Assembly (NCBI GenBank): GCA_963706575.1 | Contig: CAVPNL010000001.1 | Coordinates: 192,001 to 256,000, forward strand | Direction of reading: 5' to 3' | DNA length: 64,000 nt | Source of the DNA: an uncultured delta proteobacterium | Lineage (GTDB): Bacteria > Desulfobacterota > Desulfobacteria > Desulfobacterales > JAHEIW01 | In this document: one piece after another, positions 1 through 64,000 of the stretch | Layout of the letters: each line of letters begins with the position of its first letter | Numbering within the stretch: position 1 is the stretch's first letter | Translations under genes and position numbers: made by a program | The notes under the pieces: generated by a model | What the model was told of the DNA's origin: nothing | Seen by the model: only the letters and a program-made list of their open reading frames with translations | Databases searched by the model: none

Positions 1-341
1 TAAGCCAGAATCTTCTTGGCTCCGGCACCTAAGTATTTAATGACTGCTGCCTGCGATACAAAACAGGCAATCGCGCCCGCAATGAAAAATGCAGGTACCA
101 GGCAAAGTATCACATGCTCCTGAGCATACCACTTTGCAAGAGCCAAAGATTCCATCAGCGCACCGGTCAAAGGAATGTTCGTGACCGGCAGCCAGAAGAA
201 TAAAAGAAACCCACCGATGATGATGCCCAGTGGCTTCCAGATGCTCCTCCAGTCCACCTGGCTGGGGGGTGGCGTCTTGGCATGTTCTCCAGTTGCCGCA
301 GCAATCGTTCGGCCTTCTTCCACAACGGTAACGTTATCCAT
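1..341 (-). CDS. Permease, ArsP/DUF318-like (3' end outside window)
   Basis: Not in the ORF track (no stop in window). ATG at 341 with GGAG upstream translates as MDNVTVV...WKPLGIIIGGFLLFFWLP...WYAQEHVILCLVPAFFIAGAIACFVSQAAVIKYLG; lies downstream of an ArsR gene. Confidence 0.8.
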   Translation of the reverse strand, partial: MDNVTVVEEGRTIAAATGEHAKTPPPSQVDWRSIWKPLGIIIGGFLLFFWLPVTNIPLTGALMESLALAKWYAQEHVILCLVPAFFIAGAIACFVSQAAVIKYLGAGAKKILA

Positions 342-435
342 TACGCTTCTGCTCCTGATGCCTGCATATATTCAAAAAACCTTTTGGCGGTCTTATAATT
401 CATTCAGAGAAATATTGGCTGCTCCGTAAAATAGC

Positions 436-457
436 TATATACTTATTTAAGCATATA
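436..457. promoter_or_regulatory. Putative ArsR operator
   Basis: Inverted repeat TATATACTTA-TT-TAAGCATATA (1 mismatch) between arsR and the permease. Confidence 0.55.
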
Positions 458-464
458 ATTAAAA

Positions 465-809
465 TTATAGCTTACACAGTTCTGCACGGTTTAAAAAGGG
501 TACTTTTTCAATGAGTCTTGACACTTCCGGATCATCATCCAGCCAATGCTTAAGATTGCCTAAAAGGCTGGCCGCATAAGGGCTGGCTTTGCCATCCGCC
601 AGATAATAATTTACCCACAGCCCTTCTTTTTTGTAGTCAACCAGACCGGCTTCTTCCAGCATTTTAAGCGCTTTTGAAACACTGGGCTGTGATATCTGCA
701 GGGCACCCTGCAATTCACACACACACATGGTTTTCTGCTGCAACAGTTTTAATATCTTGACCCGATTGGGATCTGACAGGGCTTTCATTACTTTAATAAA
801 AACTCTCAT
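465..809 (-). CDS. ArsR/SmtB family metalloregulator
   Basis: KALSDPNRVKIL...MCVCEL...SQPSVSK HTH. Start moved to ATG 809, which follows GGAGG. Confidence 0.9.
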   Translation of the reverse strand: MRVFIKVMKALSDPNRVKILKLLQQKTMCVCELQGALQISQPSVSKALKMLEEAGLVDYKKEGLWVNYYLADGKASPYAASLLGNLKHWLDDDPEVSRLIEKVPFLNRAELCKL

Positions 810-1072
810 ATAACCTCCTATATTCCAAACAGAAGAATATAATAACAACCCTGAAGAAGTCAACAAGAATATTCCAGCGGATAGCATCATGGTTAAGAAA
901 AACAAAAAGGCGGGGTAAAGCTTTTAAGCATGGCGGTTGTCCGTTGATAAGCTGCCGCTTGGGGATAGGCTGTTAGGTGATGAGGTTATCTGCTGTTGCT
1001 GCTGATAAGGTGCAATTTTTTACAGCGACAGCCGAATTTAACCAATAACAGCTTGGCCGGCTTTCTGCCAAA

Positions 1073-2728
1073 CTACCGGGTTTCTTTCCTGCGCTGTTCC
1101 TCATCACGGATTTCACGTCGGAGCAGTTTGCCGACCTTGGACTTGGGCAGCATGTCTCTGAATTCAATATACTGGGGCACTTTATAAGCAACGAGGCTTT
1201 CGCGGCACCATTTGATCAGCTCATAGCCGGTGATGCCTTTTATATCTTCTTTGAGCACCACATAGGCTTTGATACGTTCACCCACTTTTTCATCCGGCAC
1301 GCCGACAACACAGGCGCCGATGACGGCTGGGTGTTCCTGGAGAGTTGACTCGATTTCAGAGGCGGACACCCGATAGCCCTTGTGTTTGATGGTGTCGACC
1401 GTGCGGTCCACAAAATACAGGTTGCCGTCTGCATCCATGGACATGACGTCAGCGGTGCGGTACCATTTGATGTCGTCTATTTCAATAAAGGATTCAGTTG
1501 TTTCTTCTGGTTTATTCAAGTAATAGATTACCATATGATCAGAGGAAACCAGTAACTCGCCCGAGTCTCCAGTTTTGACCGGTTCAAGGGTTGCCGGATC
1601 CACGATTTTAATTTTTTTGGTTGCCATGATGCGGCCGACGCTTTTGGGTGGGGTTTCGATATCAACCGGGCACATGGAAACCCCGCCGCAGGTTTCGGTG
1701 GCGCCGTATCCCTGACGAATTTTTCTGCCAAATTTATGCTCCCAGCGCCGGCCGATTTCCACCGGCAGCAAATCACCGGCGCTAAACCAGTATTCTACCG
1801 AGCTCAGGTCGTACTGATCGAGGCGATCATGCTCTAAAATCATGCGGTACAGGGTGGGCACACCAATCATGGTTTTGGCCTCGAAGCGCTGTATGGCATC
1901 CAGGGCCGCATCCAGGTTGATTTTCGGTAGCAGAATCAGAGTTCCGCCCACTAAAAGGGTTGCCAGGCCGCAGGTCTGGCCCAGAATGTGAAACAGGGGC
2001 GCATTGCCCAGAATCACATTTTTTTCCGGCGGGAACAGGGACTCACTGACGGTTATCTGTTCCCGTGCTGAAACCAGGAACAGATTATGGGTGAAAGGCA
2101 CGCCTTTGGGAAATTTGGTGGTGCCGCCGGTGTAAAGAATTTCAGCAATTTCATTTCCATTGGGCTCGACAGTCGGCTGATTTTGCAGTGAATTACGGTA
2201 TTGGGCCAGCAGCTTGCGAAAGGAAAAAGTGTTTTCGTCCAGGGCAATTTTTCCCCGGGGGATGACATCGAACAGATAGCCAAAACCGCGTTTCCACCAG
2301 GGCAGTAAATCGGCCATTTTGGTGACGATTACCTTTTTAAGCTGTGTTTCCGGCAGCACGCTGGTGACATAGCCAAAATTGGTGTCAGCGCAGACGATGG
2401 CCTCAGCCCCGCTATCGTTGGCGATATACTTGAGATCATGGGGGGTGTAGATCGGTGTAATCGGTACGCTGACACCGCCCATTTTTTGAATCCCCAGCCA
2501 GGCCACCACCCACTGGATGCTGTTGGGGATATAAATGATGATTTTCTGTCCGGCCTTAATCCCCATATCCGTTAAGGCAGCGGCAAAACAACCGGCCATG
2601 TTTTTTATTTCCCCATAGGAAAACCGGGAGCCCAGGTAAACCACAGCCGTATTCTGTTTGCGGCGCTCGGCGGTGTTTGCAAAGGTCGAATAAATGGTAT
2701 TTTCAGTATGTTTTTCCATGGGCAACAT
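1073..2728 (-). CDS. Acyl-CoA ligase (long-chain fatty acid-CoA ligase-like)
   Basis: YTGGTTKFPKG, GYGATE, RTAD, PKSKVGK motifs; start overlaps the upstream stop. Confidence 0.9.
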   Translation of the reverse strand: MLPMEKHTENTIYSTFANTAERRKQNTAVVYLGSRFSYGEIKNMAGCFAAALTDMGIKAGQKIIIYIPNSIQWVVAWLGIQKMGGVSVPITPIYTPHDLKYIANDSGAEAIVCADTNFGYVTSVLPETQLKKVIVTKMADLLPWWKRGFGYLFDVIPRGKIALDENTFSFRKLLAQYRNSLQNQPTVEPNGNEIAEILYTGGTTKFPKGVPFTHNLFLVSAREQITVSESLFPPEKNVILGNAPLFHILGQTCGLATLLVGGTLILLPKINLDAALDAIQRFEAKTMIGVPTLYRMILEHDRLDQYDLSSVEYWFSAGDLLPVEIGRRWEHKFGRKIRQGYGATETCGGVSMCPVDIETPPKSVGRIMATKKIKIVDPATLEPVKTGDSGELLVSSDHMVIYYLNKPEETTESFIEIDDIKWYRTADVMSMDADGNLYFVDRTVDTIKHKGYRVSASEIESTLQEHPAVIGACVVGVPDEKVGERIKAYVVLKEDIKGITGYELIKWCRESLVAYKVPQYIEFRDMLPKSKVGKLLRREIRDEEQRRKETR

Positions 2729-3474
2729 CAAATTCCGAAATAGGCAGCTTTGACTTCGGGATTATCCATCAGTTCGGTGCCGGTGCCCGATAATGCCAGC
2801 ATGCCGTTTTCAATCACATAGCCTCTGTCAATAAACGGCAGTATTGGTCGTGCAAACTGTTCGGTGATCAAAATGGTGATGCCCGAATCTTTTTTCAGAT
2901 TTTTAATGGCGTCAACCAGTGTGGTCTGCATCATGGGGCTGAGCCCCAGCAGCGGTTCATCCAGCAGCAGCAAGGTCGGTTGCAGGATTAGTGTCATCCC
3001 GATGGCCAGCATTTGCTGCTCGCCGCCGCTTAAAAACCCGGCTTTGCGCTGTTTTAAATTCACCAGAGCCGGAAAAAGGGAATAAACATAGTGCATGCGA
3101 TCCTTTAAAGCTGATTTTTTTACCTGATGCCCGGCGATCTTTAAATTTTCAACCACGTCGCTCTCAGGGAAAATCGGGTGCCGTTCTCTGGATAGAACCA
3201 GCCCTTTTCTTACGCGCTCAAAGGGTTCGGTTTTGGTGATATCTTCACCATTAAATATAATTTCTCCATATATGGTGATCCTTTCACCGCCTTTGCGCTG
3301 TTCCTTGATTTTCATATCGATGATAAGACCTGATATGGTGTTCATCAGGGTGGTTTTGCCGGCGCTATTCGAGCCAATAACCCCGATAATTTCCCCCTGA
3401 TTGACCTCCATCGAGAAATCATTCAAGGCCAGGGCGTTTTCAAAGAAAACCATCAAATTTTTAACTTCCAGCAC
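2728..3474 (-). CDS. ABC transporter ATPase, LivF-like
   Basis: GSNSAGKT Walker A, LSGGEQQ, LLLLDEP. Confidence 0.92.
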   Translation of the reverse strand: MLEVKNLMVFFENALALNDFSMEVNQGEIIGVIGSNSAGKTTLMNTISGLIIDMKIKEQRKGGERITIYGEIIFNGEDITKTEPFERVRKGLVLSRERHPIFPESDVVENLKIAGHQVKKSALKDRMHYVYSLFPALVNLKQRKAGFLSGGEQQMLAIGMTLILQPTLLLLDEPLLGLSPMMQTTLVDAIKNLKKDSGITILITEQFARPILPFIDRGYVIENGMLALSGTGTELMDNPEVKAAYFGI

Positions 3475-3548
3475 GTCTTTCCTACCTTAATATAAGGGTT
3501 GATAAGAATTCCTAGCTGAAAATAGACTTCAAGTCTCAACTATTCTTC

Positions 3549-3622
3549 TTTGGTTAACGGCTTTTGGCCATTGGTTTCTGGCTACTGGCAATCTGCAATC
3601 CGAAATCCGCATTCCGCAATCG
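3549..3622. repeat. Degenerate heptamer tandem repeats
   Basis: TTTGGCC/ATTGGTT/TCTGGCT/ACTGGCA followed by AATCTGC/AATCCGA/AATCCGC/ATTCCGC, in the livG-livF spacer. Confidence 0.7.
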
Positions 3623-3626
3623 ACTC

Positions 3627-4376
3627 TTACTCGCTGCCCAGATAAGCATTTTTTACTTCTTGACTTTCCATGACATCTGTTGCCTGCCCATCAGCAATTT
3701 TTTGCCCATAGTTAAGGGCAATTATCCGATCGGCAATTCTGAAGAGCTCCTTTAAACGGTGTTCGATCATAATGATGGTTTTTCCCTGTTGCCGCAGTTT
3801 TTCAATGATGGGAACAATACTGGCGACTTCTGCCAGACTCAGTCCTGAAAAGAGCTCATCTAGGATGATCAAATCCGGCTGCAGCGCAATGGCTTTTGCC
3901 AATTCCAGCCGTTTCAGATAGCCCTGTGGCAATACACTGGCACTTTTGTAGGCCACGAAGGCATCGCGTTCAAAGCCCACTTCTTCCAGAAGGTCCAGGG
4001 CCACCGCATTGCGGTCACCATATTTTCCACCGACCATTTCTTTGACTCGTGGTGAATATAGCGGAATGATCATGTTCTTATAGGCCGGAAGCTGGTAAAA
4101 TGGCTTTACCATCTGGAAGGTTCGGGCGATCCCAAGACGAACAATTTTATAGGGCGGCCAGCCGGTTATATTTTTACCGCGGTATTGGACCTTGCCCTCG
4201 GTCGGTTTAACAAAGCCGGTGATCAGATTGACGGCGGTGGTCTTCCCAGATCCATTCGGTCCGATCATTCCCAGAAGTTCACCTTCGGCAATCTCAAAAT
4301 TCAAATCTGAGATGGCTTGAACGCCACCAAAGTTTTTATAGAGCCCGGAAACACCTAGCAGGGAAGAAGAAACCAT
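3627..4376 (-). CDS. ABC transporter ATPase, LivG-like
   Basis: GPNGSGKT, GIARTFQ, IILDE, AYLG C-terminus. Confidence 0.92.
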   Translation of the reverse strand: MVSSSLLGVSGLYKNFGGVQAISDLNFEIAEGELLGMIGPNGSGKTTAVNLITGFVKPTEGKVQYRGKNITGWPPYKIVRLGIARTFQMVKPFYQLPAYKNMIIPLYSPRVKEMVGGKYGDRNAVALDLLEEVGFERDAFVAYKSASVLPQGYLKRLELAKAIALQPDLIILDELFSGLSLAEVASIVPIIEKLRQQGKTIIMIEHRLKELFRIADRIIALNYGQKIADGQATDVMESQEVKNAYLGSE

Positions 4377-5377
4377 CACTTGACCTCCACCCAGCGTTCA
4401 AATTGATGGTATTTGCGCTGAATATAGTGGAAAATGCCCTCCGGTACGGCGACCGTAAATACAACCAGAAACAGGCCGTAAAAAACGATTCGAAGCCCGC
4501 CGAGACCACGTAATATTTCTGAAAGCGGCACTAGAATAAAGGCGCCGAGCATTGATCCGGCCAATGTTCCCATACCGCCGACCACTGCCGCGGCAATCGG
4601 CAGAATGGAATAATCCAGCGCGTACACCGGCATGCCCACAAACATATAGACATGGGTCACAAAGGCTCCAGCAAAAGCACCGATTGCACTGGCAATAAAT
4701 AAGGCCTGGGTTTTAAACCAGTAAATATTAATGCCGGCGTTCATGACCGAACGGTCATTGTCGTTGATACCCTTGAGCACCAAACCGTAATCTGAATTCA
4801 TCAGGCGTCGGAATCCAAACAGGGCCGCCAGCAGGGCGGCAATAATGACATACATTTCGACCCATCTGTTCGGAAGGGGATCCAATCCGCTGAGACCTTC
4901 GGTGCCTCCAAAAATACGTGTGGCTTCAATGATTCGGACGAGCATCAGCGGCAGCACCAGGGTGACCATTGAAAAATAGATTCCGCGCAAGCGTAAAACA
5001 GGCAGAAGAAACAGCGTGCAAAGCACCCCCCCAAAAATAGTTGCCAGTGGAAGGGTTACATAGGGGGGCCAACCAAAATAGTGATTCATATTTCCGGCAA
5101 GGTAGGCACCGGTTCCGAAGAAAAGTGCCTGGCCCAGGGAAACCATACCGCTTTGGGCCAGAATATCCCAGCTAATTGCCAGCAGGGCAAAGACGGATAC
5201 GGAAAGTAAAACACGCTGCCAATATTGGCTGAGAAGAATTGACAATAATAATAAACCGAAGATAGGCAGCAGCCGTGGGGCGGATAAATAAAGCATTTCG
5301 CGCCAGGAGGACAGGGCAAATATATCGCTGGATCTGACTTTGATGCCACGGTCTACACGTTCTTTACGCCTTTGCAA
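4376..5377 (-). CDS. ABC transporter permease, LivM-like
   Basis: Multi-TM; SLGQALFFGTGAY, LRLRGIYFSMVT. Confidence 0.9.
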   Translation of the reverse strand: MQRRKERVDRGIKVRSSDIFALSSWREMLYLSAPRLLPIFGLLLLSILLSQYWQRVLLSVSVFALLAISWDILAQSGMVSLGQALFFGTGAYLAGNMNHYFGWPPYVTLPLATIFGGVLCTLFLLPVLRLRGIYFSMVTLVLPLMLVRIIEATRIFGGTEGLSGLDPLPNRWVEMYVIIAALLAALFGFRRLMNSDYGLVLKGINDNDRSVMNAGINIYWFKTQALFIASAIGAFAGAFVTHVYMFVGMPVYALDYSILPIAAAVVGGMGTLAGSMLGAFILVPLSEILRGLGGLRIVFYGLFLVVFTVAVPEGIFHYIQRKYHQFERWVEVK

Positions 5378-5380
5378 CGG

Positions 5381-6253
5381 TCAAATCCTTTCTTCCAATT
5401 CCTTTTGTTCACCAAATAAACCGGATGGCTTAATGACGAGTATGACGAGAATGGCAATTAGCGGCACCAGCATTACCCAGTGGCTTTCCAGATAAGTAAC
5501 CGTGAAGGTTTGTCCGTATCCAATCAAAAAGGAGGCGAGTACCAATCCGCCCGTGGAGCCCAACCCGCCCACAATGCATACCGCCAATGCATTGATCAGA
5601 ACACTGTATCCCTGCTCGACGTTGATTGTTCCCAGGGGCAGCACAAAAATGGCGGCAATTGCCGCGTAAGCACCGCCAAAAGAAACACTGAGCATTGCAA
5701 CCTGATCCGTGTTTATCCCCAGGCTGAGGGCTGTGCGTTCCTCCTGAGCGATTCCTCTGAAGCGCAGGCCGGTACGGGTGTGGTGGGTAAAAAACCAGAT
5801 AAAACCGGCCATGGCAATGCCGATTAGCACGATGATAATCCGCTGTATATCGATAGTCACCTCACCGATGTCAATACTGGCATCGACAAAAACCGGCAGA
5901 GAATATTCAAAGCCGATAAAACCCATATATTTAAAGAGCTCCAGTAAAGCCAGCCCGATCCCGAAGGTGGCGATAACCTCTGATAATACCAATCCCCGAA
6001 TTCGCAGCAGAACAAATCGATACATCAGAGCCCCGGCAATGGCGGTTATGGCAACCGCTGACACAACCGCAAAGAAATAAGGCAGACCGATCGAATTTAA
6101 AAAGACCCAGCATACTAATGCACCCATAATATATAGGGCGCCGTAGGCAAAATTGGCGATCCCGCTGATCCCAAAGGTGAGGTTAAATCCCAGGGCCACC
6201 AAAACCAGTATGATACTGTTTACAAAGCCGTAGACTAAGGTGTGGGCAAACAT
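5381..6253 (-). CDS. ABC transporter permease, LivH-like
   Basis: LVALGFNLTFG...NFAYG, KPSGLFG. Confidence 0.9.
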   Translation of the reverse strand: MFAHTLVYGFVNSIILVLVALGFNLTFGISGIANFAYGALYIMGALVCWVFLNSIGLPYFFAVVSAVAITAIAGALMYRFVLLRIRGLVLSEVIATFGIGLALLELFKYMGFIGFEYSLPVFVDASIDIGEVTIDIQRIIIVLIGIAMAGFIWFFTHHTRTGLRFRGIAQEERTALSLGINTDQVAMLSVSFGGAYAAIAAIFVLPLGTINVEQGYSVLINALAVCIVGGLGSTGGLVLASFLIGYGQTFTVTYLESHWVMLVPLIAILVILVIKPSGLFGEQKELEERI

Positions 6254-6375
6254 GGATAATAATTTACCGTAAGTTTAAATCCTGTGGATCTGCAAAAACA
6301 ATTGGATGCAGCCCAGGGACACCGACTTGTGGCTGCAATGGTTATATAATTGATACTCGCGAGGCCAGAGTTCAG

Positions 6376-6418
6376 AAAAACCCGCCCGCCTTACCTGAGA
6401 TTGCCAAGGCGGGCAGGT
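6376..6418 (-). terminator. Stem-loop with T-run after the binding-protein gene (partial terminator or mRNA stabiliser)
   Basis: Minus strand ACCTGCCCGCCTT...AAGGCGGGCGGGT followed by TTTT. Confidence 0.6.
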
Positions 6419-6467
6419 AGGATTGCATATTTTTTTGTTTTTTGCTTATGCCTTAATAAGGATATTA

Positions 6468-7739
6468 TTATCTTTTGACCCAGGGCGGCAGAACGATTGG
6501 ACCATCAGCCAGGCTTGCAGGATATACTATCTTTCTTTTGCCGTCTTCAGTCCATTGAAAAAAGGCCCCAACCGCGGTTTGCGCCGGGTCGGTGCCGTAA
6601 ATGACCTGATGGCCTGCGTCAAACTTGATCCGGCCCATTACGCCCTGCTTGTCGGTTTTTTCAATTTCGGCTACGATGGCATCCGGGTCCAGTGAACCTG
6701 CTCGTTCGATGGCTTCTTTCAAGATATATACCGATTCATAAGCGGGCGCCGGACCATGGCCGGACTGAATTCCTTTTCCGTAAGCTTTTTTGTACTTATT
6801 GTAAAAGTTTTTGGACGGAGCGTATTTTGCTGCGGGTACGTTACCCAGCTCAAAGGTGGCATTCATCAATCCACCGATTTTGCCCTTAAAGGTCTTCCAG
6901 GCGACTTCACCGGCCATCGGTGAGATAAACCCGGCGATTAGCCCCGGTACCTTGATGCTTTTCCACTGGTTGACAAGGACACCGCTTTCAGGATTATCAA
7001 AACAGGCAAAAATTACGCCGGCTTTCTTTGCTTTGGCTTTCATTAAGGCCGAAGAGAAATCGGAAAATCCGGTGGGAAATTGATCATGACCCACCACTTC
7101 ATAACCTAAAGACGGATAAACCTTTTTCGCCATAGCCCCTGCGGTACCCCGCGCCCAGGCCACATCCTGGTTCATGATATAAACCTTATCAAAACCAAAA
7201 TCCTTTTTCAGCGTCGCCATCGTGCCGCCCAAAAGTTTCGCCCAGTAAATCACATTCATGGAAACTCTGAAGACATATTTGTATTTTTCAGGATCTTTTT
7301 TAATTTTAGCCTCCGTGCCGGGACTCATTGCGATGGTGCCCAGCATGGGCATCTTGTACTTGGCAAAAATATCCATGCCTGCCAGCAAGGCCTCGGAGCG
7401 GAAAGGTCCGACCACAATGGCTGTCGGCTTTTTCTCTAAGATTAGCTTTTCAATCCCCAATAAGGCTTCCGGAACCGGTACACCGGCTGCTGCATCGCGC
7501 AGGTCGGCAGCGACGACCTCGAATGGTCTTTTGGTGCCGCCGACATTAACACCGCCTTTGGCATTAATCTCACCGACTGCCAATTGAACCGCTTTGTGGG
7601 ATTCTTTGCCTTCCAGAAAACCCAAGGAAGTAGGAACACCAATAACAATTGGCTCGGCTGCAAAGACAGCGGGTACGGGTATCGTCCAGGCAAATACAGC
7701 TACCAGCGCAAGACAGAACAGGACTATTTTTCGATTCAT
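6468..7739 (-). CDS. ABC transporter substrate-binding protein, LivK/Peripla_BP_6 family
   Basis: Signal peptide MNRKIVLFCLALVAVFAW...VFA; EINAKGGV; start ATG 7739 after AGGAGG. Confidence 0.9.
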   Translation of the reverse strand: MNRKIVLFCLALVAVFAWTIPVPAVFAAEPIVIGVPTSLGFLEGKESHKAVQLAVGEINAKGGVNVGGTKRPFEVVAADLRDAAAGVPVPEALLGIEKLILEKKPTAIVVGPFRSEALLAGMDIFAKYKMPMLGTIAMSPGTEAKIKKDPEKYKYVFRVSMNVIYWAKLLGGTMATLKKDFGFDKVYIMNQDVAWARGTAGAMAKKVYPSLGYEVVGHDQFPTGFSDFSSALMKAKAKKAGVIFACFDNPESGVLVNQWKSIKVPGLIAGFISPMAGEVAWKTFKGKIGGLMNATFELGNVPAAKYAPSKNFYNKYKKAYGKGIQSGHGPAPAYESVYILKEAIERAGSLDPDAIVAEIEKTDKQGVMGRIKFDAGHQVIYGTDPAQTAVGAFFQWTEDGKRKIVYPASLADGPIVLPPWVKR

Positions 7740-7915
7740 GAGAGGCCTCCTTTTTTTGTCGGCTTCCTCCCGGGTTGTCCGGGAGAAGGCGAGTTGATGC
7801 ATTTGGTTTGAATACGATGCTGCGGGTATCTGCTACCAGGGGGGTGGTGTTGGCAACAACCCGCGCGGTTGTTGGATAAAAAACACCCTTGCTAAGAAGC
7901 AAGTTAACGAATGTG

Positions 7916-7971
7916 AGTAGCTATGAAATAGCTACTGTGTGGTAGCTATATGAACCTTGCCGGGTTGTCAA
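7916..7971 (-). promoter_or_regulatory. Putative promoter/operator of the transporter operon
   Basis: Perfect inverted repeat AGTAGCTAT-GAA-ATAGCTACT (7916-7936), third half-site GTAGCTAT (7942-7949), minus-strand TTGACA (7966-7971). Confidence 0.55.
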
Positions 7972-8131
7972 GGAATTTGTTGATGGCTTATTAGCGATTG
8001 GTGAACTCTATTACCATTCTGAAATCGGCGGTATAGGTGGCAACTGGCTGCTGATGTCTTATTGTCTGTTATGAAGGCCGTAACTTTTTGTTAGTTCATT
8101 TTTAATTTTCGCTCATTATAGGCGTAAAAAA

Positions 8132-8147
8132 GTTCATTATAGTGAAC
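8132..8147. promoter_or_regulatory. Putative IclR operator 1
   Basis: GTTCA-TTATAG-TGAAC. Confidence 0.7.
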
Positions 8148-8218
8148 GTGATGTTTCTGGAAATTGGGGTTCAACGCCTAAGTTGCATCGAATAATTCCG
8201 TATTATTCAAAAATTAAC

Positions 8219-8276
8219 TTGACAAAGCGGCTTTAACTGATAGGATACCAGACTCTAAGCGTTCATATAGATGAAC
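8219..8276 (+). promoter_or_regulatory. Sigma70-like promoter with putative IclR operator 2
   Basis: TTGACA (8219)-N16-TAGGAT, then GTTCA-TATAGA-TGAAC at 8261-8276. Confidence 0.7.
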
Positions 8277-8347
8277 AACTTGACCGGGAAATCTGCTTTA
8301 AAGGACCCTGCACTGAAACTTCTAGTACGATTCGATATCAAGGATAA

Positions 8348-8827
8348 ATGATGGATAAGAAAATATTGACGGTTGATCCGGAAAAATGTACGGGCTGCCG
8401 CAATTGTGAACTCGTTTGTTCGGTTATGCATAACGGGGTCAGCAACCCTTCTTTAGCCCGTATTCAGGTTGTCAAATGGGAAGATATCGGCGTTTATATA
8501 CCCATGAGCTGTCAGCAGTGTGAAGATGCGCCTTGCATGGCGGTGTGTCCCAAAGAGGCCATTTACCGCGACGAAGAACTGGAACGCATCCGTATTAACC
8601 ACGAGCTGTGCATCGGCTGCAAGATGTGCGTCGCTGTCTGTCCATTCGGCGCGGCCAAGTGGGATTCGAAGCGCGGCCGTGTGTTCAAGTGCAATCTGTG
8701 TCATGGAGATCCGCAATGCGTGCGCTTCTGCTACACCAAGGCGGTCGATTATTTGGAAGCAGGCAGGCTGAGCACCGATCGCATGCGGCAGGCTGCCGGA
8801 AATTTTGCTAAAGCAACACGCCGTTAA
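8348..8827 (+). CDS. 4Fe-4S multicluster protein (AorA/DmsB-like)
   Basis: Four Cys clusters: CTGCRNCELVC, CQQCEDAPC..VCP, CIGCKMCVAVCP, KCNLC...QCVRFC. Confidence 0.9.
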   Translation: MMDKKILTVDPEKCTGCRNCELVCSVMHNGVSNPSLARIQVVKWEDIGVYIPMSCQQCEDAPCMAVCPKEAIYRDEELERIRINHELCIGCKMCVAVCPFGAAKWDSKRGRVFKCNLCHGDPQCVRFCYTKAVDYLEAGRLSTDRMRQAAGNFAKATRR

Positions 8828-8912
8828 GTACAAAACCCAGTTTACTTTAACTTAAGTTACTTCGAGCTTTAGTTCACTTTAATCACTTTTTGCATTATTG
8901 GAGGTACTCAGT

Positions 8913-9200
8913 TTGAAAATACTGGTAGAATCCCTCGGACTTCCGACACTGTCAAAATTAATCGGCAAAAAAACTGAAATGGAGATGGCTGACGGGACGG
9001 TGGCGGACCTGATTGCGCATATTGTGAGTCGAAGCGGCAAGGAGGCGCGCAAAATCCTGCTGGACCACACCGGGGAACTGGATATGACGATCCAGGTGAT
9101 GCTCAATGAAGAAGGATTTGTGCCAAGAAACGAGTTGGCGCAGCGAGCCCTCAAAGACGGTGATACGGTTAAGATTATGTTGCTCGTGGGTGGCGGATAA
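8913..9200 (+). CDS. MoaD/ThiS family sulfur carrier
   Basis: Ends LKDGDTVKIMLLVGGG; TTG start after GGAGG. Confidence 0.85.
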   Translation: MKILVESLGLPTLSKLIGKKTEMEMADGTVADLIAHIVSRSGKEARKILLDHTGELDMTIQVMLNEEGFVPRNELAQRALKDGDTVKIMLLVGGG

Positions 9201-9217
9201 ATCTTCATACCATGAAG

Positions 9218-9336
9218 GCAAAGGGAATAGCGCATAGCGCATAGTGCATAGAGCATAGCGCATAGGGCAAAGCGTTTTGATTAAGAAAAAGGAGACTCAA
9301 TTTTAACGCTCTGCGCTTTGCGCTTAGCCCTTTGCG
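9218..9336. repeat. Heptamer tandem repeat with an inverted arm
   Basis: About 8 GCATAGC-like units (9218-9273) and complementary CGCTCTG/CGCTTTG/CGCTTAG/CCCTTTG (9307-9336). Confidence 0.85.
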
Positions 9337-9341
9337 ATATA

Positions 9342-9752
9342 ATGACTCAAGTTATGGACAATAAGAAAATGCCATATTTCCGGGTAAATGAGAACTGTAA
9401 CGGGTGTCTGGCCTGTGTGGAAAATTGCCCGGCAGCGGCATTGGATTCTGTTGATCAAAACGACGGACGGACCCTTAAACACAATATGACCAAGTGCGCC
9501 CGCTGCGGTCAATGCTGGCGGGTCTGCCCCCAGGAAGCCATCGAGTTTCAGCATCTTTTAGCCGGCGAGTGGGATGATGTCATTACGCTTGACCTGATTC
9601 ATTGTCGGGTTTGCGGGGAACCGCTGTATTCAGCGGCTTTTCTTCAAAAAATGGAAGGCCAGCTGGATTTAGCCGGTGAAGCACTCTGCCCGAAGCATCG
9701 GCAAAGTGACGCCGCCTCAAAGCTGCTGCATTCAAAATCGGGGGCCAAATGA
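9342..9752 (+). CDS. 2x[4Fe-4S] ferredoxin-like protein with extra C-terminal Cys motif
   Basis: CNGCLACVENCP, CARCGQCWRVCP, CRVCG...LCPKH; start uncertain. Confidence 0.85.
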   Translation: MTQVMDNKKMPYFRVNENCNGCLACVENCPAAALDSVDQNDGRTLKHNMTKCARCGQCWRVCPQEAIEFQHLLAGEWDDVITLDLIHCRVCGEPLYSAAFLQKMEGQLDLAGEALCPKHRQSDAASKLLHSKSGAK

Positions 9753-10447
9753 TTGTCGGAGATCTAAAACCGCTAGAAGAAATCATTACTGCTATTAAAG
9801 ACTTCAAGCAGGTGCTCGTTCTGGGATGCGGCAGCTGCGTGACGGTTTGTCTTTCCGGCGGAGAAAAAGAGGCCGAGCAGCTCAGCCGCGATCTTTCTCG
9901 CATGCGGCACTACCAGGGCCCCCCGCCGAAATTTGTGGTCGGCTCAATTCTCAGGCAGTGTGAAAAGGACCTGGTAAACGAATACCAGGAAATACCCCCT
10001 GGAACCGATGCCGTGTTATCGCTGGCCTGCGGTGCCGGTGTTCAAACCCTGGCGGATGCCTATGAGCCCCTGCCGGTGATCCCGGCCCTGAATACGACAT
10101 TCCTGGGAGCGTCGGACAAACCGGGGACATGGACTGAAAAATGCAAAGGCTGCGGAGACTGTATTCTGATTCATACCGGGGGTATCTGCCCGATTGCGCG
10201 CTGCGCCAAGAGCCTTTTCAACGGCCCCTGCGGCGGCTCCAAAGGGGGCTATTGTGAAGTCGGCCAGGGTACTCCCTGCGCATGGACCCAGATTGTTGCC
10301 CGGCTCAAGAAAATGAACAAGCTGCACTGTTATGAGGAAATTCGCACAACCAAAAATTGGAAACTGGGTGGCGCATCCGGGGTCCGAAGGCGCGTGCGAA
10401 CCGGTCTGGCTGATGGTTCAAACACGAACCAAATTAAAAATAGCTAA
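9749..10447 (+). CDS. Methylenetetrahydrofolate reductase C-terminal domain protein (MetV-like)
   Basis: GCGSCVTVC, RQCE, LACGAGVQ, CKGCGDC...GGICPIARCAKSLFNGPCGGS...C...CAW. Confidence 0.85.
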   Translation: MIVGDLKPLEEIITAIKDFKQVLVLGCGSCVTVCLSGGEKEAEQLSRDLSRMRHYQGPPPKFVVGSILRQCEKDLVNEYQEIPPGTDAVLSLACGAGVQTLADAYEPLPVIPALNTTFLGASDKPGTWTEKCKGCGDCILIHTGGICPIARCAKSLFNGPCGGSKGGYCEVGQGTPCAWTQIVARLKKMNKLHCYEEIRTTKNWKLGGASGVRRRVRTGLADGSNTNQIKNS

Positions 10448-10490
10448 TGTGTTGCCTTTAAAAAAGTTTTCTGGTTTTTCGTTTCAGCTG

Positions 10491-10601
10491 GTTCAGGGTT
10501 CAAGGTTCAAAGGTTCAAGCGTTGTAGTGCTTGATTATCAATTTTGAATTTCTGGACTCTTAACCCCGAACGCTGAACCTCTGAACCTTTGAGCCTTTGA
10601 A
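10491..10601. repeat. GGTTCA-type 7/8-mer repeats with an inverted arm
   Basis: GTTCAGG/GTTCAAG/GTTCAAAG... and AACGCTG/AACCTCTG/AACCTTTG/AGCCTTTG abutting the eutA-like start. Confidence 0.8.
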
Positions 10602-10602
10602 T

Positions 10603-12027
10603 ATGGAAATAAACGAAATTGACATACTCTCCGTCGGGGTTGATGTCGGCAGCTCAACCAGCCATCTGGTTTTTTCAAATCTGTTTCTGAAAAAGGATGA
10701 ACGCTCAGAGACACGACGCTTCAAGATTCGGGAAAGAAACATACTGTATGAAGGACGAATCACCCATACGCCTTTACTTGACGATAAAACAATAGATATC
10801 GATAGTTTAACTGAATTTTTTAAAGAAGAATATAAGCGTGCGGGGATTGATCCGACCGATATTCAAACCGGCGCAGTAATTGTCACCGGCGAGTCCGCTC
10901 GCAAAAAAAACGCCCGCCAAATTGCCGAGGCACTTTCCAGTGATGCCGGAAAATTTGTGGCGGCAACGGCCGGGCCCAATTTCGAAGGCATACTGGCCGC
11001 ATTGGGTTCCGGTGCGGCGGCCCGCTCAAAGGATCATAACAAGACCATAATATCCTGTGACATTGGTGGCGGTACGTCAAACATCGCCGCCATCATAAAC
11101 GGTCAGACCGTCTCAACCAGCTGCATCTCTGTCGGTGGGCGGTTGTTGGGCGTCAGTTCCGAAGGGAAAATTTGGCGCATTGACAAACCGGCCCGACAAA
11201 CTTTTCAACATCTGGGATTGAATTACAAAATCGGGGATCGAATTTCGCAGCAGGATATCAAAAGAATCAGTGCCGCTTTTGCCGAAGTGTTATTCGAGGT
11301 CATTACCGGCCCCGCAAAGTCAGCGTTAGCCCGACAACTCATGCTGACCGATGATTTGCAATTTCCCGACCGCATTGACGAATATTCATTTTCCGGGGGG
11401 ATTGCGGAATTGATGTACGGGGGTCTCAACCATTATGATGATATCGGGCAAATTCTGGCCGATGAAATAAATTTGCTAACTCCCGGATTGACTGCTGCGG
11501 TTGTGGAGCCCGCCAATAAAATCAGAGCGACTGTCATTGGGGCCGGCGCCTATTCATTATCAATTTCCGGCTCTTCGTGTTTTAGGGATGATCAAATTGC
11601 GTTTCCAATAAGAAATGTGCCGGTCATCCGGGTGGACATCGATCGATCAAAATTGAGTTTTGACCATATTCTGGAGCAGATAAACATCTCCTTTCAACGA
11701 TTTGATTTAAAAGAAGGCGAGGAGATCGTCGCGCTATACTTTAAAGACCCGGTAATGGCGTCTTATCCCCAGCTGGAATTGTTTGCCCGATCAATTGAAG
11801 CGGCTTTGGACGATTCAATCGAGAAGCGTATACCGATTATTTTGATCTTTGAAACAGATATTGCCTGCGGCGTCGGCAACGTCATCCGTCGTGAAACCCG
11901 GTTAAAAACCAATTTGCTGACTCTAGATGAGCTAACGTTGAAAGAAGGCGATTGGGTCGATATTGGTGAACCTCTGGTGGCCGGCCAGGTATTTCCGGTT
12001 ACCGTAAAATCACTTGTCTTCCATTGA
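10603..12027 (+). CDS. eutA: Ethanolamine ammonia-lyase reactivase EutA-like ATPase
   Basis: SVGVDVGSSTS, GAVIVTGESARKKNA, KFVAATAGP, DIGGGTSN, RATVIGAG, PVTVKSLVF. Confidence 0.85.
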   Translation: MEINEIDILSVGVDVGSSTSHLVFSNLFLKKDERSETRRFKIRERNILYEGRITHTPLLDDKTIDIDSLTEFFKEEYKRAGIDPTDIQTGAVIVTGESARKKNARQIAEALSSDAGKFVAATAGPNFEGILAALGSGAAARSKDHNKTIISCDIGGGTSNIAAIINGQTVSTSCISVGGRLLGVSSEGKIWRIDKPARQTFQHLGLNYKIGDRISQQDIKRISAAFAEVLFEVITGPAKSALARQLMLTDDLQFPDRIDEYSFSGGIAELMYGGLNHYDDIGQILADEINLLTPGLTAAVVEPANKIRATVIGAGAYSLSISGSSCFRDDQIAFPIRNVPVIRVDIDRSKLSFDHILEQINISFQRFDLKEGEEIVALYFKDPVMASYPQLELFARSIEAALDDSIEKRIPIILIFETDIACGVGNVIRRETRLKTNLLTLDELTLKEGDWVDIGEPLVAGQVFPVTVKSLVFH

Positions 12028-12063
12028 AGTTAGGATTTCTTCAGGATGGAGCTTGTTTACGTA

Positions 12064-12846
12064 TCAGGATGTCTGGTGATTGTTGAGGAGCTGTTTTTGA
12101 ATCCGCTGGCTGATGGTCCTGGCGGCCTTTTGGGTCTGGCCGGTAAGGGTTTTCATCTTTTTTTCATCAAGACTGGCTTTGAATCCGACAATCCAAATGG
12201 CCGACCGTAATTGTCCCAGGCCGATTAACGGCGATGCCACCGCCCGGACACCCAGGATATATTCTTCATCATCGACGGCGAATCCTTTTTCTCTGACCTG
12301 CTTCAGCTCCTGGAAATAGGCCGCTGTATCGACGATCGAATTATCCGTGAAGCGGGGCAGCCCTTTTGATTTGACTATTTTGCGGGCCTGTTCCTCATCC
12401 ATTGATGCCAGGAAAACTTTGCCCACAGCGCCGGCCAGCATAGGTATGGTGGTGCCGATCGGGGCCGTAATTTTAAGATCCTGTCTGGACTCGACAATAT
12501 CCAGCACGGTCACATGATCCCAGTTGAGGATGCCCAGAAAAACCGATGTCCGGGTTTTTTCCATCAGTTCTTCCATAACCGGCCGTGCCGAAGTTTTGAG
12601 ATCAACCTGGGAATAAGCCGAGCGGCCGATTTCAAACAGGGTAAAACCCAGTTTATATTTTTTGGTCAGCGGATTCCGCATAACGGCTCCCAGCTCTTCC
12701 AGGGTCGATGTCATGCCGTGGACCGTGCTCTTGGCCATCTTGAGTTTTTTGGCCAGTTCGCTCACGCCCAAACCTTTTTGGGATGAAGAAATGGCACTGA
12801 GGATGCCAAAAGCCTTTTTTACGGAAGGTGCACTATATTTTTTCAT
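12064..12846 (-). CDS. IclR family transcriptional regulator
   Basis: SVKKAFGIL...GVSELAKKLKMAKSTVH HTH; AVGKVFLA; GFAVDDEE..GVRAVASP. Confidence 0.93.
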   Translation of the reverse strand: MKKYSAPSVKKAFGILSAISSSQKGLGVSELAKKLKMAKSTVHGMTSTLEELGAVMRNPLTKKYKLGFTLFEIGRSAYSQVDLKTSARPVMEELMEKTRTSVFLGILNWDHVTVLDIVESRQDLKITAPIGTTIPMLAGAVGKVFLASMDEEQARKIVKSKGLPRFTDNSIVDTAAYFQELKQVREKGFAVDDEEYILGVRAVASPLIGLGQLRSAIWIVGFKASLDEKKMKTLTGQTQKAARTISQRIQKQLLNNHQTS

Positions 12847-12911
12847 TGTTCTCACTCAAATTCATTTTTTCTAAGGATACATGCGGGCATCAATATTTGT
12901 CAACATAATTT

Positions 12912-12927
12912 GTTCATCTTAATGAAC
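12912..12927. promoter_or_regulatory. Putative IclR operator 3
   Basis: GTTCA-TCTTAA-TGAAC next to minus-strand TTGACA (12898-12903) upstream of iclR. Confidence 0.7.
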
Positions 12928-13042
12928 GATCAGTTTCTAAGTTCAGCTAACACAGGCTGCATGCATAGCATTTTTTGATTTGCAACTAATACCCAATAGC
13001 AAAAGATAAATTGAAAAAATAGCGAAGAGGTTATATTTTTAC

Positions 13043-13104
13043 TTGATCAAAAAATTGTGCTGTGGTATCAAGGGTTGTCAGATAGAATGTTCATGATGAT
13101 GAAC
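13043..13104 (+). promoter_or_regulatory. Promoter with putative IclR operator 4
   Basis: TTGATC-N17-TATCAA, then GTTCA-TGATGA-TGAAC at 13089-13104. Confidence 0.7.
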
Positions 13105-13249
13105 CTTATTTATAACCCGCTGAGCGCTTACCCGGGATCGTTTAATTTCAAAGCGCAAAGGCTTTATTAACGCAAAATAAGTATGCGCGGCGGCATGCCT
13201 GCCGGCATTAAACAAAAAGAATCAGATAGAAAACACAAAGGAGAGGAAA

Positions 13250-13510
13250 ATGGCGACCGAAAAAAAAGGCCTTTCAACAGCCGAAAATCTGCGAAAGACG
13301 CGGACCTACGGTAAGTTTCGATGCCACAATCCCAGCTGCATGGAGAGGATTGAGCCGGAAAAGGGCAGCAAAACCGCCAAATGCCCGACATGTGGAATGG
13401 AATACCGGGTCCACTGGATCAATCCCAATTTGCCCCGTATTCGAGGACCGGTCTGGGAGGTCAATAAAAAATTGGTGGAAGCAAAATTAAAAGAAAAGGG
13501 GGTAACCTAA
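13250..13510 (+). CDS. Small zinc-ribbon/rubredoxin-like protein
   Basis: CHNPSC...CPTCG; strong RBS (AGGAGAGG); stop 1 bp before the AOR start. Confidence 0.75.
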   Translation: MATEKKGLSTAENLRKTRTYGKFRCHNPSCMERIEPEKGSKTAKCPTCGMEYRVHWINPNLPRIRGPVWEVNKKLVEAKLKEKGVT

Positions 13511-13511
13511 T

Positions 13512-15452
13512 ATGGCGTTAAACAGAAAGATCGCATACATTGATCTCACCACCGGCGACATCCAGACCAAACCGATTCCGCTTGAGATCAGGAAAAAGTT
13601 CCTGGGAGGCCGCGGCTTGGATGCCTATCTGCTTTATAATCATACGAAAAAGGGCTGTGATCCGCTGGGCCCTCATAATACGCTGTTGATCAGCGGCGGT
13701 ATCCTGACGGCCACCTGTGCTTCCGCTACTGCCAGAACGCATGTCATGGCAAAATCACCGCTGACCGGAATGCTGGGCAGCACAAATATGGGCGGCTTTT
13801 TCGCGCCCGAGCTGGCCTGGGCGGGCTTTCACCATCTGGTCATCAAAGGTAAAGCCAAACACCCCGTTTATATTTCTATTCATAACGGCGAGATCGAGAT
13901 TCGAGACGCCCGCGACATCTGGGGACAATCCGTGACCGACACCCAGTGGACCATTCGGGAAGACCTGGGGGATGAGGAGGTCAAAAGTTGCGTATGCGGG
14001 CCGGCCGGAGAGAATCTGGTTGCTTTTGCCAACGTTATGACGGGCATTAAAAATGCCGGTGGACGGACGGGTATGGGCTGTGTCATGGGTTCCAAGAATC
14101 TAAAGGCTGTGGCTGCCCGCGGGACCATGGATATTGAAATTGCCCATCCGACTGAAGCTCTGGAATACAACAAGCGCTTCATCGACCAGATCGTCAGCTC
14201 CAAGGTGAATCAAACTCAGGGGGTGCTGGGAACTCCGTTTATCTGGGGTGCGACGAACTGCTTCGGAGGTGTCCGCACCCGGAATTTTCAATACAATCAG
14301 TGTGAATATGCCGATGACATCGAACCCGAGCGTTTCGATGAAATTGCCGAAGAGACTATGGGACCTCATCATATGACCGGATGTTTCGGTTGCCAGGTGC
14401 ATTGCCGGGCTCAGTATAAAATTCCGACAGGCCCTTTGGCTGGAAAATACGATGAAGGGCCTGAATATACCTCCCTGGGGGCTTTTGGGGCCGAGACCGA
14501 AACACCCCGCGCCGAGACGGTGCTGACGGGTAATCATCTGGTCAATCAGTACGGAATGGATAATCTTGAAACCGGCAGTCTCATTTCCTGGGCAATGGAG
14601 CTATACGAACTGGGTATCATCACCGACAAAGAAACCGATGGGCTGGATCTGAGTTTTGGAAACGATGCGGCAGTCATCGAAATGATTGAGCGGATCTGCT
14701 ACCGCAAGGGTTGGCTGGCAGATGCACTTGCCGACGGCGGTATTCCGGCTTCGAAAAAGATCGGGAAAAGCTCCTTTGATTATCTCGTTCAGGTCAAAGG
14801 TATGAATAATTTGAATTCGGATGAACGGCCGACTCCGGCGCTGGCGCTCAATGTTGCCACTGCATCCAGAGGATCGGACCATTTGAGGAGCAGACCGGCC
14901 ATCGACTTGTATCATTTGCCGGAAGAGGTTTTGAGAAAAATTTACAGCAACCCGGTTGCCTATGACGGGCCGTTGAGCTCCGAGCACAGCGAATATGTGG
15001 GCAAACCCTGGCAGGTTTTCTGGCAGGAAAACTGTTTCATGGGCGTCGATTGCCTCGGTATCTGTAAATATCATACAACATTCCTGGGGCCGACCTTGCC
15101 CAATTTCGAAGACTGGACAAAAGTACTTTACTATAATACCGGTCTTGAAATGACACCCGAGGAGATCTGGGAGGTCGCCTTGCGCGGCAACATGATCGAA
15201 AGGCTCTTCAACCTGAGAGAAGGGCTGACGCGAAACGATCTTGAAAAAGGCGATATGCTGAATCATCGCTATTTCGATGAGCCCTGCAAAAGAGGCGCCA
15301 TCGATGTGGTCGGCCTGACGATCGATAAGCAGAAATTCGTTAAGATGGTTGATGAATTTTACGCCCATAAGGGACTCGATCGCAACGGTGTTCCTAAACC
15401 GAAAACCTTAAAAAACCTCGGCCTGGAAAATGAGCCGTCCCATTTACTATAG
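13512..15452 (+). CDS. Tungsten-dependent aldehyde:ferredoxin oxidoreductase family catalytic subunit
   Basis: FLGGRG, KSPLTG, GPAGEN, GRTGMGCVMGSKNLKA, CFGCQVHC, EGPEY, RGSDH, DCLGIC. Confidence 0.93.
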   Translation: MALNRKIAYIDLTTGDIQTKPIPLEIRKKFLGGRGLDAYLLYNHTKKGCDPLGPHNTLLISGGILTATCASATARTHVMAKSPLTGMLGSTNMGGFFAPELAWAGFHHLVIKGKAKHPVYISIHNGEIEIRDARDIWGQSVTDTQWTIREDLGDEEVKSCVCGPAGENLVAFANVMTGIKNAGGRTGMGCVMGSKNLKAVAARGTMDIEIAHPTEALEYNKRFIDQIVSSKVNQTQGVLGTPFIWGATNCFGGVRTRNFQYNQCEYADDIEPERFDEIAEETMGPHHMTGCFGCQVHCRAQYKIPTGPLAGKYDEGPEYTSLGAFGAETETPRAETVLTGNHLVNQYGMDNLETGSLISWAMELYELGIITDKETDGLDLSFGNDAAVIEMIERICYRKGWLADALADGGIPASKKIGKSSFDYLVQVKGMNNLNSDERPTPALALNVATASRGSDHLRSRPAIDLYHLPEEVLRKIYSNPVAYDGPLSSEHSEYVGKPWQVFWQENCFMGVDCLGICKYHTTFLGPTLPNFEDWTKVLYYNTGLEMTPEEIWEVALRGNMIERLFNLREGLTRNDLEKGDMLNHRYFDEPCKRGAIDVVGLTIDKQKFVKMVDEFYAHKGLDRNGVPKPKTLKNLGLENEPSHLL

Positions 15453-15462
15453 GAGGAATTAG

Positions 15463-15960
15463 ATGTCTAAAGTACTATACGTAGATCACCAGAAGTGCAC
15501 AGGCTGTCAACTATGTGAGCTTGTGTGCGCTGTGTCGCATGATGGAATATCCAATCCCGCCAGAAGCCGGATCCGGGTGGTGAAATGGGAGGCTGAAGGC
15601 CTGTACATCCCGATGACATGCCAGCAATGCCAGGATGCGCCCTGTCTGAATGTTTGCCCGGTCAAGGCCATCTCGCGCAACGAGGAATCGACCCGGGTGA
15701 CCGTTGATTATGATGTCTGCATCGGCTGTCGTTCGTGTGTTGGCGTATGTCCTTTCGGGGCCATGAGTTTTAATCCCACCGACAGACAGGTCTTCAAGTG
15801 CGACCATTGTGACGGCGATCCGCAGTGTGTCCGGTTCTGTGAAGAAAAGGCTGTGGATTTTATCGAGGCGGACAAGGTGAGCATCAACAAGCGGCGCAAA
15901 GCGGCGGAACGGGTATCGGCCGCGAGCAAGGATGCCGCAGCCCTGGAATCTCAGCTCTAG
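15463..15960 (+). CDS. 4Fe-4S multicluster protein (AOR small subunit-like)
   Basis: Same four-cluster Cys pattern as 8348-8827; close paralog. Confidence 0.9.
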   Translation: MSKVLYVDHQKCTGCQLCELVCAVSHDGISNPARSRIRVVKWEAEGLYIPMTCQQCQDAPCLNVCPVKAISRNEESTRVTVDYDVCIGCRSCVGVCPFGAMSFNPTDRQVFKCDHCDGDPQCVRFCEEKAVDFIEADKVSINKRRKAAERVSAASKDAAALESQL

Positions 15961-15999
15961 CTGACACCTTTCAGCTTACGGTTTTATTTTGGGTAAAAG

Positions 16000-16039
16000 A
16001 TAAAGGTTCCCGGTTAACCCGGGAGCCTTTATTTTTTTT
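16000..16039 (+). terminator. Rho-independent terminator
   Basis: ATAAAGGTTCCCGG-TTAAC-CCGGGAGCCTTTAT followed by a T-run. Confidence 0.8.
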
Positions 16040-16056
16040 GATGAAGAAATGAAACA

Positions 16057-17481
16057 ATGGCAGTTTCCAGTTCAACATATCGCTCTCCCAAAAAAATGGC
16101 CATCATTACAAGCTATTTCAAAGGTGAGACATACGGGCTCCTGGGCCCCCAGATGGCGGCCACCATCATTGAAGACCATGGCGCCTGTGAATGTATCGTC
16201 ATTGCCGTAACCCGCGAAGACGAAAAAGCCACCCTTAAAAGGGTGTTGGCGGATTATTTTGCGGCCCAAAGGTCCATCATCGGCTTTTCTGCCTTAAGCG
16301 GTCGGGAAGATCTTTTCTCGCTGGCCGGTGAATTGAAAGCGGAGGGGGCTATCACGATTCTTGCGGGACCCCAGGCCAACGTTGACTTTTCAGGAGAAAG
16401 GGGCTGGCGCAATCATCCCCATCGCTTCAAGGGTTTTTGGGGATGCTTCGACTTCGGCCTGCAGGGGCCGGCGGAACAGGTGGTTGCGCTGTTACACCGT
16501 CTGGATAAAAATGATGGATTGCTGATCCCCGGTCTGTTATATCTGAACAAGGAAGGTATCGTCAGACAAAATCCTCCTAAGGAATGGGACCACAACTATC
16601 TGGGAAAGGTGCGCTGGGATAATATCTACCGGCTCACCAAAGATGGGGTTGCGCCTTTAAATGTCGATACGGGTCAGGTTCTGCAGCACATCGGCTGTCC
16701 CCATGCCGCCCGAATGACCGAACCGCAGATCGATTATCCAGCTTCAATACGCCAAGGCCAGGGACAAAAGATCAAGCTCAATCTAAAGGGTTGCAGTTTC
16801 TGTGATGTGGCAGCTGACAAAGGATTTCACGGAAAGCTGGATACGGAAACGGTCATCTCTCAAATCCAATGCCTGCCTGAAACACCGCAAGGCAGGAAGA
16901 TTGCGTTTGAACTCATTAATGAAAATCCACTGTCCGCGCTTTCCGGATTGCTGCAAGAATTGCATTCGCGCAACATCAGAATTTCACAGATCAATCTCAC
17001 CTTAAGGGCGGATGGGCTTCTATCAGGGCTGCAGCATTTAAAAGCAGCCTTGAAGGTGGCGGGTAAACTGGGAATTTATATACTGCTGAGCTCAATCGGG
17101 TTTGAGTCATTTGATAACCGCATCCTGCGAAATCTGAACAAAGGCTTGAGTGTCGAAACTAATCTAAAGGCGATTCGTCTCATCCGGCAGCTTAAAGAAG
17201 AATTTGGAGAGGCATTCGGGTATTCCAGCAGGGAAGGGGCCAATCACGGGTTTATCCACCCCACCGCCTGGGACACCGAAGAAACCGCAGCTGAAATCCA
17301 GAAAAATATTTATCTCTATGGGCTGCAAAACGATATCCTGCCGCCGCACAGCACCCCTCTTATAATCCATCACGCTTCGGGCCTGGCAGACTGGATCAGA
17401 GAAATTGAAGGCCGGGAGCGGCTCTGGTTCAAGCGTTACGGCACGGTTATCGGCTGGTGGGGTTCAGCGCACCGCATTTGA
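16057..17481 (+). CDS. B12-binding-domain radical SAM-like protein with non-canonical cluster motif
   Basis: N-terminal LLGPQMAA...IIGFS...ILAGPQA; GCP-(insert)-GCSFC; GFESFDNRILRNLNKG. Confidence 0.7.
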   Translation: MAVSSSTYRSPKKMAIITSYFKGETYGLLGPQMAATIIEDHGACECIVIAVTREDEKATLKRVLADYFAAQRSIIGFSALSGREDLFSLAGELKAEGAITILAGPQANVDFSGERGWRNHPHRFKGFWGCFDFGLQGPAEQVVALLHRLDKNDGLLIPGLLYLNKEGIVRQNPPKEWDHNYLGKVRWDNIYRLTKDGVAPLNVDTGQVLQHIGCPHAARMTEPQIDYPASIRQGQGQKIKLNLKGCSFCDVAADKGFHGKLDTETVISQIQCLPETPQGRKIAFELINENPLSALSGLLQELHSRNIRISQINLTLRADGLLSGLQHLKAALKVAGKLGIYILLSSIGFESFDNRILRNLNKGLSVETNLKAIRLIRQLKEEFGEAFGYSSREGANHGFIHPTAWDTEETAAEIQKNIYLYGLQNDILPPHSTPLIIHHASGLADWIREIEGRERLWFKRYGTVIGWWGSAHRI

Positions 17482-17544
17482 GCGAATTTTCTGCTGCCTC
17501 TAGAATGCACTGATGATCACCGGCCGCCTGCTCTCTCTCCACAA

Positions 17545-17692
17545 TTAGACCCTATCTCAAAAATGTCTTTTGGCCCAATATCTTTGTTGGTGCCTCGCTT
17601 TAAATCCTCAACATACAACAGTATGCCTGCGGTTTAAAGCTCGGCTCCGCCGCGATCTTGAACCAAAATCCTATTTTTGAGATGGGGTCTAA
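17545..17692. mobile_element. MITE-like palindromic element, copy 1
   Basis: 20-bp terminal inverted repeats TTAGACCCTATCTCAAAAAT/ATTTTTGAGATGGGGTCTAA; near-identical copy at 47141-47289. Confidence 0.75.
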
Positions 17693-17707
17693 TAAATTAG
17701 GGCCATA

Positions 17708-19483
17708 TTATCCCGGTATTTTGGTTAATTTAATTTTTTCTTTACCCGATATCACATCATCGATGCCGATTTTCTCCTGTTTGAGGTATTCATCGCCAAA
17801 AGCCTTTTCGATCGCCCCTTCCTGGAAGAGCTTGACGGTGATAAGAACCCTCAGTCGCCGCTTATCGAGCTTATTCACCCCCGTCAGGGGCCAACCGTCA
17901 AGGATTTCCAGCCTTTCTGGCCATTGAAAAATAGCGATGCCCTGTTCCTCCATAAATCGTTGAATTTCTTTTAAGGTAATGGTCTGCCCCGCCTCCGGCT
18001 GGATAAAGGCACAAAGTTTTTCGCCCAGCTTCTCATTCGGCATGCCGACGACTGCAACGTACATCACCTTGGGGTGTCTTACCAGCAGATCCTCTACTGC
18101 TTCAGGGTAGACATTCTCACCGCCACGGATAATCATATCCTTTTTACGGCCTTCCACGACAAAGCGTCCGTCAGGCCTTTGAGACATCAGATCTCCTGAA
18201 TGAAAGAAACCCTTTTTGTCAAAAGCCTTTTCATTCTCTTCAGGATTTCTGAAGTAGCCTTTGAGGTTCAAGAATCCTTTGGCAACCATCTCGCCGATTT
18301 CCCCTTGTTGCACTTCTTCATTTTTTTCATTAAAAATCTTGATTTGGACCAACGGGTCCATATACATCGGGTAGCCGACCGTATACAGTTGAGGTTCCTT
18401 CGGGCTGTCCCAGCGATTGCAAATCAGTGGGCCCTCGGCCATCCCAAAATGATTGACTATATCTACGTCCAATTCAGTCAGGCAAAACTCGGCAAGCTCG
18501 GGTTTTACCTTTTGGGCGGCCACGCCCATAACTCGCAGGGTGGAAAGATCATATGTTTTGCGCAGCTCCAGCGCATTCTTCCAATAGGTTACCTGCACGG
18601 GGATCAAAAGGGTATGGGTCACACCATATTTTTGGATCAGCTCAAAGCTTTCCAGCGGTCTGGGGGATTTTGTCATTACGACGCTTGCCCCCATGAACAG
18701 TGCCGGGCCGGTCATGCCGGTGAAAGAGGCATTGTGTTCAACCGGAATAACGATGAGGGCTACGGACTCCTGGGTATATCCGGCTAATCTCGCATACCCC
18801 TCGAATTGACATATATAATCATTATGGGTTCTGGGTATTCCTTTGGGCAGACCGGTTGTCCCCCCTGACAATTGTTCACAGCAGATGTCATTGGGGTCCG
18901 GTTTGACGTCATCGAGATAGTCCGGTGGAACTTCAGCTTCAATCGGCTGCTCCAGAAGCGCATCCAGACTCAGCCACCCTTGCGGTGGCTTCCCTTCGGC
19001 GACCATCAAGATCTCTAAATAGGGATGCGGGTCTTTTATTTGCTCCACCATTTGCACAAAATCGAACTTCTCAGCGCCCATCACACAGATCCCGCGGGCA
19101 CGGTGGAGCCCGATTTCATGATTGACTTCCAGCTTCCTGTGTCTTGGGAGGCACATTATGGGTATGGCGCCGATCCGATTAAGTCCGAAAAATAGATAGA
19201 AAAATTCAATCACATTGACCATCTGGAGAACAAAGAAGTCCCCATACTGAACCCCTAATCTTTTGAGGTGAATGGCCATTCTGTTTGATTTTTCATGCAA
19301 CGCCTTCCAGGTAATCGCTTTGGTATCATCCGCACAGGCCAGTTTGTCAGGAAAGATATTTGCATTGCGCTCGAGCAGATCATACAAGGTCCAGTTACGC
19401 CAGAATCCTCCGGCAACATATCTGTCTATCTCTTCCTGGGTGAAAGGATGCCAGCCGTCAATAATTTCGCGATGGGTCATCAT
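17708..19483 (-). CDS. Aryl-acid adenylating enzyme / CoA ligase (DHB-AMP ligase-like)
   Basis: LSGGTTGLPKGIPRTHNDY, FGMAEG, FHSGD, GRKKDMIIRGGEN. Confidence 0.88.
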   Translation of the reverse strand: MMTHREIIDGWHPFTQEEIDRYVAGGFWRNWTLYDLLERNANIFPDKLACADDTKAITWKALHEKSNRMAIHLKRLGVQYGDFFVLQMVNVIEFFYLFFGLNRIGAIPIMCLPRHRKLEVNHEIGLHRARGICVMGAEKFDFVQMVEQIKDPHPYLEILMVAEGKPPQGWLSLDALLEQPIEAEVPPDYLDDVKPDPNDICCEQLSGGTTGLPKGIPRTHNDYICQFEGYARLAGYTQESVALIVIPVEHNASFTGMTGPALFMGASVVMTKSPRPLESFELIQKYGVTHTLLIPVQVTYWKNALELRKTYDLSTLRVMGVAAQKVKPELAEFCLTELDVDIVNHFGMAEGPLICNRWDSPKEPQLYTVGYPMYMDPLVQIKIFNEKNEEVQQGEIGEMVAKGFLNLKGYFRNPEENEKAFDKKGFFHSGDLMSQRPDGRFVVEGRKKDMIIRGGENVYPEAVEDLLVRHPKVMYVAVVGMPNEKLGEKLCAFIQPEAGQTITLKEIQRFMEEQGIAIFQWPERLEILDGWPLTGVNKLDKRRLRVLITVKLFQEGAIEKAFGDEYLKQEKIGIDDVISGKEKIKLTKIPG

Positions 19484-19924
19484 GGTCACCTCCTTTGCAA
19501 ACTGAAGACAAACCTTCCATGGGTCTAACTTCCCTGAAAGCCCAGCTGGCGGGAAAGGGAGCCAGCCGCCTCTCTTAAGGTCGGTTCAATGATTTTTTCT
19601 TTTTCTGAACTGAATTGTACGACAGGCACCGGAATGTTTATCGACGCCGCCACTGTCCGATGCAGATCAAATACCGGCGCTGCATGGTAATTATATGCTC
19701 ATCATTATTCGCATATAAAGGTGCTCTTTCACCGTTTTTGTCAACCCCAAAAACGCTTGTACACTATTTTAGTTGAGAATTGGAATCTGCAAACCGCTTG
19801 ACGAAAAAGAATATAATTGATTTAACATTGACGCTTGCACATCATACAAATGATACAGAACATAAGCTATAAAAAGGATCAGTTTGAAATTGCGGGATGA
19901 ATTAAAATAGAGGGGGGGAGTTTG

Positions 19925-21232
19925 ATGCAAAAAAAATACGATGCCATCATTATCGGTTCAGGCGTTATTGGGTGCTGTGTGGCCTTCGAACTGGCCAATC
20001 GGGGGTATAAGACACTGAGTGTGGACAAGCTCGGCGACGCCGGAATGGGTTCCACGAGCGGGTCATGCGCCATCATACGTTTTCATTATTCCACCACCGA
20101 AGGCGTGGCGCTGGCAAGAGAAGGTTATTACTACTGGCTGGACTGGCCCACCTATCTCGGGGTAAGGGACCCCGACGGCATGGTCACATACCGCAATACC
20201 GGGGCCCTGGTCATCAAAACGCCTGTCAATAAAAATCTCAGCCGTGTGAAAGCTGTTTTGGATGAATTTGGCATCGGCTATTTGGAACTGGAGCCGGAGG
20301 AGATCAGTCGCTACCTGCCCAACGTTAACCTGGCCAGCTACTTTCCCCAAAAATGGATAGACGATCCGGAATTCGGTCAGCCCACCGCGGAGAAGATTCC
20401 CGGTGCCCTCTGGATCCCCGAGTCCGGTTATATCTCAGACCCCAAACTTTCTGCGCATAACGTCCAGGTGGCGGCGCAGGCCAAAAAGGCTGAATTTTTA
20501 TACGGGGCAGAAGTTTCTGAGATATTGAAGGTAAAGGGGCGCGCCGCCGGCGTCAAGCTAAGCGACGGCAGCGAAATCGAAGCGCCGGTTGTGGTGAATG
20601 TGGCGGGTCCCCACTCCTTTTTAATCAATCGAATGGCCGGTGTAGAAGAATCGATGAAGATCAAAACACGTCCGATGAAGCAGGAAGTCGCCCATGTGCC
20701 GGCGCCCGGGGGAATGAATTGGGAGCGCGATGGTTACATGCTGTCTGACGGAGACATCGGTTGCTACTCGCGCCCGGAGGTGGGTAATCACATTTTGATC
20801 GGCAGTGAAGATCCGGAATGCGATCCGCTCCTGTGGGTGGACGACCCGGACAATTACGACACCAACTTTACCGATCAATTCAAGTGTATGGTCATGCGCG
20901 AAGGCATGCGGGTCAACGACCTGGCCATCCCCAACCAGTATCAGGGCGTGGTCGATCTCTATGACTGCAGTGATGACTGGATTCCCATTTACGACAAATC
21001 CGATCTGCCTGGATTTTACATGGCCATCGGCACCAGCGGCAATCAGTACAAAAACGCCCCGGTTGCGGGGGCGATGATGGCTGCACTGATCGATGCCTGC
21101 GAGAAGGGGCTCGATCACGATGCAGATCCGTTCCAGTTTTATATGAAATATACGCGGCGCAATCTAAACGTGGGGGTTTTCAGCCGGAATCGCGAAATCA
21201 ATAAAGATTCCAGTTTTTCGGTCATCGGCTAA
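19925..21232 (+). CDS. FAD-dependent oxidoreductase (DAO/sarcosine oxidase beta family)
   Basis: IIGSGVIG, GSTSGSCAIIR, VVNVAGPHS, GTSGNQYKNAP. Confidence 0.88.
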   Translation: MQKKYDAIIIGSGVIGCCVAFELANRGYKTLSVDKLGDAGMGSTSGSCAIIRFHYSTTEGVALAREGYYYWLDWPTYLGVRDPDGMVTYRNTGALVIKTPVNKNLSRVKAVLDEFGIGYLELEPEEISRYLPNVNLASYFPQKWIDDPEFGQPTAEKIPGALWIPESGYISDPKLSAHNVQVAAQAKKAEFLYGAEVSEILKVKGRAAGVKLSDGSEIEAPVVVNVAGPHSFLINRMAGVEESMKIKTRPMKQEVAHVPAPGGMNWERDGYMLSDGDIGCYSRPEVGNHILIGSEDPECDPLLWVDDPDNYDTNFTDQFKCMVMREGMRVNDLAIPNQYQGVVDLYDCSDDWIPIYDKSDLPGFYMAIGTSGNQYKNAPVAGAMMAALIDACEKGLDHDADPFQFYMKYTRRNLNVGVFSRNREINKDSSFSVIG

Positions 21233-21307
21233 AGAGCGCAACCGCTTACCATGCAAGTAATCATCAGTTGTTACGATAAGTAAAAAAAAATATGGAGGTT
21301 ATATCAA

Positions 21308-21880
21308 ATGGATAAGATCAATTTGGGATCAACTATCCCCGCATACCCCATGCCTGTTTCCCTTGTGGGAGCCTATGTGGACGGCAAGCCGAATTTTATG
21401 GCCGTGGCATGGTTTACCATGGCCAGTTATAAACCACCAAGGATTGCCATTACCCTCGGGAAGGGCCATTACACCAATCCTGGAATTAAAGAGAATAAAA
21501 CCTTCAGCGTTTGCCTGCCTTCGGAGGATATGGTGGAAATGACTGATTATTGCGGAATTGTATCGGGTAAAAAAACCGATAAATCGGAGATTTTTGATCT
21601 TTTTTATGGTGAGCTGAAAACAGCCCCGTTGATCAGAGACTGTCCTTTATGCATGGAATGTAAGCTGGTGGAAATTGTGGAGAGTGCTTCGAATGAAATC
21701 TTCATTGGCGAAATCATGGGAACCTACACAGAAGATAGATTTCTGACTGATGGTAAATTGGATTTTAGAAAAATGAAGCCCTTGATACTCTCACAACCGG
21801 ACACCTCTTATTGGCGCCTTGGGGAACAGATGGCCAGGGCCTGGAGTATCGGTAAAAAATACAAAGCCAAACGCAAGTAG
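21308..21880 (+). CDS. Flavin reductase/flavoredoxin family protein
   Basis: PMPVSLVG, NFMAVAW, DYCGIVSG, APLIRDCPLCMEC. Confidence 0.88.
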   Translation: MDKINLGSTIPAYPMPVSLVGAYVDGKPNFMAVAWFTMASYKPPRIAITLGKGHYTNPGIKENKTFSVCLPSEDMVEMTDYCGIVSGKKTDKSEIFDLFYGELKTAPLIRDCPLCMECKLVEIVESASNEIFIGEIMGTYTEDRFLTDGKLDFRKMKPLILSQPDTSYWRLGEQMARAWSIGKKYKAKRK

Positions 21881-22003
21881 CACCGTTGGCAAAGAGGCAG
21901 GCAACTCTCGAGTAGTTCAATAATTCTTGACAGAAAACCTTTCCAGCTTCAACCTCTCAGAAGCAAAGGACGGGCAATTGAAAACAGGAAATCGGCTGCA
22001 GGA

Positions 22004-22624
22004 TCATTTCTTTTGCGCGAGCAAAATCCGGTTATTCTTTTTGCGGGATTTTTCGATTTGCTTGTCTGTTCCCCAGCGCCTGAACAGATCGTGTTCGATG
22101 CCCATGTAGTCGAACACCTTGCCGATGGTCTGGTCGATGATATCTTCGATGGTCTCGGGTTGGTGGTAGAATGACGGCACCGGGGGCAATATGTGGGCGC
22201 CCATTTCGGCAGCCAGAGTCATCAGGCGAAGGTGTCCCACATGCAGCGGTGTTTCCCTGACCACCAGAACCAGTTTGCGCTTTTCTTTCAACGTCACATC
22301 CGCCGTCCGCACCAGCAGGTTTTCATTATAGGAATTGGCGATAGCGGAAAGCGATTTAATGGTACAGGGTATGACGACCATGCCTTCGGTCAAAAAGGAG
22401 CCGCTTGCCAGGGATGCGGCCATATCCTTATGATCGTAGACGAAATCCGCCATGGTTTCAACATCAGCTGGCTTGTAGCTGGTTTCGATTTCGATATTTA
22501 GCCGGCCGGCGTTGGAAATGATCAAATGGGTTTCGAAGTCCGTTTGCCGCAGCACGTCCAACATGCGTACCCCGTAAGTGACCCCGCTGGCCCCCGATAT
22601 GCCGATCACGATTCTTTTAGCCAT
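22004..22624 (-). CDS. ubiX: Flavin prenyltransferase
   Basis: GISGASG, ASGS, PCTIKSL, LKEKRKLVLVVRETP, PPVPSFY. Confidence 0.95.
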   Translation of the reverse strand: MAKRIVIGISGASGVTYGVRMLDVLRQTDFETHLIISNAGRLNIEIETSYKPADVETMADFVYDHKDMAASLASGSFLTEGMVVIPCTIKSLSAIANSYNENLLVRTADVTLKEKRKLVLVVRETPLHVGHLRLMTLAAEMGAHILPPVPSFYHQPETIEDIIDQTIGKVFDYMGIEHDLFRRWGTDKQIEKSRKKNNRILLAQKK

Positions 22625-22723
22625 TAATTTTTCCTTTTGGTTTAAAAACCTTATTTTTTTATATATGATTTTGGGTTAAATGAATATATTTTAACGTTTA
22701 TCCTCAGAATTTTTTTGACGAGA

Positions 22724-23113
22724 TCAAGTTTCAGAAGCAAGCCGGGCCAGAATCATCTCCACCAGGGTCTCAGTGTTGCGGACAACATGCTGGATGCCTT
22801 TAGGGGCAAGGTTGTCCCAGTGGATTCCGGCCGTGACAACGACCTGGGTTTTTAACGCAGCCGCCAGAATTTCGGCAGCGGCCTTGGCCAGTTCGTCTTC
22901 CTTGTGCCCCACCAGGCAGATAACGGATGCGCTGGAACTGGTAACATCCGGGTCTTTGAGACTCGGGCGCGGCTGGGCCACCGCCACCGCTCCGATATGC
23001 GGTTTTTCACCGCCCCAGATAGCCACCAGCACATCCTCGCCGATCAATCGGACGCTGGCGGACAGATTATAAGCATCTTCCTCGGTTTTTATAATAAATT
23101 CTTGGATTGTCAT
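22724..23113 (-). CDS. lpdD: Prenylated-flavin chaperone LpdD-like
   Basis: GGEKPHIGAVA, GHKE, AGIH motifs; adjacent to ubiX. Confidence 0.75.
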   Translation of the reverse strand: MTIQEFIIKTEEDAYNLSASVRLIGEDVLVAIWGGEKPHIGAVAVAQPRPSLKDPDVTSSSASVICLVGHKEDELAKAAAEILAAALKTQVVVTAGIHWDNLAPKGIQHVVRNTETLVEMILARLASET

Positions 23114-24325
23114 TTAAAAAATTTCCAACGCAGCGTTAACAACTGCCCGGGCAAAGGCTTCATCTTCCATGTGGGCCTGGACTTCGACAATTTGGATTTG
23201 AGAATTCAATTTTTCACGAAGCTCTTCGATAAAAATGCGATCCTCTTCGGGATTGTGTGTCGGGTTGCCCGGCATGTCCACGGACGACCACCCGTTAAGC
23301 GGTATCATCATTCTTACCGGGCCCGCGGCACGGTTCAGTTTTTCCGCAAATACCTGGGCCACTTTTTTTAATTCATCCGGTGAAATCCGCAGCCAGGTGC
23401 GAAATTTATCCAGATCGTATTTTGCGCGTTGATGGTGCTCGGGCGTATATCTGGATTTAGAAGGCGTAATATGATTTACACTGCAGGTGGCAATGATCTG
23501 AGGGATTCCAATCTTGCCGGCCGATTCCAGGCGATTGGGGCCCGCATCCCTCGTAAAACCGAACAGGTGTTCACCAACCCCTCCGGGCGCCAGATCGACG
23601 ACACCCTGAAATAATTTTTGGGAAATCATTTCCTCCATAGCGCGGTCGCAGATCCCGGCGGCATGGAAGCCGATGACCTGGTAGCCTGCTTTTTGCAATT
23701 CGGCCTGAACCCGACTGGCACATTCATCGCAGGGTCCCAGCATGGTCAGTGCGATGGCCGTACTTTTGCCCGTTCCGGGTGAAGTGACGTTGCCTTGAAC
23801 CATCCCGGCAAGGGCACAGGCTGCCCGATCAAAAACATTTTTAAGCAAATCCGAAAGCCCCGACAATTCGATGACCGAATGAAAAAGGATAATGTCACCG
23901 GTACCGATATAGCGGGTGGAAAGACCGGGGAGGGCCGCGGCCGAAGAAATCATCAATTTGGGAAAACCGAAGGGCAGGGACCGCATCACTTCAGTAACCA
24001 TCAGAGAGCCGGTGGCACCGCCCATGCCGGTAACCCCGTGGATTTTGCCTTCCACTTGCAGTTGCTTGGCGATGGTGGAGGCCCCCGCGATGGTGATGTT
24101 GGTTATCCGGGCGCGATCTTTCGACTGGCGGATGTCTTCAAAGCGGCTTCCCCCCGCTTCAGCCACACGATCCGGCAGAATATCGGCTTCCGAAGCCCCG
24201 TCACCGCGCATCGAAATATCCATTAGCAGGGCATTGAGCCCGAGCGACTCCACCTGCTCCTTGAGGTATAAGGTTTCTTCCCTTTTGGTATTCAGGGTAG
24301 AGATAATCAGAACAGTCTTTTTCAT
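23114..24325 (-). CDS. Tm-1-like ATP-binding domain protein (UPF0261)
   Basis: TLNTK, GMGGATGS, LPFGFPKLMIS, FHAAG, AEKLN. Confidence 0.85.
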   Translation of the reverse strand: MKKTVLIISTLNTKREETLYLKEQVESLGLNALLMDISMRGDGASEADILPDRVAEAGGSRFEDIRQSKDRARITNITIAGASTIAKQLQVEGKIHGVTGMGGATGSLMVTEVMRSLPFGFPKLMISSAAALPGLSTRYIGTGDIILFHSVIELSGLSDLLKNVFDRAACALAGMVQGNVTSPGTGKSTAIALTMLGPCDECASRVQAELQKAGYQVIGFHAAGICDRAMEEMISQKLFQGVVDLAPGGVGEHLFGFTRDAGPNRLESAGKIGIPQIIATCSVNHITPSKSRYTPEHHQRAKYDLDKFRTWLRISPDELKKVAQVFAEKLNRAAGPVRMMIPLNGWSSVDMPGNPTHNPEEDRIFIEELREKLNSQIQIVEVQAHMEDEAFARAVVNAALEIF

Positions 24326-24349
24326 CGGCTATATTTTAGTAAAGTGTTG

Positions 24350-24422
24350 CTCACGCAAAGCCGCTTAGCAAGTAAGGTTTAAAGCTAAAAATCTTCTTTG
24401 CGACGTTGCGTCTTTGCGTGAG
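24350..24422. repeat. Inverted repeat with octamer units
   Basis: CTCACGCAAAG...CTTTGCGA/CGTTGCGT/CTTTGCGTGAG. Confidence 0.7.
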
Positions 24423-24433
24423 GCCAATTAAGG

Positions 24434-26089
24434 TTAGGAACTTTCCTGTTTTACTTTCTCGGCGATTTCCTTTTTAAGCGTCTCTTTATTGACTTTTCCG
24501 GAATCGCCGACGGCCGGAAATTCGGACACGACCTCCAAGCGTTCCGGCAGTTTGAACATGGCCAGCTGTTTGCCCTTCAGGAATTCCACCATCTCATCGA
24601 AGGCAAAATCCTGGCCGGCTTTGGGTATCACATAAGCGCAGGCGCGTTCACCCATCTCTTTGTCAGGGTAGCCGACAATAGCCACCGAGGCCACCTTGGG
24701 GTGATCGTTTAACAATCCCTCGATTTCAGCCGGATAGATGTTTTGGCCGCCGCGAATAATCATGTCTTTTGAGCGGCCCAGAATCCACAGGCATTCCTGG
24801 TCGAATTTGACGATGTCTCCGGTGGTGGTCCAGCCATCGGGGTCGAATACCGTGGCGGTAAGCTCCTCATCACGGTAATAGCCGGCAGGCGCGTGGGGGC
24901 CTCTGAAATAGAGGATGCCGGGCTCTCCATCCGGCACTTTATTGCCGTCTTCATCCAACAGGCGTACCTTGTTGCCGGGCAGCATGCGGCCGACGGTTCG
25001 GCGTCTGAGGTCTTTGGTATCCTCCACCCGGCATCCGGATACCGAGCCCATATCCTGGGTGCCCAGGTCGCTGGTGATGACGGCACCGAAGGCCTGTTCT
25101 GCTTCTTCGGCAATCTGGGGTGAGAGGTAGCCGCCGGCAGAGCGAATAAAACGCAAAGAGCTTAAGTCATATTTGGAGGTGTCGCATTCCAGCATCCGCA
25201 CCAGGTGGGTGGGGACCACACCGATGGCAGTAGCCTTTTCTTTTTCTATCAGGGCCAGGGCGTCTTGCGGGACGAACTCTTCCAGCATGACTGTTTTGGC
25301 GCCGGCCAGCGGCGCTGCAAAGTAGGTCAGAGTTCCGGCTGCACCGCCGGCGTGCGGGGCAATCGCCATGGTAATATCATTGTTGTTCAGGCCCCAGATG
25401 CTCACGCGTCCCTTTGACGTGCAGACACGGGGGGCGGTAGGCCATTCCACCAGCTTGGGCAGCCCGGTGGTGCCGGAAGTGGTTGTCAGCAGGGCGACAT
25501 TCCAGAGCGGATCCAGTCGTCTTTCGTTAAGCACATTTTCATCAATGGGATTTTCAGCGGCCTCCCGGGCCAATTGGGTCAGAGAATAGGTGTTCTCCGG
25601 AGCTGAATCCGGCACGGTGTCGTCAAAAAGGAAAATATTTTTTAGATGCGGAAAGCGCTGTTGCAGGTCCTTATACATTTCAAGATAATCAAAATTGCGG
25701 TATTCATGAGGAATCACCACCGCTGTGGCTTCCGTTCTTTCTACCATGTATTCCAATTCTCTTTGACGCAGATACGGATAGACCGTCAGAGATATGAGGC
25801 CGGCTCTTTCGCTGGCAATTCTGGCCAGAAAGCCGTAAACACTGTTTGGGGACTGAATAATAATACGTGAATATTGCGGGATTCCCATTTGAACCCAGGT
25901 AGCGGCAATTCCGTCCACTAGGCGTTTGGCCTGCGCCCATGTCACGCGAAATTTGGAATCCACCAGCGCTTCCTGGTCGCCGTACTCGCGGGCATTTCTA
26001 TTCCAGAAGTCGTAAAAGAGCTCCTGGGTCCAGTATCCTTCGTTTAAAAATTCGTCCACCATCTCTTTTTGATAACGAATGGGTTTCAC
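24434..26089 (-). CDS. Aryl/alicyclic acid-CoA ligase
   Basis: TTSGTTGLPK, TTGD, GRSKDMIIRGGQN, ERAC, PERL; GTG start. Confidence 0.88.
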   Translation of the reverse strand: MKPIRYQKEMVDEFLNEGYWTQELFYDFWNRNAREYGDQEALVDSKFRVTWAQAKRLVDGIAATWVQMGIPQYSRIIIQSPNSVYGFLARIASERAGLISLTVYPYLRQRELEYMVERTEATAVVIPHEYRNFDYLEMYKDLQQRFPHLKNIFLFDDTVPDSAPENTYSLTQLAREAAENPIDENVLNERRLDPLWNVALLTTTSGTTGLPKLVEWPTAPRVCTSKGRVSIWGLNNNDITMAIAPHAGGAAGTLTYFAAPLAGAKTVMLEEFVPQDALALIEKEKATAIGVVPTHLVRMLECDTSKYDLSSLRFIRSAGGYLSPQIAEEAEQAFGAVITSDLGTQDMGSVSGCRVEDTKDLRRRTVGRMLPGNKVRLLDEDGNKVPDGEPGILYFRGPHAPAGYYRDEELTATVFDPDGWTTTGDIVKFDQECLWILGRSKDMIIRGGQNIYPAEIEGLLNDHPKVASVAIVGYPDKEMGERACAYVIPKAGQDFAFDEMVEFLKGKQLAMFKLPERLEVVSEFPAVGDSGKVNKETLKKEIAEKVKQESS

Positions 26090-26131
26090 AGGTATCCTCC
26101 CTTTGCGTGTTTAAATCGTTCTGTGGTAATG

Positions 26132-26662
26132 CTAGTCTTCCTCTTTTTTAGATGCGGCGCGTTTGGCCTTAAGACCGGCTTTAAATGTTTCCCAAAATTG
26201 CCTGTCGGTATCTTTCCAGGCCGCTCCCCAGCGTTTTTCGAAATAGGAAACCGGTAGACGGTCATGCCAGGACTTCCAGGGATCGCGGCCTTCCTTTTTT
26301 GCGATCAATACATCCGTCAAATAGTCAATAATGTTTGTCAGCTCTTCTTTGGGCAAATAAGACACCGCGCCCTCTTTGATCGATCGCACAAGATTATCCG
26401 GGCTCCAGGCATGCGCGGTCAGCATGACCGCCGGGATGTTTTTGCGGGTCGCAATTTCCAGCAGACCGTAACCGTCAACCCCCATAATATCCAGGATCAC
26501 CAGATCAAACGGTTGCGATTCCAGCATTTTCCGGGCTTCCTTAAATGAAGGCGCGGTTACCAACTTACACATCGGCAGTAAATCGACCAATGTGTCCAGA
26601 ACATCCTGCTCGTCGTCGACTGCCAGGACCCGTTTGCCATCCAATAACTTATGCTCTGCCAT
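26132..26662 (-). CDS. Response regulator receiver protein with short C-terminal extension
   Basis: AVDDE, LVILDIMGVDG, MLTAH, YLPK. Confidence 0.88.
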   Translation of the reverse strand: MAEHKLLDGKRVLAVDDEQDVLDTLVDLLPMCKLVTAPSFKEARKMLESQPFDLVILDIMGVDGYGLLEIATRKNIPAVMLTAHAWSPDNLVRSIKEGAVSYLPKEELTNIIDYLTDVLIAKKEGRDPWKSWHDRLPVSYFEKRWGAAWKDTDRQFWETFKAGLKAKRAASKKEED

Positions 26663-26735
26663 CTTTGCAGTTCCTTTTTACTTTTTTCTCTGCGGATTAT
26701 TGCCACAGATAACTCAGGTTTCGGAAAACAAATAA

Positions 26736-26816
26736 TATCCGCAGATTTTCGCAGATTAAAAAATTATTAATAAATCTCTTTTGTTCAATCCGTGTAATCT
26801 GCGTAATCTGCGGATA
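26736..26816. repeat. Inverted repeat with 9/10-mer units
   Basis: TATCCGCAGATT/TTCGCAGATT...AATCCGTGT/AATCTGCGT/AATCTGCGGATA. Confidence 0.75.
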
Positions 26817-26831
26817 AAAGCTTTTAATACG

Positions 26832-28238
26832 CTAAAGGCCTAGCTCAGACCATCTTGCCTGAACCTTTTTTACGATTTCCGGATCCAGCTCGATGGGAAT
26901 TGGCTTGTCTTTCCAGTCATAGGGAATCGTGGCATCCAGCAGGAGCCGGCCGGTAATCTCCCTGGCATTTATGGGAAGCGAGGGGTCAAGCGGTGTTGAT
27001 CTTCCGCGTTTAATCACCTGAGACCGGTTGGGCTGGAACCGGAAGCTCAGGGCATACATGACCCGCGGGATATCCCAGGGATCAATATCTTCATCCACGA
27101 CGATAACCGTCTTCAGTCCATAGGCACCCATCTCGGTAGAAATAGCCGCGGTCAGAACCTGATCGGCATGCCCGGGATACATCTGCTTCATGGAGATGAT
27201 GGCGAGAAACCGTCCGGATCCTTCCGGCGGGCAGTAAACCCCCTTCAAGCCCGGTATTTTCATGGCCAGCAGCTGCTGCCACAGGGTCGCGCCGTATGAA
27301 AGTGCCATGGTCATATGCGTGTCGGTGACTGCTCGGCCCACGGTGGTTCCCCATAAAATGGGGTTGTTTCTGTGGGTGACGCATTTGACATCGATGTAAT
27401 TGCGGGGATCCGTCCCCACCCCGGAATAATAGCCGGTATATTCTCCAAACGGCCCTTCTTCCATGAATTTATCGGCATCCACTTCACCTTCGATGACGAT
27501 TTCGGCATGAGCCGGTATGGGCAGATCCACGGTTTCTCCCTTCACCACTTCAACGGCTTCGCCTCGCAGAGCGCCGTACACATCATATTCCGATACAAAT
27601 GCAGATACACGGGCCGCCCCTAAGACAAAGAGCAGCGGGTCGCATCCGATCACCGAAGCCACCGGCATGGGTTTGCCCATGGCCTGGTATTTCTTCAGCA
27701 TGATGTCGGCGTGTTTTCCTTTGATGAACTGGGTGCCGATTTTGTCTTTCTCTAAAAGCTGGCTGCGGTAGGTCCCCAGATTCACCCATCCGCTCTCCGG
27801 ATCCTTGCTGATGATGAAATGGGCCGTACCGATATAGCGTCCGCCGTCAAGCGGATACCACTGGGGAACCGGGAATTTAAAAAGGTCGATTTGATCGCCG
27901 GTTAATATATTTTCTTTACACGGTGCGCTTGATGATGCCACTTCTTTAGGCGCTATCAAGTTTTCACCCAGCTTGGCCCATTCTTCATATAGATCCCCCA
28001 GCGTGGATTCAAGCGGCATGCCCATAATCAAAGCCAGTCGCTGGGTTGTGGTGCAGACACTGGTGATGACCGGCGTGTCGTAGTCTTTGACATTTTCAAA
28101 TAGGAGTGCCGGACCGCTTTGCTCTTCGTTAAGCTTGGCAATATGCGACAGCTCCAGGTTCCAATCGACTTCGGCCGTGATCCGTTTGCACAGACCCGTT
28201 TCCTCGCCTGCTGCAATAAAATCCCTCATGTCTTTCAT
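26832..28238 (-). CDS. ppcB: UbiD family (de)carboxylase, phenylphosphate carboxylase beta-like
   Basis: EVDWNLELSHIAKLNEE, NLGTYR, EGPFGEYTGYY, VVDEDID, LDPS; downstream of pps genes; AGGAGG before ATG 28238. Confidence 0.8.
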   Translation of the reverse strand: MKDMRDFIAAGEETGLCKRITAEVDWNLELSHIAKLNEEQSGPALLFENVKDYDTPVITSVCTTTQRLALIMGMPLESTLGDLYEEWAKLGENLIAPKEVASSSAPCKENILTGDQIDLFKFPVPQWYPLDGGRYIGTAHFIISKDPESGWVNLGTYRSQLLEKDKIGTQFIKGKHADIMLKKYQAMGKPMPVASVIGCDPLLFVLGAARVSAFVSEYDVYGALRGEAVEVVKGETVDLPIPAHAEIVIEGEVDADKFMEEGPFGEYTGYYSGVGTDPRNYIDVKCVTHRNNPILWGTTVGRAVTDTHMTMALSYGATLWQQLLAMKIPGLKGVYCPPEGSGRFLAIISMKQMYPGHADQVLTAAISTEMGAYGLKTVIVVDEDIDPWDIPRVMYALSFRFQPNRSQVIKRGRSTPLDPSLPINAREITGRLLLDATIPYDWKDKPIPIELDPEIVKKVQARWSELGL

Positions 28239-28288
28239 AAAACATTTCCTCCTTTTCAAATTAATAAAATTGCCTTTGGTTAATATAT

Positions 28289-29356
28289 TTACGGAATCTT
28301 AATTCGTTTCATAGCCTGTTCCATCAAGAGCTGGCGGCCGCTTTTAGCGCCAATGACGGATTGCGTCTTGCGCTGGCTCCATACGGTTTCCGGGCGGGCC
28401 TGAACAATAAACATGTTTTCCGGAAACGGGATATCTTTATCAATGGCCCATTCGATATCCATGGGGCGGCCGTAATGGTTTTCGATATTTTTAGCAGCGC
28501 TGACCAGCGCTTTGATTTCGTCATCGGCCAGGCAGCAGGTGCACTGCATATCTTCAGCGACATCCGCGTCGACGGTTTCCCCTTTTTCCAGATCATAGAC
28601 ACATTCGATGTGTTTGGTTGATATGGTCCTTTCATTGATTTCCAGCATGACCTTATCGACCACAAATTTATCCGGGTTGACAGAACCGGAAACCACGGTT
28701 TCGCCCAGTCCCCAGCTGCCCTCGATGAGGACCTTGGAAATATCACCGTTGGTCGGGTTCAGCGTAAACATAACCCCGGCGGCTTTTGAATTGACCATTT
28801 TCTGAATGCCTACACTGATGAGGACCTTGTCATGGGGAAAGTCGTTCTTAATGCGGTAAGCGATTGCGCGGGGGGTATATAAGCTGGCCCAGCAATTCTG
28901 AACTTTGCGGATAATCTGATCCGCTCCCTGAATCCAGAGATAGGTGTCCTGCTGACCGGCGAAGCTGGCGGTGGGTAAATCTTCAGCGGTCGCGCTTGAG
29001 CGCACCGCTACGGGAATCGATTCCACGGCACATTTTTCACACAGTCCGGAATATCCATCCTTGATGGCCTCGCTGACAGCATCCGGCATTGGGGTCTTTT
29101 TGATTAACGCCTGCACGTCGGCGCTGGCATTATTGAGGGCCGCCACATCATCGGGGTTCAGATCGGAAACCCTATCGATAATCCGGGTTTTAATATCGGC
29201 ATCGGTAATGAATAATAAATAACTGTCAGTAGTTACCGCAAATCCGGGCGGGACCCGAATAGCGGCTTTGATCATTTCTCCCAGGCTGGCATTCTTGCCG
29301 CCGACAATGGGGATTGAATTTTTATCCAGTTTTTCGAAATCCAGGATATAATCCAT
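28289..29356 (-). CDS. ppsB: Phenylphosphate synthase beta-like (stand-alone ATP-grasp domain of the PEP synthase family)
   Basis: GGKNASLGEM, VAVRSSATAED, SFAGQQDT, DIEWA, VQARPET. Confidence 0.82.
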   Translation of the reverse strand: MDYILDFEKLDKNSIPIVGGKNASLGEMIKAAIRVPPGFAVTTDSYLLFITDADIKTRIIDRVSDLNPDDVAALNNASADVQALIKKTPMPDAVSEAIKDGYSGLCEKCAVESIPVAVRSSATAEDLPTASFAGQQDTYLWIQGADQIIRKVQNCWASLYTPRAIAYRIKNDFPHDKVLISVGIQKMVNSKAAGVMFTLNPTNGDISKVLIEGSWGLGETVVSGSVNPDKFVVDKVMLEINERTISTKHIECVYDLEKGETVDADVAEDMQCTCCLADDEIKALVSAAKNIENHYGRPMDIEWAIDKDIPFPENMFIVQARPETVWSQRKTQSVIGAKSGRQLLMEQAMKRIKIP

Positions 29357-29381
29357 ATTTGCTTCCTTCATAGCCTACCAT

Positions 29382-29414
29382 CTGAAACCCCCTCCCTAAG
29401 GGAAGGGGTTTCAG
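29382..29414. other. Intergenic stem-loop between ppsA and ppsB
   Basis: CTGAAACCCCCTCCC-TAA-GGGAAGGGGTTTCAG. Confidence 0.65.
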
Positions 29415-29487
29415 CATGGAGGCTCAATTTGCATGGTCCAGATTGGCACTAAAGGCTAAAGCTTTTCAGGATAACCGCGTAAAGTGG

Positions 29488-31344
29488 TTAGCCTGCTCGT
29501 TTAACAATCTCGACCACCCCGCTGTCGCCGTCCACTTTGACGATATCGCCGGTTTTGATCACCGATGTGGATATCCCGGTGCCGGTAACAGACGGTACGC
29601 CATACTCACGGCAGACGATGGCGGCGTGGCTGGTCAGTCCGCCAATGTCAGTCACCGCGGCTTTGATTTTGGTAAACACGGGTGCCCAGGACGGATTGGT
29701 GGACGGGCAGACCAGGACCTCACCGGGCTGCAAATCCACAATGTCTTTGAGCCGTTTCAGCACACGGGCCGGGCCCTCGGCGAGACCGGCCGAAGAGGCG
29801 AAACCTTTGATTTCAGAAACATCCTCGCCTGCGGTTGCGTCGACACCCTTGAGCCATTCTTTCACTTTATCCGTGGTGATACCCCACAGCATAATCGTAA
29901 AAGGTTCGGCCACTTCTTCGGGCGGGACGCCCAGAGCCGGGATGGGGTTCCAGTTGCCGGCGGCTTCAAGGATTTTTTTGCGCTTTTCGGCTTTAGCTTT
30001 ATAGTAGTCTCCTCGCATGGGGATATCCACACCCAGCGCCCAGCCGGTTGACACTTCGGTCAGCAGTTGCGGAATTTCATAGCGGTTAAACATAAAGATG
30101 TCATCGACTTCGTTTAACATCCCGTTGTTAACCAGCAGTGTTCCCAATTCTCTGATCTTGGCAAACCAGATGGTGTGGAACCAGTGCTCAACCCAGAAGA
30201 GGTGATCCTCGGCGTATGTATAAATGGTTCTGACCGTGTTGTAAGCATCATCAAAGGCTTTTCGATCGTCGTCGGTTTTGATGAGTTTGCGATATTCGGC
30301 CACAATTTCATCTCTTTGTTTTTCAATCTCATCCAGTGAGCGCTCGATGTTCTCGCCGTTTTCCAGCCGTTCGACATAGCCTTTAATGTAACTGTAAGGA
30401 ATGGACGGATCGGTCAGCCAGCTGCCCTCATAATGAAACCAGCCGCTGCCGCAGGATACATAAAACCACGGGTCTTTGGCTTTCTCATACTCTGCCAGCC
30501 AATTTTTTCCATTCTCTGTGTTTTGAAGTTCGGCGACCTTGTCTTCCACCGACTTGTCACTCTTGAGAATAGCGGAAACTTCCTTGGCGGAAGCCGCCAT
30601 TTTGGAAAGGCGGCAAAGCTCTTCTTCAGGCTTGAACATGGATACATAGGCGCCGGCCACCATTTTGCCGATGGCACTTTCACTGATACCGGGAAAAAGC
30701 TTGCGGGCGACATCGGCAAACATCAGATAGGCCAGGTAGGTCAGGTTCAGCATCTCGAAATGATACTGCCAGCCCTTAAACATCTGGTTGACCAGTTTGT
30801 CAAAGGACTCAATCAAATAGTAACTGTCGTACACCCCGGTGGGCGCCGGCAGCACCTGATCCTCGGGAACATATTTCGGCAATTCGCTGGGGACCCTCAC
30901 CGCGGCCATTTCTTCGCCGAGCGCTTTAAACTTGGTCAACCATTTGTCCCAGAGTTCATTATAATGTTCAAATACATAAAATACGCGTTTTTCAAAATAC
31001 CCGGCTTTCTCACCGATGATTTCTTCCGGTGGCGGGGCGATAGCGCAGATGTACATGTAACATCCCACCATTCGTTGGGCGATTCCCTGTGCCGGTGGAA
31101 TACAGAATACGCGGGTGGTATACTGTGACAGGGAAATCTGCCAGGCTTCCTGAAAAATCAAATCCAGTGGCGGCATGGGCTCCGGGGCATGGATTTTGTC
31201 CTGATACCAGAATTGGGCCTTTTCCCAATCTGATCTGTCTTCTGAAAACAGGTGGTGGGAGGGGTACATTTCTTCCCAGCCTTCAAGTTCAGGAGGGACC
31301 TGAAACTCATGCGGGTCCGGGAATCTTCCAGATTGATCGGTCAT
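29488..31344 (-). CDS. ppsA: Phenylphosphate synthase alpha-like (substrate domain plus phosphohistidine swivel)
   Basis: GWEEMYP N-terminus; C-terminal TDIGGLTSHAAIVCREYG phospho-His motif. Confidence 0.82.
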   Translation of the reverse strand: MTDQSGRFPDPHEFQVPPELEGWEEMYPSHHLFSEDRSDWEKAQFWYQDKIHAPEPMPPLDLIFQEAWQISLSQYTTRVFCIPPAQGIAQRMVGCYMYICAIAPPPEEIIGEKAGYFEKRVFYVFEHYNELWDKWLTKFKALGEEMAAVRVPSELPKYVPEDQVLPAPTGVYDSYYLIESFDKLVNQMFKGWQYHFEMLNLTYLAYLMFADVARKLFPGISESAIGKMVAGAYVSMFKPEEELCRLSKMAASAKEVSAILKSDKSVEDKVAELQNTENGKNWLAEYEKAKDPWFYVSCGSGWFHYEGSWLTDPSIPYSYIKGYVERLENGENIERSLDEIEKQRDEIVAEYRKLIKTDDDRKAFDDAYNTVRTIYTYAEDHLFWVEHWFHTIWFAKIRELGTLLVNNGMLNEVDDIFMFNRYEIPQLLTEVSTGWALGVDIPMRGDYYKAKAEKRKKILEAAGNWNPIPALGVPPEEVAEPFTIMLWGITTDKVKEWLKGVDATAGEDVSEIKGFASSAGLAEGPARVLKRLKDIVDLQPGEVLVCPSTNPSWAPVFTKIKAAVTDIGGLTSHAAIVCREYGVPSVTGTGISTSVIKTGDIVKVDGDSGVVEIVKRAG

Positions 31345-31528
31345 TTTCTTCCTCCTTTCGGTGGTGGGTTAAAGATGCGTTGCGAGAAAAATGTTGCATG
31401 CAAATCATTTAATAGGCTTTCGGTCGGAGGAACTGAAACTCAGAAAGGAACTCAGAGTCAGTTGAGGTGAGAGCACAGAAGCCTGAAATTAAATAAGATT
31501 TATTTTCTATGAAGGAATTAAATAAATC

Positions 31529-31572
31529 TGTCAATCCAATTTAATTTATGTTATGCATAACTTTTAGTTATG
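31529..31572 (-). promoter_or_regulatory. LysR box and -35 of the pps operon
   Basis: CATAAC-TTTTA-GTTATG (T-N11-A) 21 bp from minus-strand TTGACA. Confidence 0.7.
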
Positions 31573-31607
31573 GATAAATTTGACCTATAAAAAAAAGTAA
31601 GGATGCC

Positions 31608-32594
31608 ATGTTGAATTTTAACCAGTTCCGTGTCTTTTATTATGCCGCCAAAAACTTGAATTTCACCGTTGCCGCCGGAGAGCTGTTCATTACCCAGCCG
31701 GCCGTTACCTCTCAGATCAAATCGTTCGAGGAGTTTTGCAACCTGAAGCTGTTTAAAAAAAGAGGACGCCGGATCTACCTGACAGATGAGGGCAAATCTC
31801 TTTATGTGCATGCGGCCAAAATTTTTAAATATGAAAAAGAAATCGAACACATCATTGATGATATGCGTGAACTCAAGCGCGGAATCCTCAGTTTAGGGAC
31901 GACGAAAGCTTACGCGCGTTATTTTATGCCGCTGATGATCACCACGTTTCATAAAAACTATCCCAACATTAAAATACAGCTGAACGAAGGCAGTTCACTG
32001 GAAATGATCCACAGTTTGCTGGATTTTAAAATAGAGGTGGCGGTGATTGCCAGGACAGAAGATAACCCGGAGGTCCATTTTCTCCCGTTTAGCCGGGAAG
32101 AAATGGCGGTCATCGTTTCAACGGATCATCATTTGAGCAGGGAAAAAGCGACCACCTTTAAAGCGCTGTCTGCAGAACCCTTTATTATGAAAGAAAAAGG
32201 CTCAGGGACGCGCAAGCTGGTGGAAGAATTATTTGAAGCCGAGCAATGCACGCCTGACATTTTGATGGAAACCAGCAATACCGAGTTCATCAAACAGCTG
32301 GTGCAGCGCGGAGAAGGGGTTTCGTTTGTCGTGCGGGAAGCGGTTGCCGCCGAACTGAAAGAAAAGAAGCTGATTGCCGTTCCCCTGAAAGACCCAACAG
32401 TGTATCTGGATGTCAGCATTGCCTACCTGAAAGGCCAGGTGCTTTCGCCGCCGGCCAGAGCCTTTGTCGATACCTTAATCGGTTTGAAGTCAGACGATTT
32501 GCACCCCATGGGAATCGGTCTGATGATGGCCAAAATGCTTACCCAGCGCAAGGAGGAGCAAAGAAAAATTTCGAAAATGAGGAAGTCCATATGA
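31608..32594 (+). CDS. LysR family regulator
   Basis: NFTVAAGELFITQPAVTSQIK HTH, LTDEG; divergent from ppsA. Confidence 0.95.
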   Translation: MLNFNQFRVFYYAAKNLNFTVAAGELFITQPAVTSQIKSFEEFCNLKLFKKRGRRIYLTDEGKSLYVHAAKIFKYEKEIEHIIDDMRELKRGILSLGTTKAYARYFMPLMITTFHKNYPNIKIQLNEGSSLEMIHSLLDFKIEVAVIARTEDNPEVHFLPFSREEMAVIVSTDHHLSREKATTFKALSAEPFIMKEKGSGTRKLVEELFEAEQCTPDILMETSNTEFIKQLVQRGEGVSFVVREAVAAELKEKKLIAVPLKDPTVYLDVSIAYLKGQVLSPPARAFVDTLIGLKSDDLHPMGIGLMMAKMLTQRKEEQRKISKMRKSI

Positions 32595-33190
32595 GCGATC
32601 GACCTGTTTTCAAGCAAATTTATCAACTTGCCCAACCGTATCTAAACACGCGCTACAATGATGTCCACACTGAGATGTCCATGCAGCTTGCATACCAACT
32701 GCTAAGTGCCGAGGGAGGTCAGGAAAGTATTGTGATTCCGGCTATCATTCTGCACGATGTCGGCTGGCAAAAAGTTCCGGTAGCGCTTCATCTGAAGGCA
32801 TTTGGTCCTAAGGCAACCTCACCGGAGATAAACAGGACTCACGAGAAAGAAGGCGTAAAGATCGCCCGAAAAATTTTAACAGAGATTAATTATGATAAGG
32901 AAAAAATTACTGAAATACTCAAAATTATTGACGGCCATGATTCCAGAAAAAATTCTATTTCGTTAAATGATCGGATCGTTAAAGACGCAGACAAGCTCTG
33001 GCGCTATACTCAAAAAGGGTTTGAGGTAGACAACAATCGATTTGAAGAGACCGTCGCTGAAGGATTAAACCGCCTGCGCAAATATTTAGCCAGGTGGTTT
33101 TATACGGATACGGCCTTTCAAATCGCAAAAGATGAACTCCAACAGCGGGAAAGAGAAGCTGACAATGATTCGAGGCTGGCCGGTAATTAG
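32591..33190 (+). CDS. HD domain phosphohydrolase
   Basis: VHT...LHDVGW...HEKEG...HD...VKDADKL; ATGA overlap with lysR. Confidence 0.85.
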   Translation: MSDRPVFKQIYQLAQPYLNTRYNDVHTEMSMQLAYQLLSAEGGQESIVIPAIILHDVGWQKVPVALHLKAFGPKATSPEINRTHEKEGVKIARKILTEINYDKEKITEILKIIDGHDSRKNSISLNDRIVKDADKLWRYTQKGFEVDNNRFEETVAEGLNRLRKYLARWFYTDTAFQIAKDELQQREREADNDSRLAGN

Positions 33191-33716
33191 TCGTGAGCAG
33201 GTTGGGGATTTTGGGCTCTTTTCATTGATTCAAAAAACGGTGCGCTCAGCACGCACGGGCGAAATCAGAGAGGTGCAGGCGATCCAATTTCCAGACTGGG
33301 TGTTGGTCCTTGCACTCACGCCGCAAGAGGAAGTCGTGATGGTGCGTCAATTCCGCCACGGCACCGAGCAGGTCTGTTTGGAGTTGCCCGGCGGGTTGGT
33401 GGATTCGGGTGACGATTCACCCGAATTATCCGCTCAGCGGGAACTGCTGGAAGAGACCGGATATCAAGCCGATGAAGTTGTACTTCTGGGAGAATGTTGC
33501 CCGCAGCCGGCGGTTTTGACCAATAAATGTCTTTTTTATCTGGCCCAAAATGCTGTCCGGGTTCAAACCCAGAACCTGGATGCCGGTGAGGATATCGAAA
33601 TTTTGGAAGTTCCTTTAAAAGAGATTGCGGCTAAAATCAGAAACGAGGAAATCGATCACGGCATGGTGCTATTGGCCTTCTTCTATTTCTGGATGAAACA
33701 GGGGCAGATGGGATAG
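33165..33716 (+). CDS. NUDIX hydrolase (ADP-ribose pyrophosphatase-like)
   Basis: VRQFRH, ELPGGLVD...AQRELLEETGY. Confidence 0.9.
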   Translation: MIRGWPVISREQVGDFGLFSLIQKTVRSARTGEIREVQAIQFPDWVLVLALTPQEEVVMVRQFRHGTEQVCLELPGGLVDSGDDSPELSAQRELLEETGYQADEVVLLGECCPQPAVLTNKCLFYLAQNAVRVQTQNLDAGEDIEILEVPLKEIAAKIRNEEIDHGMVLLAFFYFWMKQGQMG

Positions 33717-33722
33717 AAAAAT

Positions 33723-35093
33723 ATGCAGCCTGCTACGCCTGAGCACCTGCCAAATATTTTATCGTTTAAGCGTCGTCTGTTTCTTGGTTTCCTGTTGAGT
33801 ATCATTCCTATCCTATTCATTGCCGGCGCGGTATCCATTCCATTTTATTTTGAATCTTCCACGATTCTCTATAAATTCGGATCTGACAGGCAGCTTTTGC
33901 GTTCGGGTCAAGTGGTGGGAATGGTTGCCGGGTGTCTGCTGCTGTTGCAAATCATCCTGGGCGCGCGTTTGAAATTTCTTGATCGGGTCTTCGGTCTTAG
34001 CAATCTTTTCAGGTTTCATCGTATTTCCGGTTTCAGCATTGCCTTTCTGATTAGCCTACATCCCATCCTGATATTCATTCCCGAAAACAGGATTTTCATT
34101 CCGCTTAAATTGCGCTACTGGCCTGAATTTGTCGGCCTCCTTCTTTTGTTGCTGATTATCTTCACATTGATTTCCAGCCATTGGCGGGCCCGGCTGGGGC
34201 TCTCCTTTCACCGCTGGTGGACAATTCATCGATGGACGGCCGTCTTGATCGTCATTACCTTTTGGGTTCATGTATCATCTGTCAGTGATACTTTCGAGCA
34301 GAAGCTGCCACAAATGCTTGCTTTCTGCGCAATGGGCTTCTGCGGGCTGTTATTTTTCTCGATCAGAATCCGCCCCTTAAGAAACCGCCGAAGATCTTTT
34401 CTGGTTTCAACGATTGAACCGGTTGGAGAAGATGCCATGTGTCTGGAGATTATCTCAAAGACAAAGAATAAATTTAGTTATCTGCCGGGCCAGTTCAGTT
34501 TCTCCACTTTTTTCTCGAACCATATTTCAAGGGAGGAGCATCCTTTCTCTTTGACCTCCACTCCCACAAGGACTTCCTGCCTTCAATTTATTGTTCGCAC
34601 CACTGGCGATTGGACACCTAAATTAAAAAATCTTCAGCCGGGAGACCGTGTTTTGCTGAATGGCCCTTTTGGACTGTTCAGTCATTTGCAGCTTCCCGCA
34701 AAAAACGAGATCATAATGATCGCAGGCGGGATTGGCATAACCCCGATGTTGAGTATGCTGCGGTATATGGCCGACTGCAATGATCAGCGCAAAATCACGC
34801 TGATATGGAGCAATCAAACCCGAAAGCATATCATCTTCCCGGATGAGTTCCAGAGCCTGGAAGCCCAATTAAAAGGGCTTCGCATCTTTCATGTCCTGAC
34901 CAGAGATCCTGAATTCTGGGGTGAAGCGGGGCGATTGGATAAACACAAGCTCAAAATGCTCCTTTCAGATTGTAGTCAATCATCGGCCATATTTGTCTGC
35001 GGCCCCCATCAAATGATGAAAGAAGTGCGCCGCTGCCTTGTTTCCCTTAATTTTTCGAAACATTTGATTTTCATGGAGCGATTCAGCTTATAG
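33723..35093 (+). CDS. Ferric reductase-like membrane protein with FAD/NAD-binding domain
   Basis: TM helices with paired His; EEHPFS, GDWT, GPFG, IAGGIGITP, VCGP, ERF. Confidence 0.88.
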   Translation: MQPATPEHLPNILSFKRRLFLGFLLSIIPILFIAGAVSIPFYFESSTILYKFGSDRQLLRSGQVVGMVAGCLLLLQIILGARLKFLDRVFGLSNLFRFHRISGFSIAFLISLHPILIFIPENRIFIPLKLRYWPEFVGLLLLLLIIFTLISSHWRARLGLSFHRWWTIHRWTAVLIVITFWVHVSSVSDTFEQKLPQMLAFCAMGFCGLLFFSIRIRPLRNRRRSFLVSTIEPVGEDAMCLEIISKTKNKFSYLPGQFSFSTFFSNHISREEHPFSLTSTPTRTSCLQFIVRTTGDWTPKLKNLQPGDRVLLNGPFGLFSHLQLPAKNEIIMIAGGIGITPMLSMLRYMADCNDQRKITLIWSNQTRKHIIFPDEFQSLEAQLKGLRIFHVLTRDPEFWGEAGRLDKHKLKMLLSDCSQSSAIFVCGPHQMMKEVRRCLVSLNFSKHLIFMERFSL

Positions 35094-35226
35094 TCCCTCA
35101 GCGTTGACATAAGCCACACCATACTTATATCTAAAATGAGCGTTTGAAATTTTAAAAATGGGGATACATCTTTATTCCAGAGGAATGCTATCGATTTATA
35201 TTTTTAAAATTTAAAACCCCTACGGG

Positions 35227-35326
35227 GATTGCCGATCTTACCGCATCTACCGCGTCAGATGCCGTTTCGCATAGTCAACTATAGCGGAACGACATCTTCC
35301 TTGTAGCTGCGGCAACCTCGACAATC
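35227..35326. repeat. Long nested palindrome (REP/MITE-like or structured RNA)
   Basis: Stems GATTGCCGA/TCGACAATC, CCGCATCTAC/GTAGCTGCGG, AGATGCCGTTTCGC/GCGGAACGACATCT, ATAG/CTAT. Confidence 0.65.
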
Positions 35327-35381
35327 GCTCAATTTAGATCTAATGATGAGCCTTTCAAATTTTAAAAGCAGGAGAAAACTC

Positions 35382-35975
35382 ATGCAAAAGACGGTTTCCA
35401 TATTTGTTGCGGTATTGGCTGTACTTCTAATTGATAGCTTTGCATTTGCAGAGGCAGAAAAATGGGAAATTGATAAAGCCCATTCAAATATCTACTTTGA
35501 TGTGAAACATACGTATGCCACCGTAAGAGGAAAGTTCGACGATTTTTCAGGCACGTTAAAATTTAATCCGGACAACCTGGCACTGAGCAGTGTAAAGTTT
35601 GAGGTCAAAACCAAAAGCATTAATACGGGTATTCCCAACCGTGATAATCATCTTCGGTCAGAAGAATTTTTCTCAGTGAACAAATATCCCTTCATGACCT
35701 TTGAATCTACAGATGTAAAACTGAAGAAAGGCAATCAATACACTTTAGAGGGAAATCTCACTATCAAAGGAAAAACAAATAATGTGGCTTTCCCATTCAC
35801 TTATTTCGGAACGCGTGAGAACCCGCTGAAAAAGGGAAAAACGGTTGCCGGTTTCGAAACCCGATTTTCCATTGATCGCCTGGAATACGAGGTCGGACCT
35901 GGAAAATACGCTGCAATGGGTATTATTGGAAGAAATGTTGATGTTTTAATTACACTTGAGGTACTCAAAGAATAA
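35382..35975 (+). CDS. YceI family protein
   Basis: Signal peptide; WEIDKAHS, RDNHLRSEEFF, GNLTIKG. Confidence 0.92.
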   Translation: MQKTVSIFVAVLAVLLIDSFAFAEAEKWEIDKAHSNIYFDVKHTYATVRGKFDDFSGTLKFNPDNLALSSVKFEVKTKSINTGIPNRDNHLRSEEFFSVNKYPFMTFESTDVKLKKGNQYTLEGNLTIKGKTNNVAFPFTYFGTRENPLKKGKTVAGFETRFSIDRLEYEVGPGKYAAMGIIGRNVDVLITLEVLKE

Positions 35976-36176
35976 TCGGTGAATCAAAAAAAGCAATCCA
36001 TCGACTTAAAGGTAGACCTGAGAATTTTTTATATTCGAATGAACTTCTTTACAGCCATAAAATATTCCGGTAAATAGACGGTGTTCAGATTTTCGATCCG
36101 GCAAAGCTAAAATTGTGTTATAGGTCGAGTAAAATCAATTCATAAAGATCCGGCGTAAGGAAAACGGTTTGCTGGA

Positions 36177-37124
36177 ATGATCAATCTTAATCAGCTCAGG
36201 GCATTTTATCAGGCCGCAAAATGTCAGAATGTGAGCCTGGCGGCCAAGGAGTTATTTGTCAGTCAGCCGGCGGTTACGGCACAGATAAAGCTGTTTGAAG
36301 AAAACTGTGGCCTGAAGCTTTTTAAAAAAAAAGGCCGCAACCGCTATCTTACCGACGAAGGCAAAACACTCTTCAATTACGCCCGAAAGATCTTCGAATA
36401 TGAAAAGAAAATCGAAGATGCTGTCGAGCAGATGAAGGAATTAAAGAAAGGCAGCCTTCGATTAGGCTCGGCCCGGACTTACGCCCGTTACTTCATGCCT
36501 TTTTTACTCACCGGATTCCGTGACGCTTACCCGCAGATTAAAATTCATTTCGATGAAGGCAGTTCCCTGGAAATGATCAACAGCCTGATCGATTTGAAAA
36601 ACGAAGTGGTGATCATCGCCAGAGCCGATGATCATCCGAACATTGCCTTCATTCCTTTCAGCCGGGAGGAACTGGTGCTCATATTACCGCCCAATCATCC
36701 TTTGGCAGATAAAGATAGCATCCGTTTTGAACAAATCGCCGCCGCGCCCATTATCATGAAAGACCCGGGTTCCGGGACCCGCAAACTGGTAGACGAATTA
36801 TTCGCTAAAAATAATTGTACGCCCAATATTTTGATGGAAACCGGGGACGCTGAAATCATCAAGCTGCTGGTGCAGCATGGAGAGGGGGTCTCGTTTCTGG
36901 TGAAAGAGGCAGCGGCCGTCGAACTGCATGAAAAAAAACTGGTCACCGTTCCTTTGAAGAAACATTCAATTTTCTTAGATGTCAGTATCGCTTACCTCAG
37001 GCAGCAGCCGCTTTCACCTGCTGCAAAGGCGTTTCTAAAGAGTCTGGAGAATTTAGGGACTAAGAAAATGCGTTTCCAGGGGATGGGCGCCCTGATGGCA
37101 AAAATGCTTGCCGATGAAAGATGA
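36177..37124 (+). CDS. LysR family regulator (paralog of 31608-32594)
   Basis: SQPAVTAQIK HTH; shares YARYFMP, EGSSLEMI, GSGTRKLV with the first LysR. Confidence 0.95.
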   Translation: MINLNQLRAFYQAAKCQNVSLAAKELFVSQPAVTAQIKLFEENCGLKLFKKKGRNRYLTDEGKTLFNYARKIFEYEKKIEDAVEQMKELKKGSLRLGSARTYARYFMPFLLTGFRDAYPQIKIHFDEGSSLEMINSLIDLKNEVVIIARADDHPNIAFIPFSREELVLILPPNHPLADKDSIRFEQIAAAPIIMKDPGSGTRKLVDELFAKNNCTPNILMETGDAEIIKLLVQHGEGVSFLVKEAAAVELHEKKLVTVPLKKHSIFLDVSIAYLRQQPLSPAAKAFLKSLENLGTKKMRFQGMGALMAKMLADER

Positions 37125-37290
37125 TTATCTGGTCTAACCTATCAATTGCCAAAATAGTTATTTCCAGTTTCATAAAAATTTGTTACGTGTTATCTCAATA
37201 AATCTGTAATGAGTTGAGATTTGGTTTTCTGGCAAAAAATTGCGAATAAATTTTGCATTTAATCAGTCAGCGCAAACAAAAGGAGGGATT

Positions 37291-37626
37291 ATGCCCGGTA
37301 AATTCGAATTGAAAAAAGGCAAAAGTGGAAAGTTCTCGTTTAATCTTAAAGCTGCCAATGGACAGGTGATTCTGACGAGTCAAGCTTACAAAACCAAAGC
37401 GGCTGCGAAAAATGGAATTAAATCTGTTTGTACGAACTGCGGGAAGAAGGCCAATTTTGAACAGAAGACATCAAAGAAGGGCGAACCCTACTTTGTTATG
37501 TTGGCCTCTAATAAGCAGGTTATTGGCAAAAGTCAGATGTATGCCAGCAAGACGTCAATGCAGAATGGCATTGCATCTGTTGAGAAAAATGCGTCCAAAG
37601 CCCAGGTTAAGGATTTAAGCGCCTAG
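37291..37626 (+). CDS. YegP/DUF1508 family protein
   Basis: Two repeats: FNLKAANGQVILTSQAY and FVMLASNKQVIGKSQMY; GGAGG RBS. Confidence 0.9.
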   Translation: MPGKFELKKGKSGKFSFNLKAANGQVILTSQAYKTKAAAKNGIKSVCTNCGKKANFEQKTSKKGEPYFVMLASNKQVIGKSQMYASKTSMQNGIASVEKNASKAQVKDLSA

Positions 37627-37722
37627 CTTATTTTAATCGGAATGTCCCGGATGAGTAAATGGTCTATAGCAAAAGGGATTTAACACTTCAGTTATTATTA
37701 AATTGATATATTCAGTTTGAAG

Positions 37723-37797
37723 ATGAGTGGTCAGCGTTATCACTTTTTGGGGTGATTTGAAAGATGAATCCTAAAGGTATCTGACCACTCATTTTTT
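37723..37797. terminator. Putative terminator between convergent genes
   Basis: ATGAGTGGTCAG...CTGACCACTCAT followed by a T-run; long loop. Confidence 0.5.
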
Positions 37798-37828
37798 CGC
37801 AATGTATCACATCATTTCACAGCGACAA

Positions 37829-40042
37829 TTATCCTGTCACCGGGTGCTCATTGCCGTAGCTTTTAACCTTGTATACTTTGCATTGAAAGGTTCGCAGCGG
37901 CCAGGAGCCTAATGCTTCATCGCACTCCTCTTCGGCGCTTGAGGTGCAGACGTTGATATTGGACACCCACACGCCGTGCAGCCAGGGCTCCTCTCCCGGC
38001 ATTTCCGGATACCACCATCCATGCTGGCCGTGCACCACGCGAGGGTCGATGTGCTCAAAGATTTCAACTTTTTGCATGACCCGCCCATGTTGCGTTTCGA
38101 TCCAGGCCCAATCGCCTTCCGCAAGCCCCAGATCTTTGGCCGTGTCGGGATGTAGCTGCATTTTGGCCCAGGGGTATCGTTTGCGCAGCTTTTCGATCTG
38201 GCGATGCTCGGAGTGAAAGAAGGGATGAAAGCGACCGCCGGTGATTAGAATCAACGGATACTTTTCAGCGAGCTCGGGCGTGCGGATTGCGCTTTCCGGA
38301 GGCTCTTGATAATAGGGCAGTGCGTCGTAACCCAGTTTTTCCATCACTGTTGAGGCAAGCTCGATCTTCCCGGTTGGTGTGCCGAAACCGCCCATTTTTT
38401 CATATTTTTTGTATTCCCATTTCTCGGGTTCCCAACGGCCCATTTCAAGTAGTTTCTTGAAATTCAATCCCATGGGCTCCAGGCGATAATCATAGTACGC
38501 TTCCAGGGTTTCCCAGGGCCAGTGCTGCTCCTGCCCCAATCGGACACCCAGCCCGCGCCAGAAGTCAAAGTCGGTGCGCCGGTCGTGCTTACCCGCAATC
38601 GTAGGCGGTACGGCCGCCTCGCCGGCCACAATAACCGGTGTCGTGTTGTGAAAATTCCACAAAAAGTCACGCTCCTGCCACATGGCGCTCGGCAATACAT
38701 AGTCTGCCAGCTGGGCGCTGGGGGTCATAAAATAGTCCACCACGACATAGAGATCCAGGCTTCTGAGGGCTTTGTGGACGAGCTTTGTATTGGGTATGGT
38801 GACCATAGGATTTGATGAGAGCGTAATCAAGGCGCGCACCGGATAAGGATCGCTGTACGCGATTGCCTTATAGAGCGATGGGGCAGGGGCCATGCAGGTA
38901 TAGCCGAACATATCACAGCGTTTGCCCCAGACACGTTCCACGTTGCTCTGGACCATTTCGTAACCGGGCCAGCTGTAAAGTTTAAATTGATTGCCCAGAA
39001 TTTTTGCGCGCTGTTCGACCGGCAGGGCTTCGGGCATCTCAATTTCATGCTCGGTGATAAACGGCGCCGGGCCCAACAGTTCCTCGCCACCCTGCACATC
39101 CACATTGCCCACGATGGCCGAGATAATGTGGCGCGCTGCGATGGCGCCATACGAATTGGGTTGGTGGGCCACCCCCATACCCTCCATGGCACAGGAAGGC
39201 GTTTCGGTGGCAAACATGCGAGCAGCCGCCTTGATCTGGTCTGCCGGCACCCATGTGATTTCGGCGGTCTTGTCGAGTGGATATTCTTTGGCGCGTTGCG
39301 CCAGCGCATCAAATCCATGGCACCATTTCGTGACAAACTCTTTATCGTAAAGATCTTCTTCGATAATAACATTAATCATGCCCAGCAGCAGGGCGCAGTC
39401 CGTGCCCGGGCGCAGCTGAAGCCACAAATCTGCTGCTTCGGCCGATTCCGAACGGCGGGGGTCGATGACAATGAGTTTGGCGCCGTTCTTCTGTGCGCCC
39501 TCGATGCCCTCCCAGATGGTCTGGTGAGAATGAGGCGGATTGCGGCCGATGAGCATCACACAGCGGGTATTCTGCAGTTTTTCGATGTGCATCCAATACG
39601 GCCACCAGCCGAAAAGCGTGGTGGCCACCACCGCTGAATTACCGTGACAGATTTGAGCCTGGCCGCACTGGTTGGGACTGCCGAAAAGGTTCAGAAAACG
39701 CGAATTGAGCTCCTCGTAGGTTCGACTGGTGCCGGCTGTTACCCCCAGGGTTTCGGCACCATACTGATCCTTGAGTGCCTGTAATTTAGCGGCAATCTCA
39801 TCCAGGGCTTCGTCCCAGCTGATCTGCTGCCACTTGTTTTCACCTTTCTCTCCGATTCGCTTGAGCGGATAATTCAGACGGTCCGGATGGTAAAATCGGT
39901 CTAAATCCGGGGCCCACTTGCGCGGGCATTTCTTGATAGTTGAGGTGCTGACGTTGACGATCTGATTGTCTTCCACCTCGAGATCGAGAACGCAGCGCGG
40001 TTTGCAGCGAAAACAGATGGAATGCTTGATTTCCTTAGCCAT
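37829..40042 (-). CDS. Mo/W-bisPGD oxidoreductase, acetylene hydratase-like subfamily
   Basis: CFRCKPRC...C cluster motif, RFLNLFGSPN...ICHGN, LRPGTD, ADYVLP, TPTGKIEL; no Tat signal. Confidence 0.85.
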   Translation of the reverse strand: MAKEIKHSICFRCKPRCVLDLEVEDNQIVNVSTSTIKKCPRKWAPDLDRFYHPDRLNYPLKRIGEKGENKWQQISWDEALDEIAAKLQALKDQYGAETLGVTAGTSRTYEELNSRFLNLFGSPNQCGQAQICHGNSAVVATTLFGWWPYWMHIEKLQNTRCVMLIGRNPPHSHQTIWEGIEGAQKNGAKLIVIDPRRSESAEAADLWLQLRPGTDCALLLGMINVIIEEDLYDKEFVTKWCHGFDALAQRAKEYPLDKTAEITWVPADQIKAAARMFATETPSCAMEGMGVAHQPNSYGAIAARHIISAIVGNVDVQGGEELLGPAPFITEHEIEMPEALPVEQRAKILGNQFKLYSWPGYEMVQSNVERVWGKRCDMFGYTCMAPAPSLYKAIAYSDPYPVRALITLSSNPMVTIPNTKLVHKALRSLDLYVVVDYFMTPSAQLADYVLPSAMWQERDFLWNFHNTTPVIVAGEAAVPPTIAGKHDRRTDFDFWRGLGVRLGQEQHWPWETLEAYYDYRLEPMGLNFKKLLEMGRWEPEKWEYKKYEKMGGFGTPTGKIELASTVMEKLGYDALPYYQEPPESAIRTPELAEKYPLILITGGRFHPFFHSEHRQIEKLRKRYPWAKMQLHPDTAKDLGLAEGDWAWIETQHGRVMQKVEIFEHIDPRVVHGQHGWWYPEMPGEEPWLHGVWVSNINVCTSSAEEECDEALGSWPLRTFQCKVYKVKSYGNEHPVTG

Positions 40043-40128
40043 TTTTATAAACCTCCAATTTTATTTATTCGGTTATAAATGGATATCGGACTTCATATAC
40101 GCTATTTTATGAGCGGGTTTGATGATTA

Positions 40129-40172
40129 AGTCAATTCATATGATTTTATAAAAAATATAAGTTTTTCTTATA
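40129..40172 (-). promoter_or_regulatory. LysR box and -35 upstream of the Mo/W enzyme
   Basis: TATAAG-TTTTT-CTTATA (T-N11-A) 21 bp from minus-strand TTGACT. Confidence 0.65.
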
Positions 40173-40184
40173 GGATGCTGCCTC

Positions 40185-40239
40185 GGAGTGTTGGAGTCCT
40201 GGAGTGGTGGAGAAAGATAGAAATGGAACATTGGAGTGA
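40185..40239. repeat. Octamer tandem repeat
   Basis: GGAGTGTT/GGAGTCCT/GGAGTGGT...GGAACATT/GGAGTGA. Confidence 0.65.
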
Positions 40240-40282
40240 CGGCGTGTCAGGTAAAGTCAAGTTAAGCAGAACATATTCTTCC

Positions 40283-41491
40283 CTAAGTTTGCTCCTGGAT
40301 CATTTGATCCATCATTTGAGCGGCTATTGTCGCAAATGCCGGATCGTTAATGTGGTGATCGGCTTCTTGAATTTGGATTTGAGGAGCGAGTTTTTCCTTA
40401 AACAGTTGCGCAAAAAACTGGTTCATGAGCGGTTCATAAAGGGGGCCGCCTGCGCGATCAGCCTCCGACCATCCCTGCAAAGGGATTAATATTTTTATAT
40501 TTGAAGGGTCTTTATTTAATTTTTCTGATAGCTGATCGGCCAGTGTTCGCGTTTCGTCTTCGTTCAGGCGAATGGCAGAGCGGAAATCATAAAAAAAGAT
40601 CTTGCGGTCTTTATACTGGTCGGGAATATTATGCCGGGTGAATTCTAAAACCGCACAATCAAGCCCCCCCGGTACGACCAGACGGGGTATCGAATGCCCC
40701 GGGACCGGCTCGAATCGCTGCGGCCCGATATCGCCGCAATATCCGTCCAGCAGATGATCGGCCAGCTCATGGGTGGCCAGGTCGAGGATGCCGTGGAAAT
40801 ACCCTTGAGCCGCAAGTTCCTCCATGGCCATGCCGCCGGTGCCGTTGGCATGGAATGCAACCACCTCGTACCCCAGCTTTTCAAGGGCTTCTTTGGTAGC
40901 CTCCGCACCAGCAGTGATGAATCCGAAAAAGGGCAGGGCAATCCGTTTTTTGGCCTCTTGAGGTTTCCAGCGGCTTTGGACCATGCCACAGATGCCTGCT
41001 GCGGCTTTATCCAGGATACGGCCCGAAACACTGTTTATACCCAGCAGGTCGGCGACACTGTGTATCATGGTGATATCTTTGGTGCCGACTGTCCGTGCCA
41101 TGTTACGGGAGGCCACGGTGGAAACCATAACTTTGGGGACACCCAACGGGAGTTCATGCATGATACTGCTGGCGATATGGGTACCGGTGCCGCCGCCGGC
41201 AGAGATCATTCCAGATATTTCACTCTCCTCATAGAGTTTTTTAATTCGGGCGCTGGCCTCATTGATCATTGCTGCAATGGCTTTATCTCTGCTTTCTTGC
41301 ACAGCCGAATTATTTTCAATAACCAATTGGTACAAGTCCAGATCTACCGGGGCCGGAGATGGATTGCCGGTGCCGACATTAACCGTTAAAACATCTACAC
41401 CCATTTGCTCAATACGATCTTTTAGAAAAATATGCTCTTCAGCCTTGGTGTCAAAAGTCCCCACCACTGCGATCTTCGGCTTAATGCTCAT
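40283..41491 (-). CDS. Tm-1-like ATP-binding domain protein (UPF0261)
   Basis: GTFDTK, AGGGTGT, LPLGVPKVMVSTVAS, FHANGTGG, HINDPAF. Confidence 0.9.
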   Translation of the reverse strand: MSIKPKIAVVGTFDTKAEEHIFLKDRIEQMGVDVLTVNVGTGNPSPAPVDLDLYQLVIENNSAVQESRDKAIAAMINEASARIKKLYEESEISGMISAGGGTGTHIASSIMHELPLGVPKVMVSTVASRNMARTVGTKDITMIHSVADLLGINSVSGRILDKAAAGICGMVQSRWKPQEAKKRIALPFFGFITAGAEATKEALEKLGYEVVAFHANGTGGMAMEELAAQGYFHGILDLATHELADHLLDGYCGDIGPQRFEPVPGHSIPRLVVPGGLDCAVLEFTRHNIPDQYKDRKIFFYDFRSAIRLNEDETRTLADQLSEKLNKDPSNIKILIPLQGWSEADRAGGPLYEPLMNQFFAQLFKEKLAPQIQIQEADHHINDPAFATIAAQMMDQMIQEQT

Positions 41492-41557
41492 GATGCTTCA
41501 TCGTCCTCTGTTTTTTATATCCCAATAACGGATAACAAATAACGAATAACTACTAGT

Positions 41558-42037
41558 CTAAATTTCATTTAGACGATAGAATCCATCTTTATGCCAGACG
41601 AGCGGAGGATTGCCCGTATCGTTCTGATTAACCACCCGCCCGATGAAAAGGTGGTACCCTTTTATTTCATTTGAACTCTCGACCTCACATTCCATCCAGG
41701 CGGCCGCCCCCTCCGGGACCAGGGCCGCACTGCCGGCCCCCGGTTTTGCCTTAATGGCAAAGCGCTCAAACTTATCGGTGATTAGGCCCTTGGCGCTGCC
41801 CACCTGCATGGCCAATTGTTTTTGGCCATCTCCGGCGATGACGAGCGTAAACCTGCCGGCCTCTATAATTAATTTTTCGGTCAGGTGACCTTTAGCTACA
41901 CTGATAACCAGCAGTGGTTCTTTTTCCGACACAAACATAGCGGTAGCCGTCATGATATCTCTTTCGCCTTCATGGGCAGTGCTGACGAACACCACCGAAC
42001 ACGGCAGCCAGTAGAATACATTGTTTTCTTTATTCAT
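41558..42037 (-). CDS. Flavin reductase family protein
   Basis: VSEKEPLL, AWMECEV, HLFIGRV, PLVW. Confidence 0.85.
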   Translation of the reverse strand: MNKENNVFYWLPCSVVFVSTAHEGERDIMTATAMFVSEKEPLLVISVAKGHLTEKLIIEAGRFTLVIAGDGQKQLAMQVGSAKGLITDKFERFAIKAKPGAGSAALVPEGAAAWMECEVESSNEIKGYHLFIGRVVNQNDTGNPPLVWHKDGFYRLNEI

Positions 42038-42041
42038 TTTT

Positions 42042-43166
42042 TTACCTCAGCAGATATCTGGAAATTAGCAGTTTTTGGATCTCTTCGGTCCCTTCCTCGA
42101 AATGATACGAGCGCGCATCCCGAAAATGGCGCTCAATCGGATAGGCCCGTGTGTAACCGATGCCGCCGTGTATTCGCAGAGCCATTTCCGATACGCGGGT
42201 CAAAACTTGCTCCGCGAAAAGTTTTGCCATGGCGGCTTCTTTAACGATATCCATGCCCTGATCGAACTTCCAGGCCGCTTCATATGCCAGCAGACGGGCA
42301 GCCTGGATTTCGGTGCCCATCTGGGCGATGTTGTTTTGAATGGCCTGCCGTTTGGCAAGCAGCTTGCCAAAGGTCGTTCTTTGTTTGGCATAATCAATTG
42401 CCAGATCCAGCATGCGTTGGGCTAACCCGACGCAGCAAAACGCAATGGAGACCCGGCTCAGGTGCAGCATGCCAAAGGCCACCTCCAAACCCTTGCCCTT
42501 TTCACCCAGGATGTTGGCGGCGGGTACCCGGCAATTTTTGTAAATCACATTGTAGTGCCGTGGCCCCACGCAGCCCATCATCTTTTCCATGGGCTTAAGC
42601 ACCACCCCGTCACATGGCAGGTCAATTAAAAAGGAAGTAATGCCTTCTTCGGTGGCTGCAAACGCATAGATGAGTTTGGTGTAGCCCGGAAATAGGGTTA
42701 TGAGCCACTTGTGGCCGTTTAGAATATAAGCGTCGCCATCTTTTTGGGCCTTGGAGTTGATATCTTTGCCGGTGCCGGCTTCGGGCTCGGTCAAGCTGTT
42801 GGCTGCCCAGATCTTGCCGGATGCCAGCTGCGGTAAATACTTCTCTTTTTGTTCTTCGGTTCCAAAATGCAGGATCGGCCGCCAGAACAAACCATTCATG
42901 GTGTGTGCGATCAATCTAACCGTTGCATAGGCTTTGGCCAACTCTTCAAGAACCGGAAACCACTCCACCGCACTCCATCCCTGACCCCCGTATTCCTGCG
43001 GAATGGTAAGGCCGAAGAATCTTCCCTTTTTGAGTTCTGCCACCAACTCATCGGGCAGCTTTTCATCTTCTTCCAGTGGTTTCGACAGGGGGTCTAAAAC
43101 ATTTTCCACCCACTCGCGGGCTTCTTCTTTGTATTTTAGAATTTCATCGGACAGACTAAAATCCAT
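42042..43166 (-). CDS. Acyl-CoA dehydrogenase
   Basis: IPQEYGG, LTEPEAG, LNGHKWLIT, HGGIGY, FEEGT. Confidence 0.93.
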   Translation of the reverse strand: MDFSLSDEILKYKEEAREWVENVLDPLSKPLEEDEKLPDELVAELKKGRFFGLTIPQEYGGQGWSAVEWFPVLEELAKAYATVRLIAHTMNGLFWRPILHFGTEEQKEKYLPQLASGKIWAANSLTEPEAGTGKDINSKAQKDGDAYILNGHKWLITLFPGYTKLIYAFAATEEGITSFLIDLPCDGVVLKPMEKMMGCVGPRHYNVIYKNCRVPAANILGEKGKGLEVAFGMLHLSRVSIAFCCVGLAQRMLDLAIDYAKQRTTFGKLLAKRQAIQNNIAQMGTEIQAARLLAYEAAWKFDQGMDIVKEAAMAKLFAEQVLTRVSEMALRIHGGIGYTRAYPIERHFRDARSYHFEEGTEEIQKLLISRYLLR

Positions 43167-43186
43167 ATGCATCTCCTTTTCACAAT

Positions 43187-43948
43187 TTAGCCAATCATTG
43201 TCAGGCCGCCGTCAATACTCAGAACCTGACCGGTTAGATATCTTGAATCATCGCTGACAAAAAAGGCGACCACATCCGCCACGTCTTCGGGTTCGCCCAG
43301 GCGCCTGAGCGGGATTACGCGTGTCACCGCCTCGGTGTATTTTTGACCCTTTTCGCCCGAATGCAGGTTGTCCCAGAGATCGGTATTCACCGGACCCGGG
43401 CTGACGCAGTTTACCCGGATGTTGTAACGAGCCAATTCTTTGGCCAGCGCTTTGGAGCTGGCCATGATGGCCGCCTTGGTGCCGCAATAAAGGACCTCAC
43501 CGGGGTTGCCGATTCTTCCCGCGTCTGAGCCCAGGCTCACGATATTGCCGCTTTTTTGTTCTACCATGATGGGGATGCAAACATGTGAAGCAATCAGAAA
43601 ACTTTTGTAATTCACATTAATCATTTTTTCCCATAAATCTTCAGCGGTCTCCACAAAGTAGCGGGATTCATCGATCCCGGCATTGTTGATCAGAATGTCA
43701 ACAGATCCCCACTCCTGGTGGATTTTTTCCACCGATTTTTTAACGGTGGCATAATCCGTGACATCGCAGGCAAGCGGGATGGCCTCGACGCCGAATTTGC
43801 GAATTTCTCCGGCAACTTTAAGCCCCAGATCCTTCTGAAGGTTTAAGACAGCCACATTGGCACCATCTTTTGCCAGCCGCAGGGCAATCGCGCGCCCGAT
43901 TCCGCGGGACCCGCCGGTCACAATCGCTGTTTTTCCTTTTAATCCCAT
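43187..43948 (-). CDS. SDR dehydrogenase (BadH/FabG-like)
   Basis: TGGSRGIG, NNAG, SDAGRIG, YCGTK. Confidence 0.9.
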   Translation of the reverse strand: MGLKGKTAIVTGGSRGIGRAIALRLAKDGANVAVLNLQKDLGLKVAGEIRKFGVEAIPLACDVTDYATVKKSVEKIHQEWGSVDILINNAGIDESRYFVETAEDLWEKMINVNYKSFLIASHVCIPIMVEQKSGNIVSLGSDAGRIGNPGEVLYCGTKAAIMASSKALAKELARYNIRVNCVSPGPVNTDLWDNLHSGEKGQKYTEAVTRVIPLRRLGEPEDVADVVAFFVSDDSRYLTGQVLSIDGGLTMIG

Positions 43949-44010
43949 AGTTGAAACCTTTCTAGATTCAAAATTTGTAAGGTTTTACGCATCGCATCTC
44001 AGAAAAGAAT

Positions 44011-45201
44011 TTAGGCCGATTTGGCGCCTTTGGGCAGAGCGCTCGGTCGGGCTATTTTTTTTGTAAACGGCGCAGGCGCTGCCAGCTTCCCTTCAGGCCA
44101 CCGGGAACAGTTCACCTTTTCCATCCTTGAGTCGGCCTCCAGGCACCAGTTACAGGCTGTACAGGGTACGATCTCCTTTGCCTTCCCTTCGAGGGCCTTT
44201 TGAGGCCAATCCGGATCGCAGAGCAATGCGCGACACAGTCCAATAATTTCCGCCTTTTCCTGCTGCAGGATCTCTTCAGCCATTTTGGGAGTGCGGATCT
44301 TGCCGGCCGTTACAATCGGAGTGTTAAAGCCGGCCTTATTAACTGCTTTTTTTATGCCTTCGGCCAGATAGACATGGGTTGCGTCAGGAAACCACCACGT
44401 CGGGCTCATCCGATGACCGCTATAACCGGACATGGGATCCGGAGGTGTGTTTTCAGGAGGAGGAGGTGCATCTTCGAATCTGCTGCCGCCCGACACGCTG
44501 ATGTAGTCGGCTCCCAGCTCAGCGAATTTTTTGGCAACCTGTGTGCTTTGAAGCAAGGTTGTTCCCGGAGCTGTGAAATCCTCACCATTTATTCTAATGC
44601 CAAGGGGATAATGCTCGCCGACAACCTGACGCGCCGCTTTATAAACTTCTATCGGTAACCGCATTCGCCTGTTCAAACCACCCCCATAGTCATCCGTTCT
44701 GTCATTTGATAACGAAAGAAATGAAGATAGGCTATAGGCGTGGGCCATATGGAGTTCGATAAATTCAAAACCTGCTTTTAAGGCGCGCTCTGCAGCGTCT
44801 GCATGTTGGCGCACAATAATCGGAAGATCTTCGGGTTTGAAATCCGAAACTTTTTGTCTCCAACCGCTTCTGGCGATCTTCAAGAAATGCATGATTTGGA
44901 TCCCGATTTTGGTATCCGGATTCACCTCACGAACGCTTCGAACAAGATCTTCTAATTCTTTGGTAAAACTATCATCACTGATACGCAGATTATACGAGCT
45001 CCGTGAGGGCAAAACCACCGCCGCTTCCACGACTAAAGAACCCACACCGCCATTTGCTTCCCGTCGATATCTGGCGATGAGATCATCTGTGACGTGACCG
45101 TCTTCTGTGGCCAATCCGGAAACCATTGAAGTCCGCATGATTCTGTTAGGAAATGTCACGCCCTTCAGATTAATTTTCGAAAAGAGGTTTTCATATTTCA
45201 T
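44011..45201 (-). CDS. Old yellow enzyme family NADH:flavin oxidoreductase with C-terminal Fe-S motif
   Basis: NRIMRTSM, ELHMAHAY, RTDDYGG, CTACNWC...C. Confidence 0.88.
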   Translation of the reverse strand: MKYENLFSKINLKGVTFPNRIMRTSMVSGLATEDGHVTDDLIARYRREANGGVGSLVVEAAVVLPSRSSYNLRISDDSFTKELEDLVRSVREVNPDTKIGIQIMHFLKIARSGWRQKVSDFKPEDLPIIVRQHADAAERALKAGFEFIELHMAHAYSLSSFLSLSNDRTDDYGGGLNRRMRLPIEVYKAARQVVGEHYPLGIRINGEDFTAPGTTLLQSTQVAKKFAELGADYISVSGGSRFEDAPPPPENTPPDPMSGYSGHRMSPTWWFPDATHVYLAEGIKKAVNKAGFNTPIVTAGKIRTPKMAEEILQQEKAEIIGLCRALLCDPDWPQKALEGKAKEIVPCTACNWCLEADSRMEKVNCSRWPEGKLAAPAPFTKKIARPSALPKGAKSA

Positions 45202-45232
45202 TTCGAATTCCTTTCGTTCTCCGATCGATCGA

Positions 45233-46888
45233 TCATTCTAACGCTTCTACTTTTAGCTTTTCTTCTATATCTTTTTTAAGAATCTTTTTATCCGCCTTCC
45301 CTGCAGCAGTCAATGGTATCTCGCTCACAAAAATTGTCCTTTCAGGATAGTGTATTTTAGCAGCCTCCAGCGTCTTTAAGTGGTCAAGAATTTCCTCATG
45401 GGAGAGCTTTGTCCCTTTTACGAGTTTAACATAGGCACAGATTTTCTCACCTAAATCCGGATCCGGCATGCCGACCACGGCCACGTATTCCACCTTTGAA
45501 TGCGAAGAAATGAGATCCTCAACATCGCGGGCCGCAATGTTCTCACCACCCCGGATAATGATATCCTTTATGCGGCCGGTAATCCGTACATTGCCGCCTT
45601 CATCCACGGTTGCGAGATCACCGGTGCGAAAGTAGCCATCAGGTGTAAATTCTTTCTTATTCGCATCCGGATTTTTCAGGTACCCTGTAAAAACTCCCGG
45701 GCCCTTGGCGCTCAACTCTCCCTCGACCCCTGTAGGGCATGGATTCCCATCCTCGTCAAGGGTTACGAATTCATCATAGGGGCAGCAAGGACGGCCGATA
45801 GTACCCCGTCTTACCTCCACAGGGTCTTCCGGACGGGACTGGGACAACGGGCCTTCCACCATACCGAAGGCATTAATATAACGGGCTTTGATTTTTTCTT
45901 CCACCGCCGTCACCAGCTCGGGTGGGCTGTTGGCGGCACCCACGTAAATTTTCTTTAAGGAGCTTAAGTCATAATCAGCCAGGTTCTCGAACTTGACAAT
46001 CCGGCTAATCAGTGTGGGAACAAGTCCTGTGCAGGATATTTTTTCATCCTGCACGATTTGGCAGAAATCCCGGGGATAGGTGGAATCCAGCATTACTATG
46101 GTGGCACCGTGGAATACTGGACCGGTTATGCAGACAAGCAATGCCAGGTTGTGCCCCACGGGCGTTGCCACCAGACAGGTGTCGGTGACATTCATATGCC
46201 AGGCGCGCGATTTGTACTCTATATTGCAGATATAGTCGTTGTGAGTTCTGGGGGCGCCTTTAGGCAGTCCAGTCGTACCGCCGGACGGTAGGATCTGACA
46301 GACATCGCGAGGATCCGGACGTGATCCTTCCAATACGGCCCGGATGTCCTGATCCATAGAAACGGGCTGAATCAGGTCATCGAGCCTCAGATAGCCCTCA
46401 GGTGTTTTCTGTCCTGCAAGAATGACCTTATCCAATCCTGCGGTTTTTTTCATCGTCTGCCGGATTATAGGTAAATAGTCCATCTTGCGGTAATGATCGG
46501 GCAGAATCCAACCTTTCGGCCGGGTAAGCTCGGCCAGATGGGCAATTTCCCTGGCGGTATGATTTACGGTGAGAGGCACCATAATCAAACCGGCTTTTTG
46601 CAGTGCAAAATAGGAGATTACGAATTCCGGCCAATTGGGGAGTTGAAGCAGAACGCGATCTCCGGCTCTAAATCCTGCCTGCAGCATCCTGTAGGCCATC
46701 GTATCGACCCGGCGACGAAGCTGGGCGTAGGTATAACGTACGCCGGATCCTACCAGAGCATCCTTTTGGGGATAAAGATCGCTGGCTTTATCGACCATGT
46801 CTCCCAGTGTCATTCCCAGCCACCATCGCTTTTTCTCATAGATGTCGGCAGCTGTGGAATCGTATGGGATAAAGCCTTCCAGGTTCAT
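45233..46888 (-). CDS. Aryl-acid adenylating enzyme / CoA ligase (DHB-AMP ligase-like)
   Basis: SGGTTGLPKGAPRTHNDY, FGMVEG, FRTGD, GRIKDIIIRGGEN. Confidence 0.88.
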   Translation of the reverse strand: MNLEGFIPYDSTAADIYEKKRWWLGMTLGDMVDKASDLYPQKDALVGSGVRYTYAQLRRRVDTMAYRMLQAGFRAGDRVLLQLPNWPEFVISYFALQKAGLIMVPLTVNHTAREIAHLAELTRPKGWILPDHYRKMDYLPIIRQTMKKTAGLDKVILAGQKTPEGYLRLDDLIQPVSMDQDIRAVLEGSRPDPRDVCQILPSGGTTGLPKGAPRTHNDYICNIEYKSRAWHMNVTDTCLVATPVGHNLALLVCITGPVFHGATIVMLDSTYPRDFCQIVQDEKISCTGLVPTLISRIVKFENLADYDLSSLKKIYVGAANSPPELVTAVEEKIKARYINAFGMVEGPLSQSRPEDPVEVRRGTIGRPCCPYDEFVTLDEDGNPCPTGVEGELSAKGPGVFTGYLKNPDANKKEFTPDGYFRTGDLATVDEGGNVRITGRIKDIIIRGGENIAARDVEDLISSHSKVEYVAVVGMPDPDLGEKICAYVKLVKGTKLSHEEILDHLKTLEAAKIHYPERTIFVSEIPLTAAGKADKKILKKDIEEKLKVEALE

Positions 46889-47140
46889 AAAGGCCTCCTT
46901 ATTATTACCTGTTTGGTCCTCTTTTCAGAAGAATGAAACGTATCAATAAAGATCGATTTCTGCAAGCCTGGTCTTGTTCTTATGCCTGCCATCCACTTAT
47001 GATATTGTCTATAACCGTCCCAAAATGTATCTAAGGTTAATAGGTTGAGTCTGTTCAAAATAGAAAAATGTCTGATTTTTTTTCCGGTTAACCGGCAAAA
47101 CGGGAAAACAGGCTCAATCTGGAAAGTGACATGGCCTAAT

Positions 47141-47289
47141 CTAGAACCCATCTCAAAAATGTCTTTTGGCCCCATATCTTTGTTGGTGCCTCGCTTTAAA
47201 TCCTCGACATACAACAAGTATGCCTCCGGTTTAAAGGTCGGCCCCGCCGCAATCTTGAACCAAAATCCTATTTTTGAGATGGGTTCTAA
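47141..47289. mobile_element. MITE-like palindromic element, copy 2
   Basis: Perfect 19-bp terminal inverted repeats TAGAACCCATCTCAAAAAT/ATTTTTGAGATGGGTTCTA. Confidence 0.75.
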
Positions 47290-47333
47290 TTGACTTTTAA
47301 GATTATAGTTGCTTTATTTTATCATTACCTAAG

Positions 47334-48011
47334 GTGAGTCAATTTGCGATGAAAGAGTGGATCAAAATTGAAAGGATACCGGGTGTTCTGGCCAGCGCTT
47401 ATGTGAAGGCCACCAGAATGGTAATCGAAAGCTATTATCGCCCGGTGGCTCGAGAGATTGCCGCCAATTTAAACCAAGGTACCATTTTAGACCTGGGCAC
47501 TGGTCCGGGTTATTTGCCGGTCGAAATAGTAAAAAGATCCCCAACGATAAACGTTATTGGGGTTGACCTCAGTCGTAAATTAATTGAAATGGCGCGTTTA
47601 AATGCCGTAAAAGCAGACCTGACGGAGCGTCTTACTTTTAAAGATGGAAACGCCGGCAGATTGGAGTTTGCAGATTCATCCTTTGATATGGTCATCAGTA
47701 CCGGCATGCTGCATTCACTCAAGGAACCGGTCAACGTTTTGCAGGAAATTTACCGGGTGCTAAAAACGGACAGAGAAGCATGGATTTTTGATCCGGCCAA
47801 AGTGGCATCTGCAGTGGACCGCCAGAGATGGAAGGAATCTCTGAATTTGCGGGAACGATTTTTTCTTTGGCTTTTTCAATTATTCGGTTTACATAAGCCG
47901 ATTAAAGCCTATACCCGTGAGCAGGCGATTGCTCTGATCGAAAAAACAGATTTTAAAAATTACCAGATTGATGCGCGCGACAACGAAATCAGAATAAAAT
48001 TGCGAAAATAA
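47334..48011 (+). CDS. Class I SAM-dependent methyltransferase
   Basis: ILDLGTGPG, GVDLS, FADSSFD, EIYRVLK; start uncertain. Confidence 0.9.
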   Translation: MSQFAMKEWIKIERIPGVLASAYVKATRMVIESYYRPVAREIAANLNQGTILDLGTGPGYLPVEIVKRSPTINVIGVDLSRKLIEMARLNAVKADLTERLTFKDGNAGRLEFADSSFDMVISTGMLHSLKEPVNVLQEIYRVLKTDREAWIFDPAKVASAVDRQRWKESLNLRERFFLWLFQLFGLHKPIKAYTREQAIALIEKTDFKNYQIDARDNEIRIKLRK

Positions 48012-48071
48012 TAATCAATGCTTTATTAAAAATTTGTATTAGTATTTGCGGCTTTCCATGAGGTTACCCAA

Positions 48072-48398
48072 ATGCATACTTATAAAAAAATATACGAGTT
48101 TGCCGCCGCCGCCGGTGCCTTTGAAGGATATGTTTATCAAAGATCTAAAGCAGAAATCGACACCGAAGCATTGTACAGCTGGGTGGATAATCTGATCGGT
48201 GCTTATGAAAATCTGACTTCTGAGGCTCGAGACGAATGTCAATCTTCAATTGACCAGACCCTTGGCAGAGCAATCAAATCCCTTGGCCTCCTATTCGATG
48301 ATCGAAACGCTCTTATCAACAAACTGCAGAAAATTGTAAAGGGTGAATTGCCTGGAAGCCCGGATGATTTTCAAAAAGAAAAATGGTTTCAAGAATAA
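48072..48398 (+). CDS. Hypothetical helical protein
   Basis: GAGG RBS, fits the operon; no recognised motif. Confidence 0.65.
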   Translation: MHTYKKIYEFAAAAGAFEGYVYQRSKAEIDTEALYSWVDNLIGAYENLTSEARDECQSSIDQTLGRAIKSLGLLFDDRNALINKLQKIVKGELPGSPDDFQKEKWFQE

Positions 48399-48412
48399 AT
48401 TTTGGGGCTTTG

Positions 48413-48811
48413 ATGGCAGAAGATCTGGTTATAACCGGGAAAATTATCAGCGGGGCGGGCGAGGGCGCATATTTTACACAGATCGGCTGGGTTCAGCAGC
48501 AATGTGATGAAAAGCTGGGCTTTAAACCCTATCCAGGGACGCTTAACCTGGAAATTTCAGAAGAATTTCTTCCAGCCATTGAAACTCTGGATCAGAAAAA
48601 GGGGATTGGGCTGATCTCCCCTGACCCCAAATATTGCAATGCCATGGTTTTTCAGGTTTCCTTGGGAGACATTCGCGGCGCGATTATCCTGCCCGAAGAA
48701 AAGGTAAGGATTCATCCTAAAAACATTATTGAGATTATTGCTCCCCTGAACCTAAAAGCAGCTCTTAATTTGAATGATGGTGATTCTCTGAAGATCACTA
48801 TCATCCATTAA
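48413..48811 (+). CDS. CTP-dependent riboflavin kinase (archaeal type, DUF120)
   Basis: GKIISGAGEGAYF, KLGFKPYPGTLNL, IEIIAP..LK..L.L.DGD. Confidence 0.85.
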   Translation: MAEDLVITGKIISGAGEGAYFTQIGWVQQQCDEKLGFKPYPGTLNLEISEEFLPAIETLDQKKGIGLISPDPKYCNAMVFQVSLGDIRGAIILPEEKVRIHPKNIIEIIAPLNLKAALNLNDGDSLKITIIH

Positions 48812-48867
48812 CAAGATGCGGTCGGGTAAACGGACCAACGGACGAACAGGCTTAACTTAGGTATATT

Positions 48868-49557
48868 ATGTCTTATAAACAGAAGAAGCTAAAAGTGGCA
48901 GCCGTGATATTTGATCTGGATGGAACCCTGATCGATTCGATCGACATTTATTTCTCAATCGTTGAAGAAGCATTGGCGAGACTCAATTTGCCTGCAGTTT
49001 CACGCAGTCGAATCCTGGCAGCGGCAGAAAGTGAGGATTTTAAATGGGAGCTCGTTTTGCCGCAAGACGTCTTGCACCGCAAAGAAAAAATTATCGATGA
49101 GGCCTGGGCGGTGATTAACGAGATCGCACCGCAGATGTTTGCGGACAACCTGGATTTAATCCAGGGGGCGGGAGGTACTGTTGAAAATTTGTCTTCAAAA
49201 GGATTGAAGATTGGTCTGGTTACCTCAACTCAGCGGCAGTATTTGGAAACGAAGATGCAGCCATTGAAAAATGCCGGTGTCGACACATTGTTTGATGTCA
49301 TTATCACAAGCGATGACGTTGAAAAAAGAAAACCGGCTCCCGACCCGCTTATTGCTTGTGCACAACAGCTCGACCTGAAACCGGACAACTGTGTTTATGT
49401 CGGCGATACCACGACCGACATTAGGGCCGGCAAGGCAGCCGGTATGTGGACAGTTAGTGTTCTAACCGGTTTTGATGAATATGAGGCCCTTGAAACAGAA
49501 AATCCGGATGCCATTATAAAAGACGTTCAAAATTTGCTGGAAGTAATTGAAGTCTAG
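48868..49557 (+). CDS. HAD family phosphatase
   Basis: FDLDGTLIDS, KPAPDP, YVGDTTTD. Confidence 0.92.
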   Translation: MSYKQKKLKVAAVIFDLDGTLIDSIDIYFSIVEEALARLNLPAVSRSRILAAAESEDFKWELVLPQDVLHRKEKIIDEAWAVINEIAPQMFADNLDLIQGAGGTVENLSSKGLKIGLVTSTQRQYLETKMQPLKNAGVDTLFDVIITSDDVEKRKPAPDPLIACAQQLDLKPDNCVYVGDTTTDIRAGKAAGMWTVSVLTGFDEYEALETENPDAIIKDVQNLLEVIEV

Positions 49558-49640
49558 TGTTTCGGCAAATAGGTTAGCGCCTGTGCACAGGAAAAAATGA
49601 CTGGAATAAAATATACCTTACAACCTCTACAGCACCGGGG

Positions 49641-51296
49641 GTGGAAATGAAACTAGAAGGCGTCACACCTTATAAAAAAGAGGATGCGGCTAAGTACAAC
49701 CGGCTGCGTTGGTGGCCGGGGATCCCGCTGGGCGATTTCCTTGATAAGGCAGCGGACATCTATCCTGATAAAGAGGCGCTTGTTGATGGGAAACAGCGTT
49801 TCACCTATGCTCAACTCAAAAACGAAACCGATAAATTAGCCATCGGTTTCATTGATCTTGGCATTAAACCGCTCGATCGCGTTCTTGTTCAGCTGCCCAA
49901 CTGGTTTGAGTTTATTCACACCTATTTTGCGCTCCAGAAGATCGGCGCGATTCCTATTTTGCTGTTGGCAAAACACCGCCAGAATGAAATAAACCACCTG
50001 CTGCACCTGACCACGGCCAACTCCTGGGTTGTGGCGGAAAGATATCACAAGACGGATTATTTGCCGATCATCGATGATGTCCTGCAGAACAGCACCACCC
50101 TTGAAAATGTCATCCTGGTACGGGCGTCACGGCCCGGCGCTTTTTTAAGTCTGGAAAGCCTCATTCAACAAGTAGAGCTGACGGACGCCAATTTGTCCAC
50201 TCTGGCCGACCGAAGACCGGACCCAATGCAGGTGGCGCACATGGGTCCCACCGGCGGCACGACCGGATTGCCCAAAGCAGCTCCCAGAACTCACAATGAT
50301 TATATGTCCCGGGTGGAATACGCAGCCCGGGCCTGTGAATTCAATAATCATGACATTTGCCTTGTCGCCGCTCCTGCATCTCATGATCTTACCTTCAGCA
50401 TGGCGATCTGCATTACCATTTTCACATTTGGCAAACTTGTCATGTTGGACTCATTTGAACCCCAGGCGATTTGCGAAACCATCGAAAGGGAAAAAGTAAC
50501 TGCCATTGTCTGGGTGCCCACCCTGGCATCCCGCCTGATCCATTTCAATGGTCTCAAAGACTATGACCTGAGCTCATTGAAAAAAATGCATTGCGGCGGA
50601 GGTGTAAGCTCTCCGGAACTGATCAGGGCCATTGATGAAAAACTCGATTGCACTTTTTTTAACGGTTACGGAGGAACCGAGGGCATGAGTCTTCTTACCA
50701 GGCCCTCCTATAGCCTTGAGCGTGTATGCAACTCCGTGGGGCGGCCCACCTGTCCTTACGATAGTTATAAAATTGTGGACGAAAACGGCAATGAACTGCC
50801 CCCTAATACCCCGGGAGAGTTGATTGTCAAAGGTCCCGGTATTTTTTCGGGCTATTACAAAATGCCGCAGGAAAACGAGAGGGTATTCGATAAAAATGGA
50901 TATTTCAGGACCGGCGACCAGGCCATGATCAACGATTCTGGAGATTTTGTTTTAACCGGCAGGCTAAAGGAGATGATCAATCGGGGCGGTGAAAGCATCA
51001 GCGCTACCGATATCGAAAACCTGATGGTGACCCACCCCGGGATCATCACCACGGCGGTTGTGCCGATGCCGGACCCGGAACTGGGAGAAAGGGTCTGTGC
51101 TTACGTGCAGCGCGCGTCCGGGGCAGAACTTGATTTCGAAAAGATTATATCTTTTTTGAAAGAACAGGGCGCTTCGGTTCTTCAATTGCCCGAGAGAATC
51201 GAGTTTATGGATGAGTTGCCTTACACCAAAGCAGAGAAAATAGATAAACAGGCACTGGTCAAAGATATCAAAATGAAAATCAAAGACGAAAAATAA
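49641..51296 (+). CDS. Aryl-acid adenylating enzyme / CoA ligase (DHB-AMP ligase-like)
   Basis: TGGTTGLPKAAPRTHNDY, YGGTEG, FRTGD, GRLKEMINRGGE. Confidence 0.88.
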   Translation: MEMKLEGVTPYKKEDAAKYNRLRWWPGIPLGDFLDKAADIYPDKEALVDGKQRFTYAQLKNETDKLAIGFIDLGIKPLDRVLVQLPNWFEFIHTYFALQKIGAIPILLLAKHRQNEINHLLHLTTANSWVVAERYHKTDYLPIIDDVLQNSTTLENVILVRASRPGAFLSLESLIQQVELTDANLSTLADRRPDPMQVAHMGPTGGTTGLPKAAPRTHNDYMSRVEYAARACEFNNHDICLVAAPASHDLTFSMAICITIFTFGKLVMLDSFEPQAICETIEREKVTAIVWVPTLASRLIHFNGLKDYDLSSLKKMHCGGGVSSPELIRAIDEKLDCTFFNGYGGTEGMSLLTRPSYSLERVCNSVGRPTCPYDSYKIVDENGNELPPNTPGELIVKGPGIFSGYYKMPQENERVFDKNGYFRTGDQAMINDSGDFVLTGRLKEMINRGGESISATDIENLMVTHPGIITTAVVPMPDPELGERVCAYVQRASGAELDFEKIISFLKEQGASVLQLPERIEFMDELPYTKAEKIDKQALVKDIKMKIKDEK

Positions 51297-51317
51297 CGTC
51301 CGTTCAAAGGAAACCTG

Positions 51318-51836
51318 GTGACAGATAGGAAAAAACACGAAAGAGAGACGATTCGTCTCACCATAAATGATGTGGTTCAGGAATTTGAAATTGGTGACCA
51401 CGCTTATCAAGTGACACCCTACGAGACGCTGGCACAGACGCTCAGAGAGACGCTGGGTCTGAAGGGGACCAAAACAGGATGCAATCAAGGCGCATGCGGC
51501 TCGTGCACGGTTTTAATGGAGGGAATTCCTGTTTTGTCATGTATGCTGCTGACCATCGAATGCGACGGGAAACAGATCACCACCATCGAAGGTCTTCAAG
51601 ATCAAACAACGGGTAAATTGGATGAGATTCAACAGGCCTTCATCGATCACACCGCCTTTCAATGCGGGTTTTGCACCCCCGGTCTTATTATGGCATCAAA
51701 GGCGTTGCTGAGCAAAAATCCGTCTGCGACCGAAGCAGAGATCAAACAGGCCCTCTCCGGTCACTATTGCCGGTGTATCAGTCACTACCATGTTGTCGAG
51801 GCCCTCATAACGGTTAGCGGGAAAAGCAGAAAATGA
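51318..51836 (+). CDS. Xanthine dehydrogenase family 2Fe-2S subunit
   Basis: GCNQGACGSCTV, QCGFCTPG, CRC. Confidence 0.93.
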   Translation: MTDRKKHERETIRLTINDVVQEFEIGDHAYQVTPYETLAQTLRETLGLKGTKTGCNQGACGSCTVLMEGIPVLSCMLLTIECDGKQITTIEGLQDQTTGKLDEIQQAFIDHTAFQCGFCTPGLIMASKALLSKNPSATEAEIKQALSGHYCRCISHYHVVEALITVSGKSRK

Positions 51837-54106
51837 CATTCCAAAAAGAATACAGGTATATCGGCAAGGCCATGCCCCGCAAAGACGCTGTCGGAATCGT
51901 TACCGGGAAAGCGCAGTACATTGATGATGTGGAACTCCCCAGAATGCTCCATGGAAAGGTGCTGAGGAGCCCATACCCGCATGCGCTGATCAAAAATATC
52001 GACACCACCGACGCTGAAAAATCGCGCGGCGTAAAGGCCGTTTTGACGTATAAAAATGTGCCTCGCTGGATGACCGGAACACCGCGACATGTCCGGGTCC
52101 TGGATGAAAAGGTGCGCTATGTGGGGGATGCGGTGGCGCTGGTTGCGGCGGAGACCGAAGCCATGGCCCGGGATGCTTTGGCGCTCATAGAAGTGAGCTA
52201 CGAGCAGCTGCCTGCCGTATATGACGTTGAGGACGCCTTAAAACCGGATGCGCCCCAGTTATATGATGATTTTCCGGGCAACCTTCTTCCGCTGGATGTC
52301 CCTGTCTTCGGGCCCAAAACCCTGTCGGCAATAGAACTTGGAGATATTGAGAAAGGCTTTGCGGATTCCGATTTTATTAGTGAGGGGACTTTTTCCTATG
52401 AAAATATCCCCAATCCGCTCCCGATTGAATCACCCGGTGTGATTGCCGAATGGAGCGAACCCAATCATCTGACGGTCTGGTCCGCTACCCAGTGCGCATA
52501 CTGGCACCGTCATATGATGATGCCCAGGATGGGGTTCCCTGATATCAGGACCATCGGCACCCACTGCGGCGGCAGTTTTGGATCCAAAAATTACTCCGCC
52601 CAGCCGATGCTGTATGCAGCGGCCTTAGCCCGGGCCGCCGGCAGACCGGTAAAAGTATGCTTCAGCAAGGAAGAGCATTTCGGCGCGTTCGTTTTGCGGC
52701 TGGGCTCAAGATTTCGGGGCAAGGTGGGCCTAAAAAAAGACGGCAGCGTGAAAGCCGTCTCCGGCGAATGGCTGGTGGACACGGGCGCATTTTCAGACCA
52801 GGCCCAGGCCCAGGTTGCCGTCGGATTGGGTGAGGCCCAGCTGATGCTGCGGTGTTCCAACTGGGATCTGAAGACGAAGCTGGTTTGCACCAATAGATGT
52901 GCTTCGGGAATGGTCAGAGGGTTTGGTGGACAGGAGCTGCAGAGCGCGCTGCTTCCCGTTTTTGAGGACGCCATGGCCCAGGGGGACATCGATCCGGTCG
53001 AATTTTTCAAAAAGAACTTTGTCAAGCCCGGTGAGGGATATTACTGGCGCGACGGAAATTGGTGGGTTTCAAAGGGCAAAGATTATTCGGCGGCCATAGA
53101 GAGCGGGGCGCGAGCGTTTGGCTGGGCGGAGAAGTGGAAAGGCTGGCTCAAACCCTCGGCTGTCAACAACAGCAAACGGATTGGTGTGGGCGTGAGTGTG
53201 CATGGTAACGCCGATGTGGGCGAAAGTGTTTCTGAAGCTTACGTGCGGTTGAATCCAGACTCCACCGTTACCATACACGCCTGCGTTGCCGAGTCAGGGA
53301 TGGGGCAAAGAAGCAGTCTCTGCAAAATGGTAGCCGAAACGCTAAAGCTTCCCCTTGAACGGGTGAATATGACGCCCCCCGACAGCCTGATCAACCCCTT
53401 TGATTTTGGGCTGGTGGGTTCACGGGGGACCTATGCGCTGGGATCAGCGGTTATTTCAGCCGCCGAAGACGCCAAAGAAAAGCTTTTTAAAATGGCAGAG
53501 GACAAGCTGGAAGCAGCGCCGAGTGATCTGGATAGCAAAGATGGAATGGTTTTTGTCAAAGGAAGCCCGGATAAAGGGATACCCTGGAGAAAGGCTATCG
53601 GGATAATGCAAACCTGCACCGGATTCGGACGCTTCCAGCCCGACTACTGCATGCCAAACTTTCTGGCACTGTTTGCAGAAGTAGAAGTGGATACGGAAAC
53701 AGGGAAATTGGATTTGCTGAGAGTGGTTACCGCAACGGATGTCGGCCAGATCATTGATCCGCCATCCCTTGAGGGCCAGATGCATGGGGCTCTTGGTGCT
53801 GCCGGGATCGACACCGCCATTTTCGAAGAATCGCTCATAGATAAAAACAGCGGACATATGCTGAACCTGAATATGATGGATTATAAATGGCGTTCTTTTC
53901 TTGAACTGCCCCGATTTGAAAACAAGATCTTAGAGACCTCCATCCAGACGCATCGGTACAAGGCAATCGGTGTCGGAGAGATTTCCACTTCGCCCGGGCC
54001 GGGCGCGGTGTTAATGGCAGCTTCCAATGCCATGGGTAAAAGATTAACAGGGTATCCGCTGACACCTGATAAAATCCTCAAGGCTCTGGGAAAAATCAAT
54101 CCCTGA
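51833..54106 (+). CDS. Xanthine dehydrogenase family molybdopterin subunit
   Basis: LRSPYPHA, GGSFGSK, RGFGG, GSRGT, DVG, GVGE. Confidence 0.93.
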   Translation: MTFQKEYRYIGKAMPRKDAVGIVTGKAQYIDDVELPRMLHGKVLRSPYPHALIKNIDTTDAEKSRGVKAVLTYKNVPRWMTGTPRHVRVLDEKVRYVGDAVALVAAETEAMARDALALIEVSYEQLPAVYDVEDALKPDAPQLYDDFPGNLLPLDVPVFGPKTLSAIELGDIEKGFADSDFISEGTFSYENIPNPLPIESPGVIAEWSEPNHLTVWSATQCAYWHRHMMMPRMGFPDIRTIGTHCGGSFGSKNYSAQPMLYAAALARAAGRPVKVCFSKEEHFGAFVLRLGSRFRGKVGLKKDGSVKAVSGEWLVDTGAFSDQAQAQVAVGLGEAQLMLRCSNWDLKTKLVCTNRCASGMVRGFGGQELQSALLPVFEDAMAQGDIDPVEFFKKNFVKPGEGYYWRDGNWWVSKGKDYSAAIESGARAFGWAEKWKGWLKPSAVNNSKRIGVGVSVHGNADVGESVSEAYVRLNPDSTVTIHACVAESGMGQRSSLCKMVAETLKLPLERVNMTPPDSLINPFDFGLVGSRGTYALGSAVISAAEDAKEKLFKMAEDKLEAAPSDLDSKDGMVFVKGSPDKGIPWRKAIGIMQTCTGFGRFQPDYCMPNFLALFAEVEVDTETGKLDLLRVVTATDVGQIIDPPSLEGQMHGALGAAGIDTAIFEESLIDKNSGHMLNLNMMDYKWRSFLELPRFENKILETSIQTHRYKAIGVGEISTSPGPGAVLMAASNAMGKRLTGYPLTPDKILKALGKINP

Positions 54107-54141
54107 CTTGTGCAAGATGCAAGTAGATAGGAGATAGTAAA

Positions 54142-55140
54142 GTGAAGGCATTCAAGCACTTTAATGCCACCTCGGTCGATGACGCCATTTCGCTGATGCG
54201 CTCATCTAAAGGCAATACCAACCTGATTGCCGGTGGCACAGATTTGTTGGGCGTACTCAAAGATGAAATCCTGCCGGACTATCCTGAAGCCCTTATCAAC
54301 ATCAAAACCATTCCCGGGTTGGATGATGTTAAGCAAAACAAGAAAGGGCTGAAAATAGGCGCCCTGACCAAATTGGCCGATATAATTGCACATCCGTTGG
54401 TTAGAAAGAACTACCCCATTTTGTCCAAAGCAGCAGAAGCCGTGGCCACACCTGAAATTCGCAACATGGCCACCCTGGGGGGCAACCTGTGCCAGGGCAC
54501 GAGGTGCTGGTATTATCGATACCCGCATCACATGGGCGGGAGAATCATTTGCTATCGCAAAGAAAAAGCGCCCTGTCAGGCTGTCAAAGGCGATAACCGT
54601 TATCATGCCATTATGGGTGCAAAGGTGTGTTTCGCCGTTTGTCCCTCAGACACCGCCATAGCGCTCACGGCCCTGGGAGCCAAACTCGAAATCAAAGGTC
54701 CCCAAAAGGCTCGAAAAGTATCCGTCGATGAATTTTTCACCATACGCGGCAATATCCTCGAACCCGATGAGCTCTTAACGCAGATTGAGATACCCAGGCC
54801 TGCACCGGAGGCACGACAGGAATTTATCAAATATACATTAAGAAAGCCCGTTGATTTTGCCGTTGCCAGTGTCGCCGCGGTCGTTAAGATGCAGGATGGA
54901 ATTTGCCAAGATGCGCGCATCGTACTCGGAGCCGTCGCTCCGACACCGGTTAGGGCCGTTGATTCAGAAAAACTCCTGAAAGGCAAGGTTGCCAGTGAAA
55001 AGGGGATTGCCGAGGCCGCCGAGGCAGCGGTTAAGGATGCGAAGCCGATGCGGATGAATGCGTATAAGGTGGAAATAACCAAGACATTGGTAAAAAGAGC
55101 TATTTCGCAGTGCGTCAGCGTAAAAGTGGATCTCCGCTAA
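54142..55140 (+). CDS. Xanthine dehydrogenase family FAD subunit with [4Fe-4S] insertion
   Basis: AGGTDL, IRNMATLGGNLCQGTRCWYYR...C...C...CFAVCPSD. Confidence 0.9.
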   Translation: MKAFKHFNATSVDDAISLMRSSKGNTNLIAGGTDLLGVLKDEILPDYPEALINIKTIPGLDDVKQNKKGLKIGALTKLADIIAHPLVRKNYPILSKAAEAVATPEIRNMATLGGNLCQGTRCWYYRYPHHMGGRIICYRKEKAPCQAVKGDNRYHAIMGAKVCFAVCPSDTAIALTALGAKLEIKGPQKARKVSVDEFFTIRGNILEPDELLTQIEIPRPAPEARQEFIKYTLRKPVDFAVASVAAVVKMQDGICQDARIVLGAVAPTPVRAVDSEKLLKGKVASEKGIAEAAEAAVKDAKPMRMNAYKVEITKTLVKRAISQCVSVKVDLR

Positions 55141-55162
55141 GTGTAATGTTCCACAAATGTAT

Positions 55163-55354
55163 GGTTTCAAGGTTCATAGGTTCATAGGTTCCGGGTTCAG
55201 GGGTTCAAGGGTTCTCGTTTCAGAGGTCAGAAGTCAGAATACAGAAAACAGAAAGCGGGGGTTTATTTCATGTCATAGTCGCTGGTCTCTATCGTCTGTC
55301 GCCTGACCTCTGATATTTGCCTTCTGTCATCTGGCCTCTGTCATCTGACCTCTG
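55163..55354. repeat. Compound 7/8-mer repeat array between convergent genes
   Basis: GGTTCATA-type units, then CAGAGGT/CAGAAGT/CAGAATA and inverted CTGACCT/CTGTCAT/CTGGCCT units running into the MFS 3' end. Confidence 0.8.
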
Positions 55355-56637
55355 TATTTTCGGGGAGCGGCAAACCAGCAAAAAAGGCAAGAAAGTAAAG
55401 AGGTGACAATTACAAGGATAAAAGCCAATTGATAGCTCTGGGTTTTATCAAATATAAATCCCGCGATCCAGGCACCAAAAGCACCGGCGATTCCGATGCC
55501 GGCTTCCAAAAATCCAAAGATCAGGCCAAATATTCTTCCTTTAAATAAATCCGCAGCTATAGCCATAAACATCGGGGCAGTGACACCCCAGCCCATTCCG
55601 AAAAAGATAGCATAACTGTAGATAAGGATTCTCGACCCCATTATTTCGAATAAAAGCAGAGAACCTGCTCCCAGGCAGGCGCAGATAATTCCCAATGTAT
55701 ACGTTAATTCGCGACTGATATGGTCGGAGAGCCAGCCCCAGAAAATTCTAAAAATGGATGAAAGAATCCCAACGAGCGCAAAGATAAAGGCCGCTGTCAT
55801 TTTAGTGACTCCCTGATCGACAAGAAATCCTACGTTGTGGACAAGGATGATAAAAAATCCGATGAATCCTAAGAATGGAAAAATGATCAACGCCCAAAAC
55901 CGCATGGTATTCATGGCTGTTCTGAGGGTCCAGTCACTACTTTTATGAGCTGATGATTTTTTATGGGGATGAGGATTCTTATGTATTTCCCCTGGATTCC
56001 TTCCGTCAGGATGTTGCCCCAATTCTTCAGGCTTATGTCGCAAGAAGATTGCGTTGGCCGGAACTAAAAAGACAAGAACCAGACCGCCGGTGATCGCAAA
56101 AGTTAAGCGCCAACCCCACCAATTAATAAATTGCTGGGACATTGGAACCAGCAAAAAGGTGCCAAGGCCCATGCCCGACACTGCAATCCCGCTTGCCAAG
56201 CCGCGCTTCTTTTCAAACCAGTGGGCTAAAATAGCGGAGTAGCTGACAATGCCGATGCAGGTGATGCCGGCTCCCATGACCACGCCGTAAAGGAGGTAAA
56301 ATTGAGTGAGGGTTTCGATATAGCTACAGACAATCAATCCGAATGCCAGAACCAGAATTCCCGGAACGATGACGCGGCGGGGGCCAAAGCGGTCAATTAA
56401 ACCGCCCACCAGAGGTGCCATTAGCGTATAAATGATAAGGGCTACAGATTGAACGCCGGCGGAATCTGAGCGATTCCATGGGAATTCTTCCAGCAAGGTG
56501 ACATAAAAAACTGAAAAACTTGACCGTATGCCAAACCAGAAGGTCATCGAGATCAGCGCCACTGCAACGATAACCCAGCCGTAGTAGAAGTCCGAGGAAC
56601 AAACACTTCTTCGGGGACTCGCTGAATTGTTCAGCAT
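55327..56637 (-). CDS. MFS transporter (MCT/OFA-like)
   Basis: YYGW, GGLIDRFGPRR, WFEKKRGLA; about 12 TM segments. Confidence 0.92.
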   Translation of the reverse strand: MLNNSASPRRSVCSSDFYYGWVIVAVALISMTFWFGIRSSFSVFYVTLLEEFPWNRSDSAGVQSVALIIYTLMAPLVGGLIDRFGPRRVIVPGILVLAFGLIVCSYIETLTQFYLLYGVVMGAGITCIGIVSYSAILAHWFEKKRGLASGIAVSGMGLGTFLLVPMSQQFINWWGWRLTFAITGGLVLVFLVPANAIFLRHKPEELGQHPDGRNPGEIHKNPHPHKKSSAHKSSDWTLRTAMNTMRFWALIIFPFLGFIGFFIILVHNVGFLVDQGVTKMTAAFIFALVGILSSIFRIFWGWLSDHISRELTYTLGIICACLGAGSLLLFEIMGSRILIYSYAIFFGMGWGVTAPMFMAIAADLFKGRIFGLIFGFLEAGIGIAGAFGAWIAGFIFDKTQSYQLAFILVIVTSLLSCLFCWFAAPRKYRGQMTEAR

Positions 56638-57158
56638 TTAACAGTTTTCCACTGGTTACTTTCGTCAATTAGGCGGCACTCATCAGTCCAGTCACATACA
56701 TTACCGATTTTTTCGGGACTTTCAAAAATGGCGCATTTGAGCAGGCACTCGGATTTTTTGTCATCCACTTCAATGGCGGCTACATAGGTTGTTTCGAAAT
56801 TTAGCTTCTCTATGATTTGATCCAGGATCATGTTGATGATCGGGCAATTGTAAATTTTGATGCCTCGTTTTCTCAGCGCTAACTCTTTTGGAATATGGAT
56901 GCAACTGTCAACTTTGGCGTAAAGCAAAATATCCTGTCCGCCAATGGAATAGGATATATCTTTGGCCAGGCCGGCGGTGATGATTTCCCGAATGCAGTTC
57001 TCAATAATCTCGGCGGGGGTTGTGCCCTGAATATCTCTTGATTGGATAAAATCGACACCGATAAATTCCGTCTTCCAGCAGGCGCAGTCCGACAGCTCGT
57101 GGTAAAAAAGCTCCTCCAGTCTGGCCATCATATCATTGAAGTATTCGGTTCTGTCCAT
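56631..57158 (-). CDS. Hypothetical Cys-rich protein, possibly V4R-like fold
   Basis: VDSCIH...NCP...SEC spacing; tightly coupled within the operon. Confidence 0.55.
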   Translation of the reverse strand: MDRTEYFNDMMARLEELFYHELSDCACWKTEFIGVDFIQSRDIQGTTPAEIIENCIREIITAGLAKDISYSIGGQDILLYAKVDSCIHIPKELALRKRGIKIYNCPIINMILDQIIEKLNFETTYVAAIEVDDKKSECLLKCAIFESPEKIGNVCDWTDECRLIDESNQWKTVKC

Positions 57159-57821
57159 CTAAGGTCTCTCCTTATTGCCAAATTTTTCCCAGTAAACCAG
57201 ATCTTCCAATGGCAGCTTGGGCCTGGGATGTTTGCGTTCTTCGGCCGGAAAACCGACGGCGACATAGCAAATGACTTTGTACTCGTTCATACCCGTCGGA
57301 ATGCCCAGGATTTCTTTGAATTTAATGGCGTCGCGGGAAGTTGCCACCGGCCCGTGCACCCAGCAAGCGCCTAAGCCCAGAGAATGGGCTTCCAGAAGTA
57401 TGTTTTCGGTGGCGGCAGACAAATCATATGGGACATCCACGGACCCGATCTGCAAGTCACCGATAACGGCGATGACCACCGGTGCGTGTTTGGCAAACTC
57501 GGAGACTTCCCCGGAGTACATGAACTCCAGGACCCTGGCGCGTTTAGCGGGGTCCTGAATTTTCTCAAACCGCTTCTGCATTTCACCCATGCAGTACCAG
57601 GCTGTCATACGGGAGCCGCTACCGATCTTGGCCAGATCTCCGATCTTATTTTTTGTCTCCTGATCCCTGATGACAATAAATCGCCAGGGCTGATAGTTTT
57701 CGCCGGTGGGTGCCCACCTCGCCGCCTCAAGTATTTTATCGATCATCTCATCGGGTACCGGATCGGGCTCGTATCGGCGGATGCTTTTTCTGCTGATTAA
57801 GACGTCTAAGATGTCTTGCAT
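57159..57821 (-). CDS. Nitroreductase family protein
   Basis: RKSIRRY, APTGENYQPWRF, LGLGACW. Confidence 0.92.
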   Translation of the reverse strand: MQDILDVLISRKSIRRYEPDPVPDEMIDKILEAARWAPTGENYQPWRFIVIRDQETKNKIGDLAKIGSGSRMTAWYCMGEMQKRFEKIQDPAKRARVLEFMYSGEVSEFAKHAPVVIAVIGDLQIGSVDVPYDLSAATENILLEAHSLGLGACWVHGPVATSRDAIKFKEILGIPTGMNEYKVICYVAVGFPAEERKHPRPKLPLEDLVYWEKFGNKERP

Positions 57822-57959
57822 GGTTAATCTCCTGTGTGATGCCGAGTAATTTAAATAATTGAATCTATTCCTGCTTATCGGCTTACCCTTGATTTGTAAA
57901 AGGCATATCGCGCGGGGCAGAGGGCATAGAGTAAATAAAACTGGAACGCTTAATTAGGA

Positions 57960-58889
57960 TTAAAGCTTTAGCAATTTGCGTGCGGCTTCCCCCAAAATTA
58001 AATTGATCTCCCGGTCGCTGAATTCCAAATCCGTTTCGCGTTTCTTGAATGCCTGGACCCATTCTTTCAGAGGGCACATCAGATTGGGATAGGGAGCATC
58101 AGTAGCAAACAGGATTTTTTCGGGGCCGGCAATGTCAATGATATCCCGCAGCCATTGATAAAAGCGCTTTTTCGGCAGTTTTTTATAGGGTTTCTGCCAT
58201 AGTGACAGATCAACATAGACATTTTTAAGCCATGCTGCTGCCTGGATGGCTTCCTGCCACCAGCCCACATCGCCACAGTGGGCAAAAATAAAATCGACTT
58301 CCGGATAGCGGGCGGCAGCCGATGCAAAATAAACCGGACGTGAATTCTCCCAACGCAGGGCAACCGAAGGGGCCCCGCCGGTGTGCACCATTACCGGAAT
58401 ATTCCATTCGGCTGCTTTCTCATAGATCCAATAGCAGGCTGGATCATCCGCCATATAGCCAACGCCGGCATGGAGTTTGAAACCTTTCATGCCCCATTCA
58501 TGATACGCCTGCTCACAATGTTGCACAGCTCCCTTGCGTCGCGGATCAATAGCCATAAAAGGGATTAAGCGGTCTTTATGCCGCTTGGCGGCATCCGCAT
58601 AGAGCTTGTTCTGATCAAATATATGGATGGGAGGCTCGCCGAAAAGGAGTCCGTAATCCACACCGAAGATAATTGTTTTATCCACACCGGCGGCGTCCAT
58701 TTCCTCGATAATGTTGTCGGCCTGCGGATCTATGAGAGGTCTGACGACGTCTTGGGTAAAATCGCGATCGCTGATTTCAACATTGTGGGTTTTACGGTAC
58801 ATCATTGCGAAACTTTTCTGGGCCCCTCGAATGTAATCGCCCTGAACCGTCCCGGCGGCTACTAGATGTCGGTGTACATCGATAATCAT
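57960..58889 (-). CDS. Amidohydrolase_2 family protein
   Basis: IDVHRH, GFKLH, VHTG, FAHCG, FATDAP. Confidence 0.9.
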   Translation of the reverse strand: MIIDVHRHLVAAGTVQGDYIRGAQKSFAMMYRKTHNVEISDRDFTQDVVRPLIDPQADNIIEEMDAAGVDKTIIFGVDYGLLFGEPPIHIFDQNKLYADAAKRHKDRLIPFMAIDPRRKGAVQHCEQAYHEWGMKGFKLHAGVGYMADDPACYWIYEKAAEWNIPVMVHTGGAPSVALRWENSRPVYFASAAARYPEVDFIFAHCGDVGWWQEAIQAAAWLKNVYVDLSLWQKPYKKLPKKRFYQWLRDIIDIAGPEKILFATDAPYPNLMCPLKEWVQAFKKRETDLEFSDREINLILGEAARKLLKL

Positions 58890-59038
58890 ACGCTTTTCTC
58901 CTTACTGTTAGTGCCTTTACCGCCCTTTATCCAAGGGGGTAGTATAGCTGTTATTCGCTAAATTTTTTCTTAACGTTCTCCGCGAGCTCTGCGGTGAATT
59001 AAATCTTTTCACTTCAAAGCCCAGACGATTGCCTCCTC

Positions 59039-59437
59039 TCAGGTATTCAATTTTTCCTTGATGTAGGTCGCAATTTCGGCCGGCGGGGTTCCCGGTAAAA
59101 ACACTTCCTGCACGCCCATTTTTTTAAGCTGCGGGATTTGATGTTTTAATATAATGCCACCGGCAATTACCATTATGTTTTCCAAACCCTTTTCGCTGAG
59201 TGTCTGCAGAACCTTTGGAACCAGAACCATGTGGTCACCGGCCAGAAAACTCAGTCCCACAACATCAACGTCTTCCTGCACCGCGGCCGTGGCAATGTGT
59301 TCAGCAGTTTGACGAAGACCGGTGTAAACGACCTCCATACCGGCATCCATCAAGGACCGCGCTACAATTTTAGCCCCGCGATCATGGCCGTCAAGACCGA
59401 TCTTGGCTATCAAGACTCTTATTTTGGAGTTTTCCAT
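59039..59437 (-). CDS. Acyl-CoA mutase cobalamin-binding subunit
   Basis: KIGLDGHDRG (DxHxxG), VGLS, AGG, FLPGT; AGGAG before ATG 59437. Confidence 0.95.
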   Translation of the reverse strand: MENSKIRVLIAKIGLDGHDRGAKIVARSLMDAGMEVVYTGLRQTAEHIATAAVQEDVDVVGLSFLAGDHMVLVPKVLQTLSEKGLENIMVIAGGIILKHQIPQLKKMGVQEVFLPGTPPAEIATYIKEKLNT

Positions 59438-59536
59438 ATTCTTCTCCTGATGGATGATACCTTTTCGATAAAAACTATTGTTTTGAAGCATGCTTGATAG
59501 ATGGTTTTTCCCATTACGCCACCTTTTCAAGCGCCA

Positions 59537-61207
59537 TCATATGTATGTCGATGCCTGAAATTCACCCCATTTTTCGCGCATGACGCTGCAGATCTCACCG
59601 ATGGTGGCATAGCTTTTAACGGCTTCGATGATATGGGGCATGAGGTTTTCGTTTTTATCAATGGCCAGTGCAAGGCCGGTCAGTTGTTTTTGCACATCGT
59701 CGGCATTTCTGCCGGCTCTAATCGCGGCGACCTTTTGCTTCTGGCTGCCTTCAACACGATCATCAAGTTCGAAAATTTCCTGACCTTCCAAATCGTTTTC
59801 AGATGGCATACCATATTTGTTCAATCCGACGATGACACGCTCGCTGCTATCTACACGTTTTTGAAATTGTACACTTGATTCCTGAATTTCTTTAAAAACA
59901 TATCCATTTTCAATGGCTCCGAGCATGCCGCCCATGGCATCGATTTTTTCCAAGTATGCTGCTGCCTGCTGTTCGATTTCATTGGTGAGGGATTCTACAA
60001 AATAGGAACCGGCCAGCGGGTCGATGGTGTTGCCGAGGCCGCATTCGTGCGCCAGGATCTGTTGGGTCCTGAGCGCAATCCGGGCGGAATCCTCGGAAGG
60101 AATTGCGTAACCCTCGTCCCAGCAGGCCGTATGAATGGCCTGATTGCCGCCCAAGATGCCCATTAAAGCATGCATTGCCACCCTGACAATATTGTTGATA
60201 GGCTGCTGCGGAACCAAGGTTGAGCCGCAGGATCCGGTGAAGATCCGGAACAGCTGACTTTTGGGATTTTCGGTCTGGAAGCGTTCGCGCATGATTTTTG
60301 CGTATAATCTGCGGGCGGCTCGATATTTGGCGATTTCCTCGAAAAAATCCATGTAGCATCCCAGGCTGTAGGACAAACGCGGCGCAAAATAATCCACCTC
60401 CAGACCCCGCTCCTGAGCCTTCTCAATATAGGTGATGGTGTCAGCCAACGTAAAGGCAAGTTCCTGGATGGCGTTGGCACCGGCTTCTCTGAAATGGTAG
60501 CCGGTTATGTTGAGTGTGTTCCATCTTGGAACGTGATGGGCGCAATGCTCCACGATGTCCAAAACCAGTTTGATGCTGGGCTCCGGGGGGAAGATATAAG
60601 TGCCCCGGGCGATGAACTCTTTCAAAATGTCGTTCTGGGTGGTGCCCATAAGTTTTTCGGGAGAAACGCCCTGCTTTTCACCCACGGCAATGTACATGGC
60701 CAGCAGAATCGTGGCCGGCGCATTGATGGTCATGGAGGTCGAGACCTTATCAAGGGGAATACCCTGAAAAATAATCTCCATGTCGGCTAAAGAATCCACG
60801 GCGACTCCCACGCGGCCGACAGACCCCTCTGATAGGGGATCATCCGAGTCGTAGCCTAATTGGGTCGGCAGATCGAAGGCGATGGACAAGCCTTTCATAC
60901 CTTGATCCAAAAGATAGCGGAAACGATGATTCGTGTCTTCAGCTTTACCGAAACCGGCATAATTGCGCATGGTCCAGAGGCGCCCGCGATACATGCTGGG
61001 ATAAACGCCGCGAGTGTAAGGGTACTGACCGGGATATCCCAGTGCCTCGTCGTAGTCCATGCCCTCCAGATCCTGCGGGGAGTACAACCGCTTAACCGCG
61101 ATACCGCTTTCGGTCGTGAATTCTTCCTGTCTTTCAGGAGATCGGTCCAACACTTTTTTAAGTGTTGTGTTTTCCCATTGTTCCAGACTTTCTGTATTTT
61201 GTTTCAT
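59537..61207 (-). CDS. Acyl-CoA mutase large subunit (methylmalonyl-CoA mutase family)
   Basis: PGQYPYTRG, WTMRNYAGFG, QNDILKEFIARG, GYHFREAG, DPLAGS. Confidence 0.93.
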   Translation of the reverse strand: MKQNTESLEQWENTTLKKVLDRSPERQEEFTTESGIAVKRLYSPQDLEGMDYDEALGYPGQYPYTRGVYPSMYRGRLWTMRNYAGFGKAEDTNHRFRYLLDQGMKGLSIAFDLPTQLGYDSDDPLSEGSVGRVGVAVDSLADMEIIFQGIPLDKVSTSMTINAPATILLAMYIAVGEKQGVSPEKLMGTTQNDILKEFIARGTYIFPPEPSIKLVLDIVEHCAHHVPRWNTLNITGYHFREAGANAIQELAFTLADTITYIEKAQERGLEVDYFAPRLSYSLGCYMDFFEEIAKYRAARRLYAKIMRERFQTENPKSQLFRIFTGSCGSTLVPQQPINNIVRVAMHALMGILGGNQAIHTACWDEGYAIPSEDSARIALRTQQILAHECGLGNTIDPLAGSYFVESLTNEIEQQAAAYLEKIDAMGGMLGAIENGYVFKEIQESSVQFQKRVDSSERVIVGLNKYGMPSENDLEGQEIFELDDRVEGSQKQKVAAIRAGRNADDVQKQLTGLALAIDKNENLMPHIIEAVKSYATIGEICSVMREKWGEFQASTYI

Positions 61208-61251
61208 AATTAAAACCTATGGAAAAAAACATCTAAAAATATTTACGAACC

Positions 61252-61962
61252 CTAAACTCGTGCGGACCCGGTGCTGTCATATTCTTCATCTGTCAATGCT
61301 CGAATGACAAGGTCTCTGGCCTTTTGTATATGGCTTCGCATTAATTCGCTGCTGCCGATGATATCTTTGTTTTTCATCTTACTGACAAGACGATTGTGTT
61401 CATCAACTGCAACGGCCATTCGTTGGATATCGTAATTCTCCAACCGGGCTCGCAGGTAAATGTGCTCAAAATTCCTTTTCAGCAGCCATTTGAGGACGTT
61501 GTTCTTCGTCATGGCTGCGATTTGAAGATGAAACGCAGAATCCAGTAAAAATTTTTTGCGGGTGTAGTAATGGGGTTGATAAGCAGCATGTTCGCGGAGC
61601 TTATTCTCCAGTTCTTGGATATCACCATTATCGGAAAGTTTGATTGCCTGTTCAACGGTGTAAACTTCCAATGCTTCTCTAACCCCGAATGCATCCCAAA
61701 CTTCCTGCAGGTCAATGGGTCGTACGTAAAATCCGCGGAAGCTCTCAAATGCGACAAATCCTTCTTGAACCAGACGATTCAGAGCATTGGTAATCGGAGT
61801 ACGTGACATGTTGAATTTATCGACGAGGTCCTGATTGACGAGTCGTTGACCGGGGATAAGCTTTTGATCAAAAATCATCTGCTTTATCAGGCGGTAGGCT
61901 TCCTCAATCCTTGTGATCGAATTGTTGGGGTGATCTGCTTTTTGAATCATTTTGATTGACAT
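61252..61962 (-). CDS. GntR (FCD) family regulator
   Basis: PGQRL...MSRTPITNALNRL...RGFYV; REALE; FH. Confidence 0.93.
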   Translation of the reverse strand: MSIKMIQKADHPNNSITRIEEAYRLIKQMIFDQKLIPGQRLVNQDLVDKFNMSRTPITNALNRLVQEGFVAFESFRGFYVRPIDLQEVWDAFGVREALEVYTVEQAIKLSDNGDIQELENKLREHAAYQPHYYTRKKFLLDSAFHLQIAAMTKNNVLKWLLKRNFEHIYLRARLENYDIQRMAVAVDEHNRLVSKMKNKDIIGSSELMRSHIQKARDLVIRALTDEEYDSTGSARV

Positions 61963-62145
61963 CGTTACGAACCACCTTTAAGGCGAAACTAATTAAAAAA
62001 TTAAATGCAATATTAAATCCAATAATAGGGGTCTGTCAAGAAAAAAAACCGGATCGCAAAAAATGTCTAAATTCATTATATTTGTTATTAAATTAGTATT
62101 ATATGGTTGAAATATAAAAATTGAAACTGCGAAATAATTTTTTTC

Positions 62146-62192
62146 TTGACAATCAATTTAATAGAATATAATTCAAAATTGAATTCAATTTT
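62146..62192 (+). promoter_or_regulatory. Promoter with perfect palindrome (putative GntR operator)
   Basis: TTGACA at 62146 and TATAAT at 62167 (short 15-bp spacer); AAAATTGAATTCAATTTT at 62175-62192. Confidence 0.55.
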
Positions 62193-62290
62193 ATGGCATA
62201 ACCGACCGGATCTTGAACAACTCACTTGGGTGATGGTTTTGCGGTTACGCAACTGACAATGGGAAAGTGCCTCACACAGGAGAATACGCT

Positions 62291-62686
62291 ATGATTAAGA
62301 AAATCAAGCATATTGGGGTTGCCGTCGATGACTTGCAAACAGCCAGAGATTTTTTCCAGGAAACGTTTGACCTATCCACTTCAGATCAGGAAAATTTCGG
62401 TGAACTTCTATTTTCTTTTATCCCCATGGAAGGAACGAATCTGGAACTTCTTCAATCCACTCAAACCGATGGTCAGATTGCAAAATTTATTCAAAAAAGA
62501 GGGCAGGGGATTCACCACATTGCCCTGGAGGTGGATGACGTCCAGGTTGAGTTGGACCGCCTTAAGGCCAAAGGGCTGAAGCTTATTAACGAGAAACCGT
62601 ATCGCAATGCCCATCAGGATCTGGTCGCATTTATACATCCCAAAAGCACATTCGGGGTCTTGATAGAATTAATTCAGACGGACTAA
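62291..62686 (+). CDS. Methylmalonyl-CoA epimerase family (VOC)
   Basis: HIGVAV, LELL, GIHHIALEV, FIHPKSTFGVLIEL; AGGAG RBS. Confidence 0.92.
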   Translation: MIKKIKHIGVAVDDLQTARDFFQETFDLSTSDQENFGELLFSFIPMEGTNLELLQSTQTDGQIAKFIQKRGQGIHHIALEVDDVQVELDRLKAKGLKLINEKPYRNAHQDLVAFIHPKSTFGVLIELIQTD

Positions 62687-62725
62687 GTCGAAAAATACAT
62701 TTCTAAGCAATGAAAGATTAATGAC

Positions 62726-64000
62726 ATGGCACAGAAAAAGACCTGGGAAAAAGAGCTTAAAAAGTTTCATGCCAGAGAGAAGGAAGCCCAACTGGGCGGC
62801 GGGGAAGCACGTTTGCAAAAGCTCAGGGAAAAGGGCATTTTGACCGCCCGCGAACGCATCGACTATATTCTGGATGCGGGTAGCTTTGTAGAGCTCAATA
62901 TGATGGCCGAACACCAGTGCCGCGATTTCGGAATGGACAAGAAAAAATTTGCAGGCGACGGTGTTGTCACCGGCTATGGGACAATCGCCGGCCGCAAACT
63001 CTTCATTTATTCAGAAGACGCTACTGTTTTAGGAGGATCGACCGGAAAGACCCATGGTGCCAAAATTCATTACATTCTCAAGCTGGCCCGGGAGAATATG
63101 GTGCCGGTCATTTGTCTGAACGCATCGGCCGGAGCCCGTATCCAGGAAGGCATGGACAATGTCTATGGAATTACAGGAATGTTTTACCAGAATTCACTCA
63201 ACTCCGGTGTCGTTCCCCAAATTGCTGCAATTATGGGCGCCTGCACCGGCGGTGCGGCCTATTCGGCGGCGTTGTGTGACTTCATCGTCCAGGTGGAAAA
63301 AACAGCGCATGTCTTTATTACCGGACCGGCGGTTATTAAAGAAGTTACCGGAGAGGAAGTTTCGTTTGAAGAATTGGGAGGCGCCAAGGTTCACAGCACC
63401 AAGTCCGGTGTCGTTCATCTGGCAGCCAAAGATGACAGGCACTGCCTGGACCTGATCAAAGGCCTACTGGATTATCTTCCTCAAAATAACCGGGAAAAAC
63501 CGGCCCCTAAATCCTGCACGGATCCTGTTGCTAGGGAAGTGCCGGAACTCATCGACATGGTTCCCATCCAAATGTCCAAGACGTATGATATGAAGCAGGT
63601 TATTCGTGCGATTGTGGATGAAGGTGATTTTTTTGAAATCCATGCCGTCTTCGCCATGAATATGGTGGTCGGATTTGCGCGCATGGGAGGACGCGTGGTC
63701 GGCTTGGTCGCCAACAATCCTCGTTTTATGGGCGGCTGCCTGGATATCAATTCTTCCGACAAAGCCGCCCGTTTCATTCGAACCTGCGATGCGTTTAATA
63801 TCCCGATCATCTCTCTTGTTGACGTGCCCGGATTCCTGCCGGGACTCGATCAGGAACACAACGGCATCATTCGCCACGGGGCGAAAATGCTCTATGCCTG
63901 GACCGAGGCAACGGTGCCAAAGATTTCGTGTATACTCAGAAAAATGTATGGCGGGGCGATTCCCGCCATGGGGGTTCACCAGATCGGCTTTGACCAGGTC
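62726..64000 (+). CDS. Acyl-CoA carboxylase/decarboxylase carboxyltransferase subunit (3' end outside window)
   Basis: Not in the ORF track. Translates as MAQKKTWEK...LTARERID...GDGVVTG...GARIQEG...SGVVPQI...FITGP...VDVPGFLPG. Confidence 0.92.
   Translation, partial: MAQKKTWEKELKKFHAREKEAQLGGGEARLQKLREKGILTARERIDYILDAGSFVELNMMAEHQCRDFGMDKKKFAGDGVVTGYGTIAGRKLFIYSEDATVLGGSTGKTHGAKIHYILKLARENMVPVICLNASAGARIQEGMDNVYGITGMFYQNSLNSGVVPQIAAIMGACTGGAAYSAALCDFIVQVEKTAHVFITGPAVIKEVTGEEVSFEELGGAKVHSTKSGVVHLAAKDDRHCLDLIKGLLDYLPQNNREKPAPKSCTDPVAREVPELIDMVPIQMSKTYDMKQVIRAIVDEGDFFEIHAVFAMNMVVGFARMGGRVVGLVANNPRFMGGCLDINSSDKAARFIRTCDAFNIPIISLVDVPGFLPGLDQEHNGIIRHGAKMLYAWTEATVPKISCILRKMYGGAIPAMGVHQIGFDQV

Follow-up and report, generated by a model that had tools for sequence, protein, structure and literature searches.

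A putative IclR-controlled locus for a non-canonical tungsten oxidoreductase, its electron-transfer partners and a EutA-like ATPase in an uncultured delta proteobacterium

The closest described relatives of the locus studied here are the AorAB(C)(DE) system of Aromatoleum aromaticum (8c0z) and the WorSL part of WorABCSL (9mqx). Like this locus, they combine a large AFOR subunit with a small subunit carrying four clusters and have a MoaD-like accessory gene (PMC6365974), and the link between MoaD and the AORs has already been published (PMC6365974, PMC1779556). Four second-shell residues, Thr243, Glu313, Tyr427 and His448, are called conserved in the aldehyde-oxidising AORs (PMC12096430, PMC13328260), and in a 2026 classification, only five WOR clades out of 92 include a representative whose physiological role is defined (PMC13328260). 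The main text of the latter paper, which deals with class II WORs, mentions neither EutA, ethanolamine, radical SAM nor MoaD. As regards EutA, the only role described is the repair of a cobalamin enzyme (PMC5821096), in which it acts as the reactivating factor of ethanolamine ammonia-lyase.

In the window (the whole stretch of 64,000 nucleotides analysed, from the genome of an uncultured delta proteobacterium), the genes at positions 8348-17481 were called from open reading frames and from matches with Pfam and NCBIfam profiles. We put at roughly 55% the probability that this region is a single IclR-controlled regulon, consisting of two operons, whose products make up and support a tungsten oxidoreductase of non-canonical type. 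The features identified are the following:

8132-8147 and 8261-8276: palindromes (putative operators) upstream of FeS1, flanking a promoter-like site at 8219-8246 (+)
8348-8827, + strand: FeS1, AorA/HydN type (AorA/WorS-like), four [4Fe-4S] clusters, paralog of FeS2
8898-9200, + strand: MoaD/ThiS sulfur carrier (WorX/AorD-like), PF02597, C-terminal GGG
9318-9752, + strand: Fdx, a 2x[4Fe-4S] ferredoxin with a CxxC...C..H tail (C-terminal Cys/His)
9749-10447, + strand: MetV-like protein, DUF5981 (1.7e-33)
10597-12027, + strand: EutA-like ASKHA ATPase of the WOR-linked branch, PF06277 (2e-139, residues 10-476)
12064-12855, - strand: IclR-family regulator, HTH_IclR (1.8e-13) and IclR_C (3.2e-37), divergent from the WOR operon
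12912-12927 and 13089-13104: putative operators between the IclR and zinc-ribbon genes, with promoter-like sites in both directions
13250-13510, + strand: zinc ribbon, 86 aa
13512-15452, + strand: WorL, the WOR large subunit, AFOR_N (6.4e-72) and AFOR_C (1.3e-95), both over the cut-offs
15463-15960, + strand: FeS2, the WorS/AorA-type subunit, four [4Fe-4S] clusters
16057 or 16096 (likely start) to 17481, + strand: radical-SAM-like protein, predicted class-B (cobalamin-type) two-domain fold

All the genes that an earlier reading of the letters alone (the sequence-only reading) had listed in this region were recovered; the IclR gene had not been named there. Two small open reading frames (10332-10547 and 12046-12210) share sequence with real genes, match no family and are probably not genes. 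The module is located in an island of aromatic-degradation genes.

The IclR gene sits between the two operons. The shared operator motif previously noticed was confirmed: GTTCA-N6-TGAAC occurs four times in the window, at two promoter regions (8132, 8261, 12912 and 13089), versus 0.33 expected, and none of 100 shuffles reached this number. The genome as a whole contains nine matches, and the paired GTTCAT..(A/G)TGAAC sites are confined within it to the locus of the module. The motif was also identified, mostly in pairs and upstream of the same genes, in 24 of the 33 loci of the EutA clade (L001-L033), the pair upstream of FeS1 being found at the equivalent place in L003, L007-L009, L028 and L031, for example. 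It was present in none of the eight loci with a distant EutA (L047-L054). In other families, it again adjoins the IclR gene and the zinc-ribbon gene. Of the 15 EutA loci having at least 6 kb on each side (called the long loci below), 13 contain the IclR gene, which adjoins the WOR branch in other families as well. The IclR gene and the paired palindromes, which are putative operators, travel with the core composed of the zinc ribbon, WorL and WorS.

These three components form the catalytic core (13250-15960). The zinc-ribbon gene stops 1 nt before the start of WorL and was found with the WOR branch in 20 of 20 loci; in 21 sequences of its product, the four Cys residues and the RGPVW motif show no variation. 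FeS2 starts 10 nt past the end of WorL and matches 9mqx_E (1.4e-42) and 8c0z_C (7.2e-39), and with this adjacent four-[4Fe-4S] small subunit the pair has the WorL + WorS make-up of a class II WOR. FeS1 shows 55% identity with FeS2, has 16 Cys residues that are, like those of FeS2, invariant in the alignment, and is also located upstream of Fdx-MetV in L123, L144 and L148.

WorL matches 1aor (3.3e-85), 9mqx_D (7.1e-84) and 8c0z_A (1.3e-70). Residues C291, C294, C298 and C518, which align with the [4Fe-4S] ligands C288, C291, C295 and C494 of PfAOR, are invariant in 16 sequences. From its sequence, WorL is assigned as an AOR-family catalytic subunit and is predicted to be a tungsten enzyme with a bis-pyranopterin cofactor. 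Thr243 and His448 of the second shell are kept, and the other two residues of the four are missing: Glu313 is replaced by Thr320 and Tyr427 by Ser436. Thr occupies position 313 in all the WOR-branch members of two alignments (16/16 and 19/19), and Ser occupies position 427 in all but three of the members examined, which have Thr or Ile. Among the other AOR-family paralogs of the same genome, 12 of 15 retain Glu at position 313. Judging from its second shell, WorL would not be classed as an aldehyde-oxidising AOR sensu stricto. Since Glu313 and Tyr427 carry the proposed AOR mechanism and both are changed, the altered active site speaks against the usual oxidation of aldehydes, and the branch probably catalyses a reaction other than this plain one. 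The WOR phylogeny previously suggested as a check gave a monophyletic branch (27 rows, SH-aLRT 100) in what is, like all the trees used here, a quick tree with long branches. This branch is common, occurring in 49 of the 401 genomes of Desulfobacterota sampled; the related genomes in these counts are not independent samples.

The MoaD/ThiS protein scores 32.7 bits with PF02597 (cut-off 22.5) and ends in ...LLVGGG, and it shows both the ThiS-family match and the terminal Gly-Gly. The Fdx stop codon overlaps the MetV start (ATGA), and Fdx corresponds by homology (hhalign 98.6%) to the C-terminal half of a form that is membrane-anchored in relatives. As the sequence-only reading had stated, MetV occurs without MetF: none is present beside the MetV-like gene, and the four MTHFR matches of the genome are located on contigs C14 (two), C4 and C13, away from the window. 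The candidate electron-transfer partners are swapped between lineages: FeS1, Fdx and MetV in the present locus would be replaced in relatives by a membrane-anchored ferredoxin or by NrfD+FeS, LutAB-like, HdrA/C-like or AorC-like proteins. The electron path formerly proposed, through Fe-S proteins and MetV, is plausible.

The EutA-like protein has intact ASKHA ATP-binding motifs and falls below every EutA equivalog cut-off (best NCBIfam score 401.8 bits versus 598). The genome (91.8% complete) yielded no EutB, in keeping with the EutA without EutBC first described. The WOR-linked EutAs form one separate clade (SH-aLRT 99), distant from a EutBC-linked copy in L054, with which the protein shows 26% identity. 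Among 91 loci with a EutA of at least 60% identity, WOR lies within 6.9 kb of EutA (median 1.4 kb) in 47. Directly upstream of EutA is MetV in 35 of the 91 (gaps of -18 to 716 nt), FeS2 in 16 and IclR in 15; the adjoining gene on the opposite strand is that of the membrane ferredoxin in three and of the zinc ribbon in two. EutA is located downstream of FeS2 in L045 and L046 too. In L012, neither the 1.6 kb upstream of EutA nor the 6 kb downstream of it contain WOR, and L017 shows no WOR in 10 kb downstream of EutA. A linked EutA was identified in only three of the 49 WOR-branch genomes sampled, and the enzyme therefore works without EutA in most lineages. The claim of one conserved, co-regulated module held: since the listed genes are present, the operators are paired and the linkage is conserved in the loci of relatives, the module is real.

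As regards the last gene, formerly described as an atypical B12-radical SAM gene, its predicted structure has the class-B two-domain fold, and its sequence gave no B12-binding Pfam match. The model (pLDDT 89.1) gave a Foldseek E-value of 3e-12 with cobalamin-dependent radical SAM enzymes. In the fold comparison, OxsB (Z 24.0, rmsd 3.6 A over 381 residues) and MgmA (Z 22.8) were closely followed by AprD4 (Z 21.0) and MiaB (Z 18.3), which are not known to use cobalamin. The canonical cluster motif CX3CX2C is absent. The motif CX31CX2C (C201-x31-C233-x2-C236) shows no variation in sets of 37 and 29 sequences and is retained in homologs down to 37% identity. The Radical_SAM Pfam score (23.9-24.0 bits) lies below the cut-off of 29.5, none of the 37 members matches the B12-binding Pfam (PF02310), and no PDB match was obtained by sequence or profile; all the source names listed for the homologs are 'hypothetical protein'. 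It is from the modelled fold that the 'B12' label of this gene entirely derives. The gene was identified in 25 of the 401 genomes, 24 of which also carry WOR, at a distance of 4 kb or less in 11; six genomes, from families f56 and f67, carry the two on different contigs, and the neighbour contexts varied where examined.

The sequence-only reading had suggested that a radical step produces an aldehyde which the WOR oxidises. In its fuller form, a B12-type radical SAM enzyme would make the aldehyde, EutA would reactivate or load this corrinoid enzyme, and the electrons would exit via MetV and the ferredoxins. The cobalamin-repair role of EutA and the fold shared with OxsB and MgmA both point in this direction, and the window, like L003, L010, L016, L023, L027, L028 and L033, has the radical-SAM-like and EutA genes as neighbours. 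The gene is present, however, in only five of the 15 long loci, G201 (95% complete, with EutA and WOR) yielded no copy of it, and 22 of the 25 genomes carrying it have no WOR-linked EutA. It co-occurs with WOR and not with EutA, and on the strength of this pattern its product does not appear to be EutA's client. With the lack of any B12-binding match, the nearly equal scores of AprD4 and MiaB and a WOR devoid of Glu313 and Tyr427 also standing against it, this pathway is improbable, and the proposed aldehyde step is likewise not supported. A different proposal, not quite so weak but still doubtful, is that the EutA-like ATPase, the zinc-tailed ferredoxin and MetV constitute a split reductive activase using ATP to inject low-potential electrons into the tungsten centre for a difficult WOR reduction, such as that of an acid to an aldehyde. 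RamA and RACo, which are ATP-using reductive activases, provide the logic of this proposal. In several loci, the MetV gene runs into that of EutA or ends right beside it, the Fdx and MetV genes overlap here, and the Fe-S domain of the RamA model, TIGR04270, is matched by the ferredoxin (6.3e-08). Acid reduction by AORs, moreover, requires very low-potential donors (PMC6365974, PMC9295118). On the other hand, the EutA-like protein contains no conserved Fe-S Cys motif (its three Cys are scattered, and two become Ser in some members) and does not match RamA-type ATPase models, loci of the L023/L045 type contain EutA without Fdx or MetV, and no member of the EutA family is known to have such an activity.

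It might also be argued that EutA, MetV, Fdx and the radical-SAM-like gene are found near WOR by ancestry in one lineage, their functions being separate. The EutA-linked loci do all come from one part of the Desulfobacterota, the gene order is common to related genomes, and 46 of the 49 WOR genomes have no linked EutA. The linkage has persisted, however, through at least four different arrangements of gene order and strand, and WOR, the zinc ribbon and FeS2 are present in all 15 long loci; both operons have common operators, and the EutA relatives outside the clade show no link with WOR. Mere descent is therefore a very improbable explanation.

According to the preferred reading, that of an IclR regulon serving the tungsten enzyme, IclR would keep both operons repressed until it binds a small effector, which is probably the substrate or its product. 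Electrons would be exchanged between the tungsten centre and the cell by way of WorS and then FeS1, the zinc-tailed ferredoxin and MetV, and MoaD would supply the sulfur for the synthesis of the tungsten cofactor. The EutA-like ATPase, gained in one sub-branch only, would be an ATP-driven helper of the WOR complex. Since EutA frees ethanolamine lyase of its damaged cofactor with ATP, the most likely role by analogy would be the loading of the cofactor or the reactivation of the tungsten enzyme. The radical-SAM-like protein would be a branch-specific WOR accessory, either a maturase or a pathway partner. We know of no ATP-driven helper of this kind for any tungsten enzyme. Tentatively, the EutA-like protein might be the first dedicated one: a 'tungstoenzyme reactivase' loading or swapping the cofactor of a damaged WOR or, with the zinc-tailed ferredoxin and MetV, a device injecting ATP-energised low-potential electrons that would enable a WOR with a remodelled active site to carry out a reduction beyond those of ordinary AORs; in that case, the CX31CX2C protein would place a modification peculiar to the branch on the enzyme or on its cofactor. 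If the ATPase does serve the tungsten enzyme, the scope of the reactivases would be widened, and this would be the first accessory factor for tungsten-enzyme upkeep. The IclR effector should point to the substrate, and the obligate zinc-ribbon subunit, the new radical SAM family and the EutA-family ATPase of one sub-branch provide handles for testing.

Among the known systems, BamBC (class II benzoyl-CoA reductase, 4z3w) belongs to the same family as WorL, and the quick tree places the branch nearest to the BamB-like paralogs of the genome with weak support. The match is weaker and partial, however (7.7e-56, residues 8-425), the residues compared differ from those of the BamB-like paralogs, and no BamDEFGHI genes are present here. 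The class B radical SAM enzymes OxsB, MgmA, CysS, TsrM and TokK match the last protein over its whole length in their two-domain fold, whereas the latter has CX31CX2C rather than CX3CX2C, a Pfam score below the cut-off and no B12-binding match. The MetVF proteins of acetogens have DUF5981 in common with the MetV-like protein, whose gene has no adjacent MetF, overlaps a ferredoxin gene and often abuts EutA. The EutA-like protein matches EutA (PF06277) over its full length and keeps the ATP-binding motifs, but it falls under the equivalog cut-offs, has no EutB in the genome, belongs to a clade of its own and lies beside a tungsten enzyme in all 15 long loci. In comparison with AorAB and WorSL, the module shows the Glu313 to Thr and Tyr427 to Ser substitutions and an obligate zinc-ribbon partner, and it adds the EutA-like ATPase, MetV and the radical SAM protein with a class-B fold; it has a dedicated IclR regulon, and neither AorC nor WorABC is present here.

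Open reading frames and Pfam and NCBIfam matches show two runs of genes on the plus strand between 8348 and 17481; an IclR regulator gene, encoded on the minus strand, lies between them.

Features of the locus (window coordinates, strand, description)
8348-8827, plus: FeS1, Fe-S protein, run 1
8898-9200, plus: MoaD, run 1
9318-9752, plus: ferredoxin (Fdx), run 1
9749-10447, plus: MetV-like protein, run 1
10597-12027, plus: EutA-like protein, run 1
12064-12855, minus: IclR regulator, between runs 1 and 2
13250-13510, plus: zinc-ribbon protein, run 2
13512-15452, plus: tungsten oxidoreductase (WOR) large subunit, run 2
15463-15960, plus: FeS2, small subunit, run 2
16057 or 16096-17481, plus: radical-SAM-like protein, run 2

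Several junctions are tight: the Fdx stop codon overlaps the MetV start (ATGA), 1 nt separates the zinc-ribbon stop from the WOR start, and 10 nt lie between the WOR stop codon and the FeS2 start. A 71-aa and a 54-aa ORF that overlap the MetV and IclR genes (10332-10547 and 12046-12210) match no family and are probably non-genes. FeS1 and FeS2 are both AorA/WorS-type proteins, each with four clusters, and 16 cysteines are invariant in an alignment of 17 sequences of this type; among known structures, FeS2 matches 9mqx_E (1.4e-42) and 8c0z_C (7.2e-39). The module is surrounded by a gene island for anaerobic aromatic degradation.

The operator motif GTTCA-N6-TGAAC, which the sequence-only reading had described as shared by these genes, is real: four copies occur in the window, two per promoter region, versus 0.33 expected, and none of 100 shuffled sequences reached four. 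Promoter-like hexamers lie between or adjoining the sites. The 5.67-Mb genome holds nine matches, and paired GTTCAT...(A/G)TGAAC sites only at this locus. In the relatives, the motif again occurs mostly in pairs, where it precedes IclR, the gene for the membrane ferredoxin, and the zinc-ribbon/WOR and FeS1/MoaD operons; it was detected in 24 of the 33 compared contig stretches (loci) L001-L033, in none of the eight loci carrying distant EutA copies (L047-L054), and again in other families of the phylum. The two operons and IclR thus form one regulon, in which IclR may act as a repressor sensing the substrate. Between FeS1 and the gene for the ABC-transporter binding protein lies a noncoding segment of some 64 nt (7918-7981) with TAGCTA/ATAGCT repeats. 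Its identity is 94% with L028 and 84% with L003, much higher than for the intergenic DNA around it; it may be another regulator site or encode a small RNA.

The EutA-like protein is a full-length member of PF06277 (2e-139) scoring under every NCBIfam EutA equivalog cut-off. It retains the ATP-binding motifs; no Fe-S cysteine motif was seen in it, sequence searches gave no PDB relative, and a search of the genome (91.8% complete) yielded no EutB. We collected 91 loci encoding EutA proteins of at least 60% identity from public genome and metagenome contigs. A WOR gene is present in 47 of them, at a distance of at most 6.9 kb (median 1.4 kb), and in each of the 44 others the contig stops short on one side or both. 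WOR, zinc ribbon and FeS2 are present in all 15 loci with at least 6 kb on both sides; these same loci also carry IclR (13), Fdx (11), MetV (9), MoaD (6), FeS1 (6) and the radical-SAM-like gene (5). L012 and L017 are possible exceptions to the linkage. The gene ahead of EutA varies: MetV in 35 of the 91 loci, FeS2 in 16 (and also in L045 and L046, from a separate set of contexts), IclR in 15, and, on the opposite strand, a membrane ferredoxin in three and a zinc ribbon in two; in 13 loci this position is a contig end, and in seven nothing was recognised there.

The WOR-linked EutAs form a single clade (SH-aLRT 99), the sister of which consists of 670-830-aa proteins that carry an N-terminal extension of 200 aa. 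No WOR was found near the relatives of 46-59% identity, many of them with this extension, whose contexts were checked. This EutA branch is tied to WOR. Across the 401 sampled genomes, EutA relatives (E up to 1e-20) occur in seven, three of which (the host genome G000, G140 and G201) have a WOR-adjacent EutA of 66-100% identity, while the contexts of the distant copies comprise EutBC (L053, L054), cupin proteins (L049-L052) and others (L047, L048). The link between EutA and WOR is strong, and a linked EutA occurs in only three of the 49 WOR-bearing genomes; EutA is an add-on of one sub-branch. According to excerpts of PMC5821096, EutA removes damaged cofactor from ethanolamine lyase in an ATP-dependent manner, and the linked EutA might likewise use ATP to activate or reactivate the WOR enzyme. 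Our literature searches returned no paper joining EutA to aldehyde ferredoxin oxidoreductase (supplements of WOR papers aside), none joining tungsten oxidoreductase to ethanolamine ammonia-lyase reactivation, and, for EutA with aldehyde oxidoreductase in "desulfo" organisms, one unrelated paper.

EutA paralogs of 35-40% identity occur at up to four per genome, and those in L049-L052 (genomes G291 and G124) each adjoin a cupin-domain protein of 360-410 aa; they are another EutA branch. In the long relatives (proteins P0121-P0129; loci L079, L081 and L113), the 200-aa extension carries CxxC...HH and has no Pfam match; some are tandem duplicates, and their contexts are low-GC and archaea-like (Ras-like GTPase, EMG1). 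In family f25, which belongs to a lineage without linked EutA, a different ATP-binding protein, UPF0261 (Tm-1/MarK-like), is encoded directly beside the zinc-ribbon/WOR pair (L170:10995-12221, L171:7529-8776); UPF0261 genes also occur in the window at 23114-24325 and 40283-41491.

The zinc-ribbon gene accompanies WOR in 20 of 20 loci. In the 17 members of at least 63% identity it lies directly upstream of WOR, and in the three most divergent ones at a distance of 2.5 to 5 kb. All 21 zinc-ribbon sequences compared retain the four cysteines and an RGPVW motif. This protein is an obligate partner of the WOR branch. The literature search on zinc ribbons with AOR (supplements of WOR papers aside) returned PMC1779556 alone, on MoaD-AOR linkage. 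Excerpts of PMC6365974, PMC1779556 and PMC13328260 (as "WorX") describe MoaD adjoining AOR genes and take it to serve cofactor maturation; MoaA, MoeA and MobB genes are neighbours in some relatives, and MoaD here would work in cofactor synthesis.

The redox partners of the WOR core are swappable, and the direction of electron flow between them and WOR is inferred.

Redox partner sets found with the WOR core
FeS1, Fdx and MetV: window, L123, L144, L148
335-aa protein joining a multi-helix membrane domain to a ferredoxin of the Fdx type: hhalign 98.6%
NrfD and FeS, plus ThiF and MoaD: L158-L162
LutB-like LUD/Fe-S protein and CCG-domain protein: L163-L169, L177
Pyr_redox_2 protein of the AorC kind: L172, L174, L175
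HdrA/HdrC/GltD-like proteins: L023, L045

Similarity to MetV was rejected for the N-terminal half of the 335-aa ferredoxin fusion (hhalign 68%). Sequence searches gave no PDB relative of the MetV-like protein. No remnant of a second WOR gene was found upstream of FeS1, and FeS1 being merely left over from a lost WOR operon is therefore one possibility: FeS-Fdx-MetV occurs without a second WOR in L123, L144 and L148, and a second WOR is present in L003, L018, L094 and L131.

The last gene of run 2 was compared in 37 members of its family. Pfam Radical_SAM matches are sub-threshold only (36 of the 37, best 3e-06), and none of the 37 has a B12-binding Pfam match; among about 1,548 relatives, every name given by a source reads "hypothetical protein". 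A C-x31-C-x2-C pattern is retained down to 37% identity. The family profile had no match among PDB sequences, and its alignment with one canonical B12-radical SAM protein (L017:6614-8122) gave an hhalign probability of 6%. Cobalamin-dependent radical SAM enzymes match the full length of the structural model, which was built from a second, more diverse alignment (pLDDT 89.1, pTM 0.88) that superseded a first, shallow one (pLDDT 56.8): OxsB with Z 24.0 (rmsd 3.6 A over 381 residues), MgmA (22.8), CysS (21.7) and TsrM (19.5); AprD4 (21.0) and MiaB (18.3) are also fold matches. The predicted fold therefore supports the "B12-radical SAM" label of the sequence-only reading, as a statement on the fold only. 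The gene occurs in 25 of the 401 genomes, 24 of which also have WOR (the exception being G324); it lies within 4 kb of WOR in 11 genomes of several families. Families f56 and f67 include six genomes in which it is on a contig other than that of WOR, and the six neighbourhoods compared there (L178-L183) have no common theme. The distribution of this class-B-fold family thus tracks WOR, not EutA, and the family is tied to WOR, possibly as a maturase or a pathway partner. Our searches returned no paper joining aldehyde ferredoxin oxidoreductase, radical SAM and IclR (supplements of WOR papers aside). A DAO-family FAD-dependent oxidoreductase gene follows the radical-SAM-like gene in L027, L028 and L099; in the window it lies at 19922-21880, with an AMP-ligase gene on the opposite strand in between, a flavin reductase gene after it and no operator ahead of it.

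Some neighbours provide leads on the substrate. The stretch 1073-7802, divergent from the FeS1 operon, encodes a LivK-type ABC transporter together with an AMP-forming ligase, and so do L007, L009, L028 and L110; the LivK-type binding-protein gene is present in 14 of the 91 EutA-clade loci, and transporter and ligase might take up and activate the WOR substrate. At the WOR locus of family f21 (L158:2599-5632, L176:5540-8563), IclR adjoins genes for a fused TRAP transporter (DctM) and for a protein of the isocitrate/isopropylmalate-dehydrogenase family (Iso_dh), a lead pointing to a dicarboxylate-type substrate.

The WOR itself belongs to a distinct branch with an altered active site. This branch was found in 49 of the 401 sampled genomes of the phylum (E up to 1e-150), and its 27 members in a quick tree form one group (SH-aLRT 100); this tree, which has long branches, places the group weakly near the BamB-like paralogs of the genome. 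According to two reviews, PMC12096430 and PMC13328260, Thr243, Glu313, Tyr427 and His448 are conserved second-shell residues of aldehyde-oxidising AORs, and Glu313 and Tyr427 have assigned roles in the proposed mechanism. In the window protein aligned with 1aor, the Thr and His are retained, and Glu313 and Tyr427 are replaced by Thr320 and Ser436. The Glu-to-Thr change is found in this protein, in 15 orthologs (two of them copies of a second paralog) and in 19 of 19 further members from other families with identities down to 52%; the Tyr-to-Ser change occurs throughout these members, apart from two second-paralog copies (Thr, Ile). Among the other AOR paralogs encoded in this genome, 12 of 15 keep the Glu; 16 of the 18 AFOR_C matches were used, and both pieces of a split gene were left out. 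The pathway previously envisaged, in which a radical step yields an aldehyde that WOR oxidises, is at odds with the gene distribution and with this active site.

The 18 AFOR_C matches of this single genome correspond to about 17 AOR-family genes, three of them BamB-like (C8:162061, C3:311544, C15:77556) and one apparently split (C1:113555-114731). In-frame stop codons were seen in one WOR ortholog (TAA, G044:C31:8753-10651) and one radical-SAM-like ortholog (TGA, G092:C9:30650-32008), and either could reflect gene disruption or an error in sequencing; for the TGA alone, recoding is a further possibility. By sequence, the WOR large subunit is nearest to the AOR of P. furiosus (3.3e-85), 9mqx_D and 8c0z_A, whereas BamB is a weaker match (7.7e-56) than the P. 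furiosus enzyme.

Follow-up and report, generated by a model that had tools for sequence, protein, structure and literature searches.

The genome of an uncultured delta proteobacterium encodes an eight-gene, minus-strand operon with a divergent LysR-type regulator gene (22004..32594 of the window, the whole 64,000-nucleotide stretch of DNA that was analysed) that probably represents the strict-anaerobe route of the Desulfatiglans phe type, by which phenol, or a phenolic compound very like it, would be converted to a CoA-activated, para-carboxylated product. The arrangement is far beyond chance, and the same gene order recurs in 80 loci of other, metagenome-assembled genomes (MAGs). Comparison with these relatives revealed, as a new observation, an exchange of modules: the same PpsAB and receiver set is joined either to the canonical carboxylase genes (PpcB/D/A/C) or, as here, to a single UbiD-family gene.

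Probable phenylphosphate synthase pair, regulators and cofactor genes

The eight genes and divergent lysR that a sequence-only reading had placed in this region are borne out by their positions and by Pfam and NCBIfam domains, which agree. The PpsA-like protein (618 aa; 29488..31344, minus strand, as are all genes of the operon) matches NF006153 with 865 bits against an NCBIfam cut-off of 578, and pairs a substrate domain with a phospho-histidine swivel domain at the C terminus (PEP-utilizers mobile domain, 83.6 bits, residues 539-609). Its predicted phospho-carrier, His573 in the motif GGLTSH, is invariant in all 29 aligned orthologues and occupies the same position as His569 and His571 cited in PMC7500099; ppsA is the sole full-length copy within the genome. 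The PpsB-like ATP-binding subunit (360 aa; 28289..29371) has a PPDK_N domain (400 bits, residues 21-340), and the pair has the composition of the PpsAB core, in which the alpha subunit bears the PEP-utilizer swivel domain and PPDK_N lies on a separate beta subunit. As family membership and the conserved histidine suggest, PpsB would bind ATP and load His573 of PpsA, which would then phosphorylate the phenolic hydroxyl (ATP to AMP and Pi). No CBS-domain PpsC was found among the 51 open reading frames of the window scanned with Pfam; PpsC is stimulatory, not essential (PMC6114531).

The stand-alone CheY-like receiver (176 aa; 26132..26662; Response_reg, 46 bits) has a conserved Trp-rich C-terminal extension and is predicted to adopt a CheY fold (pLDDT 83.5). 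Residues D16, D17, D58, T82 and K105, which provide the acidic pair, the phospho-acceptor Asp and the conserved Thr and Lys, do not vary across the 29 sequences compared. Seven more paralogues are found in the genome within unrelated catabolic clusters, and the protein would be a phosphorylatable accessory or regulatory member of this multi-copy family. Transcription of the operon would be controlled by the LysR-type regulator (328 aa; 31608..32594, plus strand; HTH_1 and LysR_substrate domains), which has a divergent counterpart within 600 bp of ppsA at 41 of the 57 related loci with enough upstream DNA. The lysR-ppsA intergenic region contains a palindrome (ATAAC-N5-GTTAT, 31557..31571) that is a candidate LysR box; the window has a single copy, where 0.02 would be expected, and its exact sequence recurs in just one locus of the other genomes (L089). 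No sigma-54-like site was found in this intergenic region.

At the distal end of the operon, the LpdD-like protein (129 aa; 22724..23113) matches PAC_bac (PF21758) with 129.7 bits and the LpdD structure 8pzh with E=1.7e-6, and by fold family and homology is a putative chaperone of prFMNH2, the role established for LpdD (PMC10865409). The flavin prenyltransferase UbiX (206 aa; 22004..22624) reaches 263 bits with NF004685 (cut-off 188), and its gene is the single tblastn match, and the only copy found, in the genome. UbiX would make prFMNH2 and the LpdD-like protein would deliver it to UbiD. A UbiX, UbiD and LpdD-like trio is common to the LpdBCD and VdcBCD hydroxyarylic acid decarboxylases; here, in contrast, UbiD is joined by a dikinase and a ligase, and this coupling implies that the reaction runs toward carboxylation.

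The single UbiD carboxylase and the exchange of modules

The UbiD-family gene (26832..28259) encodes 475 aa from a TTG codon at 28259, although the true start is likely the ATG at 28238, which gives 468 aa as in most orthologues. The protein has all three UbiD Pfam domains and passes the NCBIfam cut-off of the phenyl_P_beta model TIGR02724 (513.5 against 468.95), but scores below the cut-offs of the phenyl_P_alpha model TIGR02723 (232.9 against 564.6) and the VdcC model (316 against 650 bits). Residues N153, R158, H176, E217 and the E261-x4-E266 pair, which we take from work on Fdc1 to be the metal-binding and catalytic motif positions, are invariant in 28 of 28 sequences; the three domains, the conserved metal and E-x4-E residues and the UbiX partner characterize a UbiD-family enzyme. 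In a phylogenetic tree it adjoins canonical PpcB and the ani-type UbiD, yet falls in a separate clade, and a canonical PpcB of the same order is 48% identical to it. This single PpcB-clade protein would carboxylate the aryl phosphate.

The carboxylase subunits that the sequence-only reading reported missing from the operon could not be located elsewhere in the genome either; given its 91.81% completeness (contamination 6.39%), such absences are to be read as 'not found'. Gaps between operon genes measure 0 to 169 bp and thus leave no room for a hidden gamma subunit of 80 aa. Only three UbiD-family genes were found in the genome, of which the other two lie in unrelated contexts, score below both the alpha and the beta cut-offs and have no match to TIGR02723 at an E value of 1e-30 or better. 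The best tblastn match of canonical PpcA in the genome is the operon's own UbiD (37%). For PpcC, no match to the phenyl_P_gamma model TIGR02725 was found in the genome, nor did this model match any control genome; a gamma-like protein of the same order also gave no tblastn match in the genome. For PpcD, neither TIGR02726 (at an E value of 0.001 or better) nor tblastn with a delta-like protein of the same order detected a match in the genome.

The cluster type is widespread; among 401 sampled genomes of the order, 70 yielded a PpsA. Gene content was counted at the 33 related loci where ppsA is followed by 8.5 kb or more of sequence, which come from genomes that are kin and are not independent: ppsB is present at 30, ubiD at 28, ubiX at 28, the UPF0261 gene at 27, the receiver gene at 24, the ligase gene at 18 and lpdD at 17. 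Thus, the ligase (18/33) and the Tm-1-like UPF0261 protein (27/33) that had been noted in place of the usual subunits are conserved parts of the cluster. The UPF0261 gene accompanies 26 of 28 single-UbiD loci and, where PpsA is divergent, 5 of 6. Loci in MAGs of Desulfatiglandaceae and Desulfatiglandales encode PpsA proteins 75-81% identical and UbiD proteins 79-81% identical to those of the operon. Three canonical clusters of the same order join type-1 PpsAB and the receiver to PpcB (653 bits) and PpcA (695 bits, above its cut-off), with delta-like and gamma-like genes, and UPF0261, LpdD and the DhbE-type ligase are found in none of the three. There are two exceptions to the modular pattern, an orthologue of UbiD that stands alone (L128) and a ligase-UPF0261-lpdD-ubiX module without UbiD (L136).

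Comparison with known systems and the likely substrate

The contrast with the PpsABC and PpcABCD layout of Thauera aromatica, drawn from the sequence alone, was confirmed. The two systems share a two-protein, His-dependent dikinase, a PpcB-like UbiD, a nearby UbiX and the logic of para-carboxylation, but CBS-type PpsC, PpcA, the gamma subunit and the HAD-type delta subunit are missing here, and UPF0261, LpdD, the receiver and the DhbE-type ligase are present instead. The suggestion of a minimal system, taken as a novelty, is not supported: by annotation and length, D. anilini has a published phe cluster, induced by phenol, with the same parts list (PpsA, PpsB, one PpcB, receiver, '2,3-DHB-AMP ligase', UPF0261 and UbiX; H567DRAFT_02049-02059; PMC6114531; Table S1 of PMC7500099), and PMC6114531 describes a G. 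metallireducens cluster in which a ppcB homologue is the only ppc gene. Lengths in D. anilini and here are 615 and 618 aa for PpsA, 358 and 360 for PpsB, 468 and 468 for PpcB, 175 and 176 for the receiver, 552 and 551 for the ligase, 403 and 403 for UPF0261, and 193 and 206 for UbiX; orthology is assigned from annotation, length, gene content and the MAG loci rather than from direct alignment. The phe cluster differs in that the receiver gene follows ppsB (here it follows ubiD), in that it includes genes of 4-hydroxybenzoyl-CoA reductase and a PaaK-type ligase, and in that an LpdD gene, present here, is not reported for it. PpcC is lacking in D. anilini, and the phe cluster is without PpsC, PpcA and PpcD; the PpcA-like UbiD and KdsC-like delta protein encoded elsewhere in its genome were not found here.

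All proteins of the phe cluster are several-fold more abundant during growth of D. anilini on phenol (PMC6114531; Table S1 of PMC7500099), with the receiver, UPF0261 and 'DHB-AMP ligase' increased 5- to 50-fold and the 552-aa ligase (02058) about 15-fold. Formation of phenylphosphate has been measured in extracts of D. anilini, but phenylphosphate carboxylase activity could not be demonstrated, which leaves carboxylation by clusters of this type unproven. D. anilini on phenol also induces a PpcA-like UbiD, and carboxylation of aniline in vitro required two UbiD subunits (PMC7500099); unlike in D. anilini, a second PpcA- or PpcB-like UbiD was not found in the present genome.

The AMP-forming aryl-acid ligase (551 aa; 24434..26089; AMP-binding and AMP-binding_C domains) matches no NCBIfam equivalog above its cut-off, and its best solved relative is DhbE (1md9, E=1.2e-72). 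In a hand-counted alignment with 1md9, Gly, Ala and Thr stand at the positions of DhbE N235, Y236 and S240. N235 and S240 are presumably the residues that bind the 2,3-dihydroxy groups of dihydroxybenzoate (DHB), and these DHB-hydroxyl-binding residues of DhbE and EntE are not kept in the ligase; a catechol or hydroquinone route to an ortho-hydroxy acid product is not supported on this ground. The ligase is probably a 4-hydroxybenzoate-CoA ligase. It would turn 4-hydroxybenzoate into its CoA ester, which could then be dehydroxylated by Hcr-like reductases encoded elsewhere on the same contig, where there are six HcrA-like paralogues (626-775 bits).

The same chemistry might serve another substrate, such as a cresol, catechol, hydroquinone or aniline, with the ligase tuned to the matching acid, but we consider this improbable. 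That specificity can vary is suggested by a second type of PpsA in the same order, which is just 40-46% identical to PpsA here and accompanies the same UbiD module; the score of UbiD exceeds the PpcB cut-off only by a narrow margin, the best solved relatives of the ligase are DHB- and salicylate-AMP ligases, and the PasAB proteins of D. anilini take both aniline and phenol in vitro (PMC7500099). Against this, phenol is in D. anilini a much stronger inducer of the cluster that shares these parts than aniline, 4-aminobenzoate or benzoate, and across many genera UbiD orthologues keep 73-95% identity, an indication that a single substrate is conserved. Catechol, proposed from the sequence alone, is also disfavoured by the ligase residues described above. 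The ani cluster of D. anilini consists of Pas-beta, UPF0261, acyl-CoA synthetase, Pas-alpha and Ppc-beta, and resembles the operon in its dikinase, its one UbiD within the cluster, its UPF0261 and its AMP ligase. The corresponding proteins of an ani-ordered cluster in the same order (L130) are only 27% (PasA-like), 53% (UbiD), 42% (UPF0261) and 41% (ligase) identical to those of the operon, which marks the ani type as a distinct lineage; the published identities between phe and ani proteins of D. anilini are 26.7% and 51.7%. On these comparisons a role in aniline degradation appears unlikely; cresols or other phenols are conceivable substrates.

The UPF0261 protein as a candidate carboxylase partner

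The Tm-1-like, MarK-related nucleotide-binding protein (403 aa; 23114..24325; UPF0261 N domain 172 bits, C domain 229 bits) matches MarK over its full length (9mpy_A, E=4.1e-56). To our knowledge, MarK is the only characterised UPF0261 enzyme. As UPF0261 paralogues elsewhere in the genome occupy sugar-acid and other settings, the family cannot be regarded as aromatic-specific. Type-A UPF0261 proteins (61% identity or more) are found in 49 of 401 sampled genomes, of which 46 also hold an orthologue of UbiD by hand comparison. MarK-type N and C domains are present, and all 15 type-A sequences compared retain the ATP-site lysine (K14). MarK (Saro_1862, PDB 9MPY) is an aryl kinase that converts ATP to ADP, and its residues G195, H219 and H304 are more than 90% conserved among its homologues (PMC12624787). 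In the operon's protein G197 and H221, the equivalents of the MarK Gly and His, are kept, G195 being the residue whose backbone binds the phenolic oxygen in MarK. Among type-A proteins the Gly is kept but the aromatic-site set is incomplete: of the 15 sequences, 5 have His and 10 have Ser where MarK has H219, and all 15 have Leu in place of H304. By hand count, the operon's protein has Leu, Val, His and Thr at the positions of MarK H304, H348, F283 and I285, respectively. MarK also differs in that it partners a biotin carboxylase, not UbiD, in aerobic catabolism of acetovanillone.

The exchange of modules and the kinship to an aryl kinase suggest that the carboxylase with a single UbiD may have its missing partner in UPF0261. 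It would take over the functions of PpcA, PpcC and PpcD by handling phosphoryl groups in a nucleotide-dependent manner; no other step of the explanation is as uncertain, and we put it forward tentatively, as a possibility. Against it count the departures from MarK at conserved substrate residues, the wider contexts of the family and the fact that the type of UPF0261 tracks the presence of the ligase, not the UbiD subclade.

An alternative, which we consider improbable, is that UPF0261 and LpdD supply the cofactor and the single UbiD carboxylates phenylphosphate alone, in which case UPF0261 might phosphorylate a prenyl alcohol to dimethylallyl phosphate for UbiX, or aid anaerobic maturation of prFMN. 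The genes for UPF0261, LpdD and UbiX are contiguous, with the lpdD start codon directly abutting the UPF0261 stop codon here and no gap, or an overlap, between the two genes at 10 of 19 related loci, and the genome has one copy each of UbiX and LpdD despite three UbiD genes. In clusters that lack the ligase, the gene immediately preceding lpdD encodes a different subtype of UPF0261. In one protein (P0123) LpdD is fused to a Nudix domain resembling isopentenyl-diphosphate isomerase, its motifs suggesting an isomerase, and one canonical cluster (L131) has another small kinase-like gene beside its ppc genes (riboflavin-kinase-like, 70 bits, below cut-off). However, canonical PpcABCD clusters also need prFMN, yet the three examined have neither UPF0261 nor LpdD. 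In the ani cluster of D. anilini the UPF0261 gene is located between the pas-beta and ligase genes (tags 03868, 03869 and 03870), and no ubiX is seen among the cluster genes in the available part of the description. On phenol, UPF0261 of D. anilini is about 64 times as abundant as UbiX (2.5e9 against 3.9e7; Table S1 of PMC7500099), which fits a pathway protein better than an enzyme of cofactor synthesis.

Thus, the operon probably belongs to the phenol-activating version of the pathway used by sulfate-reducing sediment bacteria, a type known from one cultured species, and in its conserved, kinase-like neighbour gene for UPF0261 it offers a candidate for the missing component that can be tested.

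The operon and its counterpart in Desulfatiglans anilini

Eight consecutive open reading frames (ORFs) were read on the minus strand of the window from 31344 down to 22004, with intergenic gaps of 0 to 169 bp, and a LysR gene (31608-32594, from ORF and domain searches) runs in the opposite direction. Pfam and NCBIfam domains bear out the gene order and opposed regulator described in the sequence-only reading: a PpsA-like protein (618 aa; NF006153, 865 bits against a cut-off of 578; PEP-utilizers swivel domain at residues 539-609), a PpsB-like protein (360 aa; Pfam PPDK_N domain), a UbiD with all three UbiD domains, a receiver-only protein (176 aa), an AMP-binding ligase (551 aa, with no NCBIfam equivalog above its cut-off), a UPF0261 or Tm-1-like protein (403 aa), a PAC_bac (LpdD-like) protein (129 aa) and, as the last gene, UbiX. 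The UbiD passed the NCBIfam model of the phenylphosphate carboxylase beta subunit (513.5 against 468.95) and fell below the cut-off for the alpha subunit (232.9 against 564.6). As that reading had also stated, the CBS-domain gene ppsC is not in the operon, and none of the 51 window ORFs scanned with Pfam and NCBIfam has a CBS domain. Promoter, terminator and sigma-54 scans gave matches at or below chance only.

The genome (5.67 Mb in 25 contigs, 91.81% complete with 6.39% contamination, the window's contig being 527 kb) was searched for the carboxylase subunits missing from the operon, and neither UbiD count and context nor profiles nor tblastn revealed them elsewhere. There are three UbiD genes in total, including the window copy; one of the others adjoins aldehyde oxidoreductase and ABC-transporter genes, and the other an old-yellow-enzyme/Fe-S/ligase set. 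Both are 27-29% identical to the window UbiD, and their unrelated contexts and scores below the alpha and beta cut-offs speak against either being a hidden PpcA. The phenyl_P_gamma and phenyl_P_delta profiles matched nothing in the genome, a result that is weak on its own for gamma because that model was silent in the control genomes too; PpcC and PpcD were also not found in the genome by tblastn with canonical (Thauera-type) proteins from the same order, and canonical PpcA matched only the window UbiD (37%). A single copy each of full-length PpsA, UbiX and LpdD was found.

The cluster had been put forward as a non-canonical and perhaps minimal system, but its parts and their lengths match those of the phenol-induced phe cluster of D. 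anilini, described by Xie and Muller 2018 (PMC6114531) and Xie et al. 2020 (PMC7500099); the window operon belongs to a known cluster type and is not a new system. As listed in these two sources, the phe genes encode a PaaK-type ligase (H567DRAFT_02049, 443 aa), a CheY-like receiver (02050, 175 aa), Pps-beta (02051, 358 aa), Pps-alpha (02052, 615 aa), Hcr-type reductase proteins (02053-02055; 783 aa for 02053), UbiX (02056, 193 aa), UPF0261 (02057, 403 aa), a '2,3-DHB-AMP ligase' labelled 'function unknown' (02058, 552 aa) and Ppc-beta (02059, 468 aa). The window proteins are of the same kinds and, UbiX excepted, differ in length by 0 to 3 residues, a likeness of annotation, length and gene content rather than of aligned sequence. 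In replicate 1 of Table S1 of PMC7500099, which compares phenol with three other substrates, mass-spectrometric areas were 1.8e10 on phenol against about 1e9 for Ppc-beta, 1.26e10 against 0.66-0.85e9 for ligase 02058, 6.0e9 against about 0.7-1.1e9 for the receiver, 2.5e9 against at most 5e7 for UPF0261 and 3.9e7 against 0 for UbiX; UPF0261 on phenol equals PpsB in abundance and exceeds UbiX about 64-fold. The D. anilini genome is described in the same two sources as having no PpcC, and PpsC-, PpcA- and PpcD-like genes outside the phe cluster; for G. metallireducens, PMC6114531 states that only a ppcB homologue is present. The cluster presented in the ORM2 benzene paper (PMC13101534) is unrelated to the window operon.

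The operon is real and conserved. Among 8000 candidates scored, 1763 relatives of PpsA were found at E <= 0.001, the best 120 of them 83-98% identical and, where named, from Desulfobacterales, Desulfobacteraceae and Deltaproteobacteria metagenome-assembled genomes (MAGs). A scan of species genomes gave 340 relatives, the best 80 loci of which are 72-96% identical in PpsA and belong to Desulfobacterales, Desulfosarcinaceae, Desulfatiglandales and Desulfatiglandaceae MAGs and one Olavius-associated Delta 1 MAG. Thirty-three loci extend at least 8.5 kb beyond ppsA on its downstream side; the genes present in them are ppsB (30), ubiD (28), ubiX (28), UPF0261 (27), the receiver (24), the ligase (18) and LpdD (17), and six have the window's full gene order. 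A divergent LysR gene lies less than 600 bp from ppsA in 41 of 57 loci with room for one. Of 401 genomes sampled evenly from the order, 70 have PpsA (E <= 1e-100) and 68 have the UbiD (E <= 1e-120). Across Desulfobacterales and Desulfatiglandales MAGs, the single-UbiD version forms a stable module of wide distribution. Metagenomes from estuary, sediment and marine sediment contain near-identical DNA, and contigs from RNA libraries (four runs of three studies) cover parts of the operon, some with 0 or 1 differences over 180-350 nt (runs X16 and X17), although matches to contigs of this kind cannot prove transcription or operon structure.

Cluster type, substrate and exchange of the carboxylase module

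Within the order, PpsA is 77-93% identical to the window protein in one group and 40-46% in another; two intermediates have 62% and 66%. Three loci with divergent PpsA (L100, L102 and L105; 41-43%) nevertheless have ubiD 77-86%, ligase 76-81% and UPF0261 62-65% identical to those of the window, together with ubiX. Another (L104) has ubiD, a UPF0261 of subtype B, lpdD and ubiX and no ligase; the intermediate at 62% (L103) has ubiD, ligase, UPF0261, lpdD and ubiX, and in L106 only ubiD is visible before the contig ends.

Aniline, one of the substrates suggested earlier, is unlikely for the window operon. A single genome of the order has a locus (L130) in the order ppsB-like, UPF0261, ligase, PasA-like, UbiD, with ubiX slightly further on; the same order has been published for the aniline (ani) cluster of D. 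anilini. Its proteins are of a distinct type, 42% (ppsB-like), 42% (UPF0261), 41% (ligase), 27% (PasA-like) and 53% (UbiD) identical to those of the window. According to PMC7500099, Pps-alpha and Pas-alpha of D. anilini are 26.7% identical and its two Ppc-beta proteins 51.7%; the window thus stands to L130 as phe stands to ani, which places the window cluster on the phe side. In a quick maximum-likelihood tree of 33 UbiD sequences, the window UbiD falls in a tight clade of 18 (SH-aLRT 91), adjoined by a group of canonical PpcB, ani-type UbiDs and a third set, with PpcA distant and the long branches unsure. Catechol had also been suggested; against it, or hydroquinone, reacting by way of an ortho-hydroxy acid there is the weak argument that the ligase, though DhbE-like overall (E=1.2e-72), does not have N235, Y236 and S240 of DhbE, which we take to be hydroxyl-binding residues. 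Phenol is the most likely substrate of the window operon, with other phenols as less likely candidates.

The module swap between the canonical carboxylase and the single UbiD with UPF0261 is new here. In three genomes of the order, PpsA/PpsB and the window's receiver family are paired with a canonical carboxylase (PpsA identity to the window's is 80% in L131 and 66% in L133, and of the pps genes the fetched region of L134 shows only a ppsB-like one). L131 encodes PpcB (653 bits), PpcA (695 against a cut-off of 564.6), a delta-like protein (129 bits, below cut-off) and a gamma-like protein (43 bits), as well as another UbiD, UbiX and a PaaK-type ligase; L132/L133 and L134 resemble it. UPF0261, LpdD and the DhbE-type ligase are in none of the fetched regions of these three clusters. 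The ppcBDAC cluster of L131 (contig C61 of genome G087) ends with a small gene (1715-2131, minus strand) resembling archaeal CTP-dependent riboflavin kinase (70 bits against a cut-off of 168).

UPF0261 was found as an ORF in 26 of 28 single-UbiD loci (by tblastn only in L095, not at all in L072) and in five of six loci with divergent or intermediate PpsA. By hand comparison, 49 of the 401 sampled genomes have a type-A UPF0261 (at least 61% identity), and 46 of the 49 also hold the UbiD orthologue, the others being G085, G234 (71% complete) and G008 (60% complete). Two loci are exceptions: in L128 the UbiD orthologue stands without the rest of the cluster, and L136, in a closed MAG, has a ligase-UPF0261-lpdD-ubiX block without UbiD. 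These related genomes are kin rather than independent cases, and the module counts describe a pattern without testing it.

Accessory proteins and neighbouring catabolic genes

The phospho-acceptor residues of the receiver are all invariant in 29 of 29 sequences, its Trp-rich tail is conserved and its predicted structure has a CheY fold. Seven further paralogues in the genome, 41-59% identical with the C-terminal extension included, lie each in a different catabolic cluster (C1:184933, C1:355688, C1:99795, C1:101023, C6:657074, C6:657782 and C9:248581, the prefixes denoting contigs); their contexts include amidohydrolase and ligase, aminotransferase, MttB and TRAP transporter, and DUF294 and penicillin amidase genes, and one paralogue has an internal TAG. 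Together they form an uncharacterised family in which stand-alone receivers are linked with catabolic operons. Because the paralogues occur in unrelated catabolic clusters, it is improbable that the receiver replaces the HAD-type delta subunit or is a specific phospho-acceptor of PpsA; its absence from all seven divergent-PpsA loci and several type-1 loci also counts against both roles.

The window LpdD-like protein is homologous to LpdD of L. plantarum (E=1.7e-6), a prFMNH2-binding chaperone (PMC10865409). A search for longer forms gave two metagenome proteins, each from one short contig and so possibly a read-through artefact: P0122 (313 aa, single 1.5-kb contig) joins LpdD to the window's receiver family (receiver part 67% identical), and P0123 joins an LpdD-like domain to a Nudix domain that, by its motifs, looks like isopentenyl-diphosphate isomerase. 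Downstream of lysR (32591-35975, plus strand) are genes for an HD phosphohydrolase, an ADP-ribose-pyrophosphatase-like NUDIX protein, a ferric-reductase-like membrane flavoprotein and YceI. The NUDIX and HD genes were rejected as dimethylallyl phosphate suppliers, since no more than 12 (NUDIX) and 5 (HD) of 45 related loci have them beside lysR, and the Nudix domain of P0123 is unrelated to the window NUDIX protein (E=0.07).

A second operon (37829-46888, minus strand), with its own LysR gene (36177-37124, plus strand), has a UPF0261 paralogue (40283-41491) 33% identical to the first and genes for a DhbE-like ligase, an OYE-family reductase, a BadH-like SDR (263 bits, below cut-off), acyl-CoA dehydrogenase, flavin reductase and molybdopterin oxidoreductase; it looks like another aryl-acid-CoA pathway. 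Many related loci likewise carry UPF0261 copies upstream of lysR. The plus strand at 49641-55140 encodes a DhbE-like ligase, which at 401 bits stays short of the DHB_AMP_lig cut-off, and after it a three-subunit xanthine-dehydrogenase-family enzyme (370 bits to the HcrA model, cut-off 994) whose FAD subunit has an insertion of about 50 aa within FAD_binding_5, as 4-hydroxybenzoyl-CoA reductase has in its beta subunit. At 13512-17481 (plus strand) are a tungsten-type aldehyde:ferredoxin oxidoreductase family protein (646 aa), then a 4Fe-4S protein and an ORF of 474 aa that matches nothing in Pfam or NCBIfam, adjoined by an IclR regulator. Contig C1 of the genome, with HcrA-like paralogues at 116330, 261988, 279764, 427054, 472168 and 502060 and many PaaK-type and DhbE-type ligases, has the appearance of a large aromatic-acid catabolism island.

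UPF0261 as a candidate partner of the single UbiD

A route in which PpsAB phosphorylate phenol, the prFMN-dependent UbiD, served by UbiX and LpdD, would be the carboxylase and the AMP ligase activates the acid product is supported by protein families, conserved residues and the data on D. anilini. Away from the operon, its contig encodes six Hcr-like reductase paralogues, none of which (626-775 bits) reaches the cut-off of 994.

MarK (PDB 9MPY), the only characterised relative of UPF0261, is an ATP-to-ADP kinase of phenolic hydroxyl groups (PMC12624787). The window UPF0261 aligns with 9mpy_A over its full length (E=4.1e-56) and keeps the ATP-site Lys (K14), Gly (G197) and His (H221) of MarK. 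Among 15 type-A orthologues, the position of the window H221 is Ser in 10, MarK's H304 has given way to Leu throughout and its H348 to Val or Ala. In-cluster UPF0261 proteins form three subtypes: A, 58-93% identical to the window's, with the ligase always adjoining; B, 31-38%, in ligase-less clusters, where 14 of 15 have Arg in place of the Lys; and C, 46-48%, with an adjoining ligase 45-46% identical in L050, L066 and L087 and 87% in L060. The genome has six UPF0261 genes. Four paralogues lie within 30 kb on contig C9 (295586-324109; loci L137 and L138) beside a RuBisCO-like protein and class II aldolase, a PEP-hydrolase-like TIM-barrel partner, dehydratases and an HD protein, neighbourhoods that mark UPF0261 as a general kinase-like family rather than one specific to aromatics. 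The only longer form found, fused to an ABC ATPase, is uninformative.

Cluster comparison within the order places UPF0261 exactly where PpcA, PpcC and PpcD vanish. Because of this, because it is as abundant as PpsB and far more so than UbiX, and because its family moves phosphoryl groups between ATP and phenolic oxygens, UPF0261 is tentatively proposed as a nucleotide-dependent partner of the single UbiD. That it takes over the phosphoryl-handling role of PpcD, with PpcA and PpcC dispensable and carboxylation dependent on a nucleotide, is a rather doubtful possibility. PMC6114531 reports that phenylphosphate was not converted by extracts of D. anilini supplied with bicarbonate or CO, Mg, Mn and K, which its authors blamed on oxygen, and the portion of the assay recipe examined names neither a nucleotide nor CoA among the components; a nucleotide-dependent carboxylation would explain why the reaction was never reconstituted from extracts assayed in this way, and the ATP spent in activating phenol might be recovered in part. 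As the main alternative, the tight linkage of UPF0261, lpdD and ubiX (in 10 of 19 loci the first two abut or overlap) suggests that UPF0261 serves cofactor supply.

The pathway to which the anaerobic degradation of phenol in sediments is ascribed was established in a denitrifier; the iron- and sulfate-reducers studied so far are without most of the carboxylase, and carboxylation was not seen in D. anilini extracts. Comparison with the canonical clusters names candidates for the missing functions, namely UPF0261, LpdD, the ligase and the receiver. The value of the operon lies in the question of carboxylation by a single UbiD and in the candidate partner that this comparison singles out, with a bearing on the use of UbiD enzymes for CO2 fixation onto phenols.

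Follow-up and report, generated by a model that had tools for sequence, protein, structure and literature searches.

A split B12-dependent acyl-CoA mutase relative with an apparently rebuilt substrate pocket, encoded in a rare gene cassette with a probable role in degrading a ring-derived acid

A split mutase with altered pocket residues

Which substrate does a B12-dependent acyl-CoA mutase take when its catalytic residues match those of methylmalonyl-CoA mutase (MCM) and the residues presumed to line its substrate pocket do not? This question is raised by two minus-strand genes in the 64,000-nucleotide stretch of DNA analysed here (the window), whose features are listed in Table 1. The initial annotation had placed mutase subunits, a GntR/FCD regulator, an epimerase and a carboxyltransferase at these positions, and Pfam and NCBIfam searches concur. 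The small-subunit reading frame spans 59039-59530 (minus strand) with a likely start at the ATG at 59437, judged from the ribosome-binding site, and its translation carries the DxHxxG motif as GLDGHDRGAK. All 32 type A loci (defined below) have a homolog of this subunit after the mutase gene. The large subunit scored 608.9 against the MCM equivalog model NF006944, under its cut-off of 876. On sequence, the two genes are best explained as encoding the subunits of a heterodimer, a split acyl-CoA mutase that uses adenosylcobalamin and belongs to a specificity class not yet characterised.

The large subunit was aligned with HMMER to P. shermanii MutB (1req_A), where the published residue number equals the 1req_A seqres index plus one, an offset inferred from the match of residue names. 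Tyr89, Gln197, Arg207 and His244 are retained, as first proposed, and so are Tyr243 and Glu370; the carboxylate-binding residue set of a dicarboxyl-CoA mutase is intact in this alignment, which upholds the earlier suggestion of a dicarboxyl-CoA substrate. The strings RIFTGSCG, IHTACWDE and LSYSL, to which attention had been drawn, were all found in the translation. Relative to MutB, the substitutions are F286Y, F287S and W288L in a first wall segment, T327I, H328F, S329T, Q330G, T331S, S332C and W334S in a second, and N366A, S367C and L368W in a third. We take residues 286-288, 327-334 and 366-368 to line the substrate pocket, as in MCM structures. These substitutions fall at residues conserved from P. 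shermanii to human MCM, and the altered segments are themselves conserved: PRLSYSLGC, IHTACWDE, FR[IV]F[TSA]GSCGS and MR[NQ]YAGF each occurred in all of the 120 top-ranking database relatives, which are 78-94% identical to the mutase. Since larger residues (Phe/Tyr328, Trp368) were gained along with smaller ones, the pocket need not be larger overall. These results indicate, at the level of sequence, that the mutase is a real, conserved and unstudied MCM relative with a rebuilt substrate pocket.

Table 1 Features of the cassette and its surroundings in window coordinates
Feature	Position	Strand	Evidence
Aryl-acid-type AMP-forming CoA ligase, candidate activating enzyme	49641..51296	+	NCBIfam match, synteny
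MFS carboxylate-type transporter	55327..56637	-	PF07690; overlaps 3' end of 175-aa gene by 7 bases
175-aa protein, V4R/Bet3-like fold, predicted flavoprotein partner	56631..57158	-	Conservation, AF2 model
Nitroreductase-family flavoprotein, 220 aa	57159..57821	-	PF00881 114 bits
Amidohydro_2 metal-dependent hydrolase/decarboxylase-fold enzyme, 309 aa	57960..58889	-	PF04909 131 bits
B12-binding small subunit, ~132 aa	59039..59437	-	PF02310 81 bits; TIGR00640 163 bits; DxHxxG motif
Acyl-CoA mutase large subunit, 556 aa	59537..61207	-	PF01642 688 bits; TIGR00641 726 bits; clade motifs RIFTGSCG / IHTACWDE / LSYSL
GntR/FCD regulator, first gene of minus-strand operon	61252..61962	-	PF00392 and PF07729
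Promoter-like TTGACA-15 nt-TATAAT and perfect 18-bp palindrome AAAATTGAATTCAATTTT, candidate operator	62146..62192	+	Upstream of epimerase
Methylmalonyl-CoA-epimerase-family protein	62267..62686	+	TIGR03081 126.3 bits (cut-off 114.95)
Carboxyltransferase, MmdA/PccB type, 521 aa	62726..64000, continuing to window-equivalent 64291	+	PF01039 594 bits on full protein

A distinct clade and its paralogs

The phylogeny bears out the distinctness first suspected from the motifs. The mutase fell in its own clade, apart from the canonical MCM and other paralogs of the genome; the 42 members formed one monophyletic group (support 100) on a long stem (0.38), and they retain R[IT][FY][ST]GSCGS and IHTACWDE. 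The clade is distinct both from canonical MCM and from the mutase of the indoleacetate pathway.

The same genome encodes a canonical MCM (fused, 717 aa; motifs RTHCQTSGW, LHTNSFDE and RLSFFF) and a paralog within an indoleacetate-type cluster (motifs RGLFGGGGS, TALCSFDE and RFSFNL). H328, Q330, N366 and F286/F287 are kept in the canonical MCM, the IcmF-like paralog and the solved 2-hydroxyisobutyryl-CoA mutase (HCM); in this genome they are lost only in the clade and in the indoleacetate-type paralog. The three segments altered in the clade are also rebuilt in that paralog, but not in the small-substrate paralogs. From its cluster setting, an aryl-succinyl-CoA substrate is expected for this paralog, and the three-segment rebuild common to the two enzymes would fit a bulkier substituent. 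A second clade paralog in the genome (type B) has the same pocket, and its neighbours encode a molybdenum hydroxylase, amidases and a family III CoA-transferase; the regulator of its cluster is 59% identical to the GntR/FCD regulator of the window cluster. Type B clusters share the mutase pocket and lack the trio of flavoprotein, 175-aa protein and Amidohydro_2 enzyme, indicating that the trio is not required by the mutase as such.

Conserved partners and spread of the cassette

We compared 45 loci with a clade mutase, 32 with the flavoprotein (type A) and 13 others. The tightest linkage, seen in 32 of the 45, runs from the mutase to the Amidohydro_2, flavoprotein and 175-aa genes. These three lie at 56631-58889, outside the initially annotated region of 59039-64000, and are the best-conserved partners of the mutase, with the 175-aa protein in 32/32 and the Amidohydro_2 enzyme in 29/32 type A loci. 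The flavoprotein is the most conserved cassette gene (77-95% identity across Desulfobacterota and Burkholderiales loci; mean column identity 86% over 21 orthologs), and in NCBIfam it comes closest to BluB, with 69 bits against a cut-off of 150. In the Amidohydro_2 enzyme, H6, H8, K138, H140, H169, H204 and D264 are invariant across 21 orthologs; a Foldseek search with its AF2 model (pLDDT 87) ranked LigW, dihydroxybenzoate decarboxylases, BB4693, LigY and LigJ highest, with sequence identities of 15-21%.

The 175-aa protein has no Pfam or NCBIfam match. Its invariant residues include C25, C86, C105, C138, H20 and E21, and its AF2 model (pLDDT 78) aligns in VIA-align with TRAPP Bet3 and the PoxR and DmpR sensor domains (Z 8.6-8.0) and with the V4R protein 2oso (Z 6.8). 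The ATG of its gene abuts the TAG of the flavoprotein gene. A predicted complex of the flavoprotein dimer with the 175-aa protein scored 0.88, a level that solved complexes attained in 116 of 157 cases and mismatched pairs in 2 of 215, and the best control scored 0.01; at least 93% of contacts agreed between runs, with a partner pLDDT of at least 85. The 175-aa protein is thus predicted to bind the flavoprotein dimer.

None of 150 other genomes sampled from the order has the cassette, and a third of the genomes that carry it are metagenome assemblies assigned to Burkholderiales or Alphaproteobacteria; it is rare among genomes and horizontally spread. No cultured organism was among the carriers found, so the cassette cannot be tied to physiology. 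Metatranscriptome contigs from four runs in four studies are 90-99% alike to the flavoprotein, mutase, regulator, epimerase and carboxyltransferase genes, which is weak evidence of transcription because DNA may be present in RNA libraries and the majority of the contigs derive from relatives.

Regulator, divergent arm and flanking genes

The regulator, epimerase and carboxyltransferase, initially singled out as neighbours of the mutase, recur in the fetched DNA of related loci. In 16 of the 45 loci (11/32 type A) the mutase has a GntR homolog of at least 50% identity next to it, epimerase homologs occur in 16/32 type A and 6/13 other loci, and the carboxyltransferase is present in 27/32 type A loci. 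The likely epimerase start is the ATG at 62291, from the ribosome-binding site and ATG in the sequence. The palindrome core upstream is absent from the related loci searched, which makes the candidate operator a local observation only. The carboxyltransferase frame inside the window scored 508 bits with PF01039, and TIGR01117 gave 695.6, under its cut-off of 998.8. Downstream in the genome follow HADH, SDR, a 595-aa acyl-CoA dehydrogenase, an XDH-family trio, a PaaK-like ligase and an ABC transporter, and the divergent arm holds epimerase, carboxyltransferase, thiolase, short-chain crotonase, SDR, HADH and acyl-CoA dehydrogenase genes.

The top NCBIfam match of the CoA ligase is (2,3-dihydroxybenzoyl)adenylate synthase (401 bits, under cut-off). 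Its orthologs (55-64% identity) adjoin the cassette in 8/32 type A loci, and a benzoate-CoA-ligase-family gene occupies its position in beta- and alphaproteobacterial loci. The MFS transporter best matches lactate and oxalate/formate MFS families, all under cut-off; its homologs occur in only 2/32 type A loci, with TRAP transporter genes in others.

A proposed route and its alternatives

The cassette probably breaks down a ring-derived acid. From the genes, motifs, clade, synteny and predicted contact described above, we infer the substrates, reaction direction, step order and trio roles that follow. The aryl-type CoA ligase would activate a carboxylic acid with a cyclic or aromatic ring, the heteromer of flavoprotein and V4R-fold protein would reduce it, and hydrolytic ring opening by the Amidohydro_2 enzyme would then yield a substituted succinyl-CoA; such an opening would put the thioester on the branch carbon, making a CoA-transferase unnecessary. 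The mutase may hold this dicarboxyl-CoA in the manner of MCM, with Tyr89 and Arg207 on the carboxylate and His244 and Tyr243 catalytic, while the rebuilt wall would admit a substituent on the thioester-bearing carbon. The product would be the corresponding substituted malonyl-CoA, from which the epimerase-family protein and the carboxyltransferase would strip the free carboxyl group, leaving the final steps to acyl-CoA dehydrogenase, crotonase, hydroxyacyl-CoA dehydrogenases and thiolase. Since the carboxyltransferase may decarboxylate, transcarboxylate or carboxylate, the mutase could operate in the opposite direction. The full sequence, from a ring-derived 2-substituted succinyl-CoA to substituted malonyl-CoA, decarboxylation and beta-oxidation, is the reading that we favour, with some reserve. 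The anaerobic indoleacetate (iaa) pathway offers a precedent for the order of ring opening, mutase, CO2 loss and beta-oxidation (PMC8360864), and for ring opening by 2-oxoindoleacetyl-CoA gamma-lactamases (PMC5214803).

An ethylmalonyl-CoA mutase analogue, which would interconvert ethylmalonyl-CoA with methylsuccinyl-CoA, or a different pair bearing small alkyl groups, perhaps in an anaerobic itaconate/mesaconate/aconitate route, would also give each cassette gene a role: the Amidohydro_2 enzyme, which resembles in fold decarboxylases and a hydratase acting on unsaturated acids, would decarboxylate, the flavoprotein would reduce a double bond, as nitroreductase-family enzymes acting on activated C=C bonds are among its solved relatives (enone reductase CLA-ER, 4qlx), and the resulting butyryl-CoA would suit the short-chain (acetoacetyl/butyryl) types of thiolase, crotonase and HADH. 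We consider this unlikely, given that aryl-acid-like ligases flank the cassette, the fold of the 175-aa partner is that of phenol-sensing domains, the acyl-CoA dehydrogenases are long forms of 595-601 aa, and the mutase pocket has gained aromatic residues.

That the trio serves the mutase in cofactor handling (cobalamin processing or repair) and has no catabolic role appears distinctly improbable. CblC and CblD are nitroreductase-fold proteins, the best curated match of the flavoprotein is the lower-ligand synthase BluB, and the trio always lies directly behind a B12 mutase in a cassette without MeaB or adenosyltransferase genes. However, the BluB match falls well short of its cut-off, type B members of the clade do without the trio, the fold neighbours of the Amidohydro_2 enzyme are aromatic-acid decarboxylases and hydrolases, and the 175-aa partner has a small-ligand-binding fold.

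A (1-methylalkyl)succinyl-CoA or arylalkylsuccinyl-CoA mutase of anaerobic hydrocarbon degradation via fumarate addition would find a suitable host in a Desulfobacterales-type organism with many aromatic catabolic genes. The module logic of mutase, carboxyltransferase and beta-oxidation is the same (PMC8360864, citing Wilkes et al. 2002). Yet the neighbourhoods of the 45 loci, taken to a distance of about 10 kb, contain no glycyl-radical enzyme, the two PFL-like genes of the genome are on other contigs (C3 and C15), a third of carriers are Burkholderiales or alphaproteobacterial metagenome-assembled genomes, and the constant hydrolase and flavoprotein partners are not needed there, which leaves this pathway very little probability.

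Very improbable, too, is an ordinary MCM of propionate/succinate metabolism altered by neutral drift: the catalytic and carboxylate-binding residues are intact, the epimerase exceeds the methylmalonyl-CoA epimerase cut-off and the carboxyltransferase is of the MmdA/PccB type, but the genome already encodes a canonical fused MCM, the altered residues are conserved in the clade where MCMs from P. shermanii to human keep others, the equivalog model is missed, and the cassette, unlike a core pathway, is missing from the other sampled genomes of the order.

Comparison with known systems

The flavoprotein and its partner recall the cyclic dipeptide oxidase AlbA/AlbB (PDB 8uc3, among the sequence matches), likewise a nitroreductase-fold flavoprotein with a small, translationally coupled partner gene; the 175-aa partner differs from AlbB in its V4R/Bet3-like fold and four invariant Cys. 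To our knowledge it has no detectable sequence relation to AlbB.

MCM (P. shermanii MutB, 1req; human MMUT, 2xij) shares the fold and cofactor domain (436-473 bits), whereas the clade mutase has split subunits. The top-scoring solved relative is HCM (HcmAB, 4r3u; 533.6 bits), with the same split architecture; it has Ile and Asp in place of the Tyr of RNYAGF and the Ala of SIAFD and keeps H328, Q330 and N366, so its substrate class differs. ActD/MatB-MatQ, for which a role as hexylmalonyl-CoA mutase in making actinonin and matlystatin has been proposed, is alike in its split large and small subunits, HCM-like subclass, presumed alkyl-substituted malonyl/succinyl-CoA substrate and paired epimerase; compared by description, it differs in being biosynthetic, actinomycete and directed from malonyl to succinyl (PMC5719088).

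Close in logic is IaaGH, the phenylsuccinyl-CoA/benzylmalonyl-CoA mutase of the iaa pathway in Aromatoleum aromaticum (PMC8360864). An exact search for the IHTACWDE pattern matched no Aromatoleum or Rhodocyclales record, and the comparison rests on the indoleacetate-type paralog of the genome, which is only 42.5% identical to the clade mutase and belongs to a separate clade. In the iaa pathway, the ring is opened by a hydantoinase-type lactamase and carboxyl loss falls to the decarboxylating dehydrogenase IaaF, whereas the cassette has an Amidohydro_2 enzyme, flavoprotein and V4R-fold protein in place of the former and an epimerase and carboxyltransferase in place of the latter. The family III CoA-transferase that adjoins the type B paralog and lies within the indoleacetate-type cluster was found in only 1/32 type A loci. 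The likeness lies in the paralog's rebuild at the same three wall segments and in the chemistry of IaaGH, where a 2-substituted succinyl-CoA from hydrolytic heterocycle opening is the substrate of a B12 mutase, with CO2 loss and beta-oxidation as the next steps (PMC8360864).

Carboxylate-binding residues are retained in a rebuilt mutase pocket

A divergent pair of operons occupies the 3' end of the window (see table), and, as the initial annotation had described, a dedicated GntR regulator and divergent epimerase and carboxyltransferase genes lie there beside a B12-dependent acyl-CoA mutase. Translation showed that this mutase is split, not fused, and that it has both hallmarks of adenosylcobalamin-dependent acyl-CoA mutases: a full-length PF01642 barrel in the large subunit (688.4 bits, profile positions 1-512 of 512) and a B12-binding PF02310 domain in the small subunit (81 bits), in which the DxHxxG His-on motif reads GLDGHDRGAK. 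The best solved relatives of the large subunit were the split 2-hydroxyisobutyryl-CoA mutase 4r3u (533.6 bits), human methylmalonyl-CoA mutase (MCM; 473), P. shermanii MCM (436.6) and IcmF (252).

Genes of the divergent operons at the 3' end of the window
Feature	Position	Strand	Remark
GntR/FCD regulator	61252-61962	minus	first in minus-strand order
Acyl-CoA mutase large subunit, 556 aa	59537-61207	minus	second in order
B12-binding small subunit	59039-59437	minus	third in order; start chosen from the ribosome-binding site
Amidohydro_2 protein	57960-58889	minus	fourth in order
Nitroreductase-family protein	57159-57821	minus	fifth in order
175-aa protein without family match	56631-57158	minus	sixth in order
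MFS transporter	55327-56637	minus	last in order
Epimerase-family gene	62267/62291-62686	plus	
Carboxyltransferase, 521 aa (full length from own genome)	extends past window end	plus	

HMMER alignment to P. shermanii MutB (1req_A) reproduced the earlier residue numbering as the seqres index plus one. Tyr89, Gln197, Arg207 and His244, which the initial annotation had listed as kept, are indeed retained, together with Tyr243 and Glu370, and its three altered strings, RIFTGSCG, IHTACWDE and LSYSL, are all present in the translation. The substitutions relative to 1req_A are F286Y, F287S and W288L; T327I, H328F, S329T, Q330G, T331S, S332C and W334S; and N366A, S367C and L368W. By correspondence with MCM, residues 286-288, 327-334 and 366-368 would line the substrate pocket, a role on which the paralog comparison below also bears. 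Since each of the three motifs was found in 120 of the 120 best database relatives (78-94% identity), these changes are not noise.

In the same alignment, the carboxylate-binding and catalytic residues expected of a strict MCM (Tyr89, Arg207, His244, Tyr243 and Gln197) are intact, whereas those wall residues that do not vary between bacterial and human enzymes (Phe286/Phe287, His328, Gln330 and Asn366) are all replaced; the score against the MCM equivalog NF006944 was 608.9, below its cut-off of 876. In isobutyryl-CoA mutase and IcmF, Phe and Gln replace Tyr89 and Arg207. Tyr and Arg are present here and NF045497 gave 304 against a cut-off of 1500, which does not fit that identity; the IcmF-like paralog of the same genome reads RMFAGEG and QGQNT at the two places. 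2-Hydroxyisobutyryl-CoA mutase carries Ile where MCM has Tyr89, and an Asp within an S-x-D-F-D segment; this identity likewise does not fit, the window mutase reading RNYAGF and SIAFD where 4r3u has RQIAGF and STDFD in the alignment. Ethylmalonyl-CoA mutase has characteristic residues at positions 328 and 366 and is a fused enzyme; the window mutase is split.

A further candidate, the indoleacetate-pathway mutase IaaGH, appears to be accounted for elsewhere in the genome. A paralog at C1:491649-493283 (contig C1), 42.5% identical to the window mutase and belonging to a separate clade, adjoins genes for a family III CoA-transferase, a GntR/FCD regulator, its own B12 subunit, hydantoinases A and B (best curated match caprolactamase alpha), a PaaK-like ligase and XDH-family subunits. 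The molybdenum enzyme of the indoleacetate pathway was reportedly described by Ebenau-Jehle et al. in 2012. This gene set of the paralog matches the published one, which comprises IaaB, IaaL, IaaGH and IaaF (PMC8360864) and hydantoinase-type 2-oxoindoleacetyl-CoA gamma-lactamases (PMC5214803). The window mutase was therefore rejected as IaaGH: the hydantoinase-type gamma-lactamase, PaaK-like indoleacetate-CoA ligase and family III CoA-transferase surround C1:491649-493283 instead. The surrounding region (C1:489000-502000, outside the window) holds a complete-looking iaa-like cluster including a thiolase-like gene and XDH FAD and FeS subunits. Nothing on pocket residues or iaa enzymes was found in PMC2847961 or PMC5897657, nor did a literature search for the pocket residues yield usable results.

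By analogy with the iaa pathway, the C1:491649-493283 enzyme is expected to take a bulky 2-substituted succinyl-CoA. It keeps the Tyr, Arg and His, and its three segments read RGLFGGGGS, TALCSFDE and RFSFNL. The canonical MCM, the IcmF-like paralog and the solved 2-hydroxyisobutyryl-CoA mutase retain H328, Q330, N366 and the Phe pair. Because the same segments are rebuilt in the indoleacetate-type paralog, which is the best internal evidence, the three segments may determine which substituent, in size or kind, is accepted.

The mutase belongs to a well-defined clade

Six large-subunit paralogs are encoded in the genome: a canonical fused 717-aa MCM, an IcmF-like fusion, two other split forms and two members of the clade of the window mutase, the second of which (C1:424860-426533) is 72% identical to the first and has the same pocket motifs. 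The IcmF-like fusion (1092 aa; C1:272001-292000, outside the window) adjoins a TetR gene and another Amidohydro_2 gene, and the same region contains, besides CoxE/AAA maturation genes, a third XDH-family trio accompanied by an IclR regulator and a ligase.

An exhaustive profile search of 1.84 billion cluster representatives returned 23,441 relatives at E <= 0.001. The closest full-length representatives were at most 53% identical to the mutase and fragments up to 66%, so that the whole clade shrinks to roughly one cluster when sequences are grouped at 50%. In a tree built with FastTree only, from 95 rows (40 clade members from related loci, the genome's own six paralogs and 49 representatives taken from P0293 to P0344, restricted to lengths of 500-730 aa), 42 clade rows formed one group with support of 100* and a stem of 0.38; the canonical MCM and the other own paralogs fell outside it. 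Clade members from genomes conform to the patterns R[IT][FY][ST]GSCGS, PRLSYSL[GS]C and IHTACWDE. Thus, the clade is well defined by its conserved motifs, its 100* support and its fixed gene neighbourhood. A plasmid collection yielded 434 records, all below 60% identity and none from the clade. Non-canonical 326-333 segments were also observed in many other split-mutase clusters at 50% identity (P0297, P0298, P0302, P0306, P0323 and others), with further versions such as RVFAGGNG, RVYAGSGG and RAAAGCNG, so that the mutase family holds many more unassigned specificity classes.

The mutase is embedded in a mobile gene cassette

The epimerase scored 126.3 bits against the methylmalonyl-CoA epimerase model TIGR03081, above its cut-off of 114.95. 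The full 521-aa carboxyltransferase matched the general carboxyltransferase domain PF01039 and reached 695.6 bits against TIGR01117 (MmdA-type methylmalonyl-CoA decarboxylase alpha), below the cut-off of 998.8. Beyond it in the own genome lie genes for a 3-hydroxyacyl-CoA dehydrogenase, an SDR, a 595-aa acyl-CoA dehydrogenase, an XDH-family trio, a PaaK-like ligase and an ABC transporter. Upstream of the epimerase operon (62146-62192), a perfect -35 and a perfect -10 hexamer lie 15 nt apart, and behind them comes a perfect 18-bp palindrome, AAAATTGAATTCAATTTT, the core of which was not found in the related loci; consensus promoter and terminator scans did no better than shuffles (15 versus 11.1 and 13 versus 9.3). 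No Rfam family, and hence no cobalamin riboswitch, was detected at the gathering score in 54000-64000.

Related loci were collected with a degenerate DNA pattern for IHTACWDE from genomes representing 185,579 species, one per species. The pattern occurred at 49 places, 45 of which encode a clade mutase; the other four, L117, L127, L129 and L133, have no mutase and were excluded. Apart from the pattern-only matches in Flavimaribacter, where no mutase is encoded, all matches lie in metagenome-assembled or uncultured genomes of Desulfobacterota, Burkholderiales and other Pseudomonadota. The nitroreductase-family flavoprotein gene was found in 32 of the 45 loci (type A) at 77-95% identity, exceeding that of the mutase itself. 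In the DNA fetched, the type A loci encode the small subunit (32/32), the 175-aa protein (32/32), the Amidohydro_2 protein (29/32), the carboxyltransferase (27/32), the epimerase (16/32) and GntR (11/32), counts limited to the 10 kb retrieved on either side and by the ends of contigs; among the 13 other loci, several are short contigs that may be truncated. In Desulfobacterota, the usual layout has one arm with acyl-CoA dehydrogenase, SDR, crotonase, thiolase, carboxyltransferase and epimerase genes, divergent from a second with GntR, the large and small mutase subunits, Amidohydro_2, flavoprotein and 175-aa genes and then a ligase, TRAP or MFS gene. Orthologs of an aryl-acid type ligase gene of the window (49641-51296) were present in 8 of the 32 type A loci, and in the beta- and alpha-proteobacterial loci a benzoate-CoA-ligase-family gene takes its place. 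Seven of the latter loci also have a tandem EthD-domain protein (258 aa) near the cassette, as in L134:13668-14444.

None of 150 further genomes sampled from the order, among them two from the genus itself, yielded the flavoprotein ortholog, which indicates that the cassette is accessory and moves horizontally. A literature search returned no paper joining mutase, nitroreductase, amidohydrolase and carboxyltransferase in sulfate reducers. The mutase clade occurs in estuarine and marine sediment metagenomes, and the stretch itself was partly present in estuary and sediment metagenome runs of three studies (shares 0.37, 0.29 and 0.23). RNA-library contigs from four libraries of four studies covered genes for the flavoprotein, the mutase, the regulator, the epimerase and the carboxyltransferase with 90-99% likeness, and one 261-base contig was identical across part of the Amidohydro_2 gene. 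Several parts of the stretch were left uncovered by RNA contigs, and no meaning is attached to these gaps. Since the contigs come mostly from relatives and RNA libraries can hold DNA, they give no more than a weak hint of transcription of such cassettes in sediments.

On either side of the cassette lies an XDH-family trio, one in 49641-55140 and the other in L008:6313-11778 (window-equivalent 68313-73778), each with an insertion of about 45 residues in the FAD subunit and each adjoining a CoA ligase (aryl-acid type or PaaK-like). As bona fide 4-hydroxybenzoyl-CoA reductases they were rejected: they are similar, but all subunits scored below the curated cut-offs. A separate minus-strand operon (37829-46888) encodes a CoA ligase, an OYE-family flavoenzyme, an SDR, an acyl-CoA dehydrogenase, a flavin reductase, a UPF0261 (Tm-1-like) protein and a 737-aa Mo-bisPGD enzyme; in 11 of the 32 type A loci, a gene for a relative of this Mo enzyme (35-41% identity) is found next to the mutase cassette.

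The flavoprotein and the 175-aa protein are predicted to form a heteromer

The Amidohydro_2 protein matched PF04909 (130.8 bits), the group of ACMSD, LigW and gamma-resorcylate decarboxylase. Its complete metal-ligand set (HxH, His, His, Asp) is invariant as H6, H8, H169, H204 and D264, as are K138 and H140, and its model (pLDDT 87) was closest to LigW, dihydroxybenzoate decarboxylases, BB4693, LigY, LigJ and ACMSD at 15-21% identity. On this modelling, it is a predicted metal enzyme for hydroxy-aromatic or unsaturated acids. The flavoprotein has a generic nitroreductase fold (PF00881, 114.3 bits); its best curated match, the BluB model TIGR02476, reached 69.1, far below the cut-off of 150.

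The 175-aa protein had no match in Pfam and contains four invariant cysteines and an invariant HELSxC..WK stretch. Its model (pLDDT 78) resembled V4R/Bet3-fold structures, including the phenol-binding PoxR and DmpR domains (Z 8.6-8.0, rmsd 3.3-4.8, 138-147 residues), and 2oso (Z 6.8). This fold group, comprising V4R proteins and the phenol-sensor domains of PoxR, DmpR and MopR, binds small ligands. Because the Foldseek E-values were weak (3e-3 or weaker), a V4R/Bet3-like fold is proposed with no more than moderate confidence. A PDB sequence search gave nothing meaningful, its I-CreI matches (E 0.001 or weaker) being judged chance, and the ESM Atlas offered only 'ATC hydrolase family' leads at 0.90.

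The ATG of the 175-aa gene directly follows the flavoprotein stop codon. A complex of two flavoprotein copies and one 175-aa chain was predicted with a score of 0.88 (runs 0.87, 0.88 and 0.89), and the best of three controls scored 0.01; 116 of 157 solved complexes attained this mark, as did 2 of 215 mismatched pairs, a rough calibration since our own alignments were used. At least 93% of contacts agreed between runs, partner pLDDT was at least 85, and the invariant stretch 16-32 of the 175-aa protein formed the predicted interface with both flavoprotein copies. The model supports, and falls short of proving, binding between the two proteins. We know of no described counterpart of this predicted heteromer.

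A second upstream module is joined to the same mutase clade

The own genome also holds, around the second clade paralog, a cluster with a molybdenum hydroxylase module (type B; C1:424078-437365, loci L138 and L139, outside the window). Its order is GntR (59% identical to the window GntR), mutase large and small subunits, XDH-family Mo subunit, CoxG, FAD and FeS subunits, family III CoA-transferase, epimerase (74% identical), isochorismatase-family amidase, M24 hydrolase, ligase and ABC transporter. The best curated matches were 4-hydroxybenzoyl-CoA reductase alpha for the Mo subunit (673 bits, below the cut-off of 994), RutB and BiuH for the amidase and ectoine hydrolase for the M24 hydrolase. 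This layout is common to L098, L125 and L136, the last of which additionally carries a carboxyltransferase/thiolase/SDR/dehydrogenase arm, and the type B mutases form a subclade (99*) within the clade. The pairing of clade mutases with other upstream genes indicates that one pocket and one lower pathway are combined with at least two upstream modules.

A proposed route for ring acids

We favour, with some confidence, the reading that the enzyme is a dicarboxyl-CoA mutase of new specificity within a ring-acid catabolic module. A succinyl-CoA substituted on the thioester carbon cannot undergo beta-oxidation, and for this reason the mutase would move the thioester, converting the substituted succinyl-CoA into a substituted malonyl-CoA, from which the epimerase and carboxyltransferase would strip the carboxyl group before ordinary beta-oxidation. 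In type A, the acid would probably first be activated by the aryl-type ligase, after which the flavoprotein heteromer may reduce the ring and the Amidohydro_2 enzyme may open it. After such ring opening the branch carbon would still bear the thioester, and this would account for the finding of a family III CoA-transferase gene in only 1 of the 32 type A loci; such a gene is present in the type B and iaa clusters.

Far more speculatively, and improbable as a complete scheme, the flavoprotein/V4R-fold heteromer and the Amidohydro_2 enzyme could constitute an undescribed ATP-independent ring-reducing and ring-opening system that feeds the new mutase class. Its substrate would be a meta-dihydroxy (hetero)aromatic carbonyl-CoA, such as 3,5-dihydroxybenzoyl-CoA or 2,6-dihydroxypyridine-4-carbonyl-CoA, and the ring-opened product a 2-substituted succinyl-CoA, such as (2-oxopropyl)succinyl-CoA or carboxymethyl/carbamoylmethyl-succinyl-CoA; mutase rearrangement, decarboxylation and one or two rounds of beta-oxidation would then yield acetyl-CoA. 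With 3,5-dihydroxybenzoyl-CoA, reduction would give a cyclic 1,3-dione, hydrolysis (2-oxopropyl)succinyl-CoA, the mutase (3-oxobutyl)malonyl-CoA, decarboxylation 5-oxohexanoyl-CoA, and beta-oxidation acetyl-CoA and acetoacetyl-CoA, a scheme with a role for every cassette gene. In type B, an N-heterocycle might feed the same mutase through the molybdenum hydroxylase and amidases. Formation of citrazinate from isonicotinate was reportedly described by Kretzer et al. in 1993; this pyridine analogue could lead to carboxymethyl- or carbamoylmethyl-succinyl-CoA and would suit the type B hydroxylase and amidases. A literature search on citrazinate and isonicotinate catabolism found no pathway paper.

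To our knowledge, B12-dependent acyl-CoA mutases cover just a handful of substrate classes, each of which opened a pathway when it was found. Identification of the substrate would add one mutase specificity; it would probably also reveal a new anaerobic pathway for some ring compound and provide a catalyst with which branched or substituted malonyl-CoA building blocks could be made. The cassette supplies ready-made candidate pathway enzymes, including the predicted flavoprotein heteromer. The logic proposed for this module is the same as that of the indoleacetate and alkane pathways.
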